A stretch of DNA of 64,000 nt, taken from Tubiluchus corallicola (Eukaryota > Animalia > Priapulida). Shown one piece after another: positions 1 through 64,000 of this stretch (positions are counted from its first letter, which is position 1; each line of letters opens with the position of its first letter). Location of the stretch: positions 620,001-684,000 of the forward strand of contig JAQGDQ010000055.1 in the NCBI GenBank assembly GCA_030141605.1. The letters are read 5' to 3'. The translations under genes were made by a program, and so were the position numbers. Under the pieces are notes generated by a model, which did no database searches, was not told the DNA's origin, and saw only the letters and a program-made list of their open reading frames with translations.

Positions 1-3000
1 GATTGATGCAGTAAGTTGGTGTTAATTATTAATTATTAAAGGTACGTGTAATTGATAATCAGCAACACATTCAATGCAAAGTAATTCAGCTCCATTAAAA
101 CTGCAATAACATTTAATAACTTTTTGCAGTCTTGCTAAGTGCCGTTTTTTTCCTTTTTTCAGTCTGTTACGAAAGCCCAAGCTAACGCTCTTAAATCGCA
201 CATTGAAGGGGTATGTTAACTTTGTTTCAATGTTTGTTTAATATCTTGAGATGCTTCAAGTATTTCGAAAATTAGTTTGAAAAAATCATTTACTAGCAGC
301 ATAATAATAAACACATACTAGTGATAATGGCGTATGCAAAATGTTATTACTGTTGACGGGTCTATGTTCAGTTTTGCAAATTGTACAAAAATTGTGTCAT
401 TGTAAATCTTCCAGTTTGGCTCATGGTGGTTCTTACTTGAATGTGTGGAATGTTGATTAACTAAAAAATTCCAATAACTTTTTTATTTGAACATTTTTTA
501 GTCCAGATATATTTATGCAGAAACTTAATTAAATAAATCAGAGCTAGATGTATATTTTAGTTTACAGCTCCGAAATTGTTGATATTAGCAGCTAGTGATG
601 AAGTTATTTGCACATATGAGTGTGTATTCAACCATTGGTGAAACGAGCTCTTTTAAACAGTCTAATACCATAGGATGCAGAATAAAAAGTGTAAAAAGGT
701 GCAAAATGATCGAACTGTGTATGCCGTCTGTCACCTAGTTGGACCTGGATGCAGTTTCATCGCCACGTTATACATAGATTTTTATTTACAAAATTGTAGT
801 TGGACGACTGTACTTGTTGGTGTCCCAATTCTATTAGTGTTTGGCAACTATGTATGCTTAGAAAACAGTGGATTTGGTTTTAGTTAAATAGCTGTCATAA
901 TTTAGACTTTAAAATTGTCTTGACACTGAGTGTTCGTGCGTTCGCAATGTGTACTTTGTTTTTGCATTTCTAAGGCTTCATTTCATGCCCCCGTTTCTGA
1001 TTTTTGCATTAAACAGATGAACCAGCTACTGCTTGAGCCTGATAGTAGATTTACAAAGCTGTGGGAGCGATTGATCGTACTGCTGGCTTTGTACGTTTTC
1101 TTTTTCTATACCTACGTTGCGTGTTTTCCTTCTCTGCATGGTCATAAGTTTCTGTACGAGGAACATGGTGGCCCGATAGCTCTCTTGTTTACATACTTAG
1201 TCGAGTCTTTCTTTGTTGCTGACATCATTGTACAGATGAGAACGGCAGTCATTTCTGAACATAGTAAGCTGACAAATTATTATTATTATGTATTAGGAAT
1301 GATTTCTGCTTCCATTTTGAATTTGTCAATATGTATTGCTTGCATTTTTGTGATGCAATGTAATTTATATTAGTATGTAATGTATATTAATAACATTGTG
1401 TTATTTATGTATCATTTATGCATTTAAACAAATGTATTACTTGTGAAATGCAGTTAAACCAGAAGCAGAAACACCAACAAAAGCATAAAAATCCACGTCT
1501 TTATTTTGATTCGTACATATCCAAAGCTCATCTTCAGTGGTAATAACCAGGATGAGTACTAGAGCTGCTCAAAATGCATTAAAATGAAAATGTGGATTTG
1601 TTACTCACTTCATTTGTGTTTTTGTTTTTTTTTATTTACGCATTTTGTCATAAAGCAGTACCATACAAATGTTATTTTTGAATAATTTTCCGACAACGAG
1701 TATAGTTTTTCATTTCTCCAAACTTAATATGTGTTTTTAGTACCAAAACAAGTTTTAAAGGAAGACAATATTTCAAAGAGTAGATTGTTTTGACGTGCAG
1801 TTTTAGTTTGGGTCCAGTTTTGCTTTAAGTTGAGCTACAGCACTAATAGTGTTTTAGTGGTAGCTGTGCCACTGGTAAATGCACTTTAATTAGTACAGAT
1901 TTGAAATCAGTCAAGTGAAAGGGAAAGTTGGTATATACTGGAGTGGAATGTAAAAAAAGTTTTCTCAGTTTGTTTATTCCCATCTGCCCAGTTGTGCAAT
2001 ATACGTTTCAGCAGAAATAAAACATGTAAAAAAGCTTCTTGAAAACATTTAACAAACTTTGTTGATCATGTATTTTATTGTGTTCAAAACAAAAATTGCC
2101 AAGTAATAATTCACTGAGCTTTAATTTCAACACTGTATGTAATATTAACTGTGAGGGTCTTGAAAAGCTTCGTTAAATGTTTTTCTACCAAAGTTTTGGT
2201 CTGGATTTTTAGGGGTTTTTCGTGATTGGCAGTCGATAAAACGAAACTACCTGATGACAGTCAATTTTGCTTATGACCTCTTATCAGTGATCCCATTTGA
2301 GATTGTCGCAATTGTGATGCATGATCCGATGCCATATTTGACCTATCTTAAGTTGAATCGTTTGCTCAAGTTATGGAAGGTTTGCGTCTCATTTTCTAAT
2401 AGTATATAGTTCGCTAATTATGTACTGTTTTTCGCTACCAGATCAATGAATTAGCATGGGTTTTGGACGATAATACTTAGCAGTTTGTTCCTTTTGTTAT
2501 AACTTTCGTAGCTGATGGTTTTTAAATCAAAAGCTAAAACAAATTTAATGTAGCTGGTAAATATTCTTTAATACATGTTCAGTATTTCTATGTAATATGG
2601 TCATCCCTCACTTGTTATAACGTTTATTTTGTGTCTTCTCTACCATAGGTCGACAGATATTTACCACACACCTGACGTTACTATAAATTTGAAACTTTTA
2701 TGTGTTTAAGAAATAGCGATATTTGTTGATATTTGCCTGCTCCACAAAATATTAGTCACTAAACAACCAACTTACATCCATAATCAGTTAAATTTCAATT
2801 GTAATATGATCTCTCTGACCACTAGACAGTCAAATTTAGTTTTTATTCCTACTGCAAAATCAAATTCTGGTACAAGACAATTTATAGTCAGGGCAAGCAA
2901 GCATTACAATCAGTATGCGATCAAAACCGAATTAATTAAAATTACAAAATTTGAAATATTTAAAAATAAACTCAGGGAATTACTTATAAATAGTCGTTAG

Positions 3001-6000
3001 TTACAATGTATTTTATTTTCTTTTAAGTATAATCAAGTTTTATAATTATGCTTTTTTTGTAATATTAATTAGGATGTGCTTTCTTTTTATATTGATTATT
3101 TTATATTTTTTACTTCTATGTACTGTAAACTGTGCAAAGAAAAACCTCATTTATGGGAACTGCACGTGTGATGTAAAATTAAATGGACAAACCTGTACGT
3201 GGGCATTTTCCCATGGTTTTCTCCATCCATATACTTCTGTTTATCGTTTTCTCTGTTGTGTTTGTTGTTTCCTCCCTAAAGAATGTCTTTCTGATGGAAA
3301 TACCACCCATTGGCAGTTTTTTTTGGTATAATGAGGTAGATGTGTTATGAATGTAGTGGTAAATGGAAAGGTCAGGTTTGAGGAAGGGCTGAGTGTACTG
3401 AAAGTCGTTTAGTGTGCGCTCGAGCTGGAATGGATCATGGTGGAACCGTGGAACTTAGTTTGCTGGATGTTCTTCCAATTTTTTCTTAAATGAATCCAGG
3501 GATGTAGTGCATCATATCGTTGTAATGAGGGAATTCTAGTCGTTTAGTCACGGAAAATGAATCTGTTCTTGTTTCTACATGATTAGTGATCTTATAAACG
3601 TGTTTGTTCTCTTGGATGATGTTATATGGCCTTTTTGACTTTTTTAGCTAAGACTTCAGACTTTTTTAGCTAAGACTTCAATAAGCATAGCTGATAAAAC
3701 CAAAAAAATCTTTAGCATCTGGAAAATTGCATTAGCAATCTAATGATGTGATATAATTGTCTACGCAATATTAAAACATCTTGTCCATATGCTGGTCATA
3801 AACTTTGCACTTTTTACAGCACAGCCTTTTTAAAATGTTTTATTGTAAGATTGGACCTACTGGAGGTATTGCTATTATTCTGATTAGCTATTTCTACAGG
3901 CACAAAATTCCATTTTTAGGTAGAACATTATTTTAAGAAGTTGGAGAATCGTCTAGATGTAAGTTTGTCAGCAGTGAGAACAGTACGTTTTCTTATATAT
4001 ATTTTAGCCATAACTCATATAGGAGGTTGCCTTTGGTACCTTATTGCTGGGTGAGTGTTAATAATATATTTTACTTCTACCAGTTAAAAGCTCTGAGTTA
4101 ACTATAGATTTCTCTAATGACTTTGCAAAAATGCTCATTTTTTAAATGTTTGCATACGTTTTTGAAAATATGCTAAACAAACCTATAAATTTTCTACCAT
4201 TTTGTAGATCTTTGGATCTTTTCAAGTTCTACAAATCTCACTATAGTGTTATTAACAATGATAATTATTAGTTGTGTATAGTAGTCTAAGTTACAGGCAG
4301 AAATTTAGACTTGCAAAAACTGGTTAATACTTAAACAAAATACACAGCATCCAGTTTTGATGTTGCTTTGAAGTGACTAATACAGTACCTATTTACAAAA
4401 AAATGTAGTGTGCATTATATGAAATTTGGTTACCAACATTACTTTCTGGAGCAAATGAGAAATGACCTTTTCAGTTGTATTGCAAGAAATGGCAATGCAC
4501 TCTGTACTCGTATTCTTGCAACCCGGAAATCTTTCCTTTTGCCTTATTAGTTTGATGAATTGACAACCTTTTCATGGGATTTTGAAATATTTCTTATAAT
4601 GATATACGGAATCTACAAGTTTTCCTAGACATGTGTCTGCATTTGTTTACTTAGGACAGCCTATTTTGTGCTGTTTGCGTGATTCCTACTCGTGTGATAT
4701 GAAATGGGTATTTTTTCTGGTATTCTTTCTCAAGTGACAAGCAGAATTTAAAATTGTAACACATACAGAAAGTACATTACTGTACAACTTTTTTGACCCA
4801 GCTACTAAGCCTGTAACTTTTTTAGCATGCATCGTGATCTTTGTGGAATAAGCCTATTATCATTATGGTTTGGTCTTACAAAAAAGGAGAAGCCATTGTG
4901 TTAATTAAGTTGAAGTAAAGCACTGATATAGTTAGTAAACTTCATCGGTTGATGCAATATTTGATACTAATTTACAACACACTACCATGTAGAAATTCTT
5001 GCAAGTCTGTTATAGTACTTTTAAGAAAGTTGTGATGAATTTTGTAAATTATTTTTATAATTTTATCTACTAATGTATGTAAAATTAAATCATTGTGGCC
5101 AGGCATTGTTTGTATTGACAACAAACTGGGTTGTGAAGTAATAATATAGAAATTCAAGTTTTCATGTCACCTTTTTTGCATTTCAAACTTGAGGCAACAT
5201 GTAATTATTCAAAAAAAATAATGCTTTTCAGAAAATGGTTCACAGGTCCAGCGCATGCACACGAGCAATCGTGGCTTTACTGGAGTTTGAAGCGTGACAT
5301 TTGGGTAAGATTGTACTTTTTGTCTTTTTTACATCAGTCCAACGTTGTTTAAGCCAGCATCGCATGTTCACTAGCAATATCTACTGGTAATGTTGAATGG
5401 TTGTGGCAGGAATGGAATCCAGGATAACTGTTGAAGATCTTGAGGTGTGACTTTGAACTTTCCACAAGGTCTTTGTAGTTTACTTTAACATTTGCTGTAA
5501 AATGATGTCTGATGATGGTCATGTCATATGTTGTATTATATTGCACAATAAGCTGTCACTAATGAATTACACTGTTAAGTTCAGAAATGCATAAATGTAA
5601 GTGTTAATATACGAAATAACTGGAAGCAGCATAGCAGATAAAATGCTCAGTTACTAGCTGGGTTTCACGCTGTTTAATTTTCTTTTGCCAAACACACGTG
5701 ACCATTGTTATCCTTGTGTGTGGGACTAAATGTGGCATTTTGAATTCTGTACTTCTTGTCTATATATGTTTGGCTTTCGTAAAACATACTTGAACTGATT
5801 GTACATGAGTGTGCGTGAGTGAAAGTGTGAATGGTTTTGAATTGGTGTGAGTTAAAGGTGTAGATAGACATCTTTTGTTATGAAGCAATAGACATACTGA
5901 TTTGCGTGCTGAGCGGTACTTTTTGCATCATCTAAGCTGCATTTTCAGGCTTCCCGAAGTTTAGAGATGAAATGCAAGTGATGTTTGTGATTTATTTATT

Positions 6001-9000
6001 ATAACATTATATATTTAGCAGTTACTGCTTTCTTACTGTGCATAACTGGATTTGTTTTGTTTGAAAGGATATTTTTATCATGAAATTTGACTTATTTGAA
6101 CAAGTGTTCAAGTAAATATTACTATTAGAACTTAGCAAAACTTTTTTCACTTGCGTATTTCTAAGTTTTCTTCAAGTTCAACCATTATATAATTGATAAA
6201 CACTTTTCCTAGTATTTTCATACATTTTGCTGCAATTTTGGAATACTGATACATATTAATTCGTCTATTTTTGCCTACAGCTAACATTGAGTGAGGAACA
6301 GCTTGAGATACTTGAAATTGAGAAGGGAGCATCTACATATTATAGAAAAGGTGCAATGGATGGAGCCATTGCTGACTTTAATGCTCCTTCAAGTATGAGC
6401 CTTGATGACGATGACGAAAACGATCGGGATCACGGTCATGAGGAAGAAGATCATCAGAAATCAGTTAATGGCACTGGAAGTATTTATGCTGTGTCACTGT
6501 ACTGGGCAGCTGTGACCTTGTCGAGTCTTGGATATGGGGACATCACGCCTCATGCGATATATGGCTACATAGTGGCGATAATTGTCATGTTTGCGGGTGT
6601 ACTGTTGTATGGCTTTGTTTTAGCCTACATTGCTGCTTACGCTGCGACTGCTGATGCAGCCCGGTATGTATGGAGACGTTCTTATAGCATCTTGGTCTGT
6701 GTCCCGCACGTTATCATTGTTTCATTTTGACTCTGTTATGTTTTGTTAGGGCATTTTTGCGATTTAAGTAGTAAAACCTTCACTGTAATTTCTGGACATT
6801 GAAAAAACTCTAAGTTATGAACTAATGGTGTGTTTAGCATTGACTACACAAAAGTTGAGTACTAGATACAGCTATAAGAGATGTTTGTTTTGGCTACTTT
6901 AAGTACTGCTCTACAATTTCCCACACTATTCTCTGTATTTAATGAAAGTGGTTCTCATAATGTCTATGTTTCTTGTAACAATCTTGCAAATTTAACAATT
7001 TACATTCTTATTGGAACGTGACAAATCGTAGTGACGATTTTATTGCAGACTGAATGAGGATAAGCTGTTTTTATGAAATTGTGCAATTCGTAACTAGTAA
7101 AAACTGGTTACTTGGAGTACAGTAGCATACTACACTACACTTGAGGCAAAATTTTAAATCAGATGCAAGTATGCAGCTAAGTTCCAGACCACTCGGTTAG
7201 AATGAAACGCTAGAGCCTTCTGATGCATTTTTTTGATTTGAAGATATTTTGCGGATATTATAATGTAAATATTTTTTTCATCAAAAATTTATGTTTTGGT
7301 CACAAACTGTGACTGATCTTGTGCATGCCAAATCTGAAAGCGTTCACTTCCCTAATGCATCCATGTTACGTTAGACTTGTTATCTAATTATTGTGGAAGA
7401 AACTGTGTGGTTCTGTTATGAATAGTTATTACGCCAAATGTTGCAAGAGTGTTTTGTTGCGCATTTAATTGTAGATCGGTGTTCTACACTGAATATTATT
7501 GTGTCCACTCTTTCTCATAAACCAATCAAATGTGTCCAGAACTCAATACATTTTAACAAAACACTTTTTAGACTTGAACCAATAAAATCATACAAGAATT
7601 GACAATCCTCATAAGTGCGTTCATGATTTTTAAACCACTTCTCAAAGTTATTTGATTTTATTCAGTGTACATCTTGAATCATATAATGAAAAGGATTTTC
7701 ATTTTGCAGTCTTTGCAATTAGCTTATTGTCACTTTAATGTTCTCGCTCTATTTTGCAGTGTGAAGTACCAAACAATGGTAAGTGCTATCAAAAAGTTCA
7801 TGAGTGTGCAGAAATTAAAGCCAGGCTTGCAAAAGCAGGTGGTTGCATACATGACTCAGATATGGTACAAATACAGGTGAGTCAATGTTAACAGTGATTA
7901 AACGAGTTGCACTCAGCTTGCCACATGAATGAGGGGAATGGGATGCAAGGCAAACCAATCATTTGTTTCATAGTAACACTTAGAGTTCTGGAAGAACAAG
8001 CAAATAATAGATGTGCAACGTGTTTGTTTGCTTGCTTTGTTTTTGTTTATAGTGATACATGATAGCGTGTTCATTCACAAATGATTAGCTTACTTGAACA
8101 TGGAAAAAGATTTTCTGGTTTCCTGTGTTATGATATTAGGGTGGCTATTAATCTCATAATGTTGCTGTTACATGCACTTTCCTTTTTGTTTACAGAGGCG
8201 AAGAATTACCAGGGACAAGGCAGAAGATATACTCAGACCTCCCTTCCAATTTGCAGCAAGACATTGCCATTTCAGAAGCTGCACTTTTTCTAGAGGTAAT
8301 GCTATCACTTTTTTCAGGACTGGCAATAATTCTTAAAAAAATTATTTTAAGTTTTTATTGTCAGGCAGGGCCAAATTAACACTTAAGCAAACTTAGCATG
8401 TGCTTATTGCACCAATGCTCAGGTGGCAATGTTTGGACTTTACGGAGACAAACAAACAAATCATCATTTTGCTCAGTATAACTGTTTATTGTTTGTACCA
8501 TTTTGATGTCACATGCCCCTTAGTCATTTTCTTCATCATATATGACACTGTGACGCCATAACCCAAAATATTACATTTTATCTGAAATAAGATATAAATT
8601 TCTTTAATAAACTAATTCATTTCTACCAAAACATCGATTATGATTAAGCGAAATTAATGAGAGTAAATAAAAAAATGACTAAATAAAATTTACGTACATC
8701 GTTGGCATTAAATCGTGAGTTCACAGAAACCCGTCATCACATGAACACCTTGAAACTTAAAATGACCGGAAATTCACTAGGATGTAAATATTGAGGCCAG
8801 GTGTCGCCACTTGTAACTGTATGGCTATACTAAATTTGACAAACAAAATCCTTGACAGGCAAAAAATAAATAGAAAAAAAAGACAATAAAATCTTTCACA
8901 GTTCAAATTGGTAATTGGCTACAGATGCACCATGGCTGGATTGTTTTTTATACCATTACATAGCACCACAGTAGCATCTTCACCTTTTATCACCTATTGC

Positions 9001-12000
9001 CATGGCAAGTTGGCAGCACTGTAACCACAACATCTGCAACAGTTATTAACTGAGATCCCAGAGCAGAAAGTTTCACGATCAATGGCTCACACAGTGCTTG
9101 TGATTACGCGGTCACTTTAACTTCCTGTTAACTCCTTAGGTCCGCCTGATTCAGAATAGGTCTTTTAAGATCTATGACTTTCCTGGGACTGTATGAGCAC
9201 AGATATAACTAAATAATTACAAATTAGGTAGTGTTTTATTCCGAAGAATATCGGCTATCCAATCCAAAATTAAGAAAAATGCCCTTTTCAGGCACTCCAA
9301 TTTAGCCTGTTGAGTAGCTTAGACTGGTGTACACTTGGGTGATCATACACACTAATTTATTGATCGCCTGTTTGCTACAGCTCAAGCTGTGCAGTTTTCT
9401 GCTGCTTTTCATCGAAAAACCAACCAACCAGCCAAGGATAAATTAAAGTTGTTTCATCGTTTAACAGGAATTTCTCCTCAAAAAACAAAGTAGATTTGAG
9501 GCCAAAGCAAATCGGTATTTTTCTTTACATGTGGTTGTATTTGCATTTGCGTATTCAGAACTTAACCATAATTGTGACGTCACGAAGCCATGATTGCTTG
9601 GTTGAGCTGAGTCCCTTTCATCCTTGATACAGTAGTCTTGAATACACCTGCACTATTATAATAGCGCTAAAGATTTTCCCATTGCGATTCTGACAAACAG
9701 ATGCAGGTTTGTCAATTCCAGAAAACTGAGTAGGAATTCAGAAAATTTCGTTGTTGAAGGTTGCGTTGTAAAGAAACGATAGCAAAAATGATCGATTGAT
9801 GATCAGGTTTGAGAAAATGATTGCAATGATTTGTGCAGTCGTAGAATTTGATCGTGTTCACAATGATTACAACAACTGCAGGGTCGGTTTTTTGACAGGG
9901 TCTACCCCAGTTTTCAAAATTTTCCAAAAGTATCGATGAAAAAATTGCTTCTGGAACTAATTAGTTATTGCATAGATTGTAAATACTTTGCCTGAATTAC
10001 AGTCCTAACTAACATAGATAGGATAAAAAAAATTAACTGAAAAAGACTAGCATTAAATGAAGTACCGTATTTTCCCGTGTATAAGAGACCCTTGTGTATA
10101 AGAGACCCCTTCAATTTTTAGGCAAAAATTCTGGAAAAAAGTTTTTTCAGACGGACATTTTTAGAGGGTAAAGTACAACTTTTTTCAACTCAGTGCGGTA
10201 CTGAAAACAAAATAAAACCAGTTAATGTGTTGTAGAAAAAGAGTACTGGTATATATTAAAGTGCGTACCTGCAAACCTGTAACAGGAAAAGAGAAAACGA
10301 GGAGATAATGCCTGTGTCACGATGCTTGTATTGCTTACAACCGCTTCATAGTCGAACGCCACACGCAAAACAGTTGTAGAGCACTTATTTCTTTAAAATC
10401 ATTAGTGTCACAATTTATGCATCTTATTGAAAAGACTTACTCCCATGTATAAGAGACCCCCTATTTTTAAAGTGAAAATTCTGAGCAAAAAAGGGTCTCT
10501 TATACACGGGAAAATACGGTAGCTAGGAAGGGTGTAGCATTAAATGAAGTAGCTATGAAGGGTGTAGCATTAAATGAAGTAGCAAGAAGGGTGTAGCATT
10601 AAATGAAGTAGCTAGGAAGGGTGTAACATTAAATGAAGTAGCAAGAAGGGTGTAATTTAGCATTCTAATTTTTGTGAATGAGCGAATATTAACTCCTATC
10701 TAGCCTATTGTTGATGCAGCATCCGTTATTTTCTACACAGATACTGAATGTTTGTAGCTCATTAATCATTGGTATGCACGGCTGACAGTTTGGCATGTTG
10801 TAGTGACAGGTTTTTGTGCAACTCAAAAGACAAAAAGAAATATCGTTGATACGTGTGTACAAGAGAATGTAATTTTTGTGCAAATAAGTTTTGAGCTGCT
10901 TTTGAATTATTTTTCTTTCTATGTGCAGTTGTAATGCAAATTTTTCTTTTGTGATTTTTAAGTTTATTATTTACAGATGTACACTCATGTCTCGATTTGC
11001 CGGACAAAAGCGGAAGGCGTCGGTTTCAGTTTACCAAATGTCCGTAGTTACCGATACTAAACTAATGCAGAAGGCGCTGTGTATGAGACTCACTGTAATG
11101 TAGAATCAGTCGTCTAATTGTCTTAAAAACGTCTTATACGAAAGTATATAAAAACTGCCGGCAATTGACTCAAATAACTCCTCATAAATGACTCTATATT
11201 TTTTCTGCACATGCTTTACGCTGATGTAATGATGAAAACAAAGTGATGGCCCGCCAACTAGTCAGCTTGTGAAATAACGGACTGTGTCCATAGTATGCGG
11301 GACTTTTTAATGGTCCAAATTTTGTCTGATTCTTCCAATATACGTAAAAAGTGAGGTCTGCCAAACCGAGATATAAATGTACTAGAAGTTTTAATTTGTT
11401 GTAACGTATTCTGTTTCAAGCATTAATCAATGTAAATATTGTTTTTTCACACTCAGCTACCGTTTTTTTGTGATGTTGACGTCAAGTTTCTTAGGCAGTT
11501 GCTTCTGAAATCAAATACATACATATTCAGTGCCGGTCAGATAATAATTTATGCTGGTGATGTAGCTGAAGAAATGTACCTGCTCAGAAGAGGCATTTGC
11601 ACGGTACTGTTGTTAATGCAAAATGTTTTTTTATTGATGAATTGCTTGCTTGCCTACTTACTTACTTGCTTATTTATTTACTTACATACTCACTCACTCA
11701 CTCAGTCACTCACTCACTCACTTACTATATTACTTACTTAGTTACATAATTATTTACCTGCTTACTTATTGATAACAGTTATTTGCTATCTGTAAGTCCA
11801 ACATATGGCTGGCTATGCTTATTTCTTTAACCAGTGCTGGAATGTTCTTAGTGGAATATGTTTTATGTATAGTTAGCACATTTGATTAATGGTGCTTTCA
11901 GATGTTAAGACTTCTTTCGCAACTTGTTGTACAAGTTCTCTCTGCGAGTAAAGTTGCACTTGTGAATGGCTTGCCAACTTCTCTGCCAACTACAGTTTGG

Positions 12001-15000
12001 AAAACTGTTAAACTTTGATGTGCAAGTATAAAACGGGTATAATATAACTTCTTTAGTATGACCGTTTCTCTGTAGTGAAAACTGTTCTGTTATAGCTTTT
12101 GACAAATGACCTGAAAGATGTGATAGCAGAAGTCGGTCCTGGACAGGCTTTTGGAGAGCTGGCTTTACTAGTTATCGATTACAGCCCGGTAACTATACGT
12201 GCAAAGACGGCAGTAGATGTCATTATGATAAGTCGAAGTTCATTTGAGACTGTCTGTGAGCAGTTTCCCTTAGTGAAAGCACAATTTCAAAGAGCGTGCC
12301 TGCGGGATGATTGGGTTAGCAGGATAAGGAACCAATCTCTTGTGCATAACTCGGCGAGAACTCCCGTGAGTTGACATTTTCTTAAATTGATATTGTAATA
12401 AAGTGTAACGATTGCACATTTTCACTATGCAGATTTTTGCTAAACGACTTCCTTCTCCTCCGTGATTTATAAATGTATCACTTCATTCATCCCACTTCAT
12501 AATGTATCATTCAGCACATGATTTAGCAGAGCGAGAGCACTTTAGTTTTCCTGCAGCGAAATTATTTATTATTCCTTTGATGTCTTTTTGTGCATAGAAT
12601 TAGCATTTCCTAACCTCTCTTAAAGCAAAACCGGACCCAATCTTAAACTGTAGATCAAAACAATCTACTCTTTAAAATATTGAAAGGAAACGTACTATGT
12701 TTTTTCAAAAATGACTTGCATGAAAGAATTATTACCACGGAAAGAGAATTTCACGTTCGCACCACTAGTTAAACAGGCACTAGTGCCTGCATTTCGGGAA
12801 CGCATTGCAGGTATTGTACTTCTCAGTTCAGATGTGTTAGTTTGTGAAGAACTCCACATGTTTGACAGCTCATGGGTGAGTAGGGCAATAAATTTGAAAT
12901 TTGAATTTTTACCTTAAAACTTGCACCCAGTTTTGGTACAACACAGTGAATATCTTACAATAGCATTGTACTTAAATTTTCGTTTTCACAAACACGTGCA
13001 ACACACTCGTGGAATATTTTTGCTGTTGAAAATGATGTTAGTTTGTGATGTCATCAATAGTTGGGGTCGCCCCGCTGGTAATTAAGTTTTCAGTCTATTG
13101 TTTAATCATCATAAACGCTTTTGCAGTATTAATTGTGTTAAAATTTATACTTTTTATCAGACTTGAAAGCGGGGTAGTGTACGAAAAATCATCCTGTTTT
13201 CCTTTAAACCCTCGCTATTAGTATTCTGGTGAAATTTGGCGAAGTCCCATGTCGGACACAATGTAGTCATCACTTGTGCAGTCATTCAGTTCTTTTAGGA
13301 TTGAGTTTCTTGCTGTGTAAACATTGTTAACTTCTATTTGCCATCATATGTTGCGTAAACACTGCTTAATTGGATTTATTTTGCATGTTACACCATTGTT
13401 AATAAAATTTTGATATGCAGAACTGCTCACTTCATTTTTTTGTTAAACACACCCCAGTTAAACACCTTGCTGGCTCATCGTGTCTAGTCGCTGATTTTTT
13501 GAACTGAACTGGGTCACCAGGACCCTCAGTTTGTGACAACATTTTTAACATAAATCTGTCAAAACTTATTGCAGTGATTATAATTAAATGTATTTTGAAC
13601 CATAAGTTCTAATTACAGCTAATTATGCACATTTCAGCTTTTTGTCTACATGGAAAAATACTAAGATTTCGCCTTTTCAGGTGCGATCTACATTGGACTT
13701 GATAAAAGATGCTCATCGTTCAAGAGAAGAGATTCCACTCGACCATATTTTGTCTTTTAAGCTACACAAAGACAACAGTGATTACAATGTTGTGTTTCAA
13801 ACGTCACCTGCTAGATTCGTCAAATATTTGTTAATGAGGTACTTCATTATGTTTAGTTAATTCATATCTAATTTTTTGCAATTAGTTTGGCAGTTTGGCC
13901 TGTTCTTAGTTCTGTGGTGCTCAGTCCTTTTTATTATTAAACTACATATTTATCAATTGTTATTGTTAATAGTAGTGAAGATTACAAGGTGTCACAATAA
14001 TGTCTGCATTTGACCTAAGCAGCTTCTTTTGCATGCAAAAGTTTGTATGAATAGTAAAATTAAGCCTAATATCAAAATATAGTTATATTTGGTATTGTTC
14101 AAAGATATATAAAAAATACTCATCGATTTGCATATTAGTGTGGTACATTTTATGCCTTTTGCTTTAATGTACTAATGTATGTACTCATTTTATATTAATC
14201 TATTTCTATGTATTTCATCTGCAATAGTTACACCACCTGTATACCATTTTTTCTTCCTGAGGCCTCTTTATCAGTGGTTACTGTGGCCAAAGGTTCCATT
14301 TTTTTGTATCTTTGACAATAATAAAAATATGGTTATATAAAAAAAGTAAGCATAACTCAGTTTTCTATGAACCAGTCATATTTTTGGCTAGTAAGGTGAT
14401 AATGAATCAGTCAGCTGGCTGGGCTGTGAGATGAAAAGCATCAAAAAACAGCAAATAGGATGATCTTGAATATATTGGAAGTTTGTGGTGGTGGTGACAA
14501 TGATGATAGTAACAATGATGTTGTTCTTCTGTTGCAGACATAAGTCATTGTACAACACTTTAGTTTCATATAACTAGATTTACAAAACTATTCAACTATC
14601 CACTTGACTATCACTTAAGATACTGAGTGATGTTTAGTTATTTGAAATAAACGGTAAATTTTTTTCAAAATCCAGATTCGGTTCTGAAGGGGCATTAATA
14701 AATTTAAAAAATGGGAGGAAGTTCAGCATCACGCTATGCAAAAGTGTATTTTCTGTAGTATGTTGTGCCACTGTGGAATATACAAATACTTGAAACTTTT
14801 ATTATGTTATTGTTGCAGGCAGAATTACAGGTTTTGATATAAGTGTACATGTTGTGCGCACTAGTGGGGGTGACCATTCGATTTGAACTTAAAATTAGCG
14901 ACTCAGACAGTGATACAGTTTATACTCATTCCATATGCATACTATTTAATTCCACACAGTTCATTATAATTGCATTGAGATGGGACGGCGAAAGACCATA

Positions 15001-18000
15001 ATGGTCATCTTGCAGCCACCCCTATTTATAAAACATTAATATTGTTATTAGTTAACTTAGTAGTGCTACTAGCAGCTTGCGAGAGAATGAAGCTAGTTTT
15101 AAACTTCAGCTATACATACATTCGTTATCATTAAACGTTTGAAACATCATGCAATCAGCATAATTTAACCAATTTATTAGTGTTTTTATTGCAGAGCAAA
15201 ATCAAGCAATACATTTGATCTTTGGGAGACACATGGCTTTTTATTTATGATTGTAAAATCTTTAAAACTGAATTCGGATTGGAGTTTGAAAGTTAAAAAT
15301 TCGATTTGATTCAAATTCAGTTTCTGATAATGAATGTTCGCGATTACACACTAGGACTATAGTGTTGAGTTAACTCTTAGCATCGTCATTGTCAAGAACT
15401 GCTGAGCGTAAAGTAAATTTTTTGTTTTATTTTAGACGGACTTTTTTACCAAATGGGAAGTTTATCACTGCTTGGCAGATCATGCGTGTGGGTGTTGCTA
15501 TATTGCATATGGTTATTGTACCAATCCATGCTTCTTTACTGTATAAAAATATTGGTCTGTGGATATTTGCCTACATCTTAGATCTCGTATCAGCTGCTGA
15601 CATGTACGCTGTACTTATTGCATGGTTTTTGGTGATATAAAAACATGTTATTGTTCTTACAATTTATTAACGCATTTTGTGACACATTGTTCATTTTAAG
15701 TGTGGTTCAACTAGGAAGACTAAACACTCACTAGACAGGTTTGATAAAACACTACTCCTAGTAGTCTATGCAAAATTCATTTCCCTGGACATGAAGTATG
15801 GTTAGCAAAAATATTAAAATAATCAAAGAGACTAATATTATATACAGTTTGAAAGTGTTGCTACAATGATATGGTTTTTTGTCATGTAATTATGCTACAT
15901 TGCCTGGCTAGAAAACTGTAAAAAAATTTCATTGTTGTGTTGGTATTAAGTTGAGCCCCAACTAAGCTGTTTTTATTGACTAACCTTACTTCTCAGTAGT
16001 AACATCTAATAGTGACAGCCTTCTGCAAATGCTCTCGTATTTGATTTGAGCTAATTTAAACAAGTTTAGACAAAATTAGTCTAGACAAAAGTTAGCCTTT
16101 AGACAAAATCATACACTCCTATCTCGGTTTGCCGAATAAAAGGGAGACATCGGCCCGAATTTGCCGATTGTCCATATTTACCGATATTAAGCTGATGCAG
16201 TAAACTCCGTGTATCAGACTTACTGTAATATAGAATCAATCGCCTAATTGTCTCAAAAAAGCCTAGTACGGGTCATTCCTATGCAAAGGTATTATAAAAG
16301 TGACTCAAATATCTCCACATAATTGATTCATTATACATATTTTTATACATAGAGATATGTACTGATGTAATGATGTAAACAAAGTGACGGCCCAGTAGTA
16401 TGTGGAACTTTTAACGGTCCAGATTTTGTCCGATTCTTCCGATATCCGTAAAAGCGAGGTCCGGTTTACCGAGATATGATGTATAAACATATCAGCATTA
16501 AATAGGTTGTGTGATGTTAAAACACTGTGATTTTATAATCATTATGAAGTGATGTTATTTCTAATATCATTAGTCTTGGACACAGTAGTGTAAGCTGCTA
16601 GTTACAATGTTTTCATGGCAACTGGTTTCTTGATACTTTATTTGTTTTTTTACTCCAGTTATGTGAAGTTGCATACGTGTTACTATAATAGTCAAGGTCG
16701 TTTGGTCTCTCATCCATTGGCAACAGCGAAGAATTACCTTAGGACAAACTTTATGATGGACTTTTTTTCTACTCTGCCGATAGAGTTTATCGCTTTCGGA
16801 CTGCACCCTGAAACAGACGCAAATGGCGCTCATGTGCTGACATTGTTCCGAATGAATCGCCTGCTGCATTTTTACCAGATTCCTCTGGCATTCAGTTTTT
16901 TGGAATCAGGTGTGGGATTTGACACTGTGCGTGTAAGGTAAATCGCATTCCATTGTTTCTGCTATTGCAGTGTCTGTCGTTGTCTCTTACTACTTGACTG
17001 TTTGCAATGATAATTCACTTACTTTTTCAGAGAAGTGAAGTACACGTTTCTATCGGTAATATTCATCAATCTGTTTACCTGCCTGTTCTTCAATCTCGCC
17101 TGTCCTCCCAATCCTGAAATATTTGCAGGCCACTCTGAGCATGAGGGTGAAATAGAGAACGTGTGTGGAGAAAACTCGTGGCTTAGTGCCATTAAATTTA
17201 CTAATGCTAATGAGAACGAAAATGTCCGTTACGTGGTCAGTCTTTACTGGGCCAGCGCTACGGCCATTAGTGTTGGCTATGGAGACATAACGCCTCAGAA
17301 CATGGCCGAAATCGCAGTCAGCATTCCCCTGATTGTGGGTGGTGTGGTGTTTTTCGGTTACATCATTGCCAAGATTGCTGCAAGCATGGCTAATGCTGAT
17401 GCACACAGAACGAATTTTCATAAAGATATGACAATCTTGCGCAAATATTGTGCGGTAAGCTAGTTGTTTATGTACATACATTTGTAAGTGCTAAATAATC
17501 TGCATGTTTAATGTCAACGGAGTTCATGTTTTTGTCCAGTTTAAGAACTTTCTATGTAGAAAACTTTGCTTTTCATGAAGATAAAGATAATGGATTTCCA
17601 TTATAATGCCGAAGAAAAACTAGTGTATGAAATCTTGGGCTTGTCAACGTGGATTATTTATTGAAGGTTTCACTAGAAATGAACTGAATGAGATGCCATC
17701 ATATTTACTAAGTAACCAATTTAAAATTGTATATGTTGATTATTGTTTTGATTTGGTTTAAACATAATTTTATTAAAGATGTAGTATTAAACTATGTTTG
17801 AAACTGACAGTTTTACTATTGATATATGTTCTCCCCTAGTTGGATTATTGTTAGGTATATATACCTATTGTTACTCATAATCTATTTTATTTTTTCTATT
17901 TTATTACGGAAACACCAAATAACAATATAATGTAGCATAACCCATTGTGATGACATTGTATACATAGGATTATATAATTACATTAATTTTGTAATAATAT

Positions 18001-21000
18001 CGACATGATATCTATATAAACTGTTGCTTGCATTATAGTCAGAATCATTAGAGCCACATTGAGAACCATGTAGACCCACATCTGTATTTACTTATCTCTA
18101 TTATGCATCAATTTGCGAAATAAATATACAGTAGGTGCCGCTTAATAGACTCACTTTGGGGACGGATGTGTTTTGACCCAATTAATCGACTGAATCAATT
18201 ATCCGATAGAAGTAGAAGCATAGAAGCATGAATCATCAGCTTAGTATGCACTGCAAAGGTTGTACCTGCATCTGTACCATTACTGTGCCTGCATGATGCC
18301 TGTATCCTTGACTGTTAACTGATGAAAGCGTGAAAGTGTGATCTTCAACCAGAGCTTCAATAGGAAACCATTAGACAAGTGATTAAATGTTTAGCTTCCA
18401 GAAATTCTTTGGTAACAGGTTAACTGCAGTGGACGAGCATGTAACAAATTCAAGCAAACCACTAGGCTAGCATATTAGCGTATATAATGTACCTGCTTAC
18501 AAACAAAACAGTATTTGACTTGATTGTTTCTACGTATATTATAGAGCACAAAAGCGAACTAAGATGATATAAAAGTAGCAAAAGCTCATTGGTCACAAAC
18601 AAGTGTCCAAATGCATGAGTCTTATTTAAGTGCTTGAAGTAGAAATGTTGAGTCAATTATGCAGAATTTTTTGAGTCAGTTGCAGACAGTTTTTATGTAT
18701 ATACGAATAGGAGCAGCCCATTTTAGGTGCTTTTAGGTCAATTAAGCAACCAATTCTATTTACTCTGAGTCTATAAATGGCGTGTACTGTATACATAAAA
18801 ACGATGTGACATTAGAAAGTGAGTTGTGTTTAATTCACATTAATTTTTACTTATGCTTTAATAATTACTTATCAATTGTGTCTTACTCTCAGTTAATTGT
18901 AGAATTGTTTCAACTGTGCTGAGTAAGTATATGAGTGGGTGAATTATTGCCTTGTGGTAACAGTTACTGCTTTGATATAAGTGGTGAAATTGCCCTATGG
19001 TAACAGTTACTGCTTTGATATAAGTGGTGAAATTGCCCTATGGTAACAGTTACTACATTTTCTATACTATTATGAACACGACCATTGGAAACTCATAAGA
19101 ACCATTCACTAATGAAGGGTTACATGTATCGTCTTGTCTTCTTTTTAACTTTTGTGTTTTTATCTAAGCTTTAATATAATTCTTAATTTATGTTAGCACA
19201 GTGAACATTAAACTTGAATAGTAGTTGTTTGCACAGAGAGATGTTTAATTTATTCTTTGTAGATCAAAGTTCTTAAAAAAATATTGGTGGTTTTTAAGAA
19301 TAGAATATTTCTATTTTGGGATAATTTAAAGAAAAACAGTATTCATTTACTGATTAAAATATAATTATATGCCGGATTAATTGGCACATTTTTAGCAATA
19401 TCTTTTGTGCCGTAGCTTATTGCACAAGATTTATTTCTTGTTTAGGCGACAGATCTCCCAGATGAGCTGACAGATCGTGCAGTTGGTCATTTTGAATTCG
19501 TGTGGTGTCGTACTAATGGCATAACACCGAAGAAGATGTTCAACTTCCTTCCACCTTCATTGCTAGGAGACGTGTCGCTTGCACTCTACAACAATGTGAT
19601 CAATGAGGTTTATCTGAATTTGTTACATAATGGTTTATTTATAACTTGAAAAGCTTGCTTCATGTTTAGGTTTGCAGACTACCAGACAATCAGCAAGCAA
19701 CAAAGAAGATAGGAACTCTAATTGAGTGACTAAAAATCCTGAACACATTTATGTTTTTATTAAAATGTTTGACCACTTAAACATGTCAACTTGTCGACGA
19801 GATCTATAGAAGTTGCTGCCTGACTGAATCAAAAGACATAGTGAAGTTGATAAGTGTTTTTGTTGTAGATATTGACTACTGAGTCTGCTATTATGTGTAA
19901 TTTTTTTATAAACCTATTTTTTATTTAATATTATGAAGCCTGAGGTAAGCAGTCTAACTAAGCTGATTTGAACCCCAGGCTTACACATACATGGGAAATT
20001 ACAAAAAAAAACATACAGATATAGACAAGCAATAAAGCATAGGAGACATTACGGTATAATAAAAAATAATACATTACACTCTGTAAGCTCACTAATTTCT
20101 AAAATAACTTTAAAGTACTGAATATCAAAAATGATTAATTTCTACGGTGAAATCTATTGGTCTCCTTAATATATCTCTACACTAATTGAAATATGTGTAC
20201 ATTTAGATCGTGGCTTAGTTGCGAATTACGAGATAGAAGAATTGATATTTTATCCTGTGAATTGAGGTTATCGAAATTAACAGCTATGCTATTAGAAGTA
20301 AATAAATCATTAAATCATTGAGTTTTTGATGGAGTTGGCTTCTACTTGCAATAAACAAAGGGCAATCAAGCAGAAAATGGTGAACATTTTCAGTATGATA
20401 TCCACAAAAACAATTTTTACTAACAGTATTTCCAGTAGAATCCTTACAACCATGGCTGTGTAGATGATCATTAAGTTGTGAGAAACCACAAATCTTAACC
20501 TGGTGTGGTGAATTACGATTGGAATATTTCCATATGCAAAATATTTTGGTCGATCAAAAAAAAACCAATGTATTATTACTTTAGCCATGAACATACTAAT
20601 CGATGTAGTACATTTAATATTAGACGGTAAGTTATTCCACTTAGCAAAAGTTGAAGGAAAAAATGAAATTCTTAAGTAATCATAATGCACTTGGTACAAA
20701 GAGAAATCATCTACATTTCTTAGTGAATAGTCAGAAATATCTCTGTTTCGAACAGGTAACAATTCATGCAAAAATAAAGATGATACTCTATTGACGATTT
20801 TATAAAACATAGTGAGTCTATGAAGTTTATGTCTGTTTGCTAGAAAATTGAAGTTGCTATCGAACATGAGATTATATGTATTAGATCCTTTCATAACCTT
20901 ACTGCAAATATGGGCAGCACGCTTCTGCACATTATCAGTTAAATCAGACAAAATCAAAGAAAGATTACAACATACACAATCAACATATTCAAGGATAGGC

Positions 21001-24000
21001 CTAATCATTGCTTTGTAAAGATGTTCCAGTACAGGACGTGGAACATAGCAAGAAGTTTTCTTTAGTAATTACATCAACACTTAATTCGGCTTTCTCAATG
21101 ATGAACTTGACATGAGCATTCCATTTTAAAATGGAATGCAAGTATAAACCTAAATGTTTATGAGTGTCTACCCAATCCAGTTGTCTATTATTAAGATGCA
21201 AACTGGGATAGGTAAGTAAATTAGATTTGTTACTAAATAACATGACTATGGATTTTACTGCGTTAAATGTAACATTCCACTGAAGTGCCCACAGTTCGAT
21301 AATTTTTAATTTATCATTTAATTTATGAATGCTGGCTGTTGGATCATGTACAATTTTGAGTAAAGTTATATCGTCTGCAAACAGACAAATATCACTTTTG
21401 ATGTGACATTTTAAATTGTCAATAAATATTAAGAATAAAATTGGCTGTAATGTGGAACCTTCTGGTACACCTGCATTAAAAGGAGCAAATTCAGATGACT
21501 AGCCATTGATTATAACTTTCTGTCGACGGCCTGATCAATAAGATTCAAATCGTTTCAGCAATGATCCTGTAATACCATACTGATTTAATTTAAAAATTAA
21601 TCCCCTATGCCAAACCTTATCAAAAGCTTTGGAAATATCTAGGAAGACAGTCAAGACATCACTACTATTATCTAAATTCTTGTATATTTTATGGGTAATA
21701 AATAACAGTTGATAAACAGTACCGTCATTTGGTTTAAAGCCGGAATTTTTACTAGTTAATACACAGGCAAGTAATTACACAAGGATCCATTGACATTTGT
21801 TGCCTGAAGTCGGTGAAGAAACTGTAGTATTTCACTTGAGCTTATACCAATACTTCTTGTAGCAGATTGATAGTAACTAGGCTTCAAAATTATGTGGCAG
21901 ATACTAGACTACTAAGTAACACTGGGGGATGGCTAGTGATCAACTTGTGAAAACAAGTAGTGTGTGTGTGTTGCGTACTACTAGTTACAAGCTTTGCTAT
22001 CTACAAGCAAGTTTTGGACCATCATGTTGAGCACAGGTATTTTTTTGCCTGGGTACTAAGCTTTTAAAAACACTTTATAAACATATGAATTCAGTGTTGT
22101 GTCATGAATGGAGATGTCATATATGACTGCTTTTCTGTTTGAAGGTTCCAGAATTCAAAGGTGTAGACCTGAGTTTTCGCAAACTGTTAGCCAAAACAAT
22201 GAAGCCACTGTATGTTATGAAAGGTGAATACATTATTCGTAAACACGATGTCGGTCTCGAGGTAAGTACGGTGTCACTGTGCATATCTCTAATGTAGTTA
22301 CTGCCTTGTCGAACAGTGAATAAGATTTAAAACATTTCATTTTTTGTCAAATATTATTTTTTATCTTACAGAAAGTTTGGCTCAAAATGTCTGTAATCCT
22401 AAAAGATTATAAGAATGCAAGATGTTAAAGTGTTATTCATCTAGCTGTAGATCATCATTAGTGAATAGCTGCTATGTCTACTGTAGACACAGGGTTCTCA
22501 TATAAAACAATTTACCAGGACACAAACTAAATTTTGAAAGATTTTTACAGCAGTTTATCCAATAGACGAGACACTTATGCTTGTCATCACTGCACTTTTC
22601 TACCTGAATAAAATTCTATATACTTATTGATTTTAAAAAATTTATCAGTGTATATTTAGCCTTACGTAGTGCTCGTGTTTCATTAAAAGCTTGTCAATGA
22701 GTTCAGAACTAACTGCTTATGTAACAGTCTTATAAGAACTTTTTGCAAATATGTATAGTTGTTTTTAGTGATCCAAAGTATTTCACAATTTTGTACTTTG
22801 TATATGTTTGGAAGAAGAAAATGAAAATCGGTGATTAGTCAGTCAGTCCGTGTTCCGTCCACGTACGTGGAGATTGGAGATCTTGTAATGCCATTCTACT
22901 CTATTTTTACTCTTACTGATGATGGTATTCCTTTTCGTAATTTTAGTCCTGTCATTGATATCATCTAGTCCTCCTGCTGTCTTCCTTTAGCTCTTCTCCC
23001 TTCAGTTTTTCCTTCCAGCAATCTCTGTATTGCCATGCCTTAAGCACGTCCACAATATTCTGTTGTCCTCCTCTTAATGAGATTCACCAGTTTTGTTTTC
23101 TCCTTTACAGTTCGTAAAACTTGATCACTCGTTCCAATCGTTCCTGTTTTCTTCTCCAACTGATGTTCAGAATGCTTCTATAATATCACATGTCAAAAGC
23201 TTCCAATCACTTTTTTGTGTCTGCATTTCCTGTCCACACCTTGACCCCATATAGGAAAACGACCTCACATAACCCACTGTCATGCTTTTCCTAGTGTTTA
23301 CACTAACATTCAGATTTTTCAGAGACATTCTTAAATTCATAAAATAACAAACATCGATTAATGTGCATTAGAAAGTATTATTGTTACTGTTCTAGAACAA
23401 GTGGCCCAGCGCCCACTACATTTCGACTTGATCCAAGGGATCATCGTAAACCAGATATTTTTCGTATTAAGCATGTTTCGTACTATCCATTGCGTACAAT
23501 TCCATTAACTTCTAATGTTATTTCTAATGTAAAACAGCAATTATAATGTGCCTGTAGCCTCTACATCAGTTATGTTTAAAGGAAAACCGGATGATTGTGC
23601 AAACATTAGTTCAGAATAAAGAATGCTCTAAAATATTGAAAACTACAATAACTTTTTGTAAATTAAAGCTTAGATTAAATAATAATTACCTTGGATACTG
23701 TTCGTTAAACTTTCAAAGCTATGCACAGTTCAGTGAATCTACTAAGATTGGCAGCGGCGCCTTTTTGTCACATTTGCATGGCCAACAAATAGAATACCGT
23801 GATAAGCATGATCATGAACTGCCGTGTTAGTTTCTGACGTCATATGATGTAGAGCCCATTTTTTGTGACATGCATTTAAACAGTACTGTAACACTTATGC
23901 AAATGTGCTTGATGTGCAAGGGAAGACGCCTGCCATTGCACAAACTGTAGTTAGTTTCTGACGTAAGCAACAGCTGTGTTCCGTTGCCATTAATTAACTT

Positions 24001-27000
24001 TCTAAGCTAATTATTCAGATATAAGGAACAATTGTTAACTTTTATAGGCAAGAAAATGTGTGTTTTGGACAATTGAGTCTAAACAATCGTCTGGTCTTTC
24101 TTCAATCAGTGAAAGAAACTTGAGCTTGTTTAACCTATACAGTACATACAAACCTTATGTTATGAGTGGAATGAGTTGTAAAAGCAATCGATAAGCTATG
24201 AGCTATGGTCATGGCTGAAGGGTGTCTAGACGGGGGGGGGGGGGGCCAGAAGAAATCGTATTACAAGTGACTTTTTATATTGAACCCATATTGGCAAGGC
24301 TTTGAGAAATCATCGTACTACTGAGAGTTTCGTTATAAGTGGAATCGTATTACCGAGATTCGAGTGTACTTGGTTTTTGCGTGTTAGTAGACTGCGTTAA
24401 AAACAATTAATTGAATAAAAAAACTTGCATAAGGATCCTGCATGAAGCTACCATCTCTAACATTAATGTCTTACTTAGTTTCTTGTGTTTCTTCTGTAGA
24501 TGTTTTTCATTTATGATGGCGTGGCATCGGTCTACGATGAAGATACCGGCGAACGCTACTCTACTATGGGTGTAGGAGATTTTTTTGGAGAGATTGCCGT
24601 TCTTCACAGAGCTCCCAGGAATGCTACTGTCATGTATGTTAGTTTGGTTACTGAAAGAACATGGATCTTAGTGTCTTCCTGTACAGTTCTCATTTCCATG
24701 GAGCTCAGACTTCTTAACACATCCATTTATGCTTTCTGATTACTTACATTTTATATGATACACTGACTGTAACCCAGGTTTCAGTACAGAGCACATGGCT
24801 TGATTTCTGTAGATGATTGTGGTAGGACCAGAACTTTGCCCATTATCAAAGATAATATAAGATATGACACTATAAACCATTACAACCCACATTTGGATAT
24901 GTAAGCATCCACCTTCAGGGAGAGACAGATGTGAACCATCCTTAGATGGTATGAGAGATGAAACTATTCAGCAGTTATTCCAGCAGTCACCCATTCGCTT
25001 ACTGGCCAGGTCAGCAATAAACCAGGTTCAGTATGTGGTTGACAATGGACTTCTGTTCATTTTTGTGAGATTTCCTTTGCGCCTTTCAAGAGTACAAGTT
25101 TATTGCAGTTGTTTTTGAGAAAATATCTTTTAATGGGAAATGCTGCTGTGCAATAGATTACTCAGACCGTGACCATGCAATCAGAAAATTGGATCTTTGA
25201 AAAAAATCTGTGCATTGTCACCTCTATTTGAAATTTTGCAAAAGTTTTGAAACAAATGATGCATTTTGTTTCAATTGTTTAATGTGTAAGCTAACTTTGA
25301 CTAAATGTCTGTTTTTTGCCACATTTTTATAAACATATTTATTTGAAATAATTGCTTTTGACAAACAGCAAGTGAATGCTAATCTGGTTGCCTCGGGCTG
25401 CTATATTTACAGGATGCAGTTTGGTAGGAAAAAAAGTCTATCACAAAATATACATAACTATTCCAATTGTTAATTAAAATAAGTAAAACGTTTAGATAAA
25501 GTAATATATTACTGTACCAGATCAAGTACAATGATGTTCTGTTACGGACTACCTGAAAGAAAAACTGAAATTTTTAATTGTGGTCAAGATTTATTTATCC
25601 TAAGAAGTAATGTGTTTGTTTGGTATAGGTTTGTTAATCGCTCTTCGAATTCCTCCCTACAAACAACGTGCAAAGGATAATTAGGCAATAATGCTTACTG
25701 CATATTTCAAAATTTGAAAAATGTTGCAATGTTTGTAATACTGTATCGTGATGTTGGATGGAAAAGTTGTTGAGGAAAGTGTGGGTGACTATTTGTCTGA
25801 ACTGACCGACCTGCTAATCAACTAATACGTTGTAATTAATAATTTAGTGCAGATACGAACTGTGATTTGTTTGTCTTGCACAAGGACAATCTGGACCGAG
25901 TCATGTCACGGTTTCCCGAAGTTCGCAAAAAAGTGTTCAAAACGGCTGATGTGAGGAGTGACTTTCAGAAAAAGAGAGAGCCAGGATGTCTCGTTCAGTC
26001 TGGTGTTCAGGTAATAGTGATCACATTGCAGTAATAGCATGTTTCGCTCAGTCAAGTGTTCAGGTAGTAGTGATCACATTGCAGCAGCTGCTCAGTCAAG
26101 TGTTCAGGTAATAATGATCACATTGCAGCAATCGCTCAGTCAAGTGTTCAGGTAATAGTGATCACATTGCAATAATAGCATGTCTCACTCAGTCAAGTGT
26201 TCAGGTAATAGTGATCACATTGCAGTAATAGCATGTCTCACTCAGTCAAGTGTTCAGGTAATAGTGACCACATTGCAGTAATAGCATGTCTCACGCAGGT
26301 AATAGTGATCACATTGCAGCAGCTGCTCAGTCAAGTGTTCAGGTAATAGTGATCACATTGCAGTAATAGCATGTCTCACGCAGGTAATAGTGACCACATT
26401 GCAGTAATAGGGTGCCTCGCTCGGGTAATAGTGATCACTCTGCAGCAGCTGCTCAGTCAAGTGTTCAGGTAATAGTGATCACATTGCAGTAATAGCATGT
26501 CTCACGCAGGTAATAGTGACCACATTGCAGTAATAGCGTGCCTCGCTCAGGTAATAGTGATCACACAGCAGCAGCTGCTCAGTCAAGTGTCCAGGTTCAG
26601 GTAATAGTGATCACGTTGCCAGAATGTGAGTGGAATGACATGCAATATGTGTAACATGTGAGTATTGAGTAATTTTAAAAAAACTTGTACAAACAGGGTT
26701 GTACATAAAGTAACACATATATTGGTCAGCAAGAATTAACAATGCATTTCAGTCTCCATGTAATCATATCAGCTGTAGTAAACACTAAATACCTAAACAC
26801 AGTTTTGATACTGAATAACAGTACGATATTAATCTGATAGTACAGTTAGAACTCGTAACAATTTTGAAAAGTTTTGTCACTGACTAGTATCGAGGTTAGT
26901 GACTTGAAATTTACGTCAGTGAACCATCTTCCTTCTTAAATGAACAGTCTGTGGACAGTTTGCTAAAAACATGTTCTTCAGTTTGTATCGCGTATCTAGC

Positions 27001-30000
27001 CTGTTTTCACATGAAGGCACATTTGTCTGCCTGTTTCAATTTCTAAATGATATGACTGCAAATGCACGCATGTAGAGGTTTTTTGTTGCATCCAAAGTTT
27101 CTTCTGATATTATAGGTAATTTTAGTATTGAACTGACTAGTATTCTTAGCATTCTTGCTGAATTAATTATGTTAAGTCTTTCAGCATTTATCAGGATACC
27201 AACAAACATGGAGTACGAATTATTCGTGTTTATTGTCTACGAGCACTTATTTGTTTATGAATAATAGCTGGCTTACAAAAATATTTAACCAATAATAGTA
27301 AATGGTTTATTATTTTAATTTTTTCTGTGCTTTTTATTGTTCAATTTTCAGCTTTGTTTACATTTTTAACGGTTTTTTCTTATGCATCACATTGTAAGCA
27401 GAATTCATGAGTTTAAGGCTAAACAGGCAATTTTAAAAATTTTGCCTATTGGACTTTTCTGTCTTTTTCATAGTGTGATAGAAGAGTTTTTCATATCTTG
27501 CCAACTTGTTGGTTTCATTTAGGCAAACTTGAAGGGATATTTAGTGGCAGTTTTATTAATTAAAATGAAATTAAAAATTGAAATATAAGTTTTTTTTCAT
27601 TTGATAAGTTCATATTAATAGAGATTTTGTCAAATCACCGAATAGGCAAAGTACAGACGTAACTTTCTTAAGTCCAGGAAATTGTCTTACAGTAACAATA
27701 TCTAATTTAGGTCACCTGTTTTAGTAATTGATTGTGTTAGTTGATTAATCAATCGTTTTATTTTGCACTGAAGTGATTGTAGTCTGACAGTTACAATAAA
27801 TTTTGTGATTTCAGATACCAACAAAGTTAGTGGGTATACCTAGAAGAGGTAAGATTTATTATGTTAATGTAAAATGATTTTTTTATAACATTTGTAACTT
27901 TTTTTGAAATCGTCAAACACAAATTCCTTTTATATATATAGGTAAACGTAATAATGTATGTAATTTACATACATATATTAAGAGAATTTTTATCCTGAAT
28001 TGGATAGACATTATGCAAATACATTTTCTATGTGAGATGAAGTTAAATTTCAAGAAAAAAATGTGAGTTATTTAAACTTGGCCATTATGGCACGAGTCTG
28101 CAACAACTTGGTCATTATGGCACGAGTCTGCAACAACTTGGTCATTATGGCACTAGTCTGCAACAACTTGGTCTTGTTTCATGTCTCGTGAAAAATGACA
28201 TTTCTCGTCTCTTCTTGAAGGCTGAGAAACAGTTGGCCAAGAAATGAGAAATGGAGATGGCAGCAAAAGTTCTTGGTTTGCAAAAGTTTTCCTTTAACAT
28301 GGGACGTCTTGGTTCCGAATAGATGCCATGTTAGTTGTCTGCAAGAATATTGTAGTTTATAGATGAGTTTATTTAACAGTATTAAAATCACCATATGCTG
28401 AAAGTGCTGAATAAATACAAAATATTTTGTTTGAAAGTTATTAAGATTATAGTTGCTTGTTTCTTTGTCTTGACCCGATTCCCGCAATGCAGCACGTGAA
28501 TTTTTAACTTTGTGGTATGGAGGTTAACACAAGTGCTTGATGTTGAGGATTATCCATTCAAATTTCGGTGTAATTTTTTATTTGGTTAAGTGATTACAGT
28601 GAAACATGCTTACATGTATGTATGCTTTCTGCATAGTTAGTATTGACAGTAGTCGATTGTTTCAGTGACTTTCCATCGTCCGACAACTACAGTTCCAGGC
28701 TCAGATGACACAATTGGTTTTTTCCACATAGTGCTTGACCCGGAGTTTTGGTTCGTCCGTGTTGTAAACATGACATCTGCATGTGCAATGGTTGTTAGCT
28801 TTGTTTATACTACTTATCAGGTAACTAACGCAGATCATATCTTTTAATGTTGATGGTTACTTGATGACATGCTTCAGGTTTTACTATGTTACGGCAATGT
28901 GGAATACCCGCATTGCACTTAGCTGTGACTAGAGTCAGAATTTTTCTTCTACTAAAATTGTGATTTTGGCATAGCTTGAATAATGATGTTGGGAATTTGA
29001 GAATTACAAAACTGAAGTTTATACTAAACTGATTCTGAGGTAATCATGTGGTTGATTCACCGGTTTCAGTCAATTTTTGTTGAACTAATTCACATTAGAA
29101 CTTTATGGTTGTCCTCGTGTTAGACACAATGTGATATTAAACACACACATTGGAAGTGATAACTAAACGAATTAATATATAATAATCATTTATTCGCGAC
29201 AGAGGCAATCTCTCTGCCACAACAATAAATCTTATAAAGATCTTGTGTCATTTACAGATAAACCGACTCTAATTATTTCGCTAGCACACTTCTGAACTTG
29301 ATTAAATTTAATGATTTTGGACACTGCCATGGTCACCGTACCGCCACTATCTCAGCTTTAGATATAAAACATATCTAAAGGTCATAGATTAAAACAATGA
29401 AATCGGTTTCGGTTACAGTTACAAACGTGTTATTTTTTCTGGAGCAACAGATGTTATAAATAAATACCAACATTGTTACAATGTGCAAAAGACTGCAGAT
29501 AATAAGTGGAATCTGAAACAAGTGAAAGTCCTTCAAGGTTGCTAAATCAGTTGTCATGATGTAGCTGTGAACTGGTAGACTTTACTTTTTGATAGCAGAT
29601 GATCTCAGTTACAGACAGGAACAGTAAAATGTGGCAGATGATTATCTATGCAGTTCATTAAGCTTTTCAGAGTTTTTTGTTTTGTTTCAATTTTTATAAA
29701 ACTTTCTTGTAAATCAATAATTTTTCTTTCTAGGCAGCTTTCCAGGATCATAATGTGCTACTCTATCTTATTAACTACCTGTGCGAAGCAGTCATCATGT
29801 TTAAGGTAAAGTCTGTAAAGGAGATTGAAAATCATTTAGTTGATTTGTTTTTTTGCCATATCGATTTCCTGAAACTGACTGTTAAAGTTGGGGTTCATGT
29901 CTGTCCAGTGTTCCACAATTGGTCTTTCTCTCATATTTCAGCAATGAATGAAAGGATCGACGCAGAACTCGGATGAATGACTCTTTGGGACTTGCCACAG

Positions 30001-30579
30001 AAACTCTTACAATAAAATCCACAGTTTTCAAAAGCCTAAAACTCTGAAGTAATTCCTAACTAGTGTTTCTAATTCATTATACTGGATCTAGAAATGGATA
30101 AAGAAGAGATAATTGGCCCTAATCAGTGAAAGTTCATTAACAACCAATTAACCTTCAAAAGCATGAAATTTTGAAATTATTCATAGCTTTCTAATTATAC
30201 AGGATATTGATTGTCTGTGTGATTTTTGTCATTTGTCCATAAAGAGATCTATGTCTGCATTACTTGGCATTCTTCGTGTAGTGTGTCTCTAACTATCTTA
30301 AATGCACCGACAGAAATGCAAAACTTGCCCGCATGTACGGTGCGTGTGTGCAATAATCCAATGCTTAGCATTCTGAGGTAGTAAGAAGAGATAATTACTC
30401 TTAATGAACAAAAGTTCATTAAGACTTCTTAAATGCAATTAGTTTTCAAAGCGTGAAATTCTAAAGTGGCAAGATTTAATACAGTTCTGTTGCTGCTAAC
30501 ATAGTGTTTTGCTTGTTAAATTGGTAAATTGTTTAATTATCTATCTATCTATCCATCTATCTATCTATCTATCTATATA

Positions 30580-30610
<31 letters not shown>

Positions 30611-33600
30611 AGATATAGATATAGATATAGATATATATCATTTATCATTTGGTTTTTTACTATTTTATTGTACTTTGGAGTTGTTCCTAGATTCTGGTAA
30701 ATTTCTTTGTTTTTAGATGGTAATGAACCGTATTGTGCGAAACCATTTGGCAATAAACTTCATTTTGAAGATGATTTACGTTGCTTTACTAAGTAATATT
30801 TTGATAAACTTCAACTAATTTAATTAATTGAATGAAGGAAATTGAATAAAAGTGAAAGCAAAACTGAGACTGATGCTTGGGAGTAGAAATTCTCATAGAA
30901 TTGTCATGTCTGAGCAAGTTATGTGTGCAAAAAACAAGTCAAAAGTACTTGAAGCTATTCAGCCGACTAACAAAGCGGTTAATCTTTTAAACTAACCCCA
31001 TGAAAAGGCATGTAAGAATAAAGATGAATTGGTAGGTTAGTTAGACTGCTGTATTACCTATAGCAGAAACTGGAAGTAGCAATAGAGCATAGAATTTAAT
31101 GTCCCATTCAATCTAGTGAGTTTTCTCGTCAAGTAACTCACAACCATGTTGAGACTAGAGAGCAAAACTTGATGCGAGTTACTTTCTGACAGTAAGCGTG
31201 AGTTGACATGCGATTCTGTAGTCACTGCAAGAAACTCACCAGGGTATTCACACTAGACAGTAGCTTGCAGGAAATCAATTTGAAGCAACTGTTGGAGAGT
31301 TTACAATTTCTTGCAGATAGGAACTCGTAAAGCAATTTATGCTTGCGTGTTTGCTGTCACAGAGAAAACATGTGACAGAAAACATCCTAGTCTGAATGTG
31401 ATGTAAGAAGTTTTAAGAGGCAGTTATGCTAGATCATGGATACCATGCCTTTGTGAAATTACCTGTGAAATGTGTAATTAAGACATGCTTGTGTTGCTCT
31501 TTATGTATAATTGTAGTACCAATTTATTACAAGTGTTTGTAGCATTCATTGCTAGCTCGTTTTGCCTGAGTACACAGTAGCTGCGACACTGTTGGAAAAT
31601 TTGCCGGCATTTAGCGCACATGGCTAAACTTTACAATTCCCCACACAAGAAATTAGTTCGTGAAGTGGGGTTAGGGCTAGGGTTGTGATTACAGTATTTA
31701 CATTGTGTGGGGAATTGTATACTCCTTCCCAGTGCATTATCAGCATTTTTCTTTTATGTTTTTTTTCATTTCAACAGTCACATGAGCTACTTCATTGCAG
31801 GTTATTATAAACACAAGAACAGCTTTCATGGGTGACAAAGGAGAACTAGTGATGGACATTCAAGCAGTGCAGAATGCATACGTAAAGAGGATTACTGGCT
31901 TGCCGTTTGACTTACTTGCATTCTTCCCGGTGGACGTGTTTGCTTTGCTAGCGTCACATTATCGTCTGAGGATTCTCAGTTATTTGAGGCTGTATCATCT
32001 GATTCGCTTTCCGCGATTGTTGCAGTTCTTCTCTCATTGGGAAGCAGAACTCAATGCAAAGTATGTGATGTTGTATGAGTAATTAATGTCTGACTGTGGT
32101 TTCTCCAGAGGAGCACATTGAAAGTTGTGTTTGTGCAATACCAAGTTGATGTTTAGGTCAGATGTAATCAAAATTGAGAGCTATGTAATGATTTTTAACA
32201 TGCCAAAAAGCAGTGATGACTTTCCTTAAAGTGGCGGTACTAATGCCACAATTACGTTTTTTTAAAAAGTAGCTGTTGCAACTACATTCATTGCGTAAAA
32301 GTAGTGCAGCTACGATAGCCATTAATTTTCTTTTGCTACAATTTCTAAGCATCGTTGATATAGTGCACTGCAAAATGTAGGTGGCACATTAAGGGAGCCT
32401 GATAATAGTGGTAATTACATTATTAAGTAGCAGCTAAAGAAATACAAATACAATTTGCACCAAAAGTTGTATCATAGTTCTAACTAAGCAGTTTATTTAT
32501 GTTCTTGAACAGATACTTGACGATCACTCATATTGTATTAACATACAATAGTATTAAATTGTTTGTTGCAATATTATTCATATGGCATGTTACTAATTTA
32601 TGCTATACAATAAATTACTGTTTCAAACTTCAGGTATATTTATTTGCTTTAAAAAATAATTTTTTTAAAATTGTCGTCACTAAACAGCAACCCCTCACTC
32701 TTGGGTGGAATGTGTTTTCCAAGAGTGGACTCACAAATAACAATGACCAGTGAGGCACGTGACACTATTGAGTCTTGTTTCATTGTATCTCAGATGAGTA
32801 AAACTGCAAGTACACAGTTAAACAGCTGGCTCCCGAAGTCTGTAACAACTATGAAAACACTTCTAATTATGGGGTTATTAACTGTCGACTGCAAGAATTA
32901 AATATAGTATTGTACAGTGCTACTTAAAAAAATAGTGAAGTTACAATTTACTGCTATTCATTTTCAGCGCTACTAATTTTAGTAGTGACACTAAAGTAGT
33001 GGTGCTATTGCTCAGCAGTGCCAAAAACACATTTCTTTTGTATTATCTTGTCTTGTTGAGCTTGAGTTATTTCTCTAGAGTAAATTCATTAATCTCTTTG
33101 CTTTCTCACATTTAGCCTGCTGCTGATGAGAATTCTCAAGTTTACAACACTGCTTTTTCTGTTGATGCACATCTTTGCCTGTGGTTGGTTCCTGCTAGCC
33201 TGTCCAGTTGGCTTTCCATCTTGCTATAATGACACATGGTTCCGGAATATTTTAAGTAGGTCAATTGTCCTTGTTTTGCAACTTTTGTTAAAGGTTAGTT
33301 ATTATATTTCATAATAGCGAGGTGAGCACTGCGCAGTTCAGCGTGTTATAAAAAGTCAGAAACATGCAAAAGTTGATCACTTTCACCTGATAAAACCCAA
33401 CTTGATCTATCTAGCTATAATTGTCATTGTACAAAAACCTCTTGTAAAGGTTCATTTGTGCAGAAAATAATGGATGCCTTTCATTATAGTCCAGTTTTTT
33501 CAATAATTTTCCCAATTTTTTCTGTATGAAGGTCATTTTTCCTCATTCTGGAAGTATATTTATTTTCCTCTGGATCAACTATGTAATTGCCTGGTGCTTG

Positions 33601-36600
33601 TGCAAACTTTGTGAGATCTGTTTCAAAAAGTGAATCTTCAAAGTTTTGAGAAAGGAAAAAGAAAAGAATAGTTTGATACCTTGCATTTGCAAAATATACT
33701 TCATTTATAATAATAGAAATAATAATACTACATATGTAAATAATTGTTTCCACTAATTGTCTCTAACCAGGCATAATACACAGAAGTCTTTTGCCATTGT
33801 AAATGACTGCATTTTGTATCATTTTGTGATTTTAAGAAGAAAATTTGAAAACTTTCTGAATTATGAAGTTCATGACACACCTTTATTACAGGACAACTAA
33901 ACATTGCTTAACCGGTTGATAAATTATGTAGCGATACTGCATACAGTTTTTCTCACTGATTTGGTTTAGTCTTCATATTTTCAGTTTTTTTGTTGAAGTT
34001 GTGTGCATTGTGCACTATAGATATGGCTTAATGTACTTTGTATGATTTCCTGTTTGGGGGTGCTGTAATTTTATCATATTTTTGTCTGCTTACCTGTGCA
34101 GTAAGTTTAACATATTTTTGTCTGCTACCTGTAATATAGCATTTATTAATAGGCAAATGTGCAGTCAGATTTCTGTAGAAAAAAGTTACTAATAAACTTC
34201 TTTGTAGACTGCCCATATTATTGTCCCATTATTATAATTATTATCATGTTAGGTCTTACTAGCTTGAATGTAGACTTTATTGCACTATAAAGTAAATTAC
34301 TGTGTGGAATAAATCTCAATTTTACAGCTGGTCTTGAGTAATCAAAATTGTTATTATTTAAAATGGCACTTATATGTAATTTTTGGCTGATAATGCAACT
34401 ATGCAGCTTGAGTTGTAAGTCCTAAATTTACATTGCAGAAATTTTACATGACGTGCCACCTGATAGAGCTTACATGATGAGTTTATATTGGAGTATTAGT
34501 ACAATGACATCCACAGGTTATGGTGATATACATGCATACGGACAGCTAGAAATGAGTAAGTTGAAGAAATTAGCAATGCTAGTCTGAACAAACTACATAG
34601 TTTAGCAGACTGATATGAACGGGAATGTTGAACTTGGAATTTATTCAAAATTAGAATTTGTTCCAATTTTAATTTTCGTTTACATTTTTTATTATTTGAG
34701 GTGTTTTAGTCTTTTACTTTCACTGACCATTGTTTTTATACTTTCTTGGAAGCTACTGGTAATCATTTGAAATGAAGAGTAGACTGGTTAGGTGTCTCAT
34801 GGCTCAAGTTGTGAACAGTAGTTAAAAATTTCACGTTGACGGACAAGTTGCTGCCTTGATGTAATTTATGAACTGCTTTTACAAACCACCAAAGTAAATT
34901 CTGTACCCACTGGCTTGTTGGTGCTACATGTTTTACCTGCACCTACAAAACACAGTGACCAAGCAAACTGTCATATCGGAACCACCATCCAAGTATACCC
35001 TGGACGTATTGTTTTAGGCTACTCACATGTTGCATTTATTTTTGTATAGTCTTTGCCAGTATAACAATGGTTGTCGGAAAGCTCATGTTTGGTTTCATCC
35101 TGGGAAACATCTCTTCGACGTTATCAAATAGGGACAGTGTCCGCAGCACTTTTGAAGAACACGTAAAGTGTGTAAAGGTGGGTTTAGAATATTTGACGTG
35201 ATAACTTAACAGTGAGAGCCAAAAATGCTTTATATATTGTAATTATATTTCACTATCCATAGAAAAGTTTAGCACTGTGAACTAATGAGCAAAGCCTTGT
35301 AAAGCAAATGTAGACAAAAATGTTTGGTATTTGGCTAACATGTACTGTCATAAATAGTGCCGGTTTTTCTTAATGTAAACCGATGGAAACCATTTTGTAG
35401 CGTTTCTTCACAAATACATTTAGAAATAAATTAAATACCCGATGAACAATTATGCAATGTACATGTAATTTTTATGCATTTCTTATCATACAGTGCAAAT
35501 ACTTGTTTAGAAATACATGAAGGACCATCGGTTTCTGAAAAACTTTCGTCGAAAAGTGTTGAGTCAGTTCAATTACATTTGGGAGCAAAACCTAGCCACC
35601 GATCCAAAGACTGTGCTTAGTCAGTTGCCTCCATGTTTGTGGGCAGAAATGCAAATGCACATTTGCTATGACATGATGCAACAGGTTTGATTCAGCGCAG
35701 TTATATTTAGTAGGATTCGAAATGTGTTGTAAAATGGAAAGTAACGGCTGTGGTTATGGCTAGAAAGTTTTAAGTTCCTAGAATTGTAACGCAACTGCTT
35801 TAAAGCTTAGCAGACCAGGTTATTCAGCTCCTGTGCATACACGTCACTAGAACTAATGAAATTAGCAAACCTCGTTATAATGCCCCCCTCCATAATGCCA
35901 ACCTCGCTCAATGCCCAAATTTTAAACAAAAGAAAATATCTATATCTGCATAGAGATGTATATATTAATGCATCTCATTATAATGCCAAACTTGCTATAA
36001 CACCTAATTTTTTGCAGTCCCAAAACAGGCAGTATAAAAAAGATTTGACTACAATAGTTATAAAATAATCAATACTAATATACTAATATAATATAGGTAC
36101 AGTTTAGTCTCGTTATCTCGCCACTGTCCGTCTAGGGCAAATTTTTGGCGAGAGGCAAGTATGGCGAGATAACGGGAATATAACGAAGTTAGTCTATATG
36201 TATATACATAATAGTTGATTAACATAGTGTTCCTCTATGTACATATAAAATATATTTCTCATTATGATACCAATCACCATTAAATCAGAAATGAAAAAAT
36301 GTCATAAAAGTAATCTTAGAATGTTACTTTTTTATTTAAAAAACATTTTTCGACTATACACTTAAATGCAATAAACTTAGCAAAAGATTTAGAAATGTTC
36401 ACAAATGAGTTACTGACTACTGAAATAATTCAGAAGAGACGACTGTTTCATTGATGATACACGCAAGCAGTCAACACGACGTTTAATCAAACACAATCCT
36501 TGAATATCGTCACTTGTGACTCTGTCAGACTGTTCAAAGTATCGCATCAGTGTGTCGACAGCTGCTGCTGTTGTCAACGGCCTATCTGGTAACATTCGAA

Positions 36601-38768
36601 AGAATAGACCGATTTCATCAAGGTTATAAACGTCACTCAGTTCAAAATTTTTTATTACACGTGCTGCCTGTTCTCTGCCCCTATCAAGAAGGTCTGAATC
36701 TACACCAGCACTTTCACCGCAGATTTTCTTGTGCCAATTCCACACCTCAATTTGAAACGTTGCAGCCATCTGTTAGAGTACTGGAAGTCGGTTATGCCCA
36801 GTTCATTTCCAAAGCGCTTGGCCTTTTCGCGCAAAACAGCATCAGTGATGACGACATTTTGCGATCGTGCAGTCGTGAACCATAGCTGAAGTGCCGTGTC
36901 CAGATTGGAATGCTGTCCACGTCGCAATTTCGTTGACCCACTGTGACCATGACTTTGCATCCATTTTTCTTTACTCGCTATTATATCTCCTACACTTCTC
37001 CGGCTAACAGTGTCACCAAATTTCGCACTAAATACAGTAGCAATTTCCTGCTGTGTCTTTGAAGAATTATTCGTATGATAAATACAAATTTCTTTTTTTA
37101 TTCAGGATTAAGACAAAACAGTTTTCGCTTCAGAGACATCATGTAAAGTTGCTCACACTTTGTGGAAACTCAAACTTAAACGCAGCTTTGGTGTTATAGA
37201 GTAAGGATATCGGTGACGCTTTGTGGAAACTCAAACTTAAACGCAGCTTTGGTGTTATAGAGTAAGGATATCGGTGACGCTTTAGTTTCTCTGCGCATTA
37301 ACCAACCACAGCACTCCTAATCTAATCCTGGTGAGACACACACTAGATTAATTATGTCTGTCTATCGAGCACAGCAGCATTGTCTACATACCGCGGTTAT
37401 ATTGATCGACATGCGGTATATGTATTGATCGATTTACCTCTGAGTTTGTCTGTTTGGCGACATAACGAATATAGTTTACATAAGCACTCATCCTAGCATG
37501 ACGTGGCGAGGGCGAGAAGCGAGGGTGGCGACTTAACGAGGTAAATATCAAAGCAGGAAATCTGTCCTGGTACTTTCTATAGCGAGAGACGAGTTTGGCG
37601 GCATAACGAGGGGCGAGATAACAAGGCTAGACTGTATACGAGTAAAATGTTTTTTTGCTATTTTAATTTTTAGTTTTTAGCTCTTGTGTAGCAAACTATA
37701 AAAAAGAAGTAGTACTAACTGGCTAAAGCAGTTTGCCGAATCTGGTTAACTCATATTTCTAAGGACTGAAGTAGTTACTAGCAAAGCGAAGGGTTCCACA
37801 GTTTTGTACGTACTGAAACAGTATTATAGAGGCTTGTAATCTGGTATGTGTTAAGAGGAATGTCTCTGTAAATAGTTTCTACAGTTATCCTACCCTAACA
37901 GTGAGTAGCAAAACCGGAGCTCAAGCAACAGAGAAAAAAAGAAACTTTAATCAGTTGCCTGTGGTAAAGGAGCTATTTTTTGTGATGCAAAGTATTTTTA
38001 ATGACAGGTGTCATTCTTTAGCAAGGAAAAAGTTGGTTTTTTTCGAATGCTTTCACTCAAGATGTCTCTGAGGCCATTTCTTCCAGGACGCTACATATTT
38101 CAGAAGGGTGACACTGGTACAGAAATGTACTTCATACGAGAAGGAGAAGTATGAACTATGTTGTGCTAGTTTTTAATTTTGAGGTGTTGCATAGTGTAAT
38201 CATGGTTAAAATTAAATCTAATTATTGCTGGTTAACAGTGCATCCTTTCCTGCTTATTATAATAGATTCAAATAATTATCAGCATATCAACCATAGATGT
38301 TTTTGTCATTAAGACGTTTGAAACAGCACTATTTAGCTGGGATTGCTGTGCACAATTATTACTGTTTTTACTACAGAACAAAATTGAGTAATATGCACGA
38401 TCTTTGTGAGATTTCTTTTTATTAGTGAATTGAAAATCCTTAAAACTGAATTTAAATTCGATTCGGATTCAAAAATCTTAGAGAATGCTCACCCACTGTT
38501 TTATTGATAAATGTGTATCTTTGTTTAGGTTGAAATAACGGTTGGCAAGGATAGATCTGGGTACCCCGTGACACTGAGGAAGGGCGACCACTTCGGCAAA
38601 GAATCGGTAGTGCTCCATGTTGCTAGACGTTCTTACGCACGCGCTCTTACCATTGCACAATTATTTATATTGACTAGAGAAGACTGTGAGAAGGTCTTCA
38701 GGCATTTTCCAAATTCAAAGAAAAGGGTTCTGGAGATAGCAAAAGAGGAGTTTGGGTTGGATAAGTAG
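1..38768 (+). CDS. CNGK: Gene A: multi-repeat K+-selective cyclic nucleotide-gated channel (CNGK/tetraKCNG-like), 5'-partial, repeats II-IV in window
   Basis: 28 GT-AG exons from 163 to 38768 splice into one open frame of about 1597 codons. It holds three 6TM-pore-CNBD units with filters SSLGYGD, ISVGYGD and TSTGYGD. A donor at position 11 and exon 163-210 indicate that the CDS continues upstream. Confidence 0.9.
163..210 (+). CDS. CNGK: Gene A exon, inter-repeat linker (SVTKAQANALKSHIEG)
   Basis: ttttttcAG acceptor, GTATGT donor, 48 nt open in phase 0; support is splice signals only. Confidence 0.55.
975..1263 (+). CDS. CNGK: Gene A exon, repeat II S1-S2 (ASFHAP...LLEPDSRFTKLWE...DIIVQMRTAV)
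   Basis: ctaAG acceptor (alternative cAG at 1016), GTAAGC donor; FHxP motif as before repeat IV. Confidence 0.8.
2213..2379 (+). CDS. CNGK: Gene A exon, repeat II S3-S4 (DLLSVIPFE...LKLNRLLKLWK)
   Basis: GT-AG, in phase, voltage-sensor-like S3/S4 motifs. Confidence 0.88.
2600..3060 (+). mobile_element. Degraded 3' end of a CR1/L2-type LINE
   Basis: TTRQSNLVFIP...FIVRASKHYN...FKNKLRELL resembles LINE ORF2 C-termini; boundaries approximate. Confidence 0.45.
3335..3720 (-). mobile_element. Degraded 3' end of a CR1-type LINE
   Basis: Minus strand shows remnants of the CR1 ORF2 tail (..RNKNRFIFR..WNSL-like, frameshifted) and a GC-richer 3' UTR. Confidence 0.45.
3920..4050 (+). CDS. CNGK: Gene A exon, repeat II S4-S5/S5 (THIGGCLWYLIA)
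   Basis: GT-AG, in phase, H..GC.W S5 motif. Confidence 0.88.
5232..5304 (+). CDS. CNGK: Gene A exon, repeat II turret (KWFTGPAHAHEQSWLYW)
   Basis: ttttcAG/GTAAGA; supplies the phase 2 to 0 bridge needed between neighbouring exons. Confidence 0.75.
6281..6663 (+). CDS. CNGK: Gene A exon, repeat II turret-pore-S6 (SLYWAAVTLSSLGYGD)
   Basis: K+ channel GYGD filter, GT-AG. Confidence 0.92.
7760..7876 (+). CDS. CNGK: Gene A exon, repeat II C-linker
   Basis: VKYQTMVSAIKKFM...YMTQIWYKY, GT-AG, in phase. Confidence 0.88.
8196..8295 (+). CDS. CNGK: Gene A exon, repeat II C-linker (GEELPG...DLPSNLQQDIA)
   Basis: 100 nt, same length as gene B exon 60994-61093. Confidence 0.9.
9132..9520. mobile_element. 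Partial copy of the TTAA-flanked piggyBac-like family at 54633-55314
   Basis: TTAA|CTCCTTAGG..tgattcagaataggtct..ctgtatgagcacagataaactaaat shared with 54633-55030. Confidence 0.6.
10065..10519. mobile_element. Tc1/mariner-pogo type MITE
   Basis: Perfect TIR CCGTATTTTCCCGTGTATAAGAGACCC ... GGGTCTCTTATACACGGGAAAATACGG, TA TSD. Confidence 0.88.
10520..10656. repeat. 29-30 bp minisatellite (tagcattaaatgaagtagctaggaagggtg)
   Basis: About 4.5 tandem units; the first unit starts at about 10048 and is split by the MITE. Confidence 0.85.
10989..11374. mobile_element. MITE family, copy 1
   Basis: Ends tgtctcgatttgccg ... gccaaaccgagata; colinear with 16120-16477. Confidence 0.7.
11457..11603 (+). 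CDS. CNGK: Gene A exon, CNBD II first half (LPFF...GDVAEEMYLLRRG)
   Basis: CNBD motifs; 147 nt as in gene B. Confidence 0.9.
11650..11770. repeat. (ACTT)n/(CACT)n imperfect microsatellite
   Basis: seen directly. Confidence 0.75.
12096..12365 (+). CDS. CNGK: Gene A exon, CNBD II second half (GPGQAFGELALL)
   Basis: FGE motif; 270 nt as in gene B. Confidence 0.9.
12620..13207. mobile_element. TTAAAG-ended (Kolobok-like) non-autonomous repeat
   Basis: ttaaagcaaaaccggacccaa...aaaacaatctactc end recurs inverted at about 1770-1828 and 57110-57200; internal match to 56790-56870. Confidence 0.55.
13681..13838 (+). CDS. CNGK: Gene A exon, repeat II-III linker
   Basis: GT-AG, in phase; SDY..F...MR similar to gene B exon 58843-58964. 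Confidence 0.82.
15436..15603 (+). CDS. CNGK: Gene A exon, repeat III S1-S2
   Basis: TFLPNGKFITAWQIMR...YILD; 168 nt as in gene B. Confidence 0.9.
16120..16477. mobile_element. MITE family, copy 2
   Basis: TIR tatctcggtttgccg ... cggtttaccgagata; homologous to 10989-11374. Confidence 0.7.
16659..16937 (+). CDS. CNGK: Gene A exon, repeat III S2-S4
   Basis: HPLATAKNY...DFFSTLPIE...RMNRLLH; 279 nt as in gene B. Confidence 0.9.
17031..17454 (+). CDS. CNGK: Gene A exon, repeat III S5-pore-S6 (SLYWASATAISVGYGD)
   Basis: GYGD filter; 424 nt as in gene B. Confidence 0.92.
18129..18789. mobile_element. Tigger/pogo-like MITE
   Basis: TA|CAGTAGGTGCCGCTTAATAGACTCA ... TGAGTCTATAAATGGCGTGTACTG|TA imperfect TIRs. 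Confidence 0.72.
18938..19056. repeat. About 44 bp tandem repeat, about 2.7 copies
   Basis: ggtgaaattgccctatggtaacagttactgctttgatataagt repeated. Confidence 0.8.
19446..19607 (+). CDS. CNGK: Gene A exon, repeat III C-linker
   Basis: RAVGHFEFVW...LPPSLLGD; 162 nt as in gene B. Confidence 0.9.
19901..21765 (-). mobile_element. 5'-truncated, decayed CR1/L2-type non-LTR retrotransposon (RT domain and C-terminus)
   Basis: Minus strand VFLDISKAFDKVWH, GVPEGS..PILFLIFID, CLFADD, HKHLGL, IRPILEY, SFFPSTFAKWNNLP; frameshifts and stops; A-rich tail at about 19901-19930. Confidence 0.88.
22145..22261 (+). CDS. CNGK: Gene A exon, CNBD III (VPEFKGVDLSFRKLLAK...KGEYIIRK)
   Basis: 117 nt as in gene B. 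Confidence 0.9.
22835..23340 (-). mobile_element. RTE-like LINE 3' fragment
   Basis: Minus strand LYGV..W, EGKTEGRRAKGRQ and R.EW remnants, ending in a (GACT)n tail. Confidence 0.6.
23575..24105. mobile_element. Degenerate TTAAAGG-ended (Kolobok-like) MITE
   Basis: ttaaaggaaaaccggatgattgt ... acaatcgtctggtctttcttcaa imperfect inverted ends. Confidence 0.45.
24500..24633 (+). CDS. CNGK: Gene A exon, CNBD III phosphate-binding cassette (FFGEIAVLHRAPRNATV)
   Basis: canonical FGE...PR-x-A motif. Confidence 0.92.
25848..26010 (+). CDS. CNGK: Gene A exon, CNBD III end (ADTNCDLFVLHKD...FPEV)
   Basis: GT-AG, in phase, homologous to gene B 51048-51213. Confidence 0.88.
25986..26618. repeat. 41-53 bp minisatellite spanning a splice donor
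   Basis: Units cagtcaagtgttcagGTAATAgtgatcacattgcagtaatagcatgtctcact, about 14 copies. Confidence 0.9.
27815..27848 (+). CDS. CNGK: Gene A microexon (IPTKLVGIPRR)
   Basis: 34 nt, phase 0 to 1; LVGIP also found in gene B microexon 50721-50760. Confidence 0.82.
28075..28173. repeat. 30 bp tandem repeat, 3 copies
   Basis: aacttggtcattatggcacgagtctgcaac. Confidence 0.88.
28666..28820 (+). CDS. CNGK: Gene A exon, repeat IV pre-S1/S1 (TFHRP...VLDPEF)
   Basis: GT-AG, in phase, paralog match. Confidence 0.88.
29734..29805 (+). CDS. CNGK: Gene A exon, repeat IV S2 (AAFQDH...YLCE)
   Basis: 72 nt as in gene B. Confidence 0.88.
30538..30638. repeat. Compound microsatellite (TATC)n(TA)n(GATATA)n
   Basis: seen directly. 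Confidence 0.9.
31622..31725. mobile_element. Short inverted-repeat element with TTAGGG-like core, copy 1
   Basis: TACAATTCCCCACACAA ... TTGTGTGGGGAATTGTA enclosing ggggttagggctagggtt; second copy at 60546-60700. Confidence 0.65.
31801..32060 (+). CDS. CNGK: Gene A exon, repeat IV S2-S4
   Basis: RTAF.GDKGELV...DLLAFFPVD...RLYHLIRFPRL. Confidence 0.9.
33116..33255 (+). CDS. CNGK: Gene A exon, repeat IV S5 (HIFACGWF)
   Basis: 140 nt as in gene B. Confidence 0.9.
34439..34555 (+). CDS. CNGK: Gene A exon, repeat IV pore (SLYWSISTMTSTGYGD)
   Basis: GYGD filter; 117 nt as in gene B. Confidence 0.92.
35050..35177 (+). CDS. CNGK: Gene A exon, repeat IV S6 (GKLMFGFILGNISSTL)
   Basis: 128 nt as in gene B. 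Confidence 0.92.
35511..35684 (+). CDS. CNGK: Gene A exon, repeat IV C-linker
   Basis: DPKTVLSQLPPCLW; 174 nt as in gene B. Confidence 0.9.
36100..37634 (-). mobile_element. Internally deleted Tigger/pogo transposon (CENP-B HTH and DDE remnants)
   Basis: TA|CAGTTTAGTCTCGTTATCTCGCC ... GGCGAGATAACAAGGCTAGACTG|TA. Minus-strand LDTALQLWF...LREKAKRFG...WLQRFK and YNLDEIGLFFRMLPD, frameshifted. Internal tandem duplication of about 61 bp at 37158-37283. Confidence 0.88.
38008..38148 (+). CDS. CNGK: Gene A exon, CNBD IV first half (FFRMLS...GDTGTEMYF)
   Basis: 141 nt as in gene B. Confidence 0.9.
38529..38768 (+). CDS. CNGK: Gene A terminal exon, CNBD IV end and TAG stop
   Basis: KGDHFGK...LFILTREDCEKVFRHFP, stop at 38766-38768. 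Confidence 0.9.
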   Translation, partial: VEITVGKDRSGYPVTLRKGDHFGKESVVLHVARRSYARALTIAQLFILTREDCEKVFRHFPNSKKRVLEIAKEEFGLDK

Positions 38769-40479
38769 CACACATTTCGTGAAAATTTGTCCCTATAGAG
38801 TTGTAAAGGGAGCATGATGCTAGTTTAATTTTGGGCAAATGTTTATGTGATATTAACTGTGATATAGCACAAATGTTTTCTTAAATTATTATAAACAGTA
38901 AAGAAAATAATTATAGTGTCTGAAAACACACTAGAAATGTGTCTTCACTTAGACTCTTCACTTCTTCTAGACTGCAATGCTCTTCACTTAGAAATTTAGA
39001 AATTTACCTCTTCATATAAAGAATCTAATTCTGCAAATATCAGCAACTATAATACCAATTACTAATTACTGCTACTTCTGCTGATGCTACTGCTACACTA
39101 CAAAGTAGCTAACATTTTGTTAAAATTTGCAGTTATCTTAGTGGCATAGCGTAATCAAGTATCTCATTTAGGCATTTTTATTTATTTTACCTTCGTATAT
39201 ACACATGTACATTAATTATTTAATAAACTAGTTTTCAGAAACATTTTGACCAATGATTCTAATTTAAAGGATTACCAGCCCCCCATGACGAGTTCACTGA
39301 CAAAGAGACTTACTAGTAAATTGGTTCACTATTATTATAGCACCCTAGGGAAGTGTAAAGACCTAAGTCTAGTCTACACGTAGCGTTTAATCTACAGTTT
39401 CCATATTGCTCCATTCAAACGCCAGGTTTCAATGGGAACAAGATAAACGTGTCAATAACATGAACAGACAAATCACAAATCTTAACAAAAATTGTCTGAA
39501 GTAACAAAATACCAGAATGTTATCAAGATTCGATTCGGCAAAAATTCATTGTACATAAATTCTGCACAACTGTATACAGACAATTATGTAACAAAGACAT
39601 TAAAACCAATAAATAACACATTTTTTATATTACATAACCTGTACAACAAACAAACACAACAATGTATAAATAATTTAGGAATAAGTATTGACAAAAGTGG
39701 CAGATAAGTCTCACATTATAAAAAACAGTGCTATGACATTTACGACAAGACAAATGAATTACATAAAAACAGGAGCAATACACAGTGAAAAAACGATGCA
39801 GAGATCATTACACCAATTGTGGCTTAGCTAACAGAATAAAAATCCAATTGAAATAATTTCAAGCGGGATTAATCCCAGTACAAGATTTTTATGTCTACAA
39901 AACAATAAGCAAAGATAAAAATTAAGTACACAATTATTATTACCAATATTGCTGAAAGACAGAAAACTAACAGCTAAAGGAAGTACACACACTGTCTACT
40001 CAGTTTTCACACATCGCTTTGACGCTTCAAGCAGAATATATCGGACTTGCAATTCGCAGTAACACTTGACTGATTGTACTAATCAACAGTAATCTGTAAT
40101 GGACATCTCAATCTACGTCTGACTGCTTGTACTAGCAAAATTTGGCCTATGGCAATTATGAATGTCTTTTTCGATTTACGATAAAGCGTAACTGTGTCAG
40201 ATTTGATCTGCAGTAATCCTAGAATGTGTCTGTACTGGCTTGGTTAAATGCAGTAATCTTAATTTAATAAACCCTCACATTCCTGCATTAATTGTTACTT
40301 TGAAGCATTGTAACAATACAGATAATACAAATATGTCTACAGTGTTAAAATTTAACAAAACATTTTATATCGTAGACAAAAAAGTGCGAGAATAATTAAC
40401 AGTTGCATCTTGCTACATGCATGATTTGTTGAAAAACTTGTCATTACATCACACATATTCGTACAGGAAAATAAAGTAA

Positions 40480-40713
40480 CTACTGTAATTCCATCCACCT
40501 CTGAAATGCCCGTTTTTTGACGTCAGGAAAGTATTTGAACACTTGTTCACAGTCGTCTTTGGTCAGCACAAAAAGTAGTGTTTCACTCACAGCTTGAGCA
40601 TAATAGTCTCGGACAAAAAACTGTGTGATTGCTTCCTCGCCAAAATGGTCACCCTTTCCCAATGACCTGCAGCTTTCAGAATCTTCCCCTAATTTTTCAT
40701 CTGTAAGTTCAAC
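40480..40713 (-). CDS. CNGK: Gene B terminal exon, CNBD IV end
   Basis: KGDHFGEE...LFVLTKDDCEQVFKYFP, stop TAG. Confidence 0.9.
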   Translation of the reverse strand, partial: VELTDEKLGEDSESCRSLGKGDHFGEEAITQFFVRDYYAQAVSETLLFVLTKDDCEQVFKYFPDVKKRAFQRWMELQ

Positions 40714-43700
40714 CTGAAGACAGAAAGGCACTTGAAGAGTGAAGGCATTTCAGTATATGACCTTGGTCACCCGCTTCCTACTTAGAATATTGTACTCTGC
40801 ACAAATGCAGAATAAATTAGTTTTAAGATTGATTTTCCATGACTAATTAACACATTGTTCTAAAAAAAGGAGATAACTACAGTTGAACCTCGTTATACCG
40901 CTCCCGTTATAATGCCAACATTGCCATAACGACAACTATTGCCATCTCTCAATTTCCATAATACAATGTAGAGAATACTGTCAACCTTACCTACTGCCAT
41001 CCCCAAACGTATCTGGTGTGCCAAAATCTATTTTACATAATAAATTTACCCCATTATAACAGCAGCCAAGATAAAGTACAATGAATTGTTAGTGAAAAAC
41101 AGCCATTGCATTGTAAAAACAAGGACGTCTGAACAGAAGAACAATACTGATGTTTAAATTAAGATTTACTTGTTGTAAATGACTGTATGAAAGTGAATGC
41201 TAAGGTTTTCAGCAAGAAGCATGCATTTCAAGAGTACAAGAGTTGTGTAGCTAAGGCTTAGTACTGAATTGACAGTGAATTTAACGGCTGTTTCACTCAA
41301 GGTCAAGTTATATGTGGCAGCTATTCGAGTCTTAATCGAACTAGTAATGTTACGTTGGGAGCATGGGTGGGCTGAGTGGCTGCATATTTCTTTTATCAGG
41401 AGACAGCAGTATTACACCTGCATTAATTTTGTTAACAGCAAAATGTACAGTATATTACATATTTTGAAGGTATAATAATATTACACTATTTATGACATGT
41501 TAAAATTAACTAGGAAACACAATAGAGGTTACACACTGGAATAGCTTTAATATTTAATGAACCTTGTTTTACCGCCAGTATAGCACCATACTTAGTGGTA
41601 TCCCAGACCTGGTGTAATAACGATGTTTGACTGTACTATAGCAGATATGCGGTAAAAGCATCAGACGTCCGTCATCATATACTGAGACTAAAGAGTGCAG
41701 TATGGAAATTAACAGGCTATGATTTAACTAATTAATTATAAATTCTGAGGAGCAGAAAGTAATTGAAATACCTGCCCAGCATGTACAAAGTACATTTCAG
41801 TTCCGGCATCACCCCTGTGAAAAATGTACTGATCTGGAATAAACGGCACCAGTGACACCTTCTGGGATAGCATGCGAAAGAAAGCTGTTGACTCGTTTTC
41901 AAAAAGAGAAACCTGGGAACAGCAATACAAGTTATAGAGAAGCTATTCTTGTTGCTAAAGATGTATAGGTAGTTTGTAATGCTAATAGAAAAGCTATTCT
42001 TGTTGCTAGAGATGTAGAGGTAGTTTGTTATGCCAATAGAGAAGCTATTCTTGTTGCTAAAGATGTAAAGGTAGTTTGTTATGCTAACAGAGAAGCTATT
42101 CCTGTTGCTAGAGATGTAGAGGTAGTTTGTTATGCCATCAGATAAGCTATTGTGTTGCTAGACATATAGTTTGTTATGCCATCAGAGAAGCTATTCTGTT
42201 GCTAGAGATATAGTTTGTTATGCCATCAGAAAATCTATTCCTGTTGCTAGAGATGTAAAGGTAGTTTGTTATGCTAACAGAGAAGCTATTCTTGTTGCTA
42301 GAGATATAGTTTGTTATGCCATCAGAGAAGCTATTCTGTTGCTAGAGATATAGTTTGTTATGCTATCAGAGAAGCTATTCTTGTTGCTAGAGATATAGTT
42401 TGTTATGCCATCAGAGAAGCTATTCTTGTTGCTAGATATGTAAATGTAGTTTGTTATGCTAACAGAGAAACTATTCTTGTTGCTAGAGATGTAAAGATAG
42501 TTTGTTAAGCTAACAGAGAAGCTATTCTGTTGCTAGAGATATAGTTTGTTATGCCATCAGAGAAGCTATTCTTGTTGCTAGAGATGTAGAGGTAGTTTGT
42601 TATGCTAACAGAGAAACTATTCTTGTTGCTAGATATGTAAAGGTAGTTTGTTATGCTAACAGAGAAGCTATTCTTGTTGCTAGAGATGTAAAGGTAGTTT
42701 GTTATGCTATCAGAGAAGCTATTCTGTTGCTAGAGATATAGTTTGTTATGCCATCAGAGAAGCTATTCTTGTTGCTAGAGATATAGTTTGTTATGCCATC
42801 AGAGAAGCTATTCTTGTTGCTAGAGATATAGTTTGTTATGCCATCAGAGAAGCTATTCTTGTTGCTAGAGATGTAAAGGTAGTTTGTTATGCTAACAGAG
42901 AAGCTATTCTAGTTGCTAGAGATGTAAAGGTAGTTTGTTATGCTAACAGAGAAGCTATGCTGTTGCTAGAGATATAGTTTGTTATGCCATCAGAGAAGCT
43001 GTTCTTGTTGCTAGAGATGTAAAGGTAGTTTGTTATGCTATCAGAGAAGCTATTCTTGTTGCTAGAGATGTAAAGGTAGTTTGTTATGCTAACAGAGAAA
43101 CTATTCTTGTTGCTAGAGATGTAAAGGTAGTTTGTTGTGCTAACAGAGAAGCTATTTTTGTTGCTAGAGATAGTTTGTTATGCCATCAGAGAAGCTATTC
43201 TTGTTGCTAGAGATGTAAAGGTAGTTTGTTATGCCACCAAAGAAACTATTCTTGTTGCTAGAGATGTAAAGGTAGTTTGTTATGCTAACAGAGAAGCTAT
43301 TCTGTTGCTAGAGATATAGTTTGTTATGCCATCAGAGAAGCTATTCTTGTTGCTAGAGATGTAAAGGTAGTTTGTTATGCCACCAGAGAAACTATTCTTG
43401 TTGCTAGAGATGTAAAGGTAGTTTGTTAAGCTAACAGAGAAGCTATTCTGTTGCTAGAGATATGGTTTGTTATGCCATCTACCACATACAAAAAGCTAAC
43501 CAATCTTATCAGCCCACTTTCTCAAAAACTGTTTATCAAACAGTGATCTCATTATAACATCACAACGCCGGAAAATTTATAATAACAAGTTACCGAACCT
43601 TTTAACATATCCGAATTTCTAGTAACACAAATTACAATTTACCTGTTTTAACATATGTCCACATACAGACATTTGTATCTCAGTCCAAAGGCAGGAAGGC

Positions 43701-46700
43701 AGCTGGCATAACACTGTTTTTGGATCTTTGCCCATGTTATAATTCCAGACATTACTGAAGTGATCAAACACCTTAGTCTGATACGATTTTGAAAATTTGT
43801 GGTTTTTCATAAATTTCTAAAAAAAATGAATAGCTTTTTTTACATTGGGCACATAAAATCACGTTGACATGCAAAGTAATGTTCGCTACTAGGTAGCTGT
43901 TGCTAGCAAAATAAGCACGACTCTAGAACAGTTACATATGTGAAATACATGTTGTTCACTTACGAGCACACCACAATTTAGCTAATTAATTATACAAAAC
44001 TAATTATAACTCATATTTCTTATTACTTTTTAAGTAATTTAATTTTAAATCATTCGATGTTTTGACAAATTCACCCATAAGTGCAGCCACACTTAGTGTA
44101 TGTATGTGCACAATATGTTACATGCAGGTGCAAATTGCTTGAACATGCGGGTCTGACATAGATCTAAATCATCTTATTACCTATCATCTGGGACTGACTG
44201 TGTCATAAGTCGATGACTACTTGTAGTACATGGGCACGCTGCATGCAAGCAAGGACACTGGGAAGAAAAGTATATTTTTACTGACATAACTGCCATTAAT
44301 CCTTTGGAAATCAATAAGTTCTACCATATAAGAATTTTAATTTCTAATAGAGTCGGAGTAATATCGCCAATCAAATGTTTGTGTGACAGTTTTTTCTAAC
44401 AGTGAGCTTGTACAAGGAACAGGAATTAAACTGAATCTTGTCTGCATTAGTACATGAGTTTATGATCTAAGACTACATGTATGCTTGCAAACCATAACCG
44501 TCCATAAGTCGGCATAGTTAAAACTATGTTATGATGCTTCAAAGTAGAAAGCACCAAAAAATTTCAAATGCCAAGTTTTTGTTTTTTATAAAAATGAACT
44601 CTAAATATAACAGACTTTTATATTCTAGCATCAAATTAGCAAGGAAGTGTTTAAAAAATACAAAAAAATTTAATTTTATAACCCCGTACCCACTTTTCTG
44701 GCTAGAAACTAGTACTACATTTGTAAATGCTAGCTCATGGAAGCTGTCATTTTGCTTCGGGTTTTGTCTGTTGTCAAGCCCAAATCTTTGTAAGGAGGAG
44801 CCATTTACTGGATTTAAACATAACTTTAATGTGCTTTTGCACAGTCCATAGCAACCACCTGCTCATATGGTTGCAAAGTGTTTTGCAGATATGTAACAAA
44901 AAACAATGGCGACCTTTAACAGCGATTTTCTGAAGATTATGTTTTTCAGTGCGTAGCATGCACCTCAACTTAAACATGAATTATCTCAGCTCAGAAATAA
45001 CATAGCGTGATGAGCTTGGTATCAGATGGAGATTCGGGGTATGTGAATAACCAGAAAACGTTAATTGCCGACTTATGGACGATTTTGCTATGCAAACACA
45101 CTTGTTAAAAATACCTCCACACATGGTTTCTGTACGGTTTCAATCTGGCAAACACTAAATGTGATAAACTAAATTAAATGTAGTTCACTTTGTTAGACAT
45201 ATTATTACCTGGCAATGACAGTTTTATAAAGCTGTTATAAAATGCTTCTTAAAATGACAGAATATCAGACCATTGGGCCTCCAACTCCCAAATCACACCG
45301 GTCAAAACAAGTTAGTCTTTAACGTTCAAGAAAAAGTGGTACCTTTACAGAACGCATGCTTGTTTCAAAATTTGTTCTCATATTTTCCCGATTTGCTAGA
45401 GTCGACGAAATATTTCCCAAAATAAAACCAAACATGAGTTTCCCAAAAACCATGGCAAGACACGACAATACTGAAAGAGCAAAAGACGTTCATTATCGTC
45501 ATTGTAGCATCAGCACAAGTAGTTTCAAAAGTGCGAAAATCTTCCTACAGAAATTTGCTTACTTATTTGTATATTGTAGTATTCTAACATATATTTAAAA
45601 TAGTACTTGAGGAATTCTGTCTGACTTCAACAACAAGCATCAACAATTACATGAAAAACAGCTTACGGAATGGTAAGAAATGCTTAATTTTTATTAGCAA
45701 ATTTCAATAACAAAAAAGATGTGATTTAATTGCTGATATGTATTTTTGTGAAATGAAGCCATACCAAGTAAACGAAGTTATATAATATCATTTTAAATTC
45801 AATCCAAAGTTTTACAGCACTGACAAGTACAAAGGTACAATAACCAACATTGTAATGTTTTGGAGATGGTTAAATTTACCGATATTCTTATAAAGGTACC
45901 TTTATAAAATATTTTTATATTTTTAAACATCCTGTGAATCATATATTTACCCAAGAGTAAAATCAGAACAAGCTCTGTAAAAAGTACTTCAGTAAAAATT
46001 ACATACTCATTTCTCGTTTATTTACGCTATGAATGTCGCCGTAACCAGTAGCAGTCATAGTTGCTACACTCCAGTACAAACACAGCATATACGCCCTGTC
46101 TGGTGAAATTTCTTTCTCTTTTACTGTAGAAAAAAATTGTTAATAAATGACCAACCTTTCAGTGACAGTGTTTACAATTAAATGATGGATGATTGCGAGG
46201 GTGTGGAGTGGATAACACTCATGTATGAAGCAGATATTGTCTTGACTTATAAAGCAAAAGTGAGAGTGATGCAAACTTGGCAAACGCAAAAAGAAAATCC
46301 TTCAGCATTCAGCGGCACGTGAAAACACCATATAACACCATTATAGCCAACATGGTTTATTGCGTAAACACTGGTAATGCGAACTCACAAAAAAGAACGA
46401 ACTTTCATCAGTTATTTAACTAGTATAATAGCTTAGAAAGCAGCGCACTCGGTTGTCAGGCCCACTACTTGCATTACTAGGTAATTATAGAGTTTTTCTG
46501 CATACTTTACCTTTGTCAACTGTTTCTATATTAATTTGCAGTTAAATTTAATCCATCATTTTTGGTGCCGCACAAAAGATGCAGCTTGCAGAGTTGCTAA
46601 CACGTCGTGTCAAAATGCCATTTTGTCTACTAGCTATATAAGAACAATGAGTCACTCAGTGGTTTGGCACTCAGCTGAGATGCTTCATGAAATGATAAGC

Positions 46701-49700
46701 CCTACAGTCCCTCTGCAAAAACTTTTTAAACAAGGGACAAACAGAAATTGTGTGTAAGCAAAACTGACTGACTTTGAATCTCACTGAATCCTTATTATTC
46801 TCAACTGAACATGTACATGCATTCATTAATTTTTAGTTTCACAAAGTCACATAAAATACTTTTTACTAAATGTGAATAAACAGTAAAGTAGTTGATACCT
46901 GATAGGATCCTCTAAAAGTACTTCATATCCTCTATGAATCCACACACTGTACTTTATTTATACACTTTTATTGTTATTACTTGCATGACTATCTAGTAGT
47001 CATATAGATATTATTAGTTGAGTATGCTTACAGAGTATACATCGGCTACAGAGTACTTTTTTCTGGGTCACTAGCACGTTCGCTGTTAATGACATAATAC
47101 TGTTATACTAATTATACTGGTGTTAGCATGTGCCCCATTCATCCTCCCCTTTTGCAGATGTCTGATAAGTAAAATGAATTAGAGCTTCTCTGAGGCTCAA
47201 ACTCTTTCTGCTCACCACAAGTACAAGCACACTTTTGAAAATATTACACATAAGCAAATGATGAAATTTCACTTTACCTAATATTTCTTGAAACCAGGAA
47301 TCTTTAATGCACGATTCGACGCCGTGTACGCAGACTATAAAAAACCACAAGCAGGCAAAACTGTGCATGAGAAGTGCTAGTAGACAGCTAGATTTCAAAG
47401 CTCTCACAGTCAATAAACTAAAAGAAAATGCATAAAAAGTTAAAAAGATAAATTTATGTTAATTAAAGAAACGTTACAGACAGAATCATGGATGTGATAA
47501 TAAAAAATATGTTTTTATTTGCTAATAAATAGATATTTTACAGCCCATAAACATCAGCAAAATGCAGCACCTTGAAAACAGTGCTGCATTTCAAGGTGTT
47601 GTATTACATTGAGGAAGCAACTCGTAATGGGCTGCGAAATATGTCTATTTATTAGGAAATAAAACATAATTCATTTATTATAACATCCATGATTCCATCT
47701 GTTATCTTTGTTTAATTAATGTTTTCGACAATGGATGCCAAACCTATTAAAATCTTGAGACATATTTATACTCTATAAACATGTACAAGTAGTATGTGAA
47801 CATGTAGACGAAATTAACAACAACAGAAAAAACCCTGCCTTTCCTGCCTGGGACTTGAACACAGGACATTTTGAATGGGCGGTTGGCCATTCATGTTGAT
47901 TATATTACCAAATCCAACGCTAGTTCAGAATTTTGACCGGTTCAGTTCAGTTCAGTTGGAAACAAAAACCCGAGACAGGCAAACCTCAGATCTGCAGACT
48001 GTATTTTTTCCATCAAAAATCATGTTAAAATCCATTAATTAGTAATGTGACCTAAATGCAACAAATAGACAGATTTTCAAAATGTGTTTTTTTTTTTCAA
48101 ACAAACCAATAGCATCAGAAAGCAAGATGCAAAATACAATTCCTAGGTAAAAGCCTGAAATAATTATTAAAGTGATAGAACAAATTTTTGGTAGCACTGA
48201 AAGGTCTAAAATTTTGAGCTGCTGGCTACAGATCACAGGAAGTTTGGAAAGGACATTTTTGCATCAATTGGATACCATTAACTCTGATGAAGTCTCTTAC
48301 TTTGACTGGCAGTCATTCTTGTGAAAGAAGTGTTTGTTAAATATGTATTAGTTTTGTCTTGTAGCAAAACGTTCACTTAAACAAGTCCGACTCACAAACA
48401 CAAAAGCATTTTAAATCGTGTTGAGCAAAACACAATATGACTTACTTAGAATGAATATCATTTTCCCATTTGTAAAAGAATTGCAGAAGCCGAGGGAAAC
48501 GTATCAGATGGAATAATCGCAGGTAGCTCAAAGCATCCAACTTGTTCGGCATGGCCAAAGCGAAAATCTCTACAGGGAAAACTGCAAGTAAGTCAAATGG
48601 CAAGCCATAAATATGTTTTACATATGCCTCTTTTATTGCCTCATAATCCACCACTAGTTCTCCTTTATCTCCTCTGAAAGCTGTTCGGGCGTTTAGCACC
48701 ACCTAAAAATGTGCACAAGTTCAGGAGCAAATCTAAAGTCAACATACATAAAACCAATTTAATGTGTTTGAAAACTATTATTGTGATGTGTTTGAAAACT
48801 ATTAATTTAATATGTTTGAAAACTATTTATTTAATGTGTTTGAAAACTATTATTTTAATGTGCTTAAAAACTATTATTTTAATGTGTTTGAAAACTATTA
48901 TTTTAATGCGTTTGAAAGCTATTATTTTAATATGTTTGAAAACTATTATTTTAATATGTTTGAAAACTATTATTTCAATGTGCTTGAAAACTATTATTTT
49001 AATGTGTTTGAAAGCTATTATTTTAATATGTTTGATAACTATTGTTTTAATGTGTTTGAAACTATTATTTTAATGTGCTTGAAAACTATTATTTTGAAGT
49101 GTTTGAAACTATTATTTTAATGTGTTTGAAAACTATTATCTTAATATGTTTGAAAACTATTATCTTAATATGTTTGAAAACTATTATTTTAATGTGTTTG
49201 AAAACTATTACATATGCACAAATGGCAAAATTTTGACAGGAAAGACACAAACATAATACTCTAGTGTTTCATCAGTGGCATTTGACATCCCAAAGAAAAA
49301 AGCAATTTAAAAAACTGAAGATCCCATATGCAAACAGCATTCCTACTCGAAGTTTAAGCGGAATTGCTATTTTTTATTCAGTTTAAGTTACACGTCGGTT
49401 CATCTCCACATGAGACAGATCTGTCAGTTACTTTAATTCATTACACGTCTGAGAAAAATGGGAGACATAAAATTAAATAAACAATACGAGTTTGTTCAGT
49501 TCCAAGCTTCCAACTTATTCTAGCATTCTACTGTTTCCCTTTTCTCTTTCCCAGGCTTTCCTCTTTCTAATTTTCTCTCACTCCCTCTTTTTTTAAATTT
49601 CATAACGCATCTTTTTTATATGCCGGTAACCTCCTTTCTCACACCCTACTGTCTCCCTGCCTATCACTTGGATAAATAATTACAAAAAATAGACAAGAAT

Positions 49701-52700
49701 GTTTACACACCTTAACCATGATTATCACCTCACACAGGTAGCACAAAATGTAATAATATGCATCATGGACTTGAAAACATGCCTAAAAAACAATGTCACA
49801 TTTTAATAAATAATAAAGCCGTCACTATTGCTGTTCTAAGAATGAGAATATATTTTGATATTTTGCAATGTAAGCACAAATGTAATCTTACTGTATAAAT
49901 TTATTGATGGAATGCTGATGAACTACTAAAAATAAAAAAAACTAAAAGCAAATCTCAAATTATTACTAACTAAAATGAGTTGAAAACATGTGCAACTCTT
50001 ACCTGAAAGCTTGTAATCATGATGCTAACGAAGATGGCTAAAGCACTGGCAAAAGTGAAAAGGCGGACAACACAAAATTCCGGATCAAGTACATAATAAA
50101 GCTTGGCATGTGACGCAAGTGTTAATCTCCTAATACATGACTGTTCACGTTTTGGCTGATGAAAATTCACTATAAAGAATTTTATGATATATAAAGAGAA
50201 GAATTACAAGTCACTAAAAAAGACTCATTGATTTAACTGAAATCGTCATTTCAGAAACACTGTAAACTTCGCACTATCACGGGTACAATTTAAACTTTAC
50301 TCATCTAGTCAGGACGAAATGACGAAGCGACTAAATGGAGCCATTGCATGCAGAGGTATGAATGAACGCACTTTCCAAGACATTATGAAGCACCCTTATT
50401 GACAGATAGAAATTTTCCTTGCTTAAAACAGCAAAAAGAAAAACAGAATTTTCTAAGAACTGGCTAGAAAATGAACATAAAAGTATCTAAAATCATTGAA
50501 AGCAATTGGCAAAAATTGCAGCTTTGGGCAAAACCTGAAAAACTGATAAGCCATATGTACCTGCCAATTGACGTAAGTTTCATAAAAACAGGCTGTCGCA
50601 AGAGAATAAGCGTGATAATGTCACACTCAGAGTGTAAAATTTGTACAGCTGAACGCCTTTACTATTTGCTGATATTTTCATGTTTTCAAATGCAATAGTT
50701 TAAAATTTTGCAGAACTTACCTCGGTTAGGAATGCCAACAAGTATTGAATTATTGTGATACTGGAAGTAAAAAGAAAATGCATTAAGCAAACGATTCTAT
50801 GAAAGCCGGAGCTGTTATGATTTTAAGCTTCAGAATTGTGAAACAGTTTCAAAATACATCATCTAACCACAGAATGTTTGAGCAAAAACTGTGTATACAT
50901 TTCAGTACAAGCAAACAATAGCCAAATAACAAACTTAAACATCAGTCAATACAGAACGGTAATTTAGTCTCTCACTAGAGGGTGACACTGCACTCCAACC
51001 TTACAAAGGAAAGCAAAGTACTCAAAAAAAAGAATGTCTATAATTACCAGATCTGCGAAACTCAAAGCACTGGAACTCAGGACAGGATGTTTCCACTCTT
51101 CACTCCTTTGGATAGCTTTTTTGAAAAAATAACGTTTTACCTCTGGAAAGCAGGACGCGACCCAGTCAAAGTCATCCTTATGCAGTACGAATAGATAACA
51201 GTTTGTATCTGCGCTAAAGAACAAAATCCAGTCAAGAAAAACAAGTGAAAACAGCATCACGTAACCATTGTTACTATTCAAGTAAATAAAAACATTTTCC
51301 ACAGCAACTTCGTTTCAAAATCACAGAACAAATTTCAACCATGTTGAACAATTTTTGCATTTTATGGCTCTTAATTTAAGTATGAAAGCAGAACTTGAAA
51401 TCACGGAGACTCTGAATTCATTGAAAATGTTTTAGCTATGTTCTGTATGTTTGCTATGTGTCTGTTATGTTCTTCGGGTCTCGGCAATTGTTAATCATAT
51501 TTAAACTGACCGCTATTCATCTGTTGTCAACTTAGTATTTCATTCCTTATGTAATAGTTAGTGCCACCATAACCTGTTGCTGTAAGGATGTTCATTAATC
51601 CTTTCACTACATTGTTGCTTTTTAACTGGGCCACATTGACTTTTGCACATTTCACAATAACTTCTTGTGGTGTGTTACTAATTCAGAATCTTGTAAATGA
51701 ACAAATAGCTGTTCGTTATTAAGTACTAATATTAAATATTAGTTATATTTCTACATATGCACACACATGTGAGAAATATGTAGAACACATACATGCACTC
51801 GCGCACACATACACACGTGCACCAATCATAAATAAGCGTGTACTTATATTTAGAAACCAGTTTTCACAAAAGGCACAATACTAATCCATAATATGCAATA
51901 TCGTTTTATAAGAAATCAGAACAATCAACTAAACACATTTCGTCAATGATCTACAAGTGATTTTGTGTGGGAACATACCATACAGTACAATGAATTGTTA
52001 CAATTATCAGCCTTAGGGATACATTTCTTTTGTAATAGAATCAAACATGTCTACTTTGTTACACTTCGGTGATGAAGTCAACAATAATAATGAAACAGCA
52101 GTAATATTAATAATAGTTATAATAACAATAATAGTAATACATAATGGTTGCATTTCTTGGCACGTTGCGTAAAAGTGCTCGTTCTCCAAAATACTCTCCT
52201 ACACGTAATGTGACTTGTCTTTCAAAGGTTTCTTCATCGATAACAGATGCAGTACCATCATGAATAAAGAACATCTGTAAAACAAGAAACAGTTCCTGCT
52301 GACATAGTAGGATCATGTAGTAGCAGTAGTAATATAATCTTTATTTTGCCTTTTTAAAAACATTGACAATCATAATAAAAAAGACAGACAACCAGTGTTA
52401 GTTCATATAAAAAACACACACTGTTCTGGGCAAATGTGTCTGGTGCAAGTTAAACTATAAGTGCAACAAGAAATTCAAAAACAAAAGATAAACTACAAAC
52501 ACGCAATGCACTACAAAAAAACTACACACGATATTTCTTTCTTGCACACACTTTCATGCCTGCACGTACGCATGCACGCACACACCATATTATAGTCTAG
52601 TAAGACCTAGGATAAATGAAATCATGATTTTGAGTGAATATCATCATGTTCATGTGTAAGATATTCAAAACGGGTAATTAAATATTGTTTTAATTTAGAC

Positions 52701-55700
52701 TTGAATATTGATAAAGAGCTGCTTTGTTTTAGTGATGTCAGTAATGAATTCCAAAGTTGTATTGGTTGTTTAGTAATGAAATTTTTTCCATATTGATTGT
52801 TTATTCTAATATTTCTTAAATTTAGCCTTTTATTATTCATACTGAGGTTTTGAAAAAGAGGGAGCTTATTGTTGATGTATTTATAGAGGAAGAGGAGAGT
52901 TTGACAAGTCTGTGGGCTTCGAAAATGGGGATTTTCATGTATTATCTTAAAGAGGCTGCAGAGTTTTTATTTTTATTGTCAGATGATTTCAAAGAATAAC
53001 CATTAACTAATTAACTAATTAGTTAGTGTCACGATGATTGAATAAAATTAAGAAATAAGAGTGTCTTATTACTTAAAAAGTTTATATCTCTGTTTTATAT
53101 GCCAAAAACAACATGAAAAAGATAAGAAACAGTTCAACTAAATGGCATTTAGTACTTTATTATAAGAAAAACCATTTTTTTAGAAGCACAGTGAAAAAGA
53201 TAGATAGGAAAATACAGCAGTAAATCAGTTCTGATACAGTTTTGGAAGGTGTAAAAGATTTAGTAAAGACTGTTAAGAAACCACTCAAGCGAATGTAATG
53301 GGATGTTGATCTCCCACAAATATGTCCACACAGTATTGTCAGGATTTTGGGACAACGATCACTCGAACATGTGATATTTCTAACGAATGACAGAATCGGC
53401 AACGCTGCTGTTCAAAGGTTGAATTGCTATTAACTTACACAAATTACTAATTATGATGAAACTGTTATCAGCTACAGAACAGAACAAACTGATTATGTAA
53501 ACATTTAACTGCACATATGAACAGAATTTGTAGTATTATGACTGGCCAGATTGAGAAACTTATGGGCCAGAAATCCAGAAATGATATCTAACCTTCTATT
53601 ACCAAATTTAGCTCACAAGAAAAAATTTAAGATTCACGTAAACAAACAGGCACGCATATATTTTATGTTTATATACCTCTAGACCGATATCATCTTTCCG
53701 TACGATGTATTCTCCTTTCATGATGTACAAAGGCCTAATAGCCTTAGCTAACAACTTCTTAAAACTTACGTCCATATCTTTGAATTCTGGAACCTGTGGC
53801 AAAACAAACAGAAAAGAAATAGTGGCTAATTGCCAAACAAAAATGTTAAACTATTAGACCAGAAATAGAATTAGCAGTTGAAAACCTATAGTGACTTACC
53901 AACTTGTGAAAATTATAAAACTAATTAATGTTAACTAGTCTTATAATTGCTATGTTTTTAAACAAGCTTTCTGGCAAAGAACATGAATTTATTTACTGTA
54001 AAATTAAAAACTCTCTTTGGCTAACTACAAAAGACCTACTTGTACATTTTCTCTAAACATACAAATGCAAGATGTTAATTATGTAATTGCATGAGAGCAA
54101 CGTAAAGTAAAAGTGTAACAACTTCACAAAAAGAACCTCGTCAATAACAGTTTGATAGACTGAAAATGTTGTAACTCCCAGCAGTGATGGTGGCAGCATG
54201 CTGAACAACTTTGCAGGATCTGTCCCCTTTGATCGGAGCCACACATATTCCAAATGTCCAACGGCGCGATTTTTCAAATCGGTATCAACTCGCGCATTCT
54301 GAAAAAATATATTAGAGATACCCTGTAAAGAAACAATAACGTAAATATTTTTGGAAATTAAAAAAACACCAGATGTTTAATGCATATTTGCTGGTAGTCC
54401 TAACCGGGTTAAGTACTGCAAATTAAAATTCTAAACTATCATTAATATATTAACTAGAATTTGCATATGAAAATGTAAAAATACTGCATAACAGTGAAAC
54501 TGTTCAGCTATAAAACTGTCCCACTGCAAATAGCAGCAATTCACTAAACTCCTTTAGGTATTACTTCACGATAAAATAATAAATTCGGCAAGTTCAAGTG
54601 CCACTAATCTACTGGCTTAAACTTTTAGTTAACTCCTTCAGGACCACATGATTCAAAATAGGTCTCAAATCAACTTATTTATCTTATAAGACCTCTGACT
54701 TTTCTGCTACTGTATGAGCACAGACATAACTAAATGATTACAAATTAGGCACTGTTCTATTCAGGAGAATCTTGTCTGCCAATTCATGCTATTTGTTTAA
54801 ACATTTAAACATTTATAAATGAATGAATTGTGTAAAATTAAGAAAAACACGCTCTTCTCAGGCACTCGAACTTAGCCTATCAAGTAACTTGGTATACATC
54901 CTACAGCCTTGGAGAACTGTCTGCTGTACAGAGTTCCAGGGAAAGCCAGCCGATCAGCCAAGCAAAAACTAACAGCTGCATCTTTTAACAGGAATTTCTC
55001 GTTAAAAATAGAGTAGACTTGACGCCAAAGTGTATCATAGTGCTGTGTCTGGATAGCTGAAATTTTCTACATTAGCCGATTTCACACAAATGATATTTAC
55101 ATTGTTGCCGTGCAAACACTGCAGTTATTGAAAGCTTTTTTCAATTTTTTCGTCAAAAATCCATTTTTAATTTGTCTAAGGTAAGCATGAAAATCCATTG
55201 TGTGAGAAGAAGGAACCAACAAAAATTATCAAATATAACATAATCACTGCTTAACAAGAGGAGTTTTTCAAGAACAAATGCAAAATGCAGCAAATGCTTA
55301 TGGTTCTGGAGGAGTTAAAGAAGTAAGTAGGTAAGTTTATCAACAGTCGACTAATATTATATAACTTAAGAAGTAAGCTGAAGAGAAATGTTTAATGTTT
55401 ATACAAATCAGCAAATATTTAGAGTAACTAAGCTAAACACCCTCAGGTTAACTGCTTGTTTTTCCAGTAAAGTGTGTTGCATAGGGAGAAAAAAAATCAC
55501 GCTCGATTATAACGGACTATGCTTCCCCCAATTAGTACAGCATAACAAGAGTTTATAGTACAATCGATTTTGCAATAAATGTTTAAAAAAACTCCAACAA
55601 AACTGAATACTAAAAAGCAGTAGTGGTCAGCATTTCAGTTCAGCCTGGAAACAGCTTACCTTGCAGTACCGCAGTAAAATTTTGATGTGCTCCAAAAATC

Positions 55701-58700
55701 CCATCCTCTGCGAATCAGCATTGGCTTTAGACGCTGCAATTCTTGCCATGATATACCCAAAAAACACTTGGCCTCCGATAATCAGTGGTATAGTCCAAGA
55801 CACTTCGTTGTTGTTTTGCGGCGTAATGTCACCATAGCCCACACCTAAGGCCGTGGAGCTGGCCATATAAAGACTAGTTATATACTGCTGAATACCGTCA
55901 CGAGTTACATTAGACGTAATGTTTAAAGCACTCAACCATGTATTCTCACCGCATTCAGTGGTAGACGCATGGTGTTCGCACTGGGAAAAAAAGATTTCAG
56001 CTTTGGGAGTGCAAGCCAAGTTCATTAAGATACACACACATATATTGAGCATCAGCAAAGAAAAGAACAAAAACTTCACCATCCTGAAAAATAATGCAGA
56101 TCTAAATGCCAACAGTAAATATTATTTTGCCTATAAATACTAAGAGTTTACGCGTATGGCATGGCTTTATATTTATATATCAAGTTATATATAATAAATA
56201 TTATTAGAAACGTCATTTATGAGCTATGGAAATTTGTGTGCCAATAACTTGAATATTATCTCACTGATTAGTCACTCAAGTTGTGAAAGTTAAAATCATA
56301 ACTTAAAGCAAAGTATTTAGCTTAATAATGGTTACTAAGCTAAATAAAAAATACATTGTGCTAGAATAAAATACATTAACATCTTCCCCTTATGATGCTA
56401 TACACAATAATGATATATGCATGTAACAGTTTCATTGGAAAATCATTGGGAGTGATAGAAAAGGATACTTGAAAACTTAACTAGCTCATGTAACCAAGGA
56501 GGAACAGCTTGATAAAAACACCCTTTCATATAGCTGCTGTGGTGTCTTAATTATTTTCCTTATAATAATTTTCGACCGAGAAATAACCTAATCTGTTCAG
56601 AGTCTTTAAAATGCTGAAGGAAGTAGCGGAAGAAATGGGGGAAAAGTTGCAACTTGTTAATAAGGTTTTCTATCTATATTATAACAATTTAAACCCTTAA
56701 CATCAACATATTGAGGGAACTTTGCCTGTTTTATAATATCTCTTAAAGGAAGATTGGATGATTTTGCATATAATACCATTTTGTGGGTATTGCACATGTT
56801 TGCAAAAATGAAAATTGAAGTACAGTGATGTTGTAAGATAGTCAATGTGTTGTACTAAATTTGGTAAGTTTTAAGATAAATTTACGCTAATTTACTGCTG
56901 CACTCACGTCTGAGCTGTCGAACATGTGCAGTGCATCACAAACTAACACATCTGAACTAAAAGAAACAGCAACTGTTTTTTATACAATGCTTTCTGAAAT
57001 GCAGTCGCTAGTACCCGTCTAACTAGTGAATAGCGAAATGCATGTAACAGTGAAGAACTAGTGGCGCAAATGCAAAATTGCGTGTGTGACAGAAATTCTT
57101 TCACATAAGGCATTCTTCAAAAAACAGTACGTTTCCTTTCAATATTTGTACGAGTAGATTGTTTTGACCAAGTTTAACATTGGGTCCAGCTTTGCTTTAA
57201 TGAGTAATACATAGTAAAATACCAAACAACATGCATCTGTGTATTATTGATAAAATTATAATAGTTTCCCTGATTTGTTTATTGTTCACTTTTAGTGCAA
57301 CTTAAGTATAAATCAGTTACACAAAGCATGACACTTACCTTGCAAGAGCCATGTTAAACGTAACACTAGTCTCCAAATAGTTGAAAGCAAGTACAACATG
57401 GTAAAGATGTAACATGCGATTAAGCCGTAATATTGACAACATATGCAACGAGCAGTAATTCAAATACGGATGGACAACAAAGGTGGTCATTTCGATGGGA
57501 AAGATGGATATTAAATCAACAATAAAATTGGTTTCGACGTATCTCTTTGCCGTTGCCAGCGGATGTTTGATAAGAACATTATCTTCATTATAGTAACACA
57601 TGTGTGCTTTTATATACCTAAAAATAAATAAGAAGCCATTTCATAAACATCTACCACAATAGCGATGCATTTTCTAGAAAATTTGTACATTTAGCTAAGC
57701 TATGCTAGTTTTGAAAAAACTGCATGAACACATAGTGCTGCAGGCTTTTTTACAATCATTTATTTACTGAATTTCACGTTTTTAATACAGTTCAACGCTT
57801 TGCAAGCCATGATCCAATGAAGCAGTTAACAACAGCACCAATTTAATATAAATAGGTGTGGAGGAACCTGAATTTGTTGAAGCCGCATTCATGGGTAGTT
57901 TTGATCTTGTAAACGTAACATGGCTTATATGATCTCAAACTTGCACACCTATTTTTGGATACATATTATGAATATTGTATGTTATCAAAGCCTTTGGCTA
58001 AACTAACCATTGGAAATGTCTAGATACTGTGTCTTAGAGAACACAGAACATTGCAGAAACTTACTTACAGACTAGTTTTCATAGATAATTATGCTAATTT
58101 TAATATTGTCTGTTTGTGGCACTGTTGTTAATGTTGCTTATGTATGTAAATGTTGTTAAATGTATATGTTAGCATTGCAATTAACTGTTTCTCTTTTTTA
58201 TAGCAGTTGAAACCATAGGTAAGTATGTTGTTCTGCCACAGTGTAAGTATGGTATATATATATAAATATGTTTCTCTTTTTACTCATGCATTTTTGGTTT
58301 TGGTTACTAAAGAAAAGGTAATTTAGGAACCTCGGAATTCAGCGCTTCTTCCCCTTTAAAGTACAAATTTTTCTTTCAAATTTCCGCCATTTCTTTACAG
58401 CAACCTATCTAATTCCCTCATCCATTAAGAAGCTGCTATTAAACACATTCAGTCATGCAAGAAGCACAATAGGAAACATCTTTAATGCAAAAAACTCACA
58501 TGTCAGCGTACGAAATTATGTCCATTAGGTAGCAAAGGAACCAAAAGAACAAGTTATCATACAATGCTGAAGAATGTACCGGAGCAACTAAACATTCTAT
58601 CATGGCAACTGCTACACGAATGATCTCCCATCTGACAATAAATCCACCATTAGGTATTATTGTCTTTCTGCAAAAAAGCAGTGTCAGTATATTGTTTTAG

Positions 58701-61093
58701 AAAATGCTAATTAAGCACGTAATTATACTACTAGAAAAGGCAAAATAGTTTTTTTATTGTCTATTCGCAATTAAGTGTTTCAGTTTAGTATAACTGTTTT
58801 TGCAAAAACAGACATTAGTAAGTAAAAAATAAATGTCTTAACCTCATGAAACATTTCTTTAAACAGGCAAAACGTGAATTCTCAAAGTGTAGATCATAGT
58901 CACTCAAGTGATCAAATGACACAAATGATGAAACATAGGCAAGCCCAGTGATAACTTCATGTGCCTTAAACAAAAAAAATAATCAAAAAAATTATGTTTG
59001 ATGATTTAAATTTTACAACAGAGATTTATTTAACATATAACATGAGGTTTATTCACATATAACCTCAAGGTTTCAATTGGTCAACTTTTAAAATAAGACA
59101 CATGACAGTACTTAGATAAACTCTTAAAGTATAACATTTGCAATAAAATCAAGCCATCATTTACTGAGATCAAAATACTGGTGTTCTGAGTTCTATGGTC
59201 CATAAACAATTTAATACGTTAACTCATTTTCTTGAAACAAATAACTGATCAACAACTGATTAGCGATTTTTCACTAACCAAGTAAAGGCAGACTTTCATA
59301 AACTTATCATAAATCATTTTTATCAGGCAAGATCAATCAGTTTTTGCCTACTTTTGTAAAAAAAGTATCAAAATAACAATTCAGTTAGGTAACAAGGATC
59401 AGGCAGAAGACATGGGTCACAGCTAAAACAAACAAAATTTGCATAAACACATAAATGGCTGCAAAATAATGATATAACCTCTTCAAAGCTATAAAAAAGT
59501 GCATAGGTTAAGGGCATTCACAAGTTTAGTGAGCAAAATATTTGCATTTACAAATAAAAGAAAAATTAACTCACAGATACACCCTGCTCAGATTCTTCGT
59601 CAAATAATTTCTTCTTCAATTTTCTAATAATGTCTCTTTGTCGACAGGCACGCCGGAACTGAGCTTTCACTAATGGAAATTCTTTGCAAAGTTTTTCAAA
59701 TTTGGCACGCTGTATCACAAATGATTCTACTGTAGACTTGGCACGAACAGTCATATGATAATGAGAATAATCAAGTAGAGCTAATTCTCCAAAAGCTTGA
59801 CCAGGGCCAATTTCTGCAATGACATTTTTCATGTCATCCAGAAACTGAAATTAAAAAAGAAAAAAATTAAAATCAAAGCAAATTAAAGTCAATAAAACAT
59901 GTTTCCAAAAGGTGTAAAAAAATTGGCAATCTGAAGGTAATTTGTTCTTAAAAATAGTCAATTAATATTATTTGTTGATAATGATGTTTCTTCAACTAAA
60001 TAATTTCTAATTATAGGTAATCTGTACTATACGAACAGAAAATATTAACTAGAAAAGCTCAGGCAATAGAAATTGGTTTATTTACACAAAATTTCGTTTG
60101 CATAATTGCACAGTTTACAACCTTACTTGAGAAATGCCATGAGGCAGAAAGCTGAGACAAATATAATAATTTTAATGCTTTTTTAACTATTATGTTTAGG
60201 GATAAATCGTACATTATCTACATTAAGAAACTAATTCAAGAACACAAAAATGACAGAAATGCAGAATTGGCAAAAATTGAAGTTCAGTGAGCTTGAAGGT
60301 ATAGCTCTAATATAAGTTCATCTGTAAAGTTTTAAAAATATAAGTGTGAGAACATTTTTGTATACACCTTTAAAGTAATCACTACTGTAAATTTGTTTTT
60401 TCAATATAATATTAGAATATTCTGTTTAATGAGTAGTTGCAGAATGCTCTAGTACATATTGAAAGGTTGATGGTGGTTATTTGGTGACAGCTAGTAGTTA
60501 TATGGAACTGCAACATGTGAAATCTACTCGAGGAGTAATCATCTGGGCTAAAGTTTACAATTCCCCACCCACCAGAAATTAGTTCGTGAACAGATTAAAG
60601 TCAGGGTTGGGGTTAGGGATAGGGTTAAGTTTGGTATTAGGGTTAGGATTAGGGTTAAGGTTAGTGCATTTACATTGTGTGTGGAATTGTAAACTTCTTC
60701 CATCATCTGTTAGTACCTCACAAATTCCTCGGCGGATACAATACATTTCCTCCTTCAAGTCACCAGCATAGACTAACATTTGTCCACTGCAGTAAGTATA
60801 CTTATCTGCCTGTTGAAACAGATGCTTGAAAAATGTCTTGTCTATTTCCTTGAAGAATGGCAACTATCAAAAACACAAAAACCACAAACAATAAACATTA
60901 ATTTAAGCAAGAAGATATAATGATATAATTGGCTGCAAGTAGGATATAAATGCAGTAGATTTTGCACTTTGCGTGATGACAAAACATACTCACTTGCAAG
61001 AATGGCAGAGCGTCTGAAGTTGCAATATCCTGCTGAACATCAACTGGCAGTCCTGAGTAAATACGTTTATCCGTTCCTGGCATTTCCTCACCT
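40480..61093 (-). CDS. CNGK: Gene B: paralogous CNGK-like multi-repeat channel, 5'-partial (C-linker II to end of repeat IV)
   Basis: 21 GT-AG exons splice into about 1186 codons with no internal stop. They are colinear with gene A exons 8196-38768 and have the same phases. Filters are LGVGYGD and TATGYGD. Confidence 0.9.
40880..41633. mobile_element. Tigger/pogo-like MITE
   Basis: TA|CAGTTGAACCTCGTTATA ... TAATAACGATGTTTGACTG|TA; related fragment at about 35865-36052. Confidence 0.72.
41772..41912 (-). CDS. CNGK: Gene B exon, CNBD IV first half
   Basis: FFRMLS...GDAGTEMYF, 141 nt. Confidence 0.9.
41936..43478. repeat. 1.5 kb minisatellite with 44-53 bp units
   Basis: agagaagctattcttgttgctagagatgtaaaggtagtttgttatgctaac, about 30 copies in long and short variants. 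Confidence 0.95.
43643..43816 (-). CDS. CNGK: Gene B exon, repeat IV C-linker
   Basis: DPKTVLCQLPSCLW, 174 nt. Confidence 0.9.
44495..45085. mobile_element. MITE-like element
   Basis: Inverted ends CGTCCATAAGTCGGCA ... TGCCGACTTATGGACG. Confidence 0.7.
45343..45470 (-). CDS. CNGK: Gene B exon, repeat IV S6
   Basis: GKLMFGFILGNISSTL, 128 nt. Confidence 0.9.
46007..46123 (-). CDS. CNGK: Gene B exon, repeat IV pore (CLYWSVATMTATGYGD)
   Basis: GYGD filter, 117 nt. Confidence 0.92.
47278..47417 (-). CDS. CNGK: Gene B exon, repeat IV S5
   Basis: HSFACLWF, 140 nt. Confidence 0.9.
47460..47720. repeat. About 260 bp foldback (imperfect palindrome)
   Basis: gaatcatggatgt..aataaatagatatttt.cagccca..gcagcaccttgaaa mirrored by tttcaaggtgttgt..tgggctg..tctatttatt..acatccatgattc. 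Confidence 0.8.
48446..48702 (-). CDS. CNGK: Gene B exon, repeat IV S2-S4
   Basis: RTAFRGDKGELV...RLFHLIRFPRL. Confidence 0.9.
48758..49211. repeat. 24 bp minisatellite (ttttaatgtgtttgaaaactatta), about 19 copies
   Basis: seen directly. Confidence 0.95.
49711..49782 (-). CDS. CNGK: Gene B exon, repeat IV S2
   Basis: ACFQVH...YLCE, 72 nt. Confidence 0.88.
50003..50169 (-). CDS. CNGK: Gene B exon, repeat IV pre-S1/S1
   Basis: NFHQP...VLDPEF. Confidence 0.88.
50721..50760 (-). CDS. CNGK: Gene B microexon (YHNNSILVGIPNR)
   Basis: 40 nt, ttccAG/GTAAGT, phase 0 to 1. Confidence 0.82.
51048..51213 (-). CDS. CNGK: Gene B exon, CNBD III end
   Basis: ADTNCYLFVLHKD...FPEV. Confidence 0.88.
52141..52274 (-). 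CDS. CNGK: Gene B exon, CNBD III phosphate-binding cassette (YFGERALLRNVPRNATI)
   Basis: 134 nt, canonical Arg retained. Confidence 0.92.
52330..53010 (-). mobile_element. Degraded LINE (CR1/L2-type) 3' end
   Basis: Minus strand IQLWNSL...SLSIFKSKLKQYL, then a UTR ending aataaagattatattactactgctactac. Confidence 0.55.
53677..53793 (-). CDS. CNGK: Gene B exon, CNBD III start
   Basis: VPEFKDMDVSFKKLLAK, 117 nt. Confidence 0.9.
54137..54298 (-). CDS. CNGK: Gene B exon, repeat III C-linker
   Basis: RAVGHLEYVW...LPPSLLG, 162 nt. Confidence 0.9.
54633..55314. mobile_element. Non-autonomous piggyBac-like element
   Basis: TTAA|CTCCTTCAGGACCA ... TGGTTCTGGAGGAG|TTAA (imperfect TIR, TTAA TSD). Confidence 0.72.
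55660..56083 (-). CDS. CNGK: Gene B exon, repeat III S5-pore-S6 (SLYMASSTALGVGYGD)
   Basis: GYGD filter, 424 nt. Confidence 0.92.
57339..57617 (-). CDS. CNGK: Gene B exon, repeat III S2-S4
   Basis: HPLATAKRY...RLNRMLH, 279 nt. Confidence 0.9.
58500..58667 (-). CDS. CNGK: Gene B exon, repeat III S1-S2
   Basis: TIIPNGGFIVRWEIIR...YLMD, 168 nt. Confidence 0.9.
58843..58964 (-). CDS. CNGK: Gene B exon, repeat II-III linker
   Basis: AHEVITG...SDYDLHF...FMR, in phase. Confidence 0.8.
59575..59844 (-). CDS. CNGK: Gene B exon, CNBD II second half
   Basis: GPGQAFGELALL, 270 nt. Confidence 0.9.
60546..60700. mobile_element. Short inverted-repeat element with expanded TTAGGG-like core, copy 2
   Basis: AAGTTTACAATTCCCCAC ... 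GTGTGGAATTGTAAACTT around about 10 degenerate TTAGGG units; shares gaaattagttcgtgaa with 31622-31725. Confidence 0.65.
60717..60863 (-). CDS. CNGK: Gene B exon, CNBD II first half
   Basis: LPFF...GDLKEEMYCIRRG, 147 nt. Confidence 0.9.
60994..61093 (-). CDS. CNGK: Gene B exon, repeat II C-linker
   Basis: GEEMPG...GLPVDVQQDIA, 100 nt. Confidence 0.88.
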
Positions 61094-61550
61094 CTAGCAA
61101 AAACCAACAACTGCATTTGACATGTTCACGTTAGCAAAGCATGGATTGTATACAATGTAACTTGCAATCGATGCAGTTGATAATCATTGTAAATTCTCAT
61201 TTTTGTTGTAACTAGAGGACAGCCAGCCACCCTCACAAAAACTGCTATGGGAGAGACAGGTAAAAATTTATTTTTACATTTTTAATCCTATGACATAGTG
61301 TTTTGAAATTTTCTAACAGAGATTGAAACACCTAATCAGACATCTCAATGCCAAGTTTGGTCATTATTGCTTCATTTTCTAAATGCCATGCCCATGCAAC
61401 AATTAATGTCAGGAATTCGGGGGGGGGGGGGGGGAATCATTGAGGGGAAGTAAAGACCAGAGGCCATCCCTGATGAAACAAATACACCCACAGTCCAAAC
61501 AAATGTATCGATCTTACTATCTATCTATATATAGATAGATATATACAGAT

Positions 61551-64000
61551 CAAGGACTACTATACACAGGACGTGCACGCTCAGATCTCTGATTCCGCCA
61601 GCGGAGGCGATCAATACTTGTATGAACGTAATCTATAAATAGTGCGCTTTAGAGAGTAGTGATCTTGGAAATTAAAGAATGGGCGGATCGTAGCGAGTAT
61701 TATTTTTCATTTAATTGGTTCTTTACATTACGGGAGAAAAGTACCAATTGTTTATTTTATGTATCAAAGGAAATTAGTGTTCATTTTTACTTCTTAAATA
61801 GCGCACTACTTTAGGCGTGTGTTTTACCGGAAGTAGTGCTTTGTCATTGTTAATGTGTCATTGTTCAAAGTCAAGTGAAGCGTTGTTTTCGTGTTTCTTT
61901 GTGGATTATTTTCAAAATTTCTCGTGGATTTTATACATCTGTGCTCAGCAGCATGCCTAAGAAGTGTGGTGTTGTTAAATGCAAAGGTAACTATGACACG
62001 GAGAACAAGTGTCGTGTGTTCAGACTGCCAAGAGATCATGTAGAAAAACAGAAATGGCTAAGTGTTCTTCCCCCACGCGAAGGCTTTGTTGTTGATCCAA
62101 CGAAATTTTTCATTTGCGAAAAGCATTGGCCATCGGATACTCAAATGGTCAAAATTCCAGGTGGTCACATCAGGCCAGTGGATCCACCCAGTATTTTCAA
62201 CGTTCCAACATCATGCTTGCCCACTCCAAAGCCACCACCTCGCCCTCCAAAAACTGAGGACCAGCAGCTGAATTATTTCTTTAAAAAGGATAAAATAACT
62301 TCTCTCAATGAATTCACTCCTGAGAAAGACCTGCATAAGACGTATCAGAACCTCATTATATCTCGCACACAAGACAAATTTGTGTGCATGTTCATGGAAG
62401 AGGACCACAGTCAATGTTATATGTCAATTATTGTTCACAATAAGCCTACCTTGTGTTCCCCTCTTACTCTGTATGCTTTCAAAAACGGGACCAGTGTGCC
62501 ATTAAGTAAAATCCTCAGTCCATACAATGGGCTGTCCTCTTACTCACAATTTTTTGCGGTTGTGAATTCTGTTGTCAACCACATTCATCATGTTGATGAT
62601 ATTGTCAACAAAGTGACAAAGTCTCTTGAACTTGAACTAGCTCAAAATCGAGAACAATCTCCTAGTGTTAACGCTAAAGCCAAGAAGCTCAAATTTCTAA
62701 CACGACAGCTTCGACTACTATGTGATAAGACTTTCACAGTGTCTGATTATTGCTTTGCAATAGAGTCATTTCCCCATTGCAATTACGAACAACTGCGTGA
62801 CTTTTTAGTGTTACCCAGCAAAAGAAAGCTGCAGTCAGTTATTTCATCGACAGATATTGACAAGGTGCTAGGTAAAACATTTCAGAAAGTGAAAAGCTCT
62901 GAGCAGAAACACTGTATGCTATTGGTGGATGAAGTGAAAATACGCCCAACAGTGGCTTTTTCAGGGGGTGTGCTAAATGGCATGGCAAAAAATGAGCCAG
63001 ACAGTAAAGCTACATCAATGCTATGTGTGATGGCTAAATGTCTACATGGTGGCCCCAGCGTGATGATATCAGTGACCCCCATTCACAAGTTGACTGCTGC
63101 ATATCAATTCTCTGTCGTGAAGGAGGCTGCTACAGTGGTTGAGAATTCGGGAGGAACTGTTTTAGGGTCCATGACGGACAACCACAAGATCAACCAACAA
63201 TACAGCAAATTGTTTACCAGACGAACAGACTGGGAGGCTGAACATCCCCTGGAAAATACACGAGTGTGGTTCCTGTTGTATGATACCGTCCACATTCTGA
63301 AAAGTATCAGGAACAACTGGATCACGGAGAAATGTCAGAGATTATCGTTTGACAAGAAAACTGTTGGCTCATTTGCTGAAGTAAAAAGTCTTTACAAAGC
63401 TGAGAAAGACAATGTGCTGAAGTCAACACCTTTGACATATTCTGCAGTCTTCCCATCGAAACTTCAGCTCCAGAATGTGCAACATGTCCTGAGGGTGTTC
63501 AACGATCGTGTCGTTGTATCGCTGAGACTTCGAGGAGCCCAGGATACTGCAGAATTCATTCAGCAAGTGCTACGCTGGTGGAATGTGGTAAATGTTTCTG
63601 CCAGAGGTCAAGTCACGAGGATGAGAGACCCTGATCGATCTGTTCAACAAGATACATCTGATACTCTTCAGTCGTTGTTGACTCTGTTTAAGCAAACCGA
63701 ATCAGGACACGGACCAAATAGAATTGAATGCCTGACACATGATACGCAAAAAGCTTTGATTCAGACCACGGAGGGACTCCTCGCTATCTGTAGGCACTTG
63801 TTTTCTGTTGGATTTCACTACGTATTATTGAGTGAACTTCAGAGTGACAGAATAGAGGGTGAGTTATCAGTTTACAGGCAGGCAAGGGGGGCCAATGCAT
63901 TCATGCAAGCTGGAGATGTCTGTTCAACATTCAAGCGGAGACTGGCGCGTTTTTCTGCATCATTCCTGGAGTTTGTGGACACAGACACATCATCCAAAAT
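61551..64000 (+). mobile_element. P-element-like DNA transposon, left part, in an intron of gene B
   Basis: GC content rises from CAAGGACTACTATAC at 61551 (CA start typical of P-superfamily TIRs), followed by the transposase ORF; right TIR is outside the window. Confidence 0.75.
61953..64000 (+). CDS. THAP-domain P-element-superfamily transposase, 3'-partial
   Basis: ATG at 61953, read by hand with no stop through the catalytic region near the window end. THAP C2CH motif: MPKKCGVVKC...FRLP...W...ICEKHW...P. Catalytic-type motifs: LLVDEVKI, TDNHKIN, YDTVHILKSIRNNW, QSDRIE. Confidence 0.88.
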   Translation, partial: MPKKCGVVKCKGNYDTENKCRVFRLPRDHVEKQKWLSVLPPREGFVVDPTKFFICEKHWPSDTQMVKIPGGHIRPVDPPSIFNVPTSCLPTPKPPPRPPKTEDQQLNYFFKKDKITSLNEFTPEKDLHKTYQNLIISRTQDKFVCMFMEEDHSQCYMSIIVHNKPTLCSPLTLYAFKNGTSVPLSKILSPYNGLSSYSQFFAVVNSVVNHIHHVDDIVNKVTKSLELELAQNREQSPSVNAKAKKLKFLTRQLRLLCDKTFTVSDYCFAIESFPHCNYEQLRDFLVLPSKRKLQSVISSTDIDKVLGKTFQKVKSSEQKHCMLLVDEVKIRPTVAFSGGVLNGMAKNEPDSKATSMLCVMAKCLHGGPSVMISVTPIHKLTAAYQFSVVKEAATVVENSGGTVLGSMTDNHKINQQYSKLFTRRTDWEAEHPLENTRVWFLLYDTVHILKSIRNNWITEKCQRLSFDKKTVGSFAEVKSLYKAEKDNVLKSTPLTYSAVFPSKLQLQNVQHVLRVFNDRVVVSLRLRGAQDTAEFIQQVLRWWNVVNVSARGQVTRMRDPDRSVQQDTSDTLQSLLTLFKQTESGHGPNRIECLTHDTQKALIQTTEGLLAICRHLFSVGFHYVLLSELQSDRIEGELSVYRQARGANAFMQAGDVCSTFKRRLARFSASFLEFVDTDTSSK

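What the first reader, a model, noticed from the sequence alone, without database searches (positions are those of the whole stretch)
46035..55870. Gene B has lost the S4-site hydroxyl in both visible selectivity filters (LGVGYGD, TATGYGD)
Seen: at the position two residues before GYG (KcsA T75 in TTVGYGD), gene A has Ser in all three pores (SSLGYGD, ISVGYGD, TSTGYGD). Gene B has Gly in repeat III (about 55828-55854) and Ala in repeat IV (about 46035-46060). Repeat III of B also changes the pore-helix SLYW to SLYM. Known: this Thr/Ser hydroxyl builds K+ site S4, and the weakly selective HCN channels carry Cys there. Inference: B may be a four-repeat channel with an asymmetric filter and reduced K+ selectivity or altered conductance, possibly depolarising where A hyperpolarises.
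Basis: partly seen in the sequence, partly recalled or inferred. Interest (0 to 1): 0.8.

Follow-up and report, generated by a model that had tools for sequence, protein, structure and literature searches.

The report
Duplicated sperm-type K+ channel, half-stripped filter
An invertebrate animal carries two neighbouring copies of a channel gene of the sperm CNGK type, and in one copy two pore loops lack the hydroxyl group that helps hold the innermost potassium ion, which likely makes it a lower-conductance, differently gated but still potassium-preferring channel rather than a depolarising one.

Summary
Observation confirmed. Gene B (minus strand) has Gly (repeat III) and Ala (repeat IV) at the KcsA-T75 site, plus Trp-to-Met in pore helix III; paralog A has Ser in its three visible pores. 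B splices into 21 GT-AG exons with an open frame and is sister to A (51% identical). Its pores I and II lie outside the window and were not seen. The change is rare in marine invertebrate CNGKs (79 of 80 pores Ser/Thr) but common in fish (repeat III non-hydroxyl in 21 of 29; anchovy has the same Gly-III/Ala-IV pair). Zebrafish and sea-urchin channels keep all four hydroxyls. Published Thr-to-Ala mutants of four Kv channels stay K+-selective with lower conductance and altered inactivation; two bacterial channels lose selectivity; the HCN cysteine is not what makes HCN weakly selective. Best reading (0.6): a K+-preferring CNGK variant with weakened S4. A depolarising channel is possible (0.17). 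New lead: B has Gln at the KcsA-I100 position of repeat III, a possible substitute for the lost hydroxyl. The scan noted a four-repeat channel with mismatched filters in another genome before. New variant of a known kind; moderate interest.

The parts
40480..61093 (-). Gene B, part in the window: 21 coding exons from C-linker II through CNBD II, repeat III and repeat IV to the stop; 1185 residues, open frame
   Evidence: All 20 introns GT-AG, exon phases match gene A one to one, one stop at the end; exon cores from a profile search
55660..56083 (-). B exon with S5, pore and S6 of repeat III (424 nt, same length as in A)
   Evidence: Pfam Ion_trans and Ion_trans_2 above cut-off
55843..55845 (-). 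Gly at the KcsA-T75 (S4) position of repeat III, GGT
55864..55866 (-). Met at the KcsA-W68 position of pore helix III; aromatic in 50 of 50 named non-arthropod CNGKs in this repeat
55768..55770 (-). Gln at the KcsA-I100 position of S6 in repeat III (Val in A; Ile/Val in 17 of 17 invertebrates; Gln in 0 of 23 fish/newt)
46007..46123 (-). B exon with the pore of repeat IV (117 nt, same length as in A)
46050..46052 (-). Ala at the KcsA-T75 (S4) position of repeat IV, GCT; the next residue is the Thr typical of marine CNGKs
52141..52274 (-). B exon with the phosphate-binding cassette of CNBD III (FGE...PR kept; Asn follows the Arg in both A and B)
975..38768 (+). Gene A, part in the window: 26 coding exons from S1 of repeat II to the stop; convergent with B, stops 1.7 kb apart
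   Evidence: open frames; the acceptor at 6394 is one of four in-phase candidates
6524..6526 (+). Gene A Ser at the S4 position, pore II
17269..17271 (+). Gene A Ser at the S4 position, pore III
34510..34512 (+). Gene A Ser at the S4 position, pore IV
61854..63998 (+). THAP / P-element-like transposase ORF running off the window, upstream of B's first visible exon (in a presumed intron); B's next exon is not in 61095-64000
   Evidence: Pfam THAP and TNP-like RNase H; no match to A's upstream exons (best E 0.87)

Best explanation
Gene B is an intact duplicate of a CNGK-type cyclic-nucleotide-domain channel gene that lacks the S4 hydroxyl in pore loops III and IV, and it likely remains K+-preferring and hyperpolarising, with a predicted lower single-channel conductance and altered coupling between filter and gate. 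Shown: the residues, the open spliced frame, the paralogy with A, and the distribution of the site in relatives. Inferred steps: (1) B continues upstream into repeats I and II like other CNGKs; (2) the backbone carbonyl sites S1-S3 of the intact GYGD loops still form; (3) losing two neighbouring hydroxyls weakens K+ binding at S4, which in Kv channels lowers conductance 2-4-fold, favours opening and removes inactivation without admitting Na+; (4) the Gln at the I100 position of S6 in repeat III, which in KcsA touches T75 of the same subunit, may partly replace the missing oxygen. A and B would then differ in current size and kinetics, not in sign.
For: Open 21-exon frame, 51% identity to A, dN 0.41 with synonymous sites saturated (pS 0.74), so B stayed under purifying selection. 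GYGD, pore-helix Thr72 and the -1 residues are unchanged in both pores. Four-subunit Thr-to-Ala mutants of Kv2.1 and Kv3.1: PNa/PK 0.010 and 0.013 against 0.015 and 0.014, conductance down 2- and 4-fold, activation shifted by -60 to -80 mV, no inactivation (PMC7231921); Shaker and Kv1.5 also selective. B has lost only two hydroxyls that can be seen. Natural tolerance: repeat III lacks the hydroxyl in 21 of 29 fish/newt CNGKs, including salmonids and burbot, whose sperm respond to low external K+ with K+ efflux and hyperpolarisation or are inhibited by K+ (PMC5955499 title and passages; the channel responsible is not identified there). T75 contacts I100 of the same subunit (PMC6168234 passage); a polar residue at this position is normal in repeat IV (K/Q/R in 17 of 17 invertebrates, K in 23 of 23 fish/newt).
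Against: The same substitution abolished selectivity in NaK2K and MthK, and simulations of KcsA T75A showed reduced selectivity. The two CNGKs of known K+-selective lineages that I could read keep all four hydroxyls, so no CNGK without them is shown to be selective. Gly adds backbone freedom that the Ala mutants do not test, and B also loses the pore-helix Trp of repeat III (non-aromatic in 0 of 50). Pores I and II of B are unseen and could carry further changes. The Gln compensation rests on sequence register only; in fish, Gly at this site goes mostly with Ala or Thr at the I100 position, never Gln. Filter changes in B are not significantly enriched (p = 0.23), which fits drift as well.
Confidence: 0.6

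Rival explanations
1. B is a weakly selective, Na+-permeable CNGK that depolarises where A hyperpolarises. Loss of two S4 hydroxyls, a flexible Gly and loss of the Trp68 support would let carbonyls flip and water and Na+ pass.
For: NaK2K T63A and MthK T59A are non-selective. UNC-58 shows that one odd residue in half of the pore loops can make a K2P channel Na+-permeable and depolarising, though at the neighbouring -1 position (PMC11513965 passages). The site is Ser/Thr in 79 of 80 marine invertebrate pores. A keeps the canonical filter, which would free B to change; B's branch is longer (0.59 against 0.37).
Against: Four eukaryotic Kv channels stay selective with all four hydroxyls removed. 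The HCN cysteine is not the cause of HCN's weak selectivity. GYGD is intact in both pores. B-only changes at conserved sites (17) do not significantly exceed A-only changes (8; sign test p = 0.11).
Confidence: 0.17
2. The substitutions are nearly neutral: relaxed constraint after duplication let small Ser-to-Gly/Ala changes fix, and B conducts much like A.
For: Each needs one non-synonymous base change; no significant enrichment in the filter; the site flips among S, T, A, G, V and N between related fish.
Against: The site is nearly invariant in invertebrates (79 of 80), B changes only 2 of 74 invariant sites that A keeps, and the tested Thr-to-Ala mutants all changed conductance or gating.
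Confidence: 0.13
3. B does not form a normal four-repeat channel: it is truncated upstream (a transposon sits before its first visible exon), or it is a non-conducting or regulatory copy.
For: No B exon for pore II or C-linker II in the 2.9 kb left in the window, 2.1 kb of which is a THAP transposase ORF. B has an unusual Lys in S6 of repeat III (SKAN).
Against: The first visible exon has an AG acceptor in the same phase as A's; introns in these genes reach 3.2 kb; 1185 codons without stop or frameshift at about 50% divergence; the exons of CNBD II are kept, which a two-repeat remnant would not need.
Confidence: 0.1

Closest known systems
Sea-urchin CNGK / tetraKCNG (S. purpuratus NP_001075433 = P0239; ApCNGK as described in PMC4749565)
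   Same: Colinear 6TM-pore-CNBD repeats, GYGD loops, Val before GYG in repeat III and Thr in repeat IV, FGE...PR kept in CNBD III; echinoderm CNGKs are about 33-38% identical to B
   Different: Sea-urchin channel has Ser at S4 in all four pores, Trp in pore helix III, Ile at the I100 position of repeat III and Thr after the CNBD III Arg; B has Gly, Ala, Met, Gln and Asn. The ApCNGK sequence itself was not seen.
Zebrafish CNGK (NP_001410132 = P0249; K+ current 51 mV per decade in sperm, pH-gated; PMC4749565)
   Same: Same family and architecture; asymmetric pores; Lys at the I100 position of repeat IV
   Different: Thr/Ser at S4 in all four pores, hydrophobic -1 residues, GFG in III and IV; that this record equals the recorded clone XP_001335499.5 is assumed
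Untested fish CNGKs: anchovy (XP_063059056, P0225), spotted gar (P0217), salmonids (P0211, P0215)
   Same: Anchovy has GVGYGD in III and ATGYGD in IV, the same pair as B; gar and salmonids have GVGYGD in III
   Different: Separate branch of the tree, so convergent; anchovy also lacks the hydroxyl in I and II; none has Gln at the I100 position or Met in the pore helix; no recording found in my searches
Engineered S4 mutants (KcsA T75A, Shaker T442A, Kv1.5 T480A, Kv2.1 T377A, Kv3.1 T400A, NaK2K T63A, MthK T59A)
   Same: Same filter position, same loss of the side-chain hydroxyl
   Different: Symmetric, four of four subunits; B is natural, single-chain, and has Gly in one loop and Ala in the next
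HCN channels (CIGYG) and C. elegans UNC-58 (TCGYG)
   Same: GYG channels with an atypical inner-filter residue and Na+ permeability
   Different: HCN's weak selectivity comes from loss of sites S1/S2, not from the Cys; UNC-58's Cys is at the -1 position; both are other families

Membership tests
CNGK / tetraKCNG | Four 6TM-CNBD repeats in one polypeptide | tested here: inconclusive
   B shows CNBD II plus complete repeats III and IV in one frame; repeats I and II lie outside the window and no genome is held. A shows II-IV.
CNGK / tetraKCNG | GYG/GFG signature in each pore | tested here: met
   GYGD in both visible pores of B and all three of A; two B pores unseen
CNGK / tetraKCNG | A CNBD after each repeat | tested here: met
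   PF00027 on single exons of CNBD II (40.8 bits, above cut-off), III (24.9) and IV (26.5), the last two just under the 27.5 cut-off
CNGK / tetraKCNG | Closest relatives are CNGKs, with colinear repeats | tested here: met
   Top hits among 1.84 billion representatives are four-repeat proteins, named ones from crinoid, amphioxus and nemertean; B aligns over about 1175 residues at 30-35%; A+B sit among protostome CNGKs (the tree held no HCN, CNG or KCNH outgroup)
CNGK / tetraKCNG | K+-selective current | not testable with these tools
   needs electrophysiology
CNGK / tetraKCNG | Gating by cGMP at CNBD III (sea urchin) or by pH (zebrafish) | not testable with these tools
   FGE...PR kept in CNBD III, Arg lost in CNBD II, Asn after the Arg in both paralogs
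CNGK / tetraKCNG | Expression in sperm or testis | not testable with these tools
   no RNA holder listed
HCN | Single-repeat subunit with CIGYG filter and long Arg/Lys-rich S4 | tested here: not met
   B has tandem repeats, no Cys at the site, and short S4 segments with few basic residues

The most novel reading that the evidence does not exclude
After duplication, B became a Na+-permeable, depolarising CNGK: a single-chain channel whose filter lost S4 hydroxyls, the Trp68 support and gained a polar cavity residue, working as the excitatory partner of the hyperpolarising paralog A next to it. Anchovy and gar CNGKs, which lack three or four of the hydroxyls, would be independent cases of the same switch.
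Probability: 0.17. Interest if true: 0.7.

Novelty: new variant of a known kind. Interest (0 to 1): 0.38.

Why it matters
What the S4 hydroxyl does for selectivity is unsettled: the same mutation spares four Kv channels and destroys selectivity in two bacterial ones. CNGKs are single chains, so each pore loop can vary alone, and the family holds a natural series with zero (gene A's visible pores, sea urchin, zebrafish), one (salmonids, carp), two or more (gene B), three (gar) and four (anchovy) hydroxyls missing. The A/B pair gives two paralogs from one genome to compare, with simple revertants. If B were depolarising, it would overturn the rule that CNGKs are K+-selective. If it is only a lower-conductance K+ channel, it is a modest variant.

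Tried and rejected
No whole genome is held, so B's repeats I and II could not be read; a search of 61095-64000 with A's upstream exons and a repeat-II profile found nothing. No RNA holder listed; runs X1 and X2 gave no splice joints of use. A single-sequence fold of the repeat III exon was uninformative (mean pLDDT 44.9) and was not searched; the alignment was not used further. The first word-index search returned only 3 proteins. The 1994 Shaker signature-sequence paper is not held and 'T442G' gave 0 papers; I recall that it found the hydroxyl at this position non-essential, but saw nothing of it. PMC9822992 (passages) and bioRxiv 2021.06.18.448929 (passages) had no data on half-mutated filters or on salmon CNGK. 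Rejected: sequencing error (open frames, same pair in anchovy, no differing letter in X1); wrong register (ungapped match to KcsA and SthK); the HCN-cysteine analogy; a significant concentration of B's changes in the filter (p = 0.23). Arthropod and unnamed partial proteins were left out of the counts because their automatic repeat assignment was unreliable.
Full report
Observation. A six-frame scan gave five pore loops in the window. Gene A on the plus strand has Ser two residues before GYG in all three (6530, 17275, 34516). Gene B on the minus strand has Gly in repeat III (GGT, 55845-55843) and Ala in repeat IV (GCT, 46052-46050), and Met for Trp in pore helix III. An ungapped match to KcsA (query 66-128, chain 5ebl_C 61-123) puts these at T75 and W68, if the chain starts at residue 1. 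Run X1 (contigs; may be the source sample) lists no other letter at these codons; it covers pore IV, and cover of pore III is inferred from bin depths only.

Gene anatomy. Using a profile of 27 full-length relatives and splice-site inspection, A and B each splice into 21 matching exons from C-linker II to the stop, all introns GT-AG, with open frames of 1193 and 1185 residues. Five more exons of A reach back to S1 of repeat II. These models have no RNA support. The genes are convergent, stops 1.7 kb apart. Identity is 599 of 1175 (51%); dN is 0.41 and synonymous sites are saturated (pS 0.74), so the duplication is old and B stayed under purifying selection. B's pores I and II are not in the window: a THAP transposase ORF fills 61854-64000, nothing there matches A's upstream exons, and no genome is held. 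In a FastTree tree of 59 sequences (1182 columns; only multi-repeat family members, rooted on an unnamed one) A and B are sisters (support 1.0; branches 0.37 and 0.59) and group with nemertean, annelid and brachiopod CNGKs (0.957). Other notes of this scan suggest a priapulid; I did not test that.

How unusual. From the hits I took 21 named non-arthropod invertebrate proteins and 29 fish/newt proteins (about one per genus; related, so not independent). In the invertebrates 79 of 80 readable pores have Ser/Thr (the exception is Asn in amphioxus repeat III) and 0 of 21 proteins lack two. In fish/newt, repeat III lacks the hydroxyl in 21 of 29 (Gly 12, Ala 5, Val 2, Asn 2), repeat IV in 2 of 28, and 5 of 29 lack two or more; anchovy has Gly in III and Ala in IV as B does; one gapped pore was dropped. 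Arthropod and unnamed partial rows were not counted. Many two-repeat proteins among the hits have Ala in their first pore (not counted), and supplementary file 1 of PMC7576140 lists AVGYG and GVGYG filters twice each, in tandem or single protist-type entries (search in supplements), while its text calls such deviations rare and individual (passages). The W68 position of repeat III is aromatic in 50 of 50 (Phe/Tyr in all 29 fish/newt), so Met is new in this set.

Chance. Of 214 sites at least 90% conserved in 20 invertebrates, B alone changes 17 and A alone 8 (sign test p = 0.11); the rate for B is 17 of 171, so both S4 sites changing is about 1 in 100, post hoc. The pore helix and filter hold 4 of 21 such changes against 13 of 150 elsewhere, which is not significant (p = 0.23). 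The double loss is therefore suggestive, not proven adaptive.

What the loss should do. The hydroxyl forms the floor of site S4 (PMC11251424, passages). Removing it from all four subunits left Kv2.1 and Kv3.1 selective (PNa/PK 0.010 and 0.013), cut conductance from 10.3 to 4.9 and from 24.1 to 5.6 pS, shifted activation by -60 to -80 mV and removed inactivation (PMC7231921, abstract and passages with Table 1). Shaker T442A and Kv1.5 T480A also stayed selective; NaK2K T63A and MthK T59A did not, and simulated KcsA T75A lost selectivity (PMC12658365 passages). The HCN comparison does not hold: Cys-to-Thr made HCN less selective, and HCN lacks sites S1/S2 (PMC9614928 passages). UNC-58 shows that an odd residue in half the loops can make a channel depolarising, but at the next position (PMC11513965 passages). 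Salmonid and burbot CNGKs have Gly in repeat III and their sperm are K+-controlled (PMC5955499 passages), which fits tolerance of one loss without naming the channel. I conclude that B most likely remains K+-preferring, with lower conductance and changed filter gating (0.6); non-selective 0.17; neutral 0.13; truncated or silent 0.10.

A further feature. In S6 of repeat III, B has Gln at the KcsA-I100 position (55770-55768), where A has Val, 17 of 17 full-length invertebrates have Ile/Val and 0 of 23 fish/newt have Gln; repeat IV has Lys/Gln/Arg there in 17 of 17 and Lys in 23 of 23. In KcsA simulations T75 contacts I100 of the same subunit (PMC6168234 passages). The Gln may supply a polar group under the bare S4 position. 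This is inference from register alone; my fold attempt failed.

Comparison and novelty. B works like a CNGK and meets the sequence tests that the window allows; the four-repeat test is inconclusive and function untested. Fechner et al. (PMC4749565; section 8 and passages) aligned pores of trout, gar and amphioxus CNGK and discussed the -1 Thr that causes Na+ block; in what I read they do not discuss the -2 site (figures are not held; I did not read its supplements). Searches showed no paper on S4-site variation in CNGKs or on a priapulid CNGK (one search listed 15 of 739 papers; subscription journals are mostly missing). Of PMC8835908 I saw passages; other papers in those lists I saw as listings only. 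The scan noted a four-repeat channel with mismatched filters in another genome (e1-7394232) and nothing like this sequence.

Verdict. Real feature, new variant of a known kind. It is unusual among invertebrate CNGKs, convergent with untested fish channels, and useful as a natural test of what the S4 hydroxyl does. The depolarising reading is possible but not favoured. Interest 0.38.

Noticed in passing
window:6527-6529:+: Gene A has Leu just before GYG in repeat II, where 21 of 21 named non-arthropod invertebrate CNGKs have Thr. That Thr causes intracellular Na+ block and rectification in sea-urchin CNGK (PMC4749565 section 8), so A may rectify less.
   Followed up: partly
window:24500-24633:+ and 52141-52274:-: In CNBD III both paralogs have Arg-Asn where nearly all invertebrate CNGKs have Arg-Thr. 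The Thr is recalled as favouring cGMP in CNG channels, so ligand preference may have shifted. CNBD II has lost the Arg in both.
   Followed up: partly
P0225 (anchovy), P0217 (gar), P0227 (newt Lissotriton): Anchovy CNGK lacks the S4 hydroxyl in all four repeats (Ala, Lys, Gly, Ala), gar in three; a newt has a CNGK-like protein with degenerate filters, although PMC4749565 states that amphibians lack CNGK.
   Followed up: partly
P0231, P0236, P0131, P0015, P0018: Arthropods (butterfly, beetle, planthopper, barnacle) have CNGK-like multi-repeat proteins; the insect ones have strongly degenerate filters.
   Followed up: no
window:55660-56083:-: S6 of repeat III in B has a Lys near the inner end (SKAN; Leu or Met in the relatives shown) and both paralogs have a basic residue five positions before it.
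   Followed up: no
window:61854-63998:+: Uninterrupted 715-codon THAP / P-element-like transposase ORF; multi-copy in run X1 (depth 265-425 against about 10), possibly recently active.
   Followed up: partly
window:20313-21774:- and 36413-37101:-: Decayed reverse-transcriptase (LINE-like) and Tc5/pogo-like transposase remnants in introns of gene A.
   Followed up: partly
window:42500-43250 and 48680-49120: Two intronic minisatellite-like arrays in gene B that give repetitive open frames.
   Followed up: no
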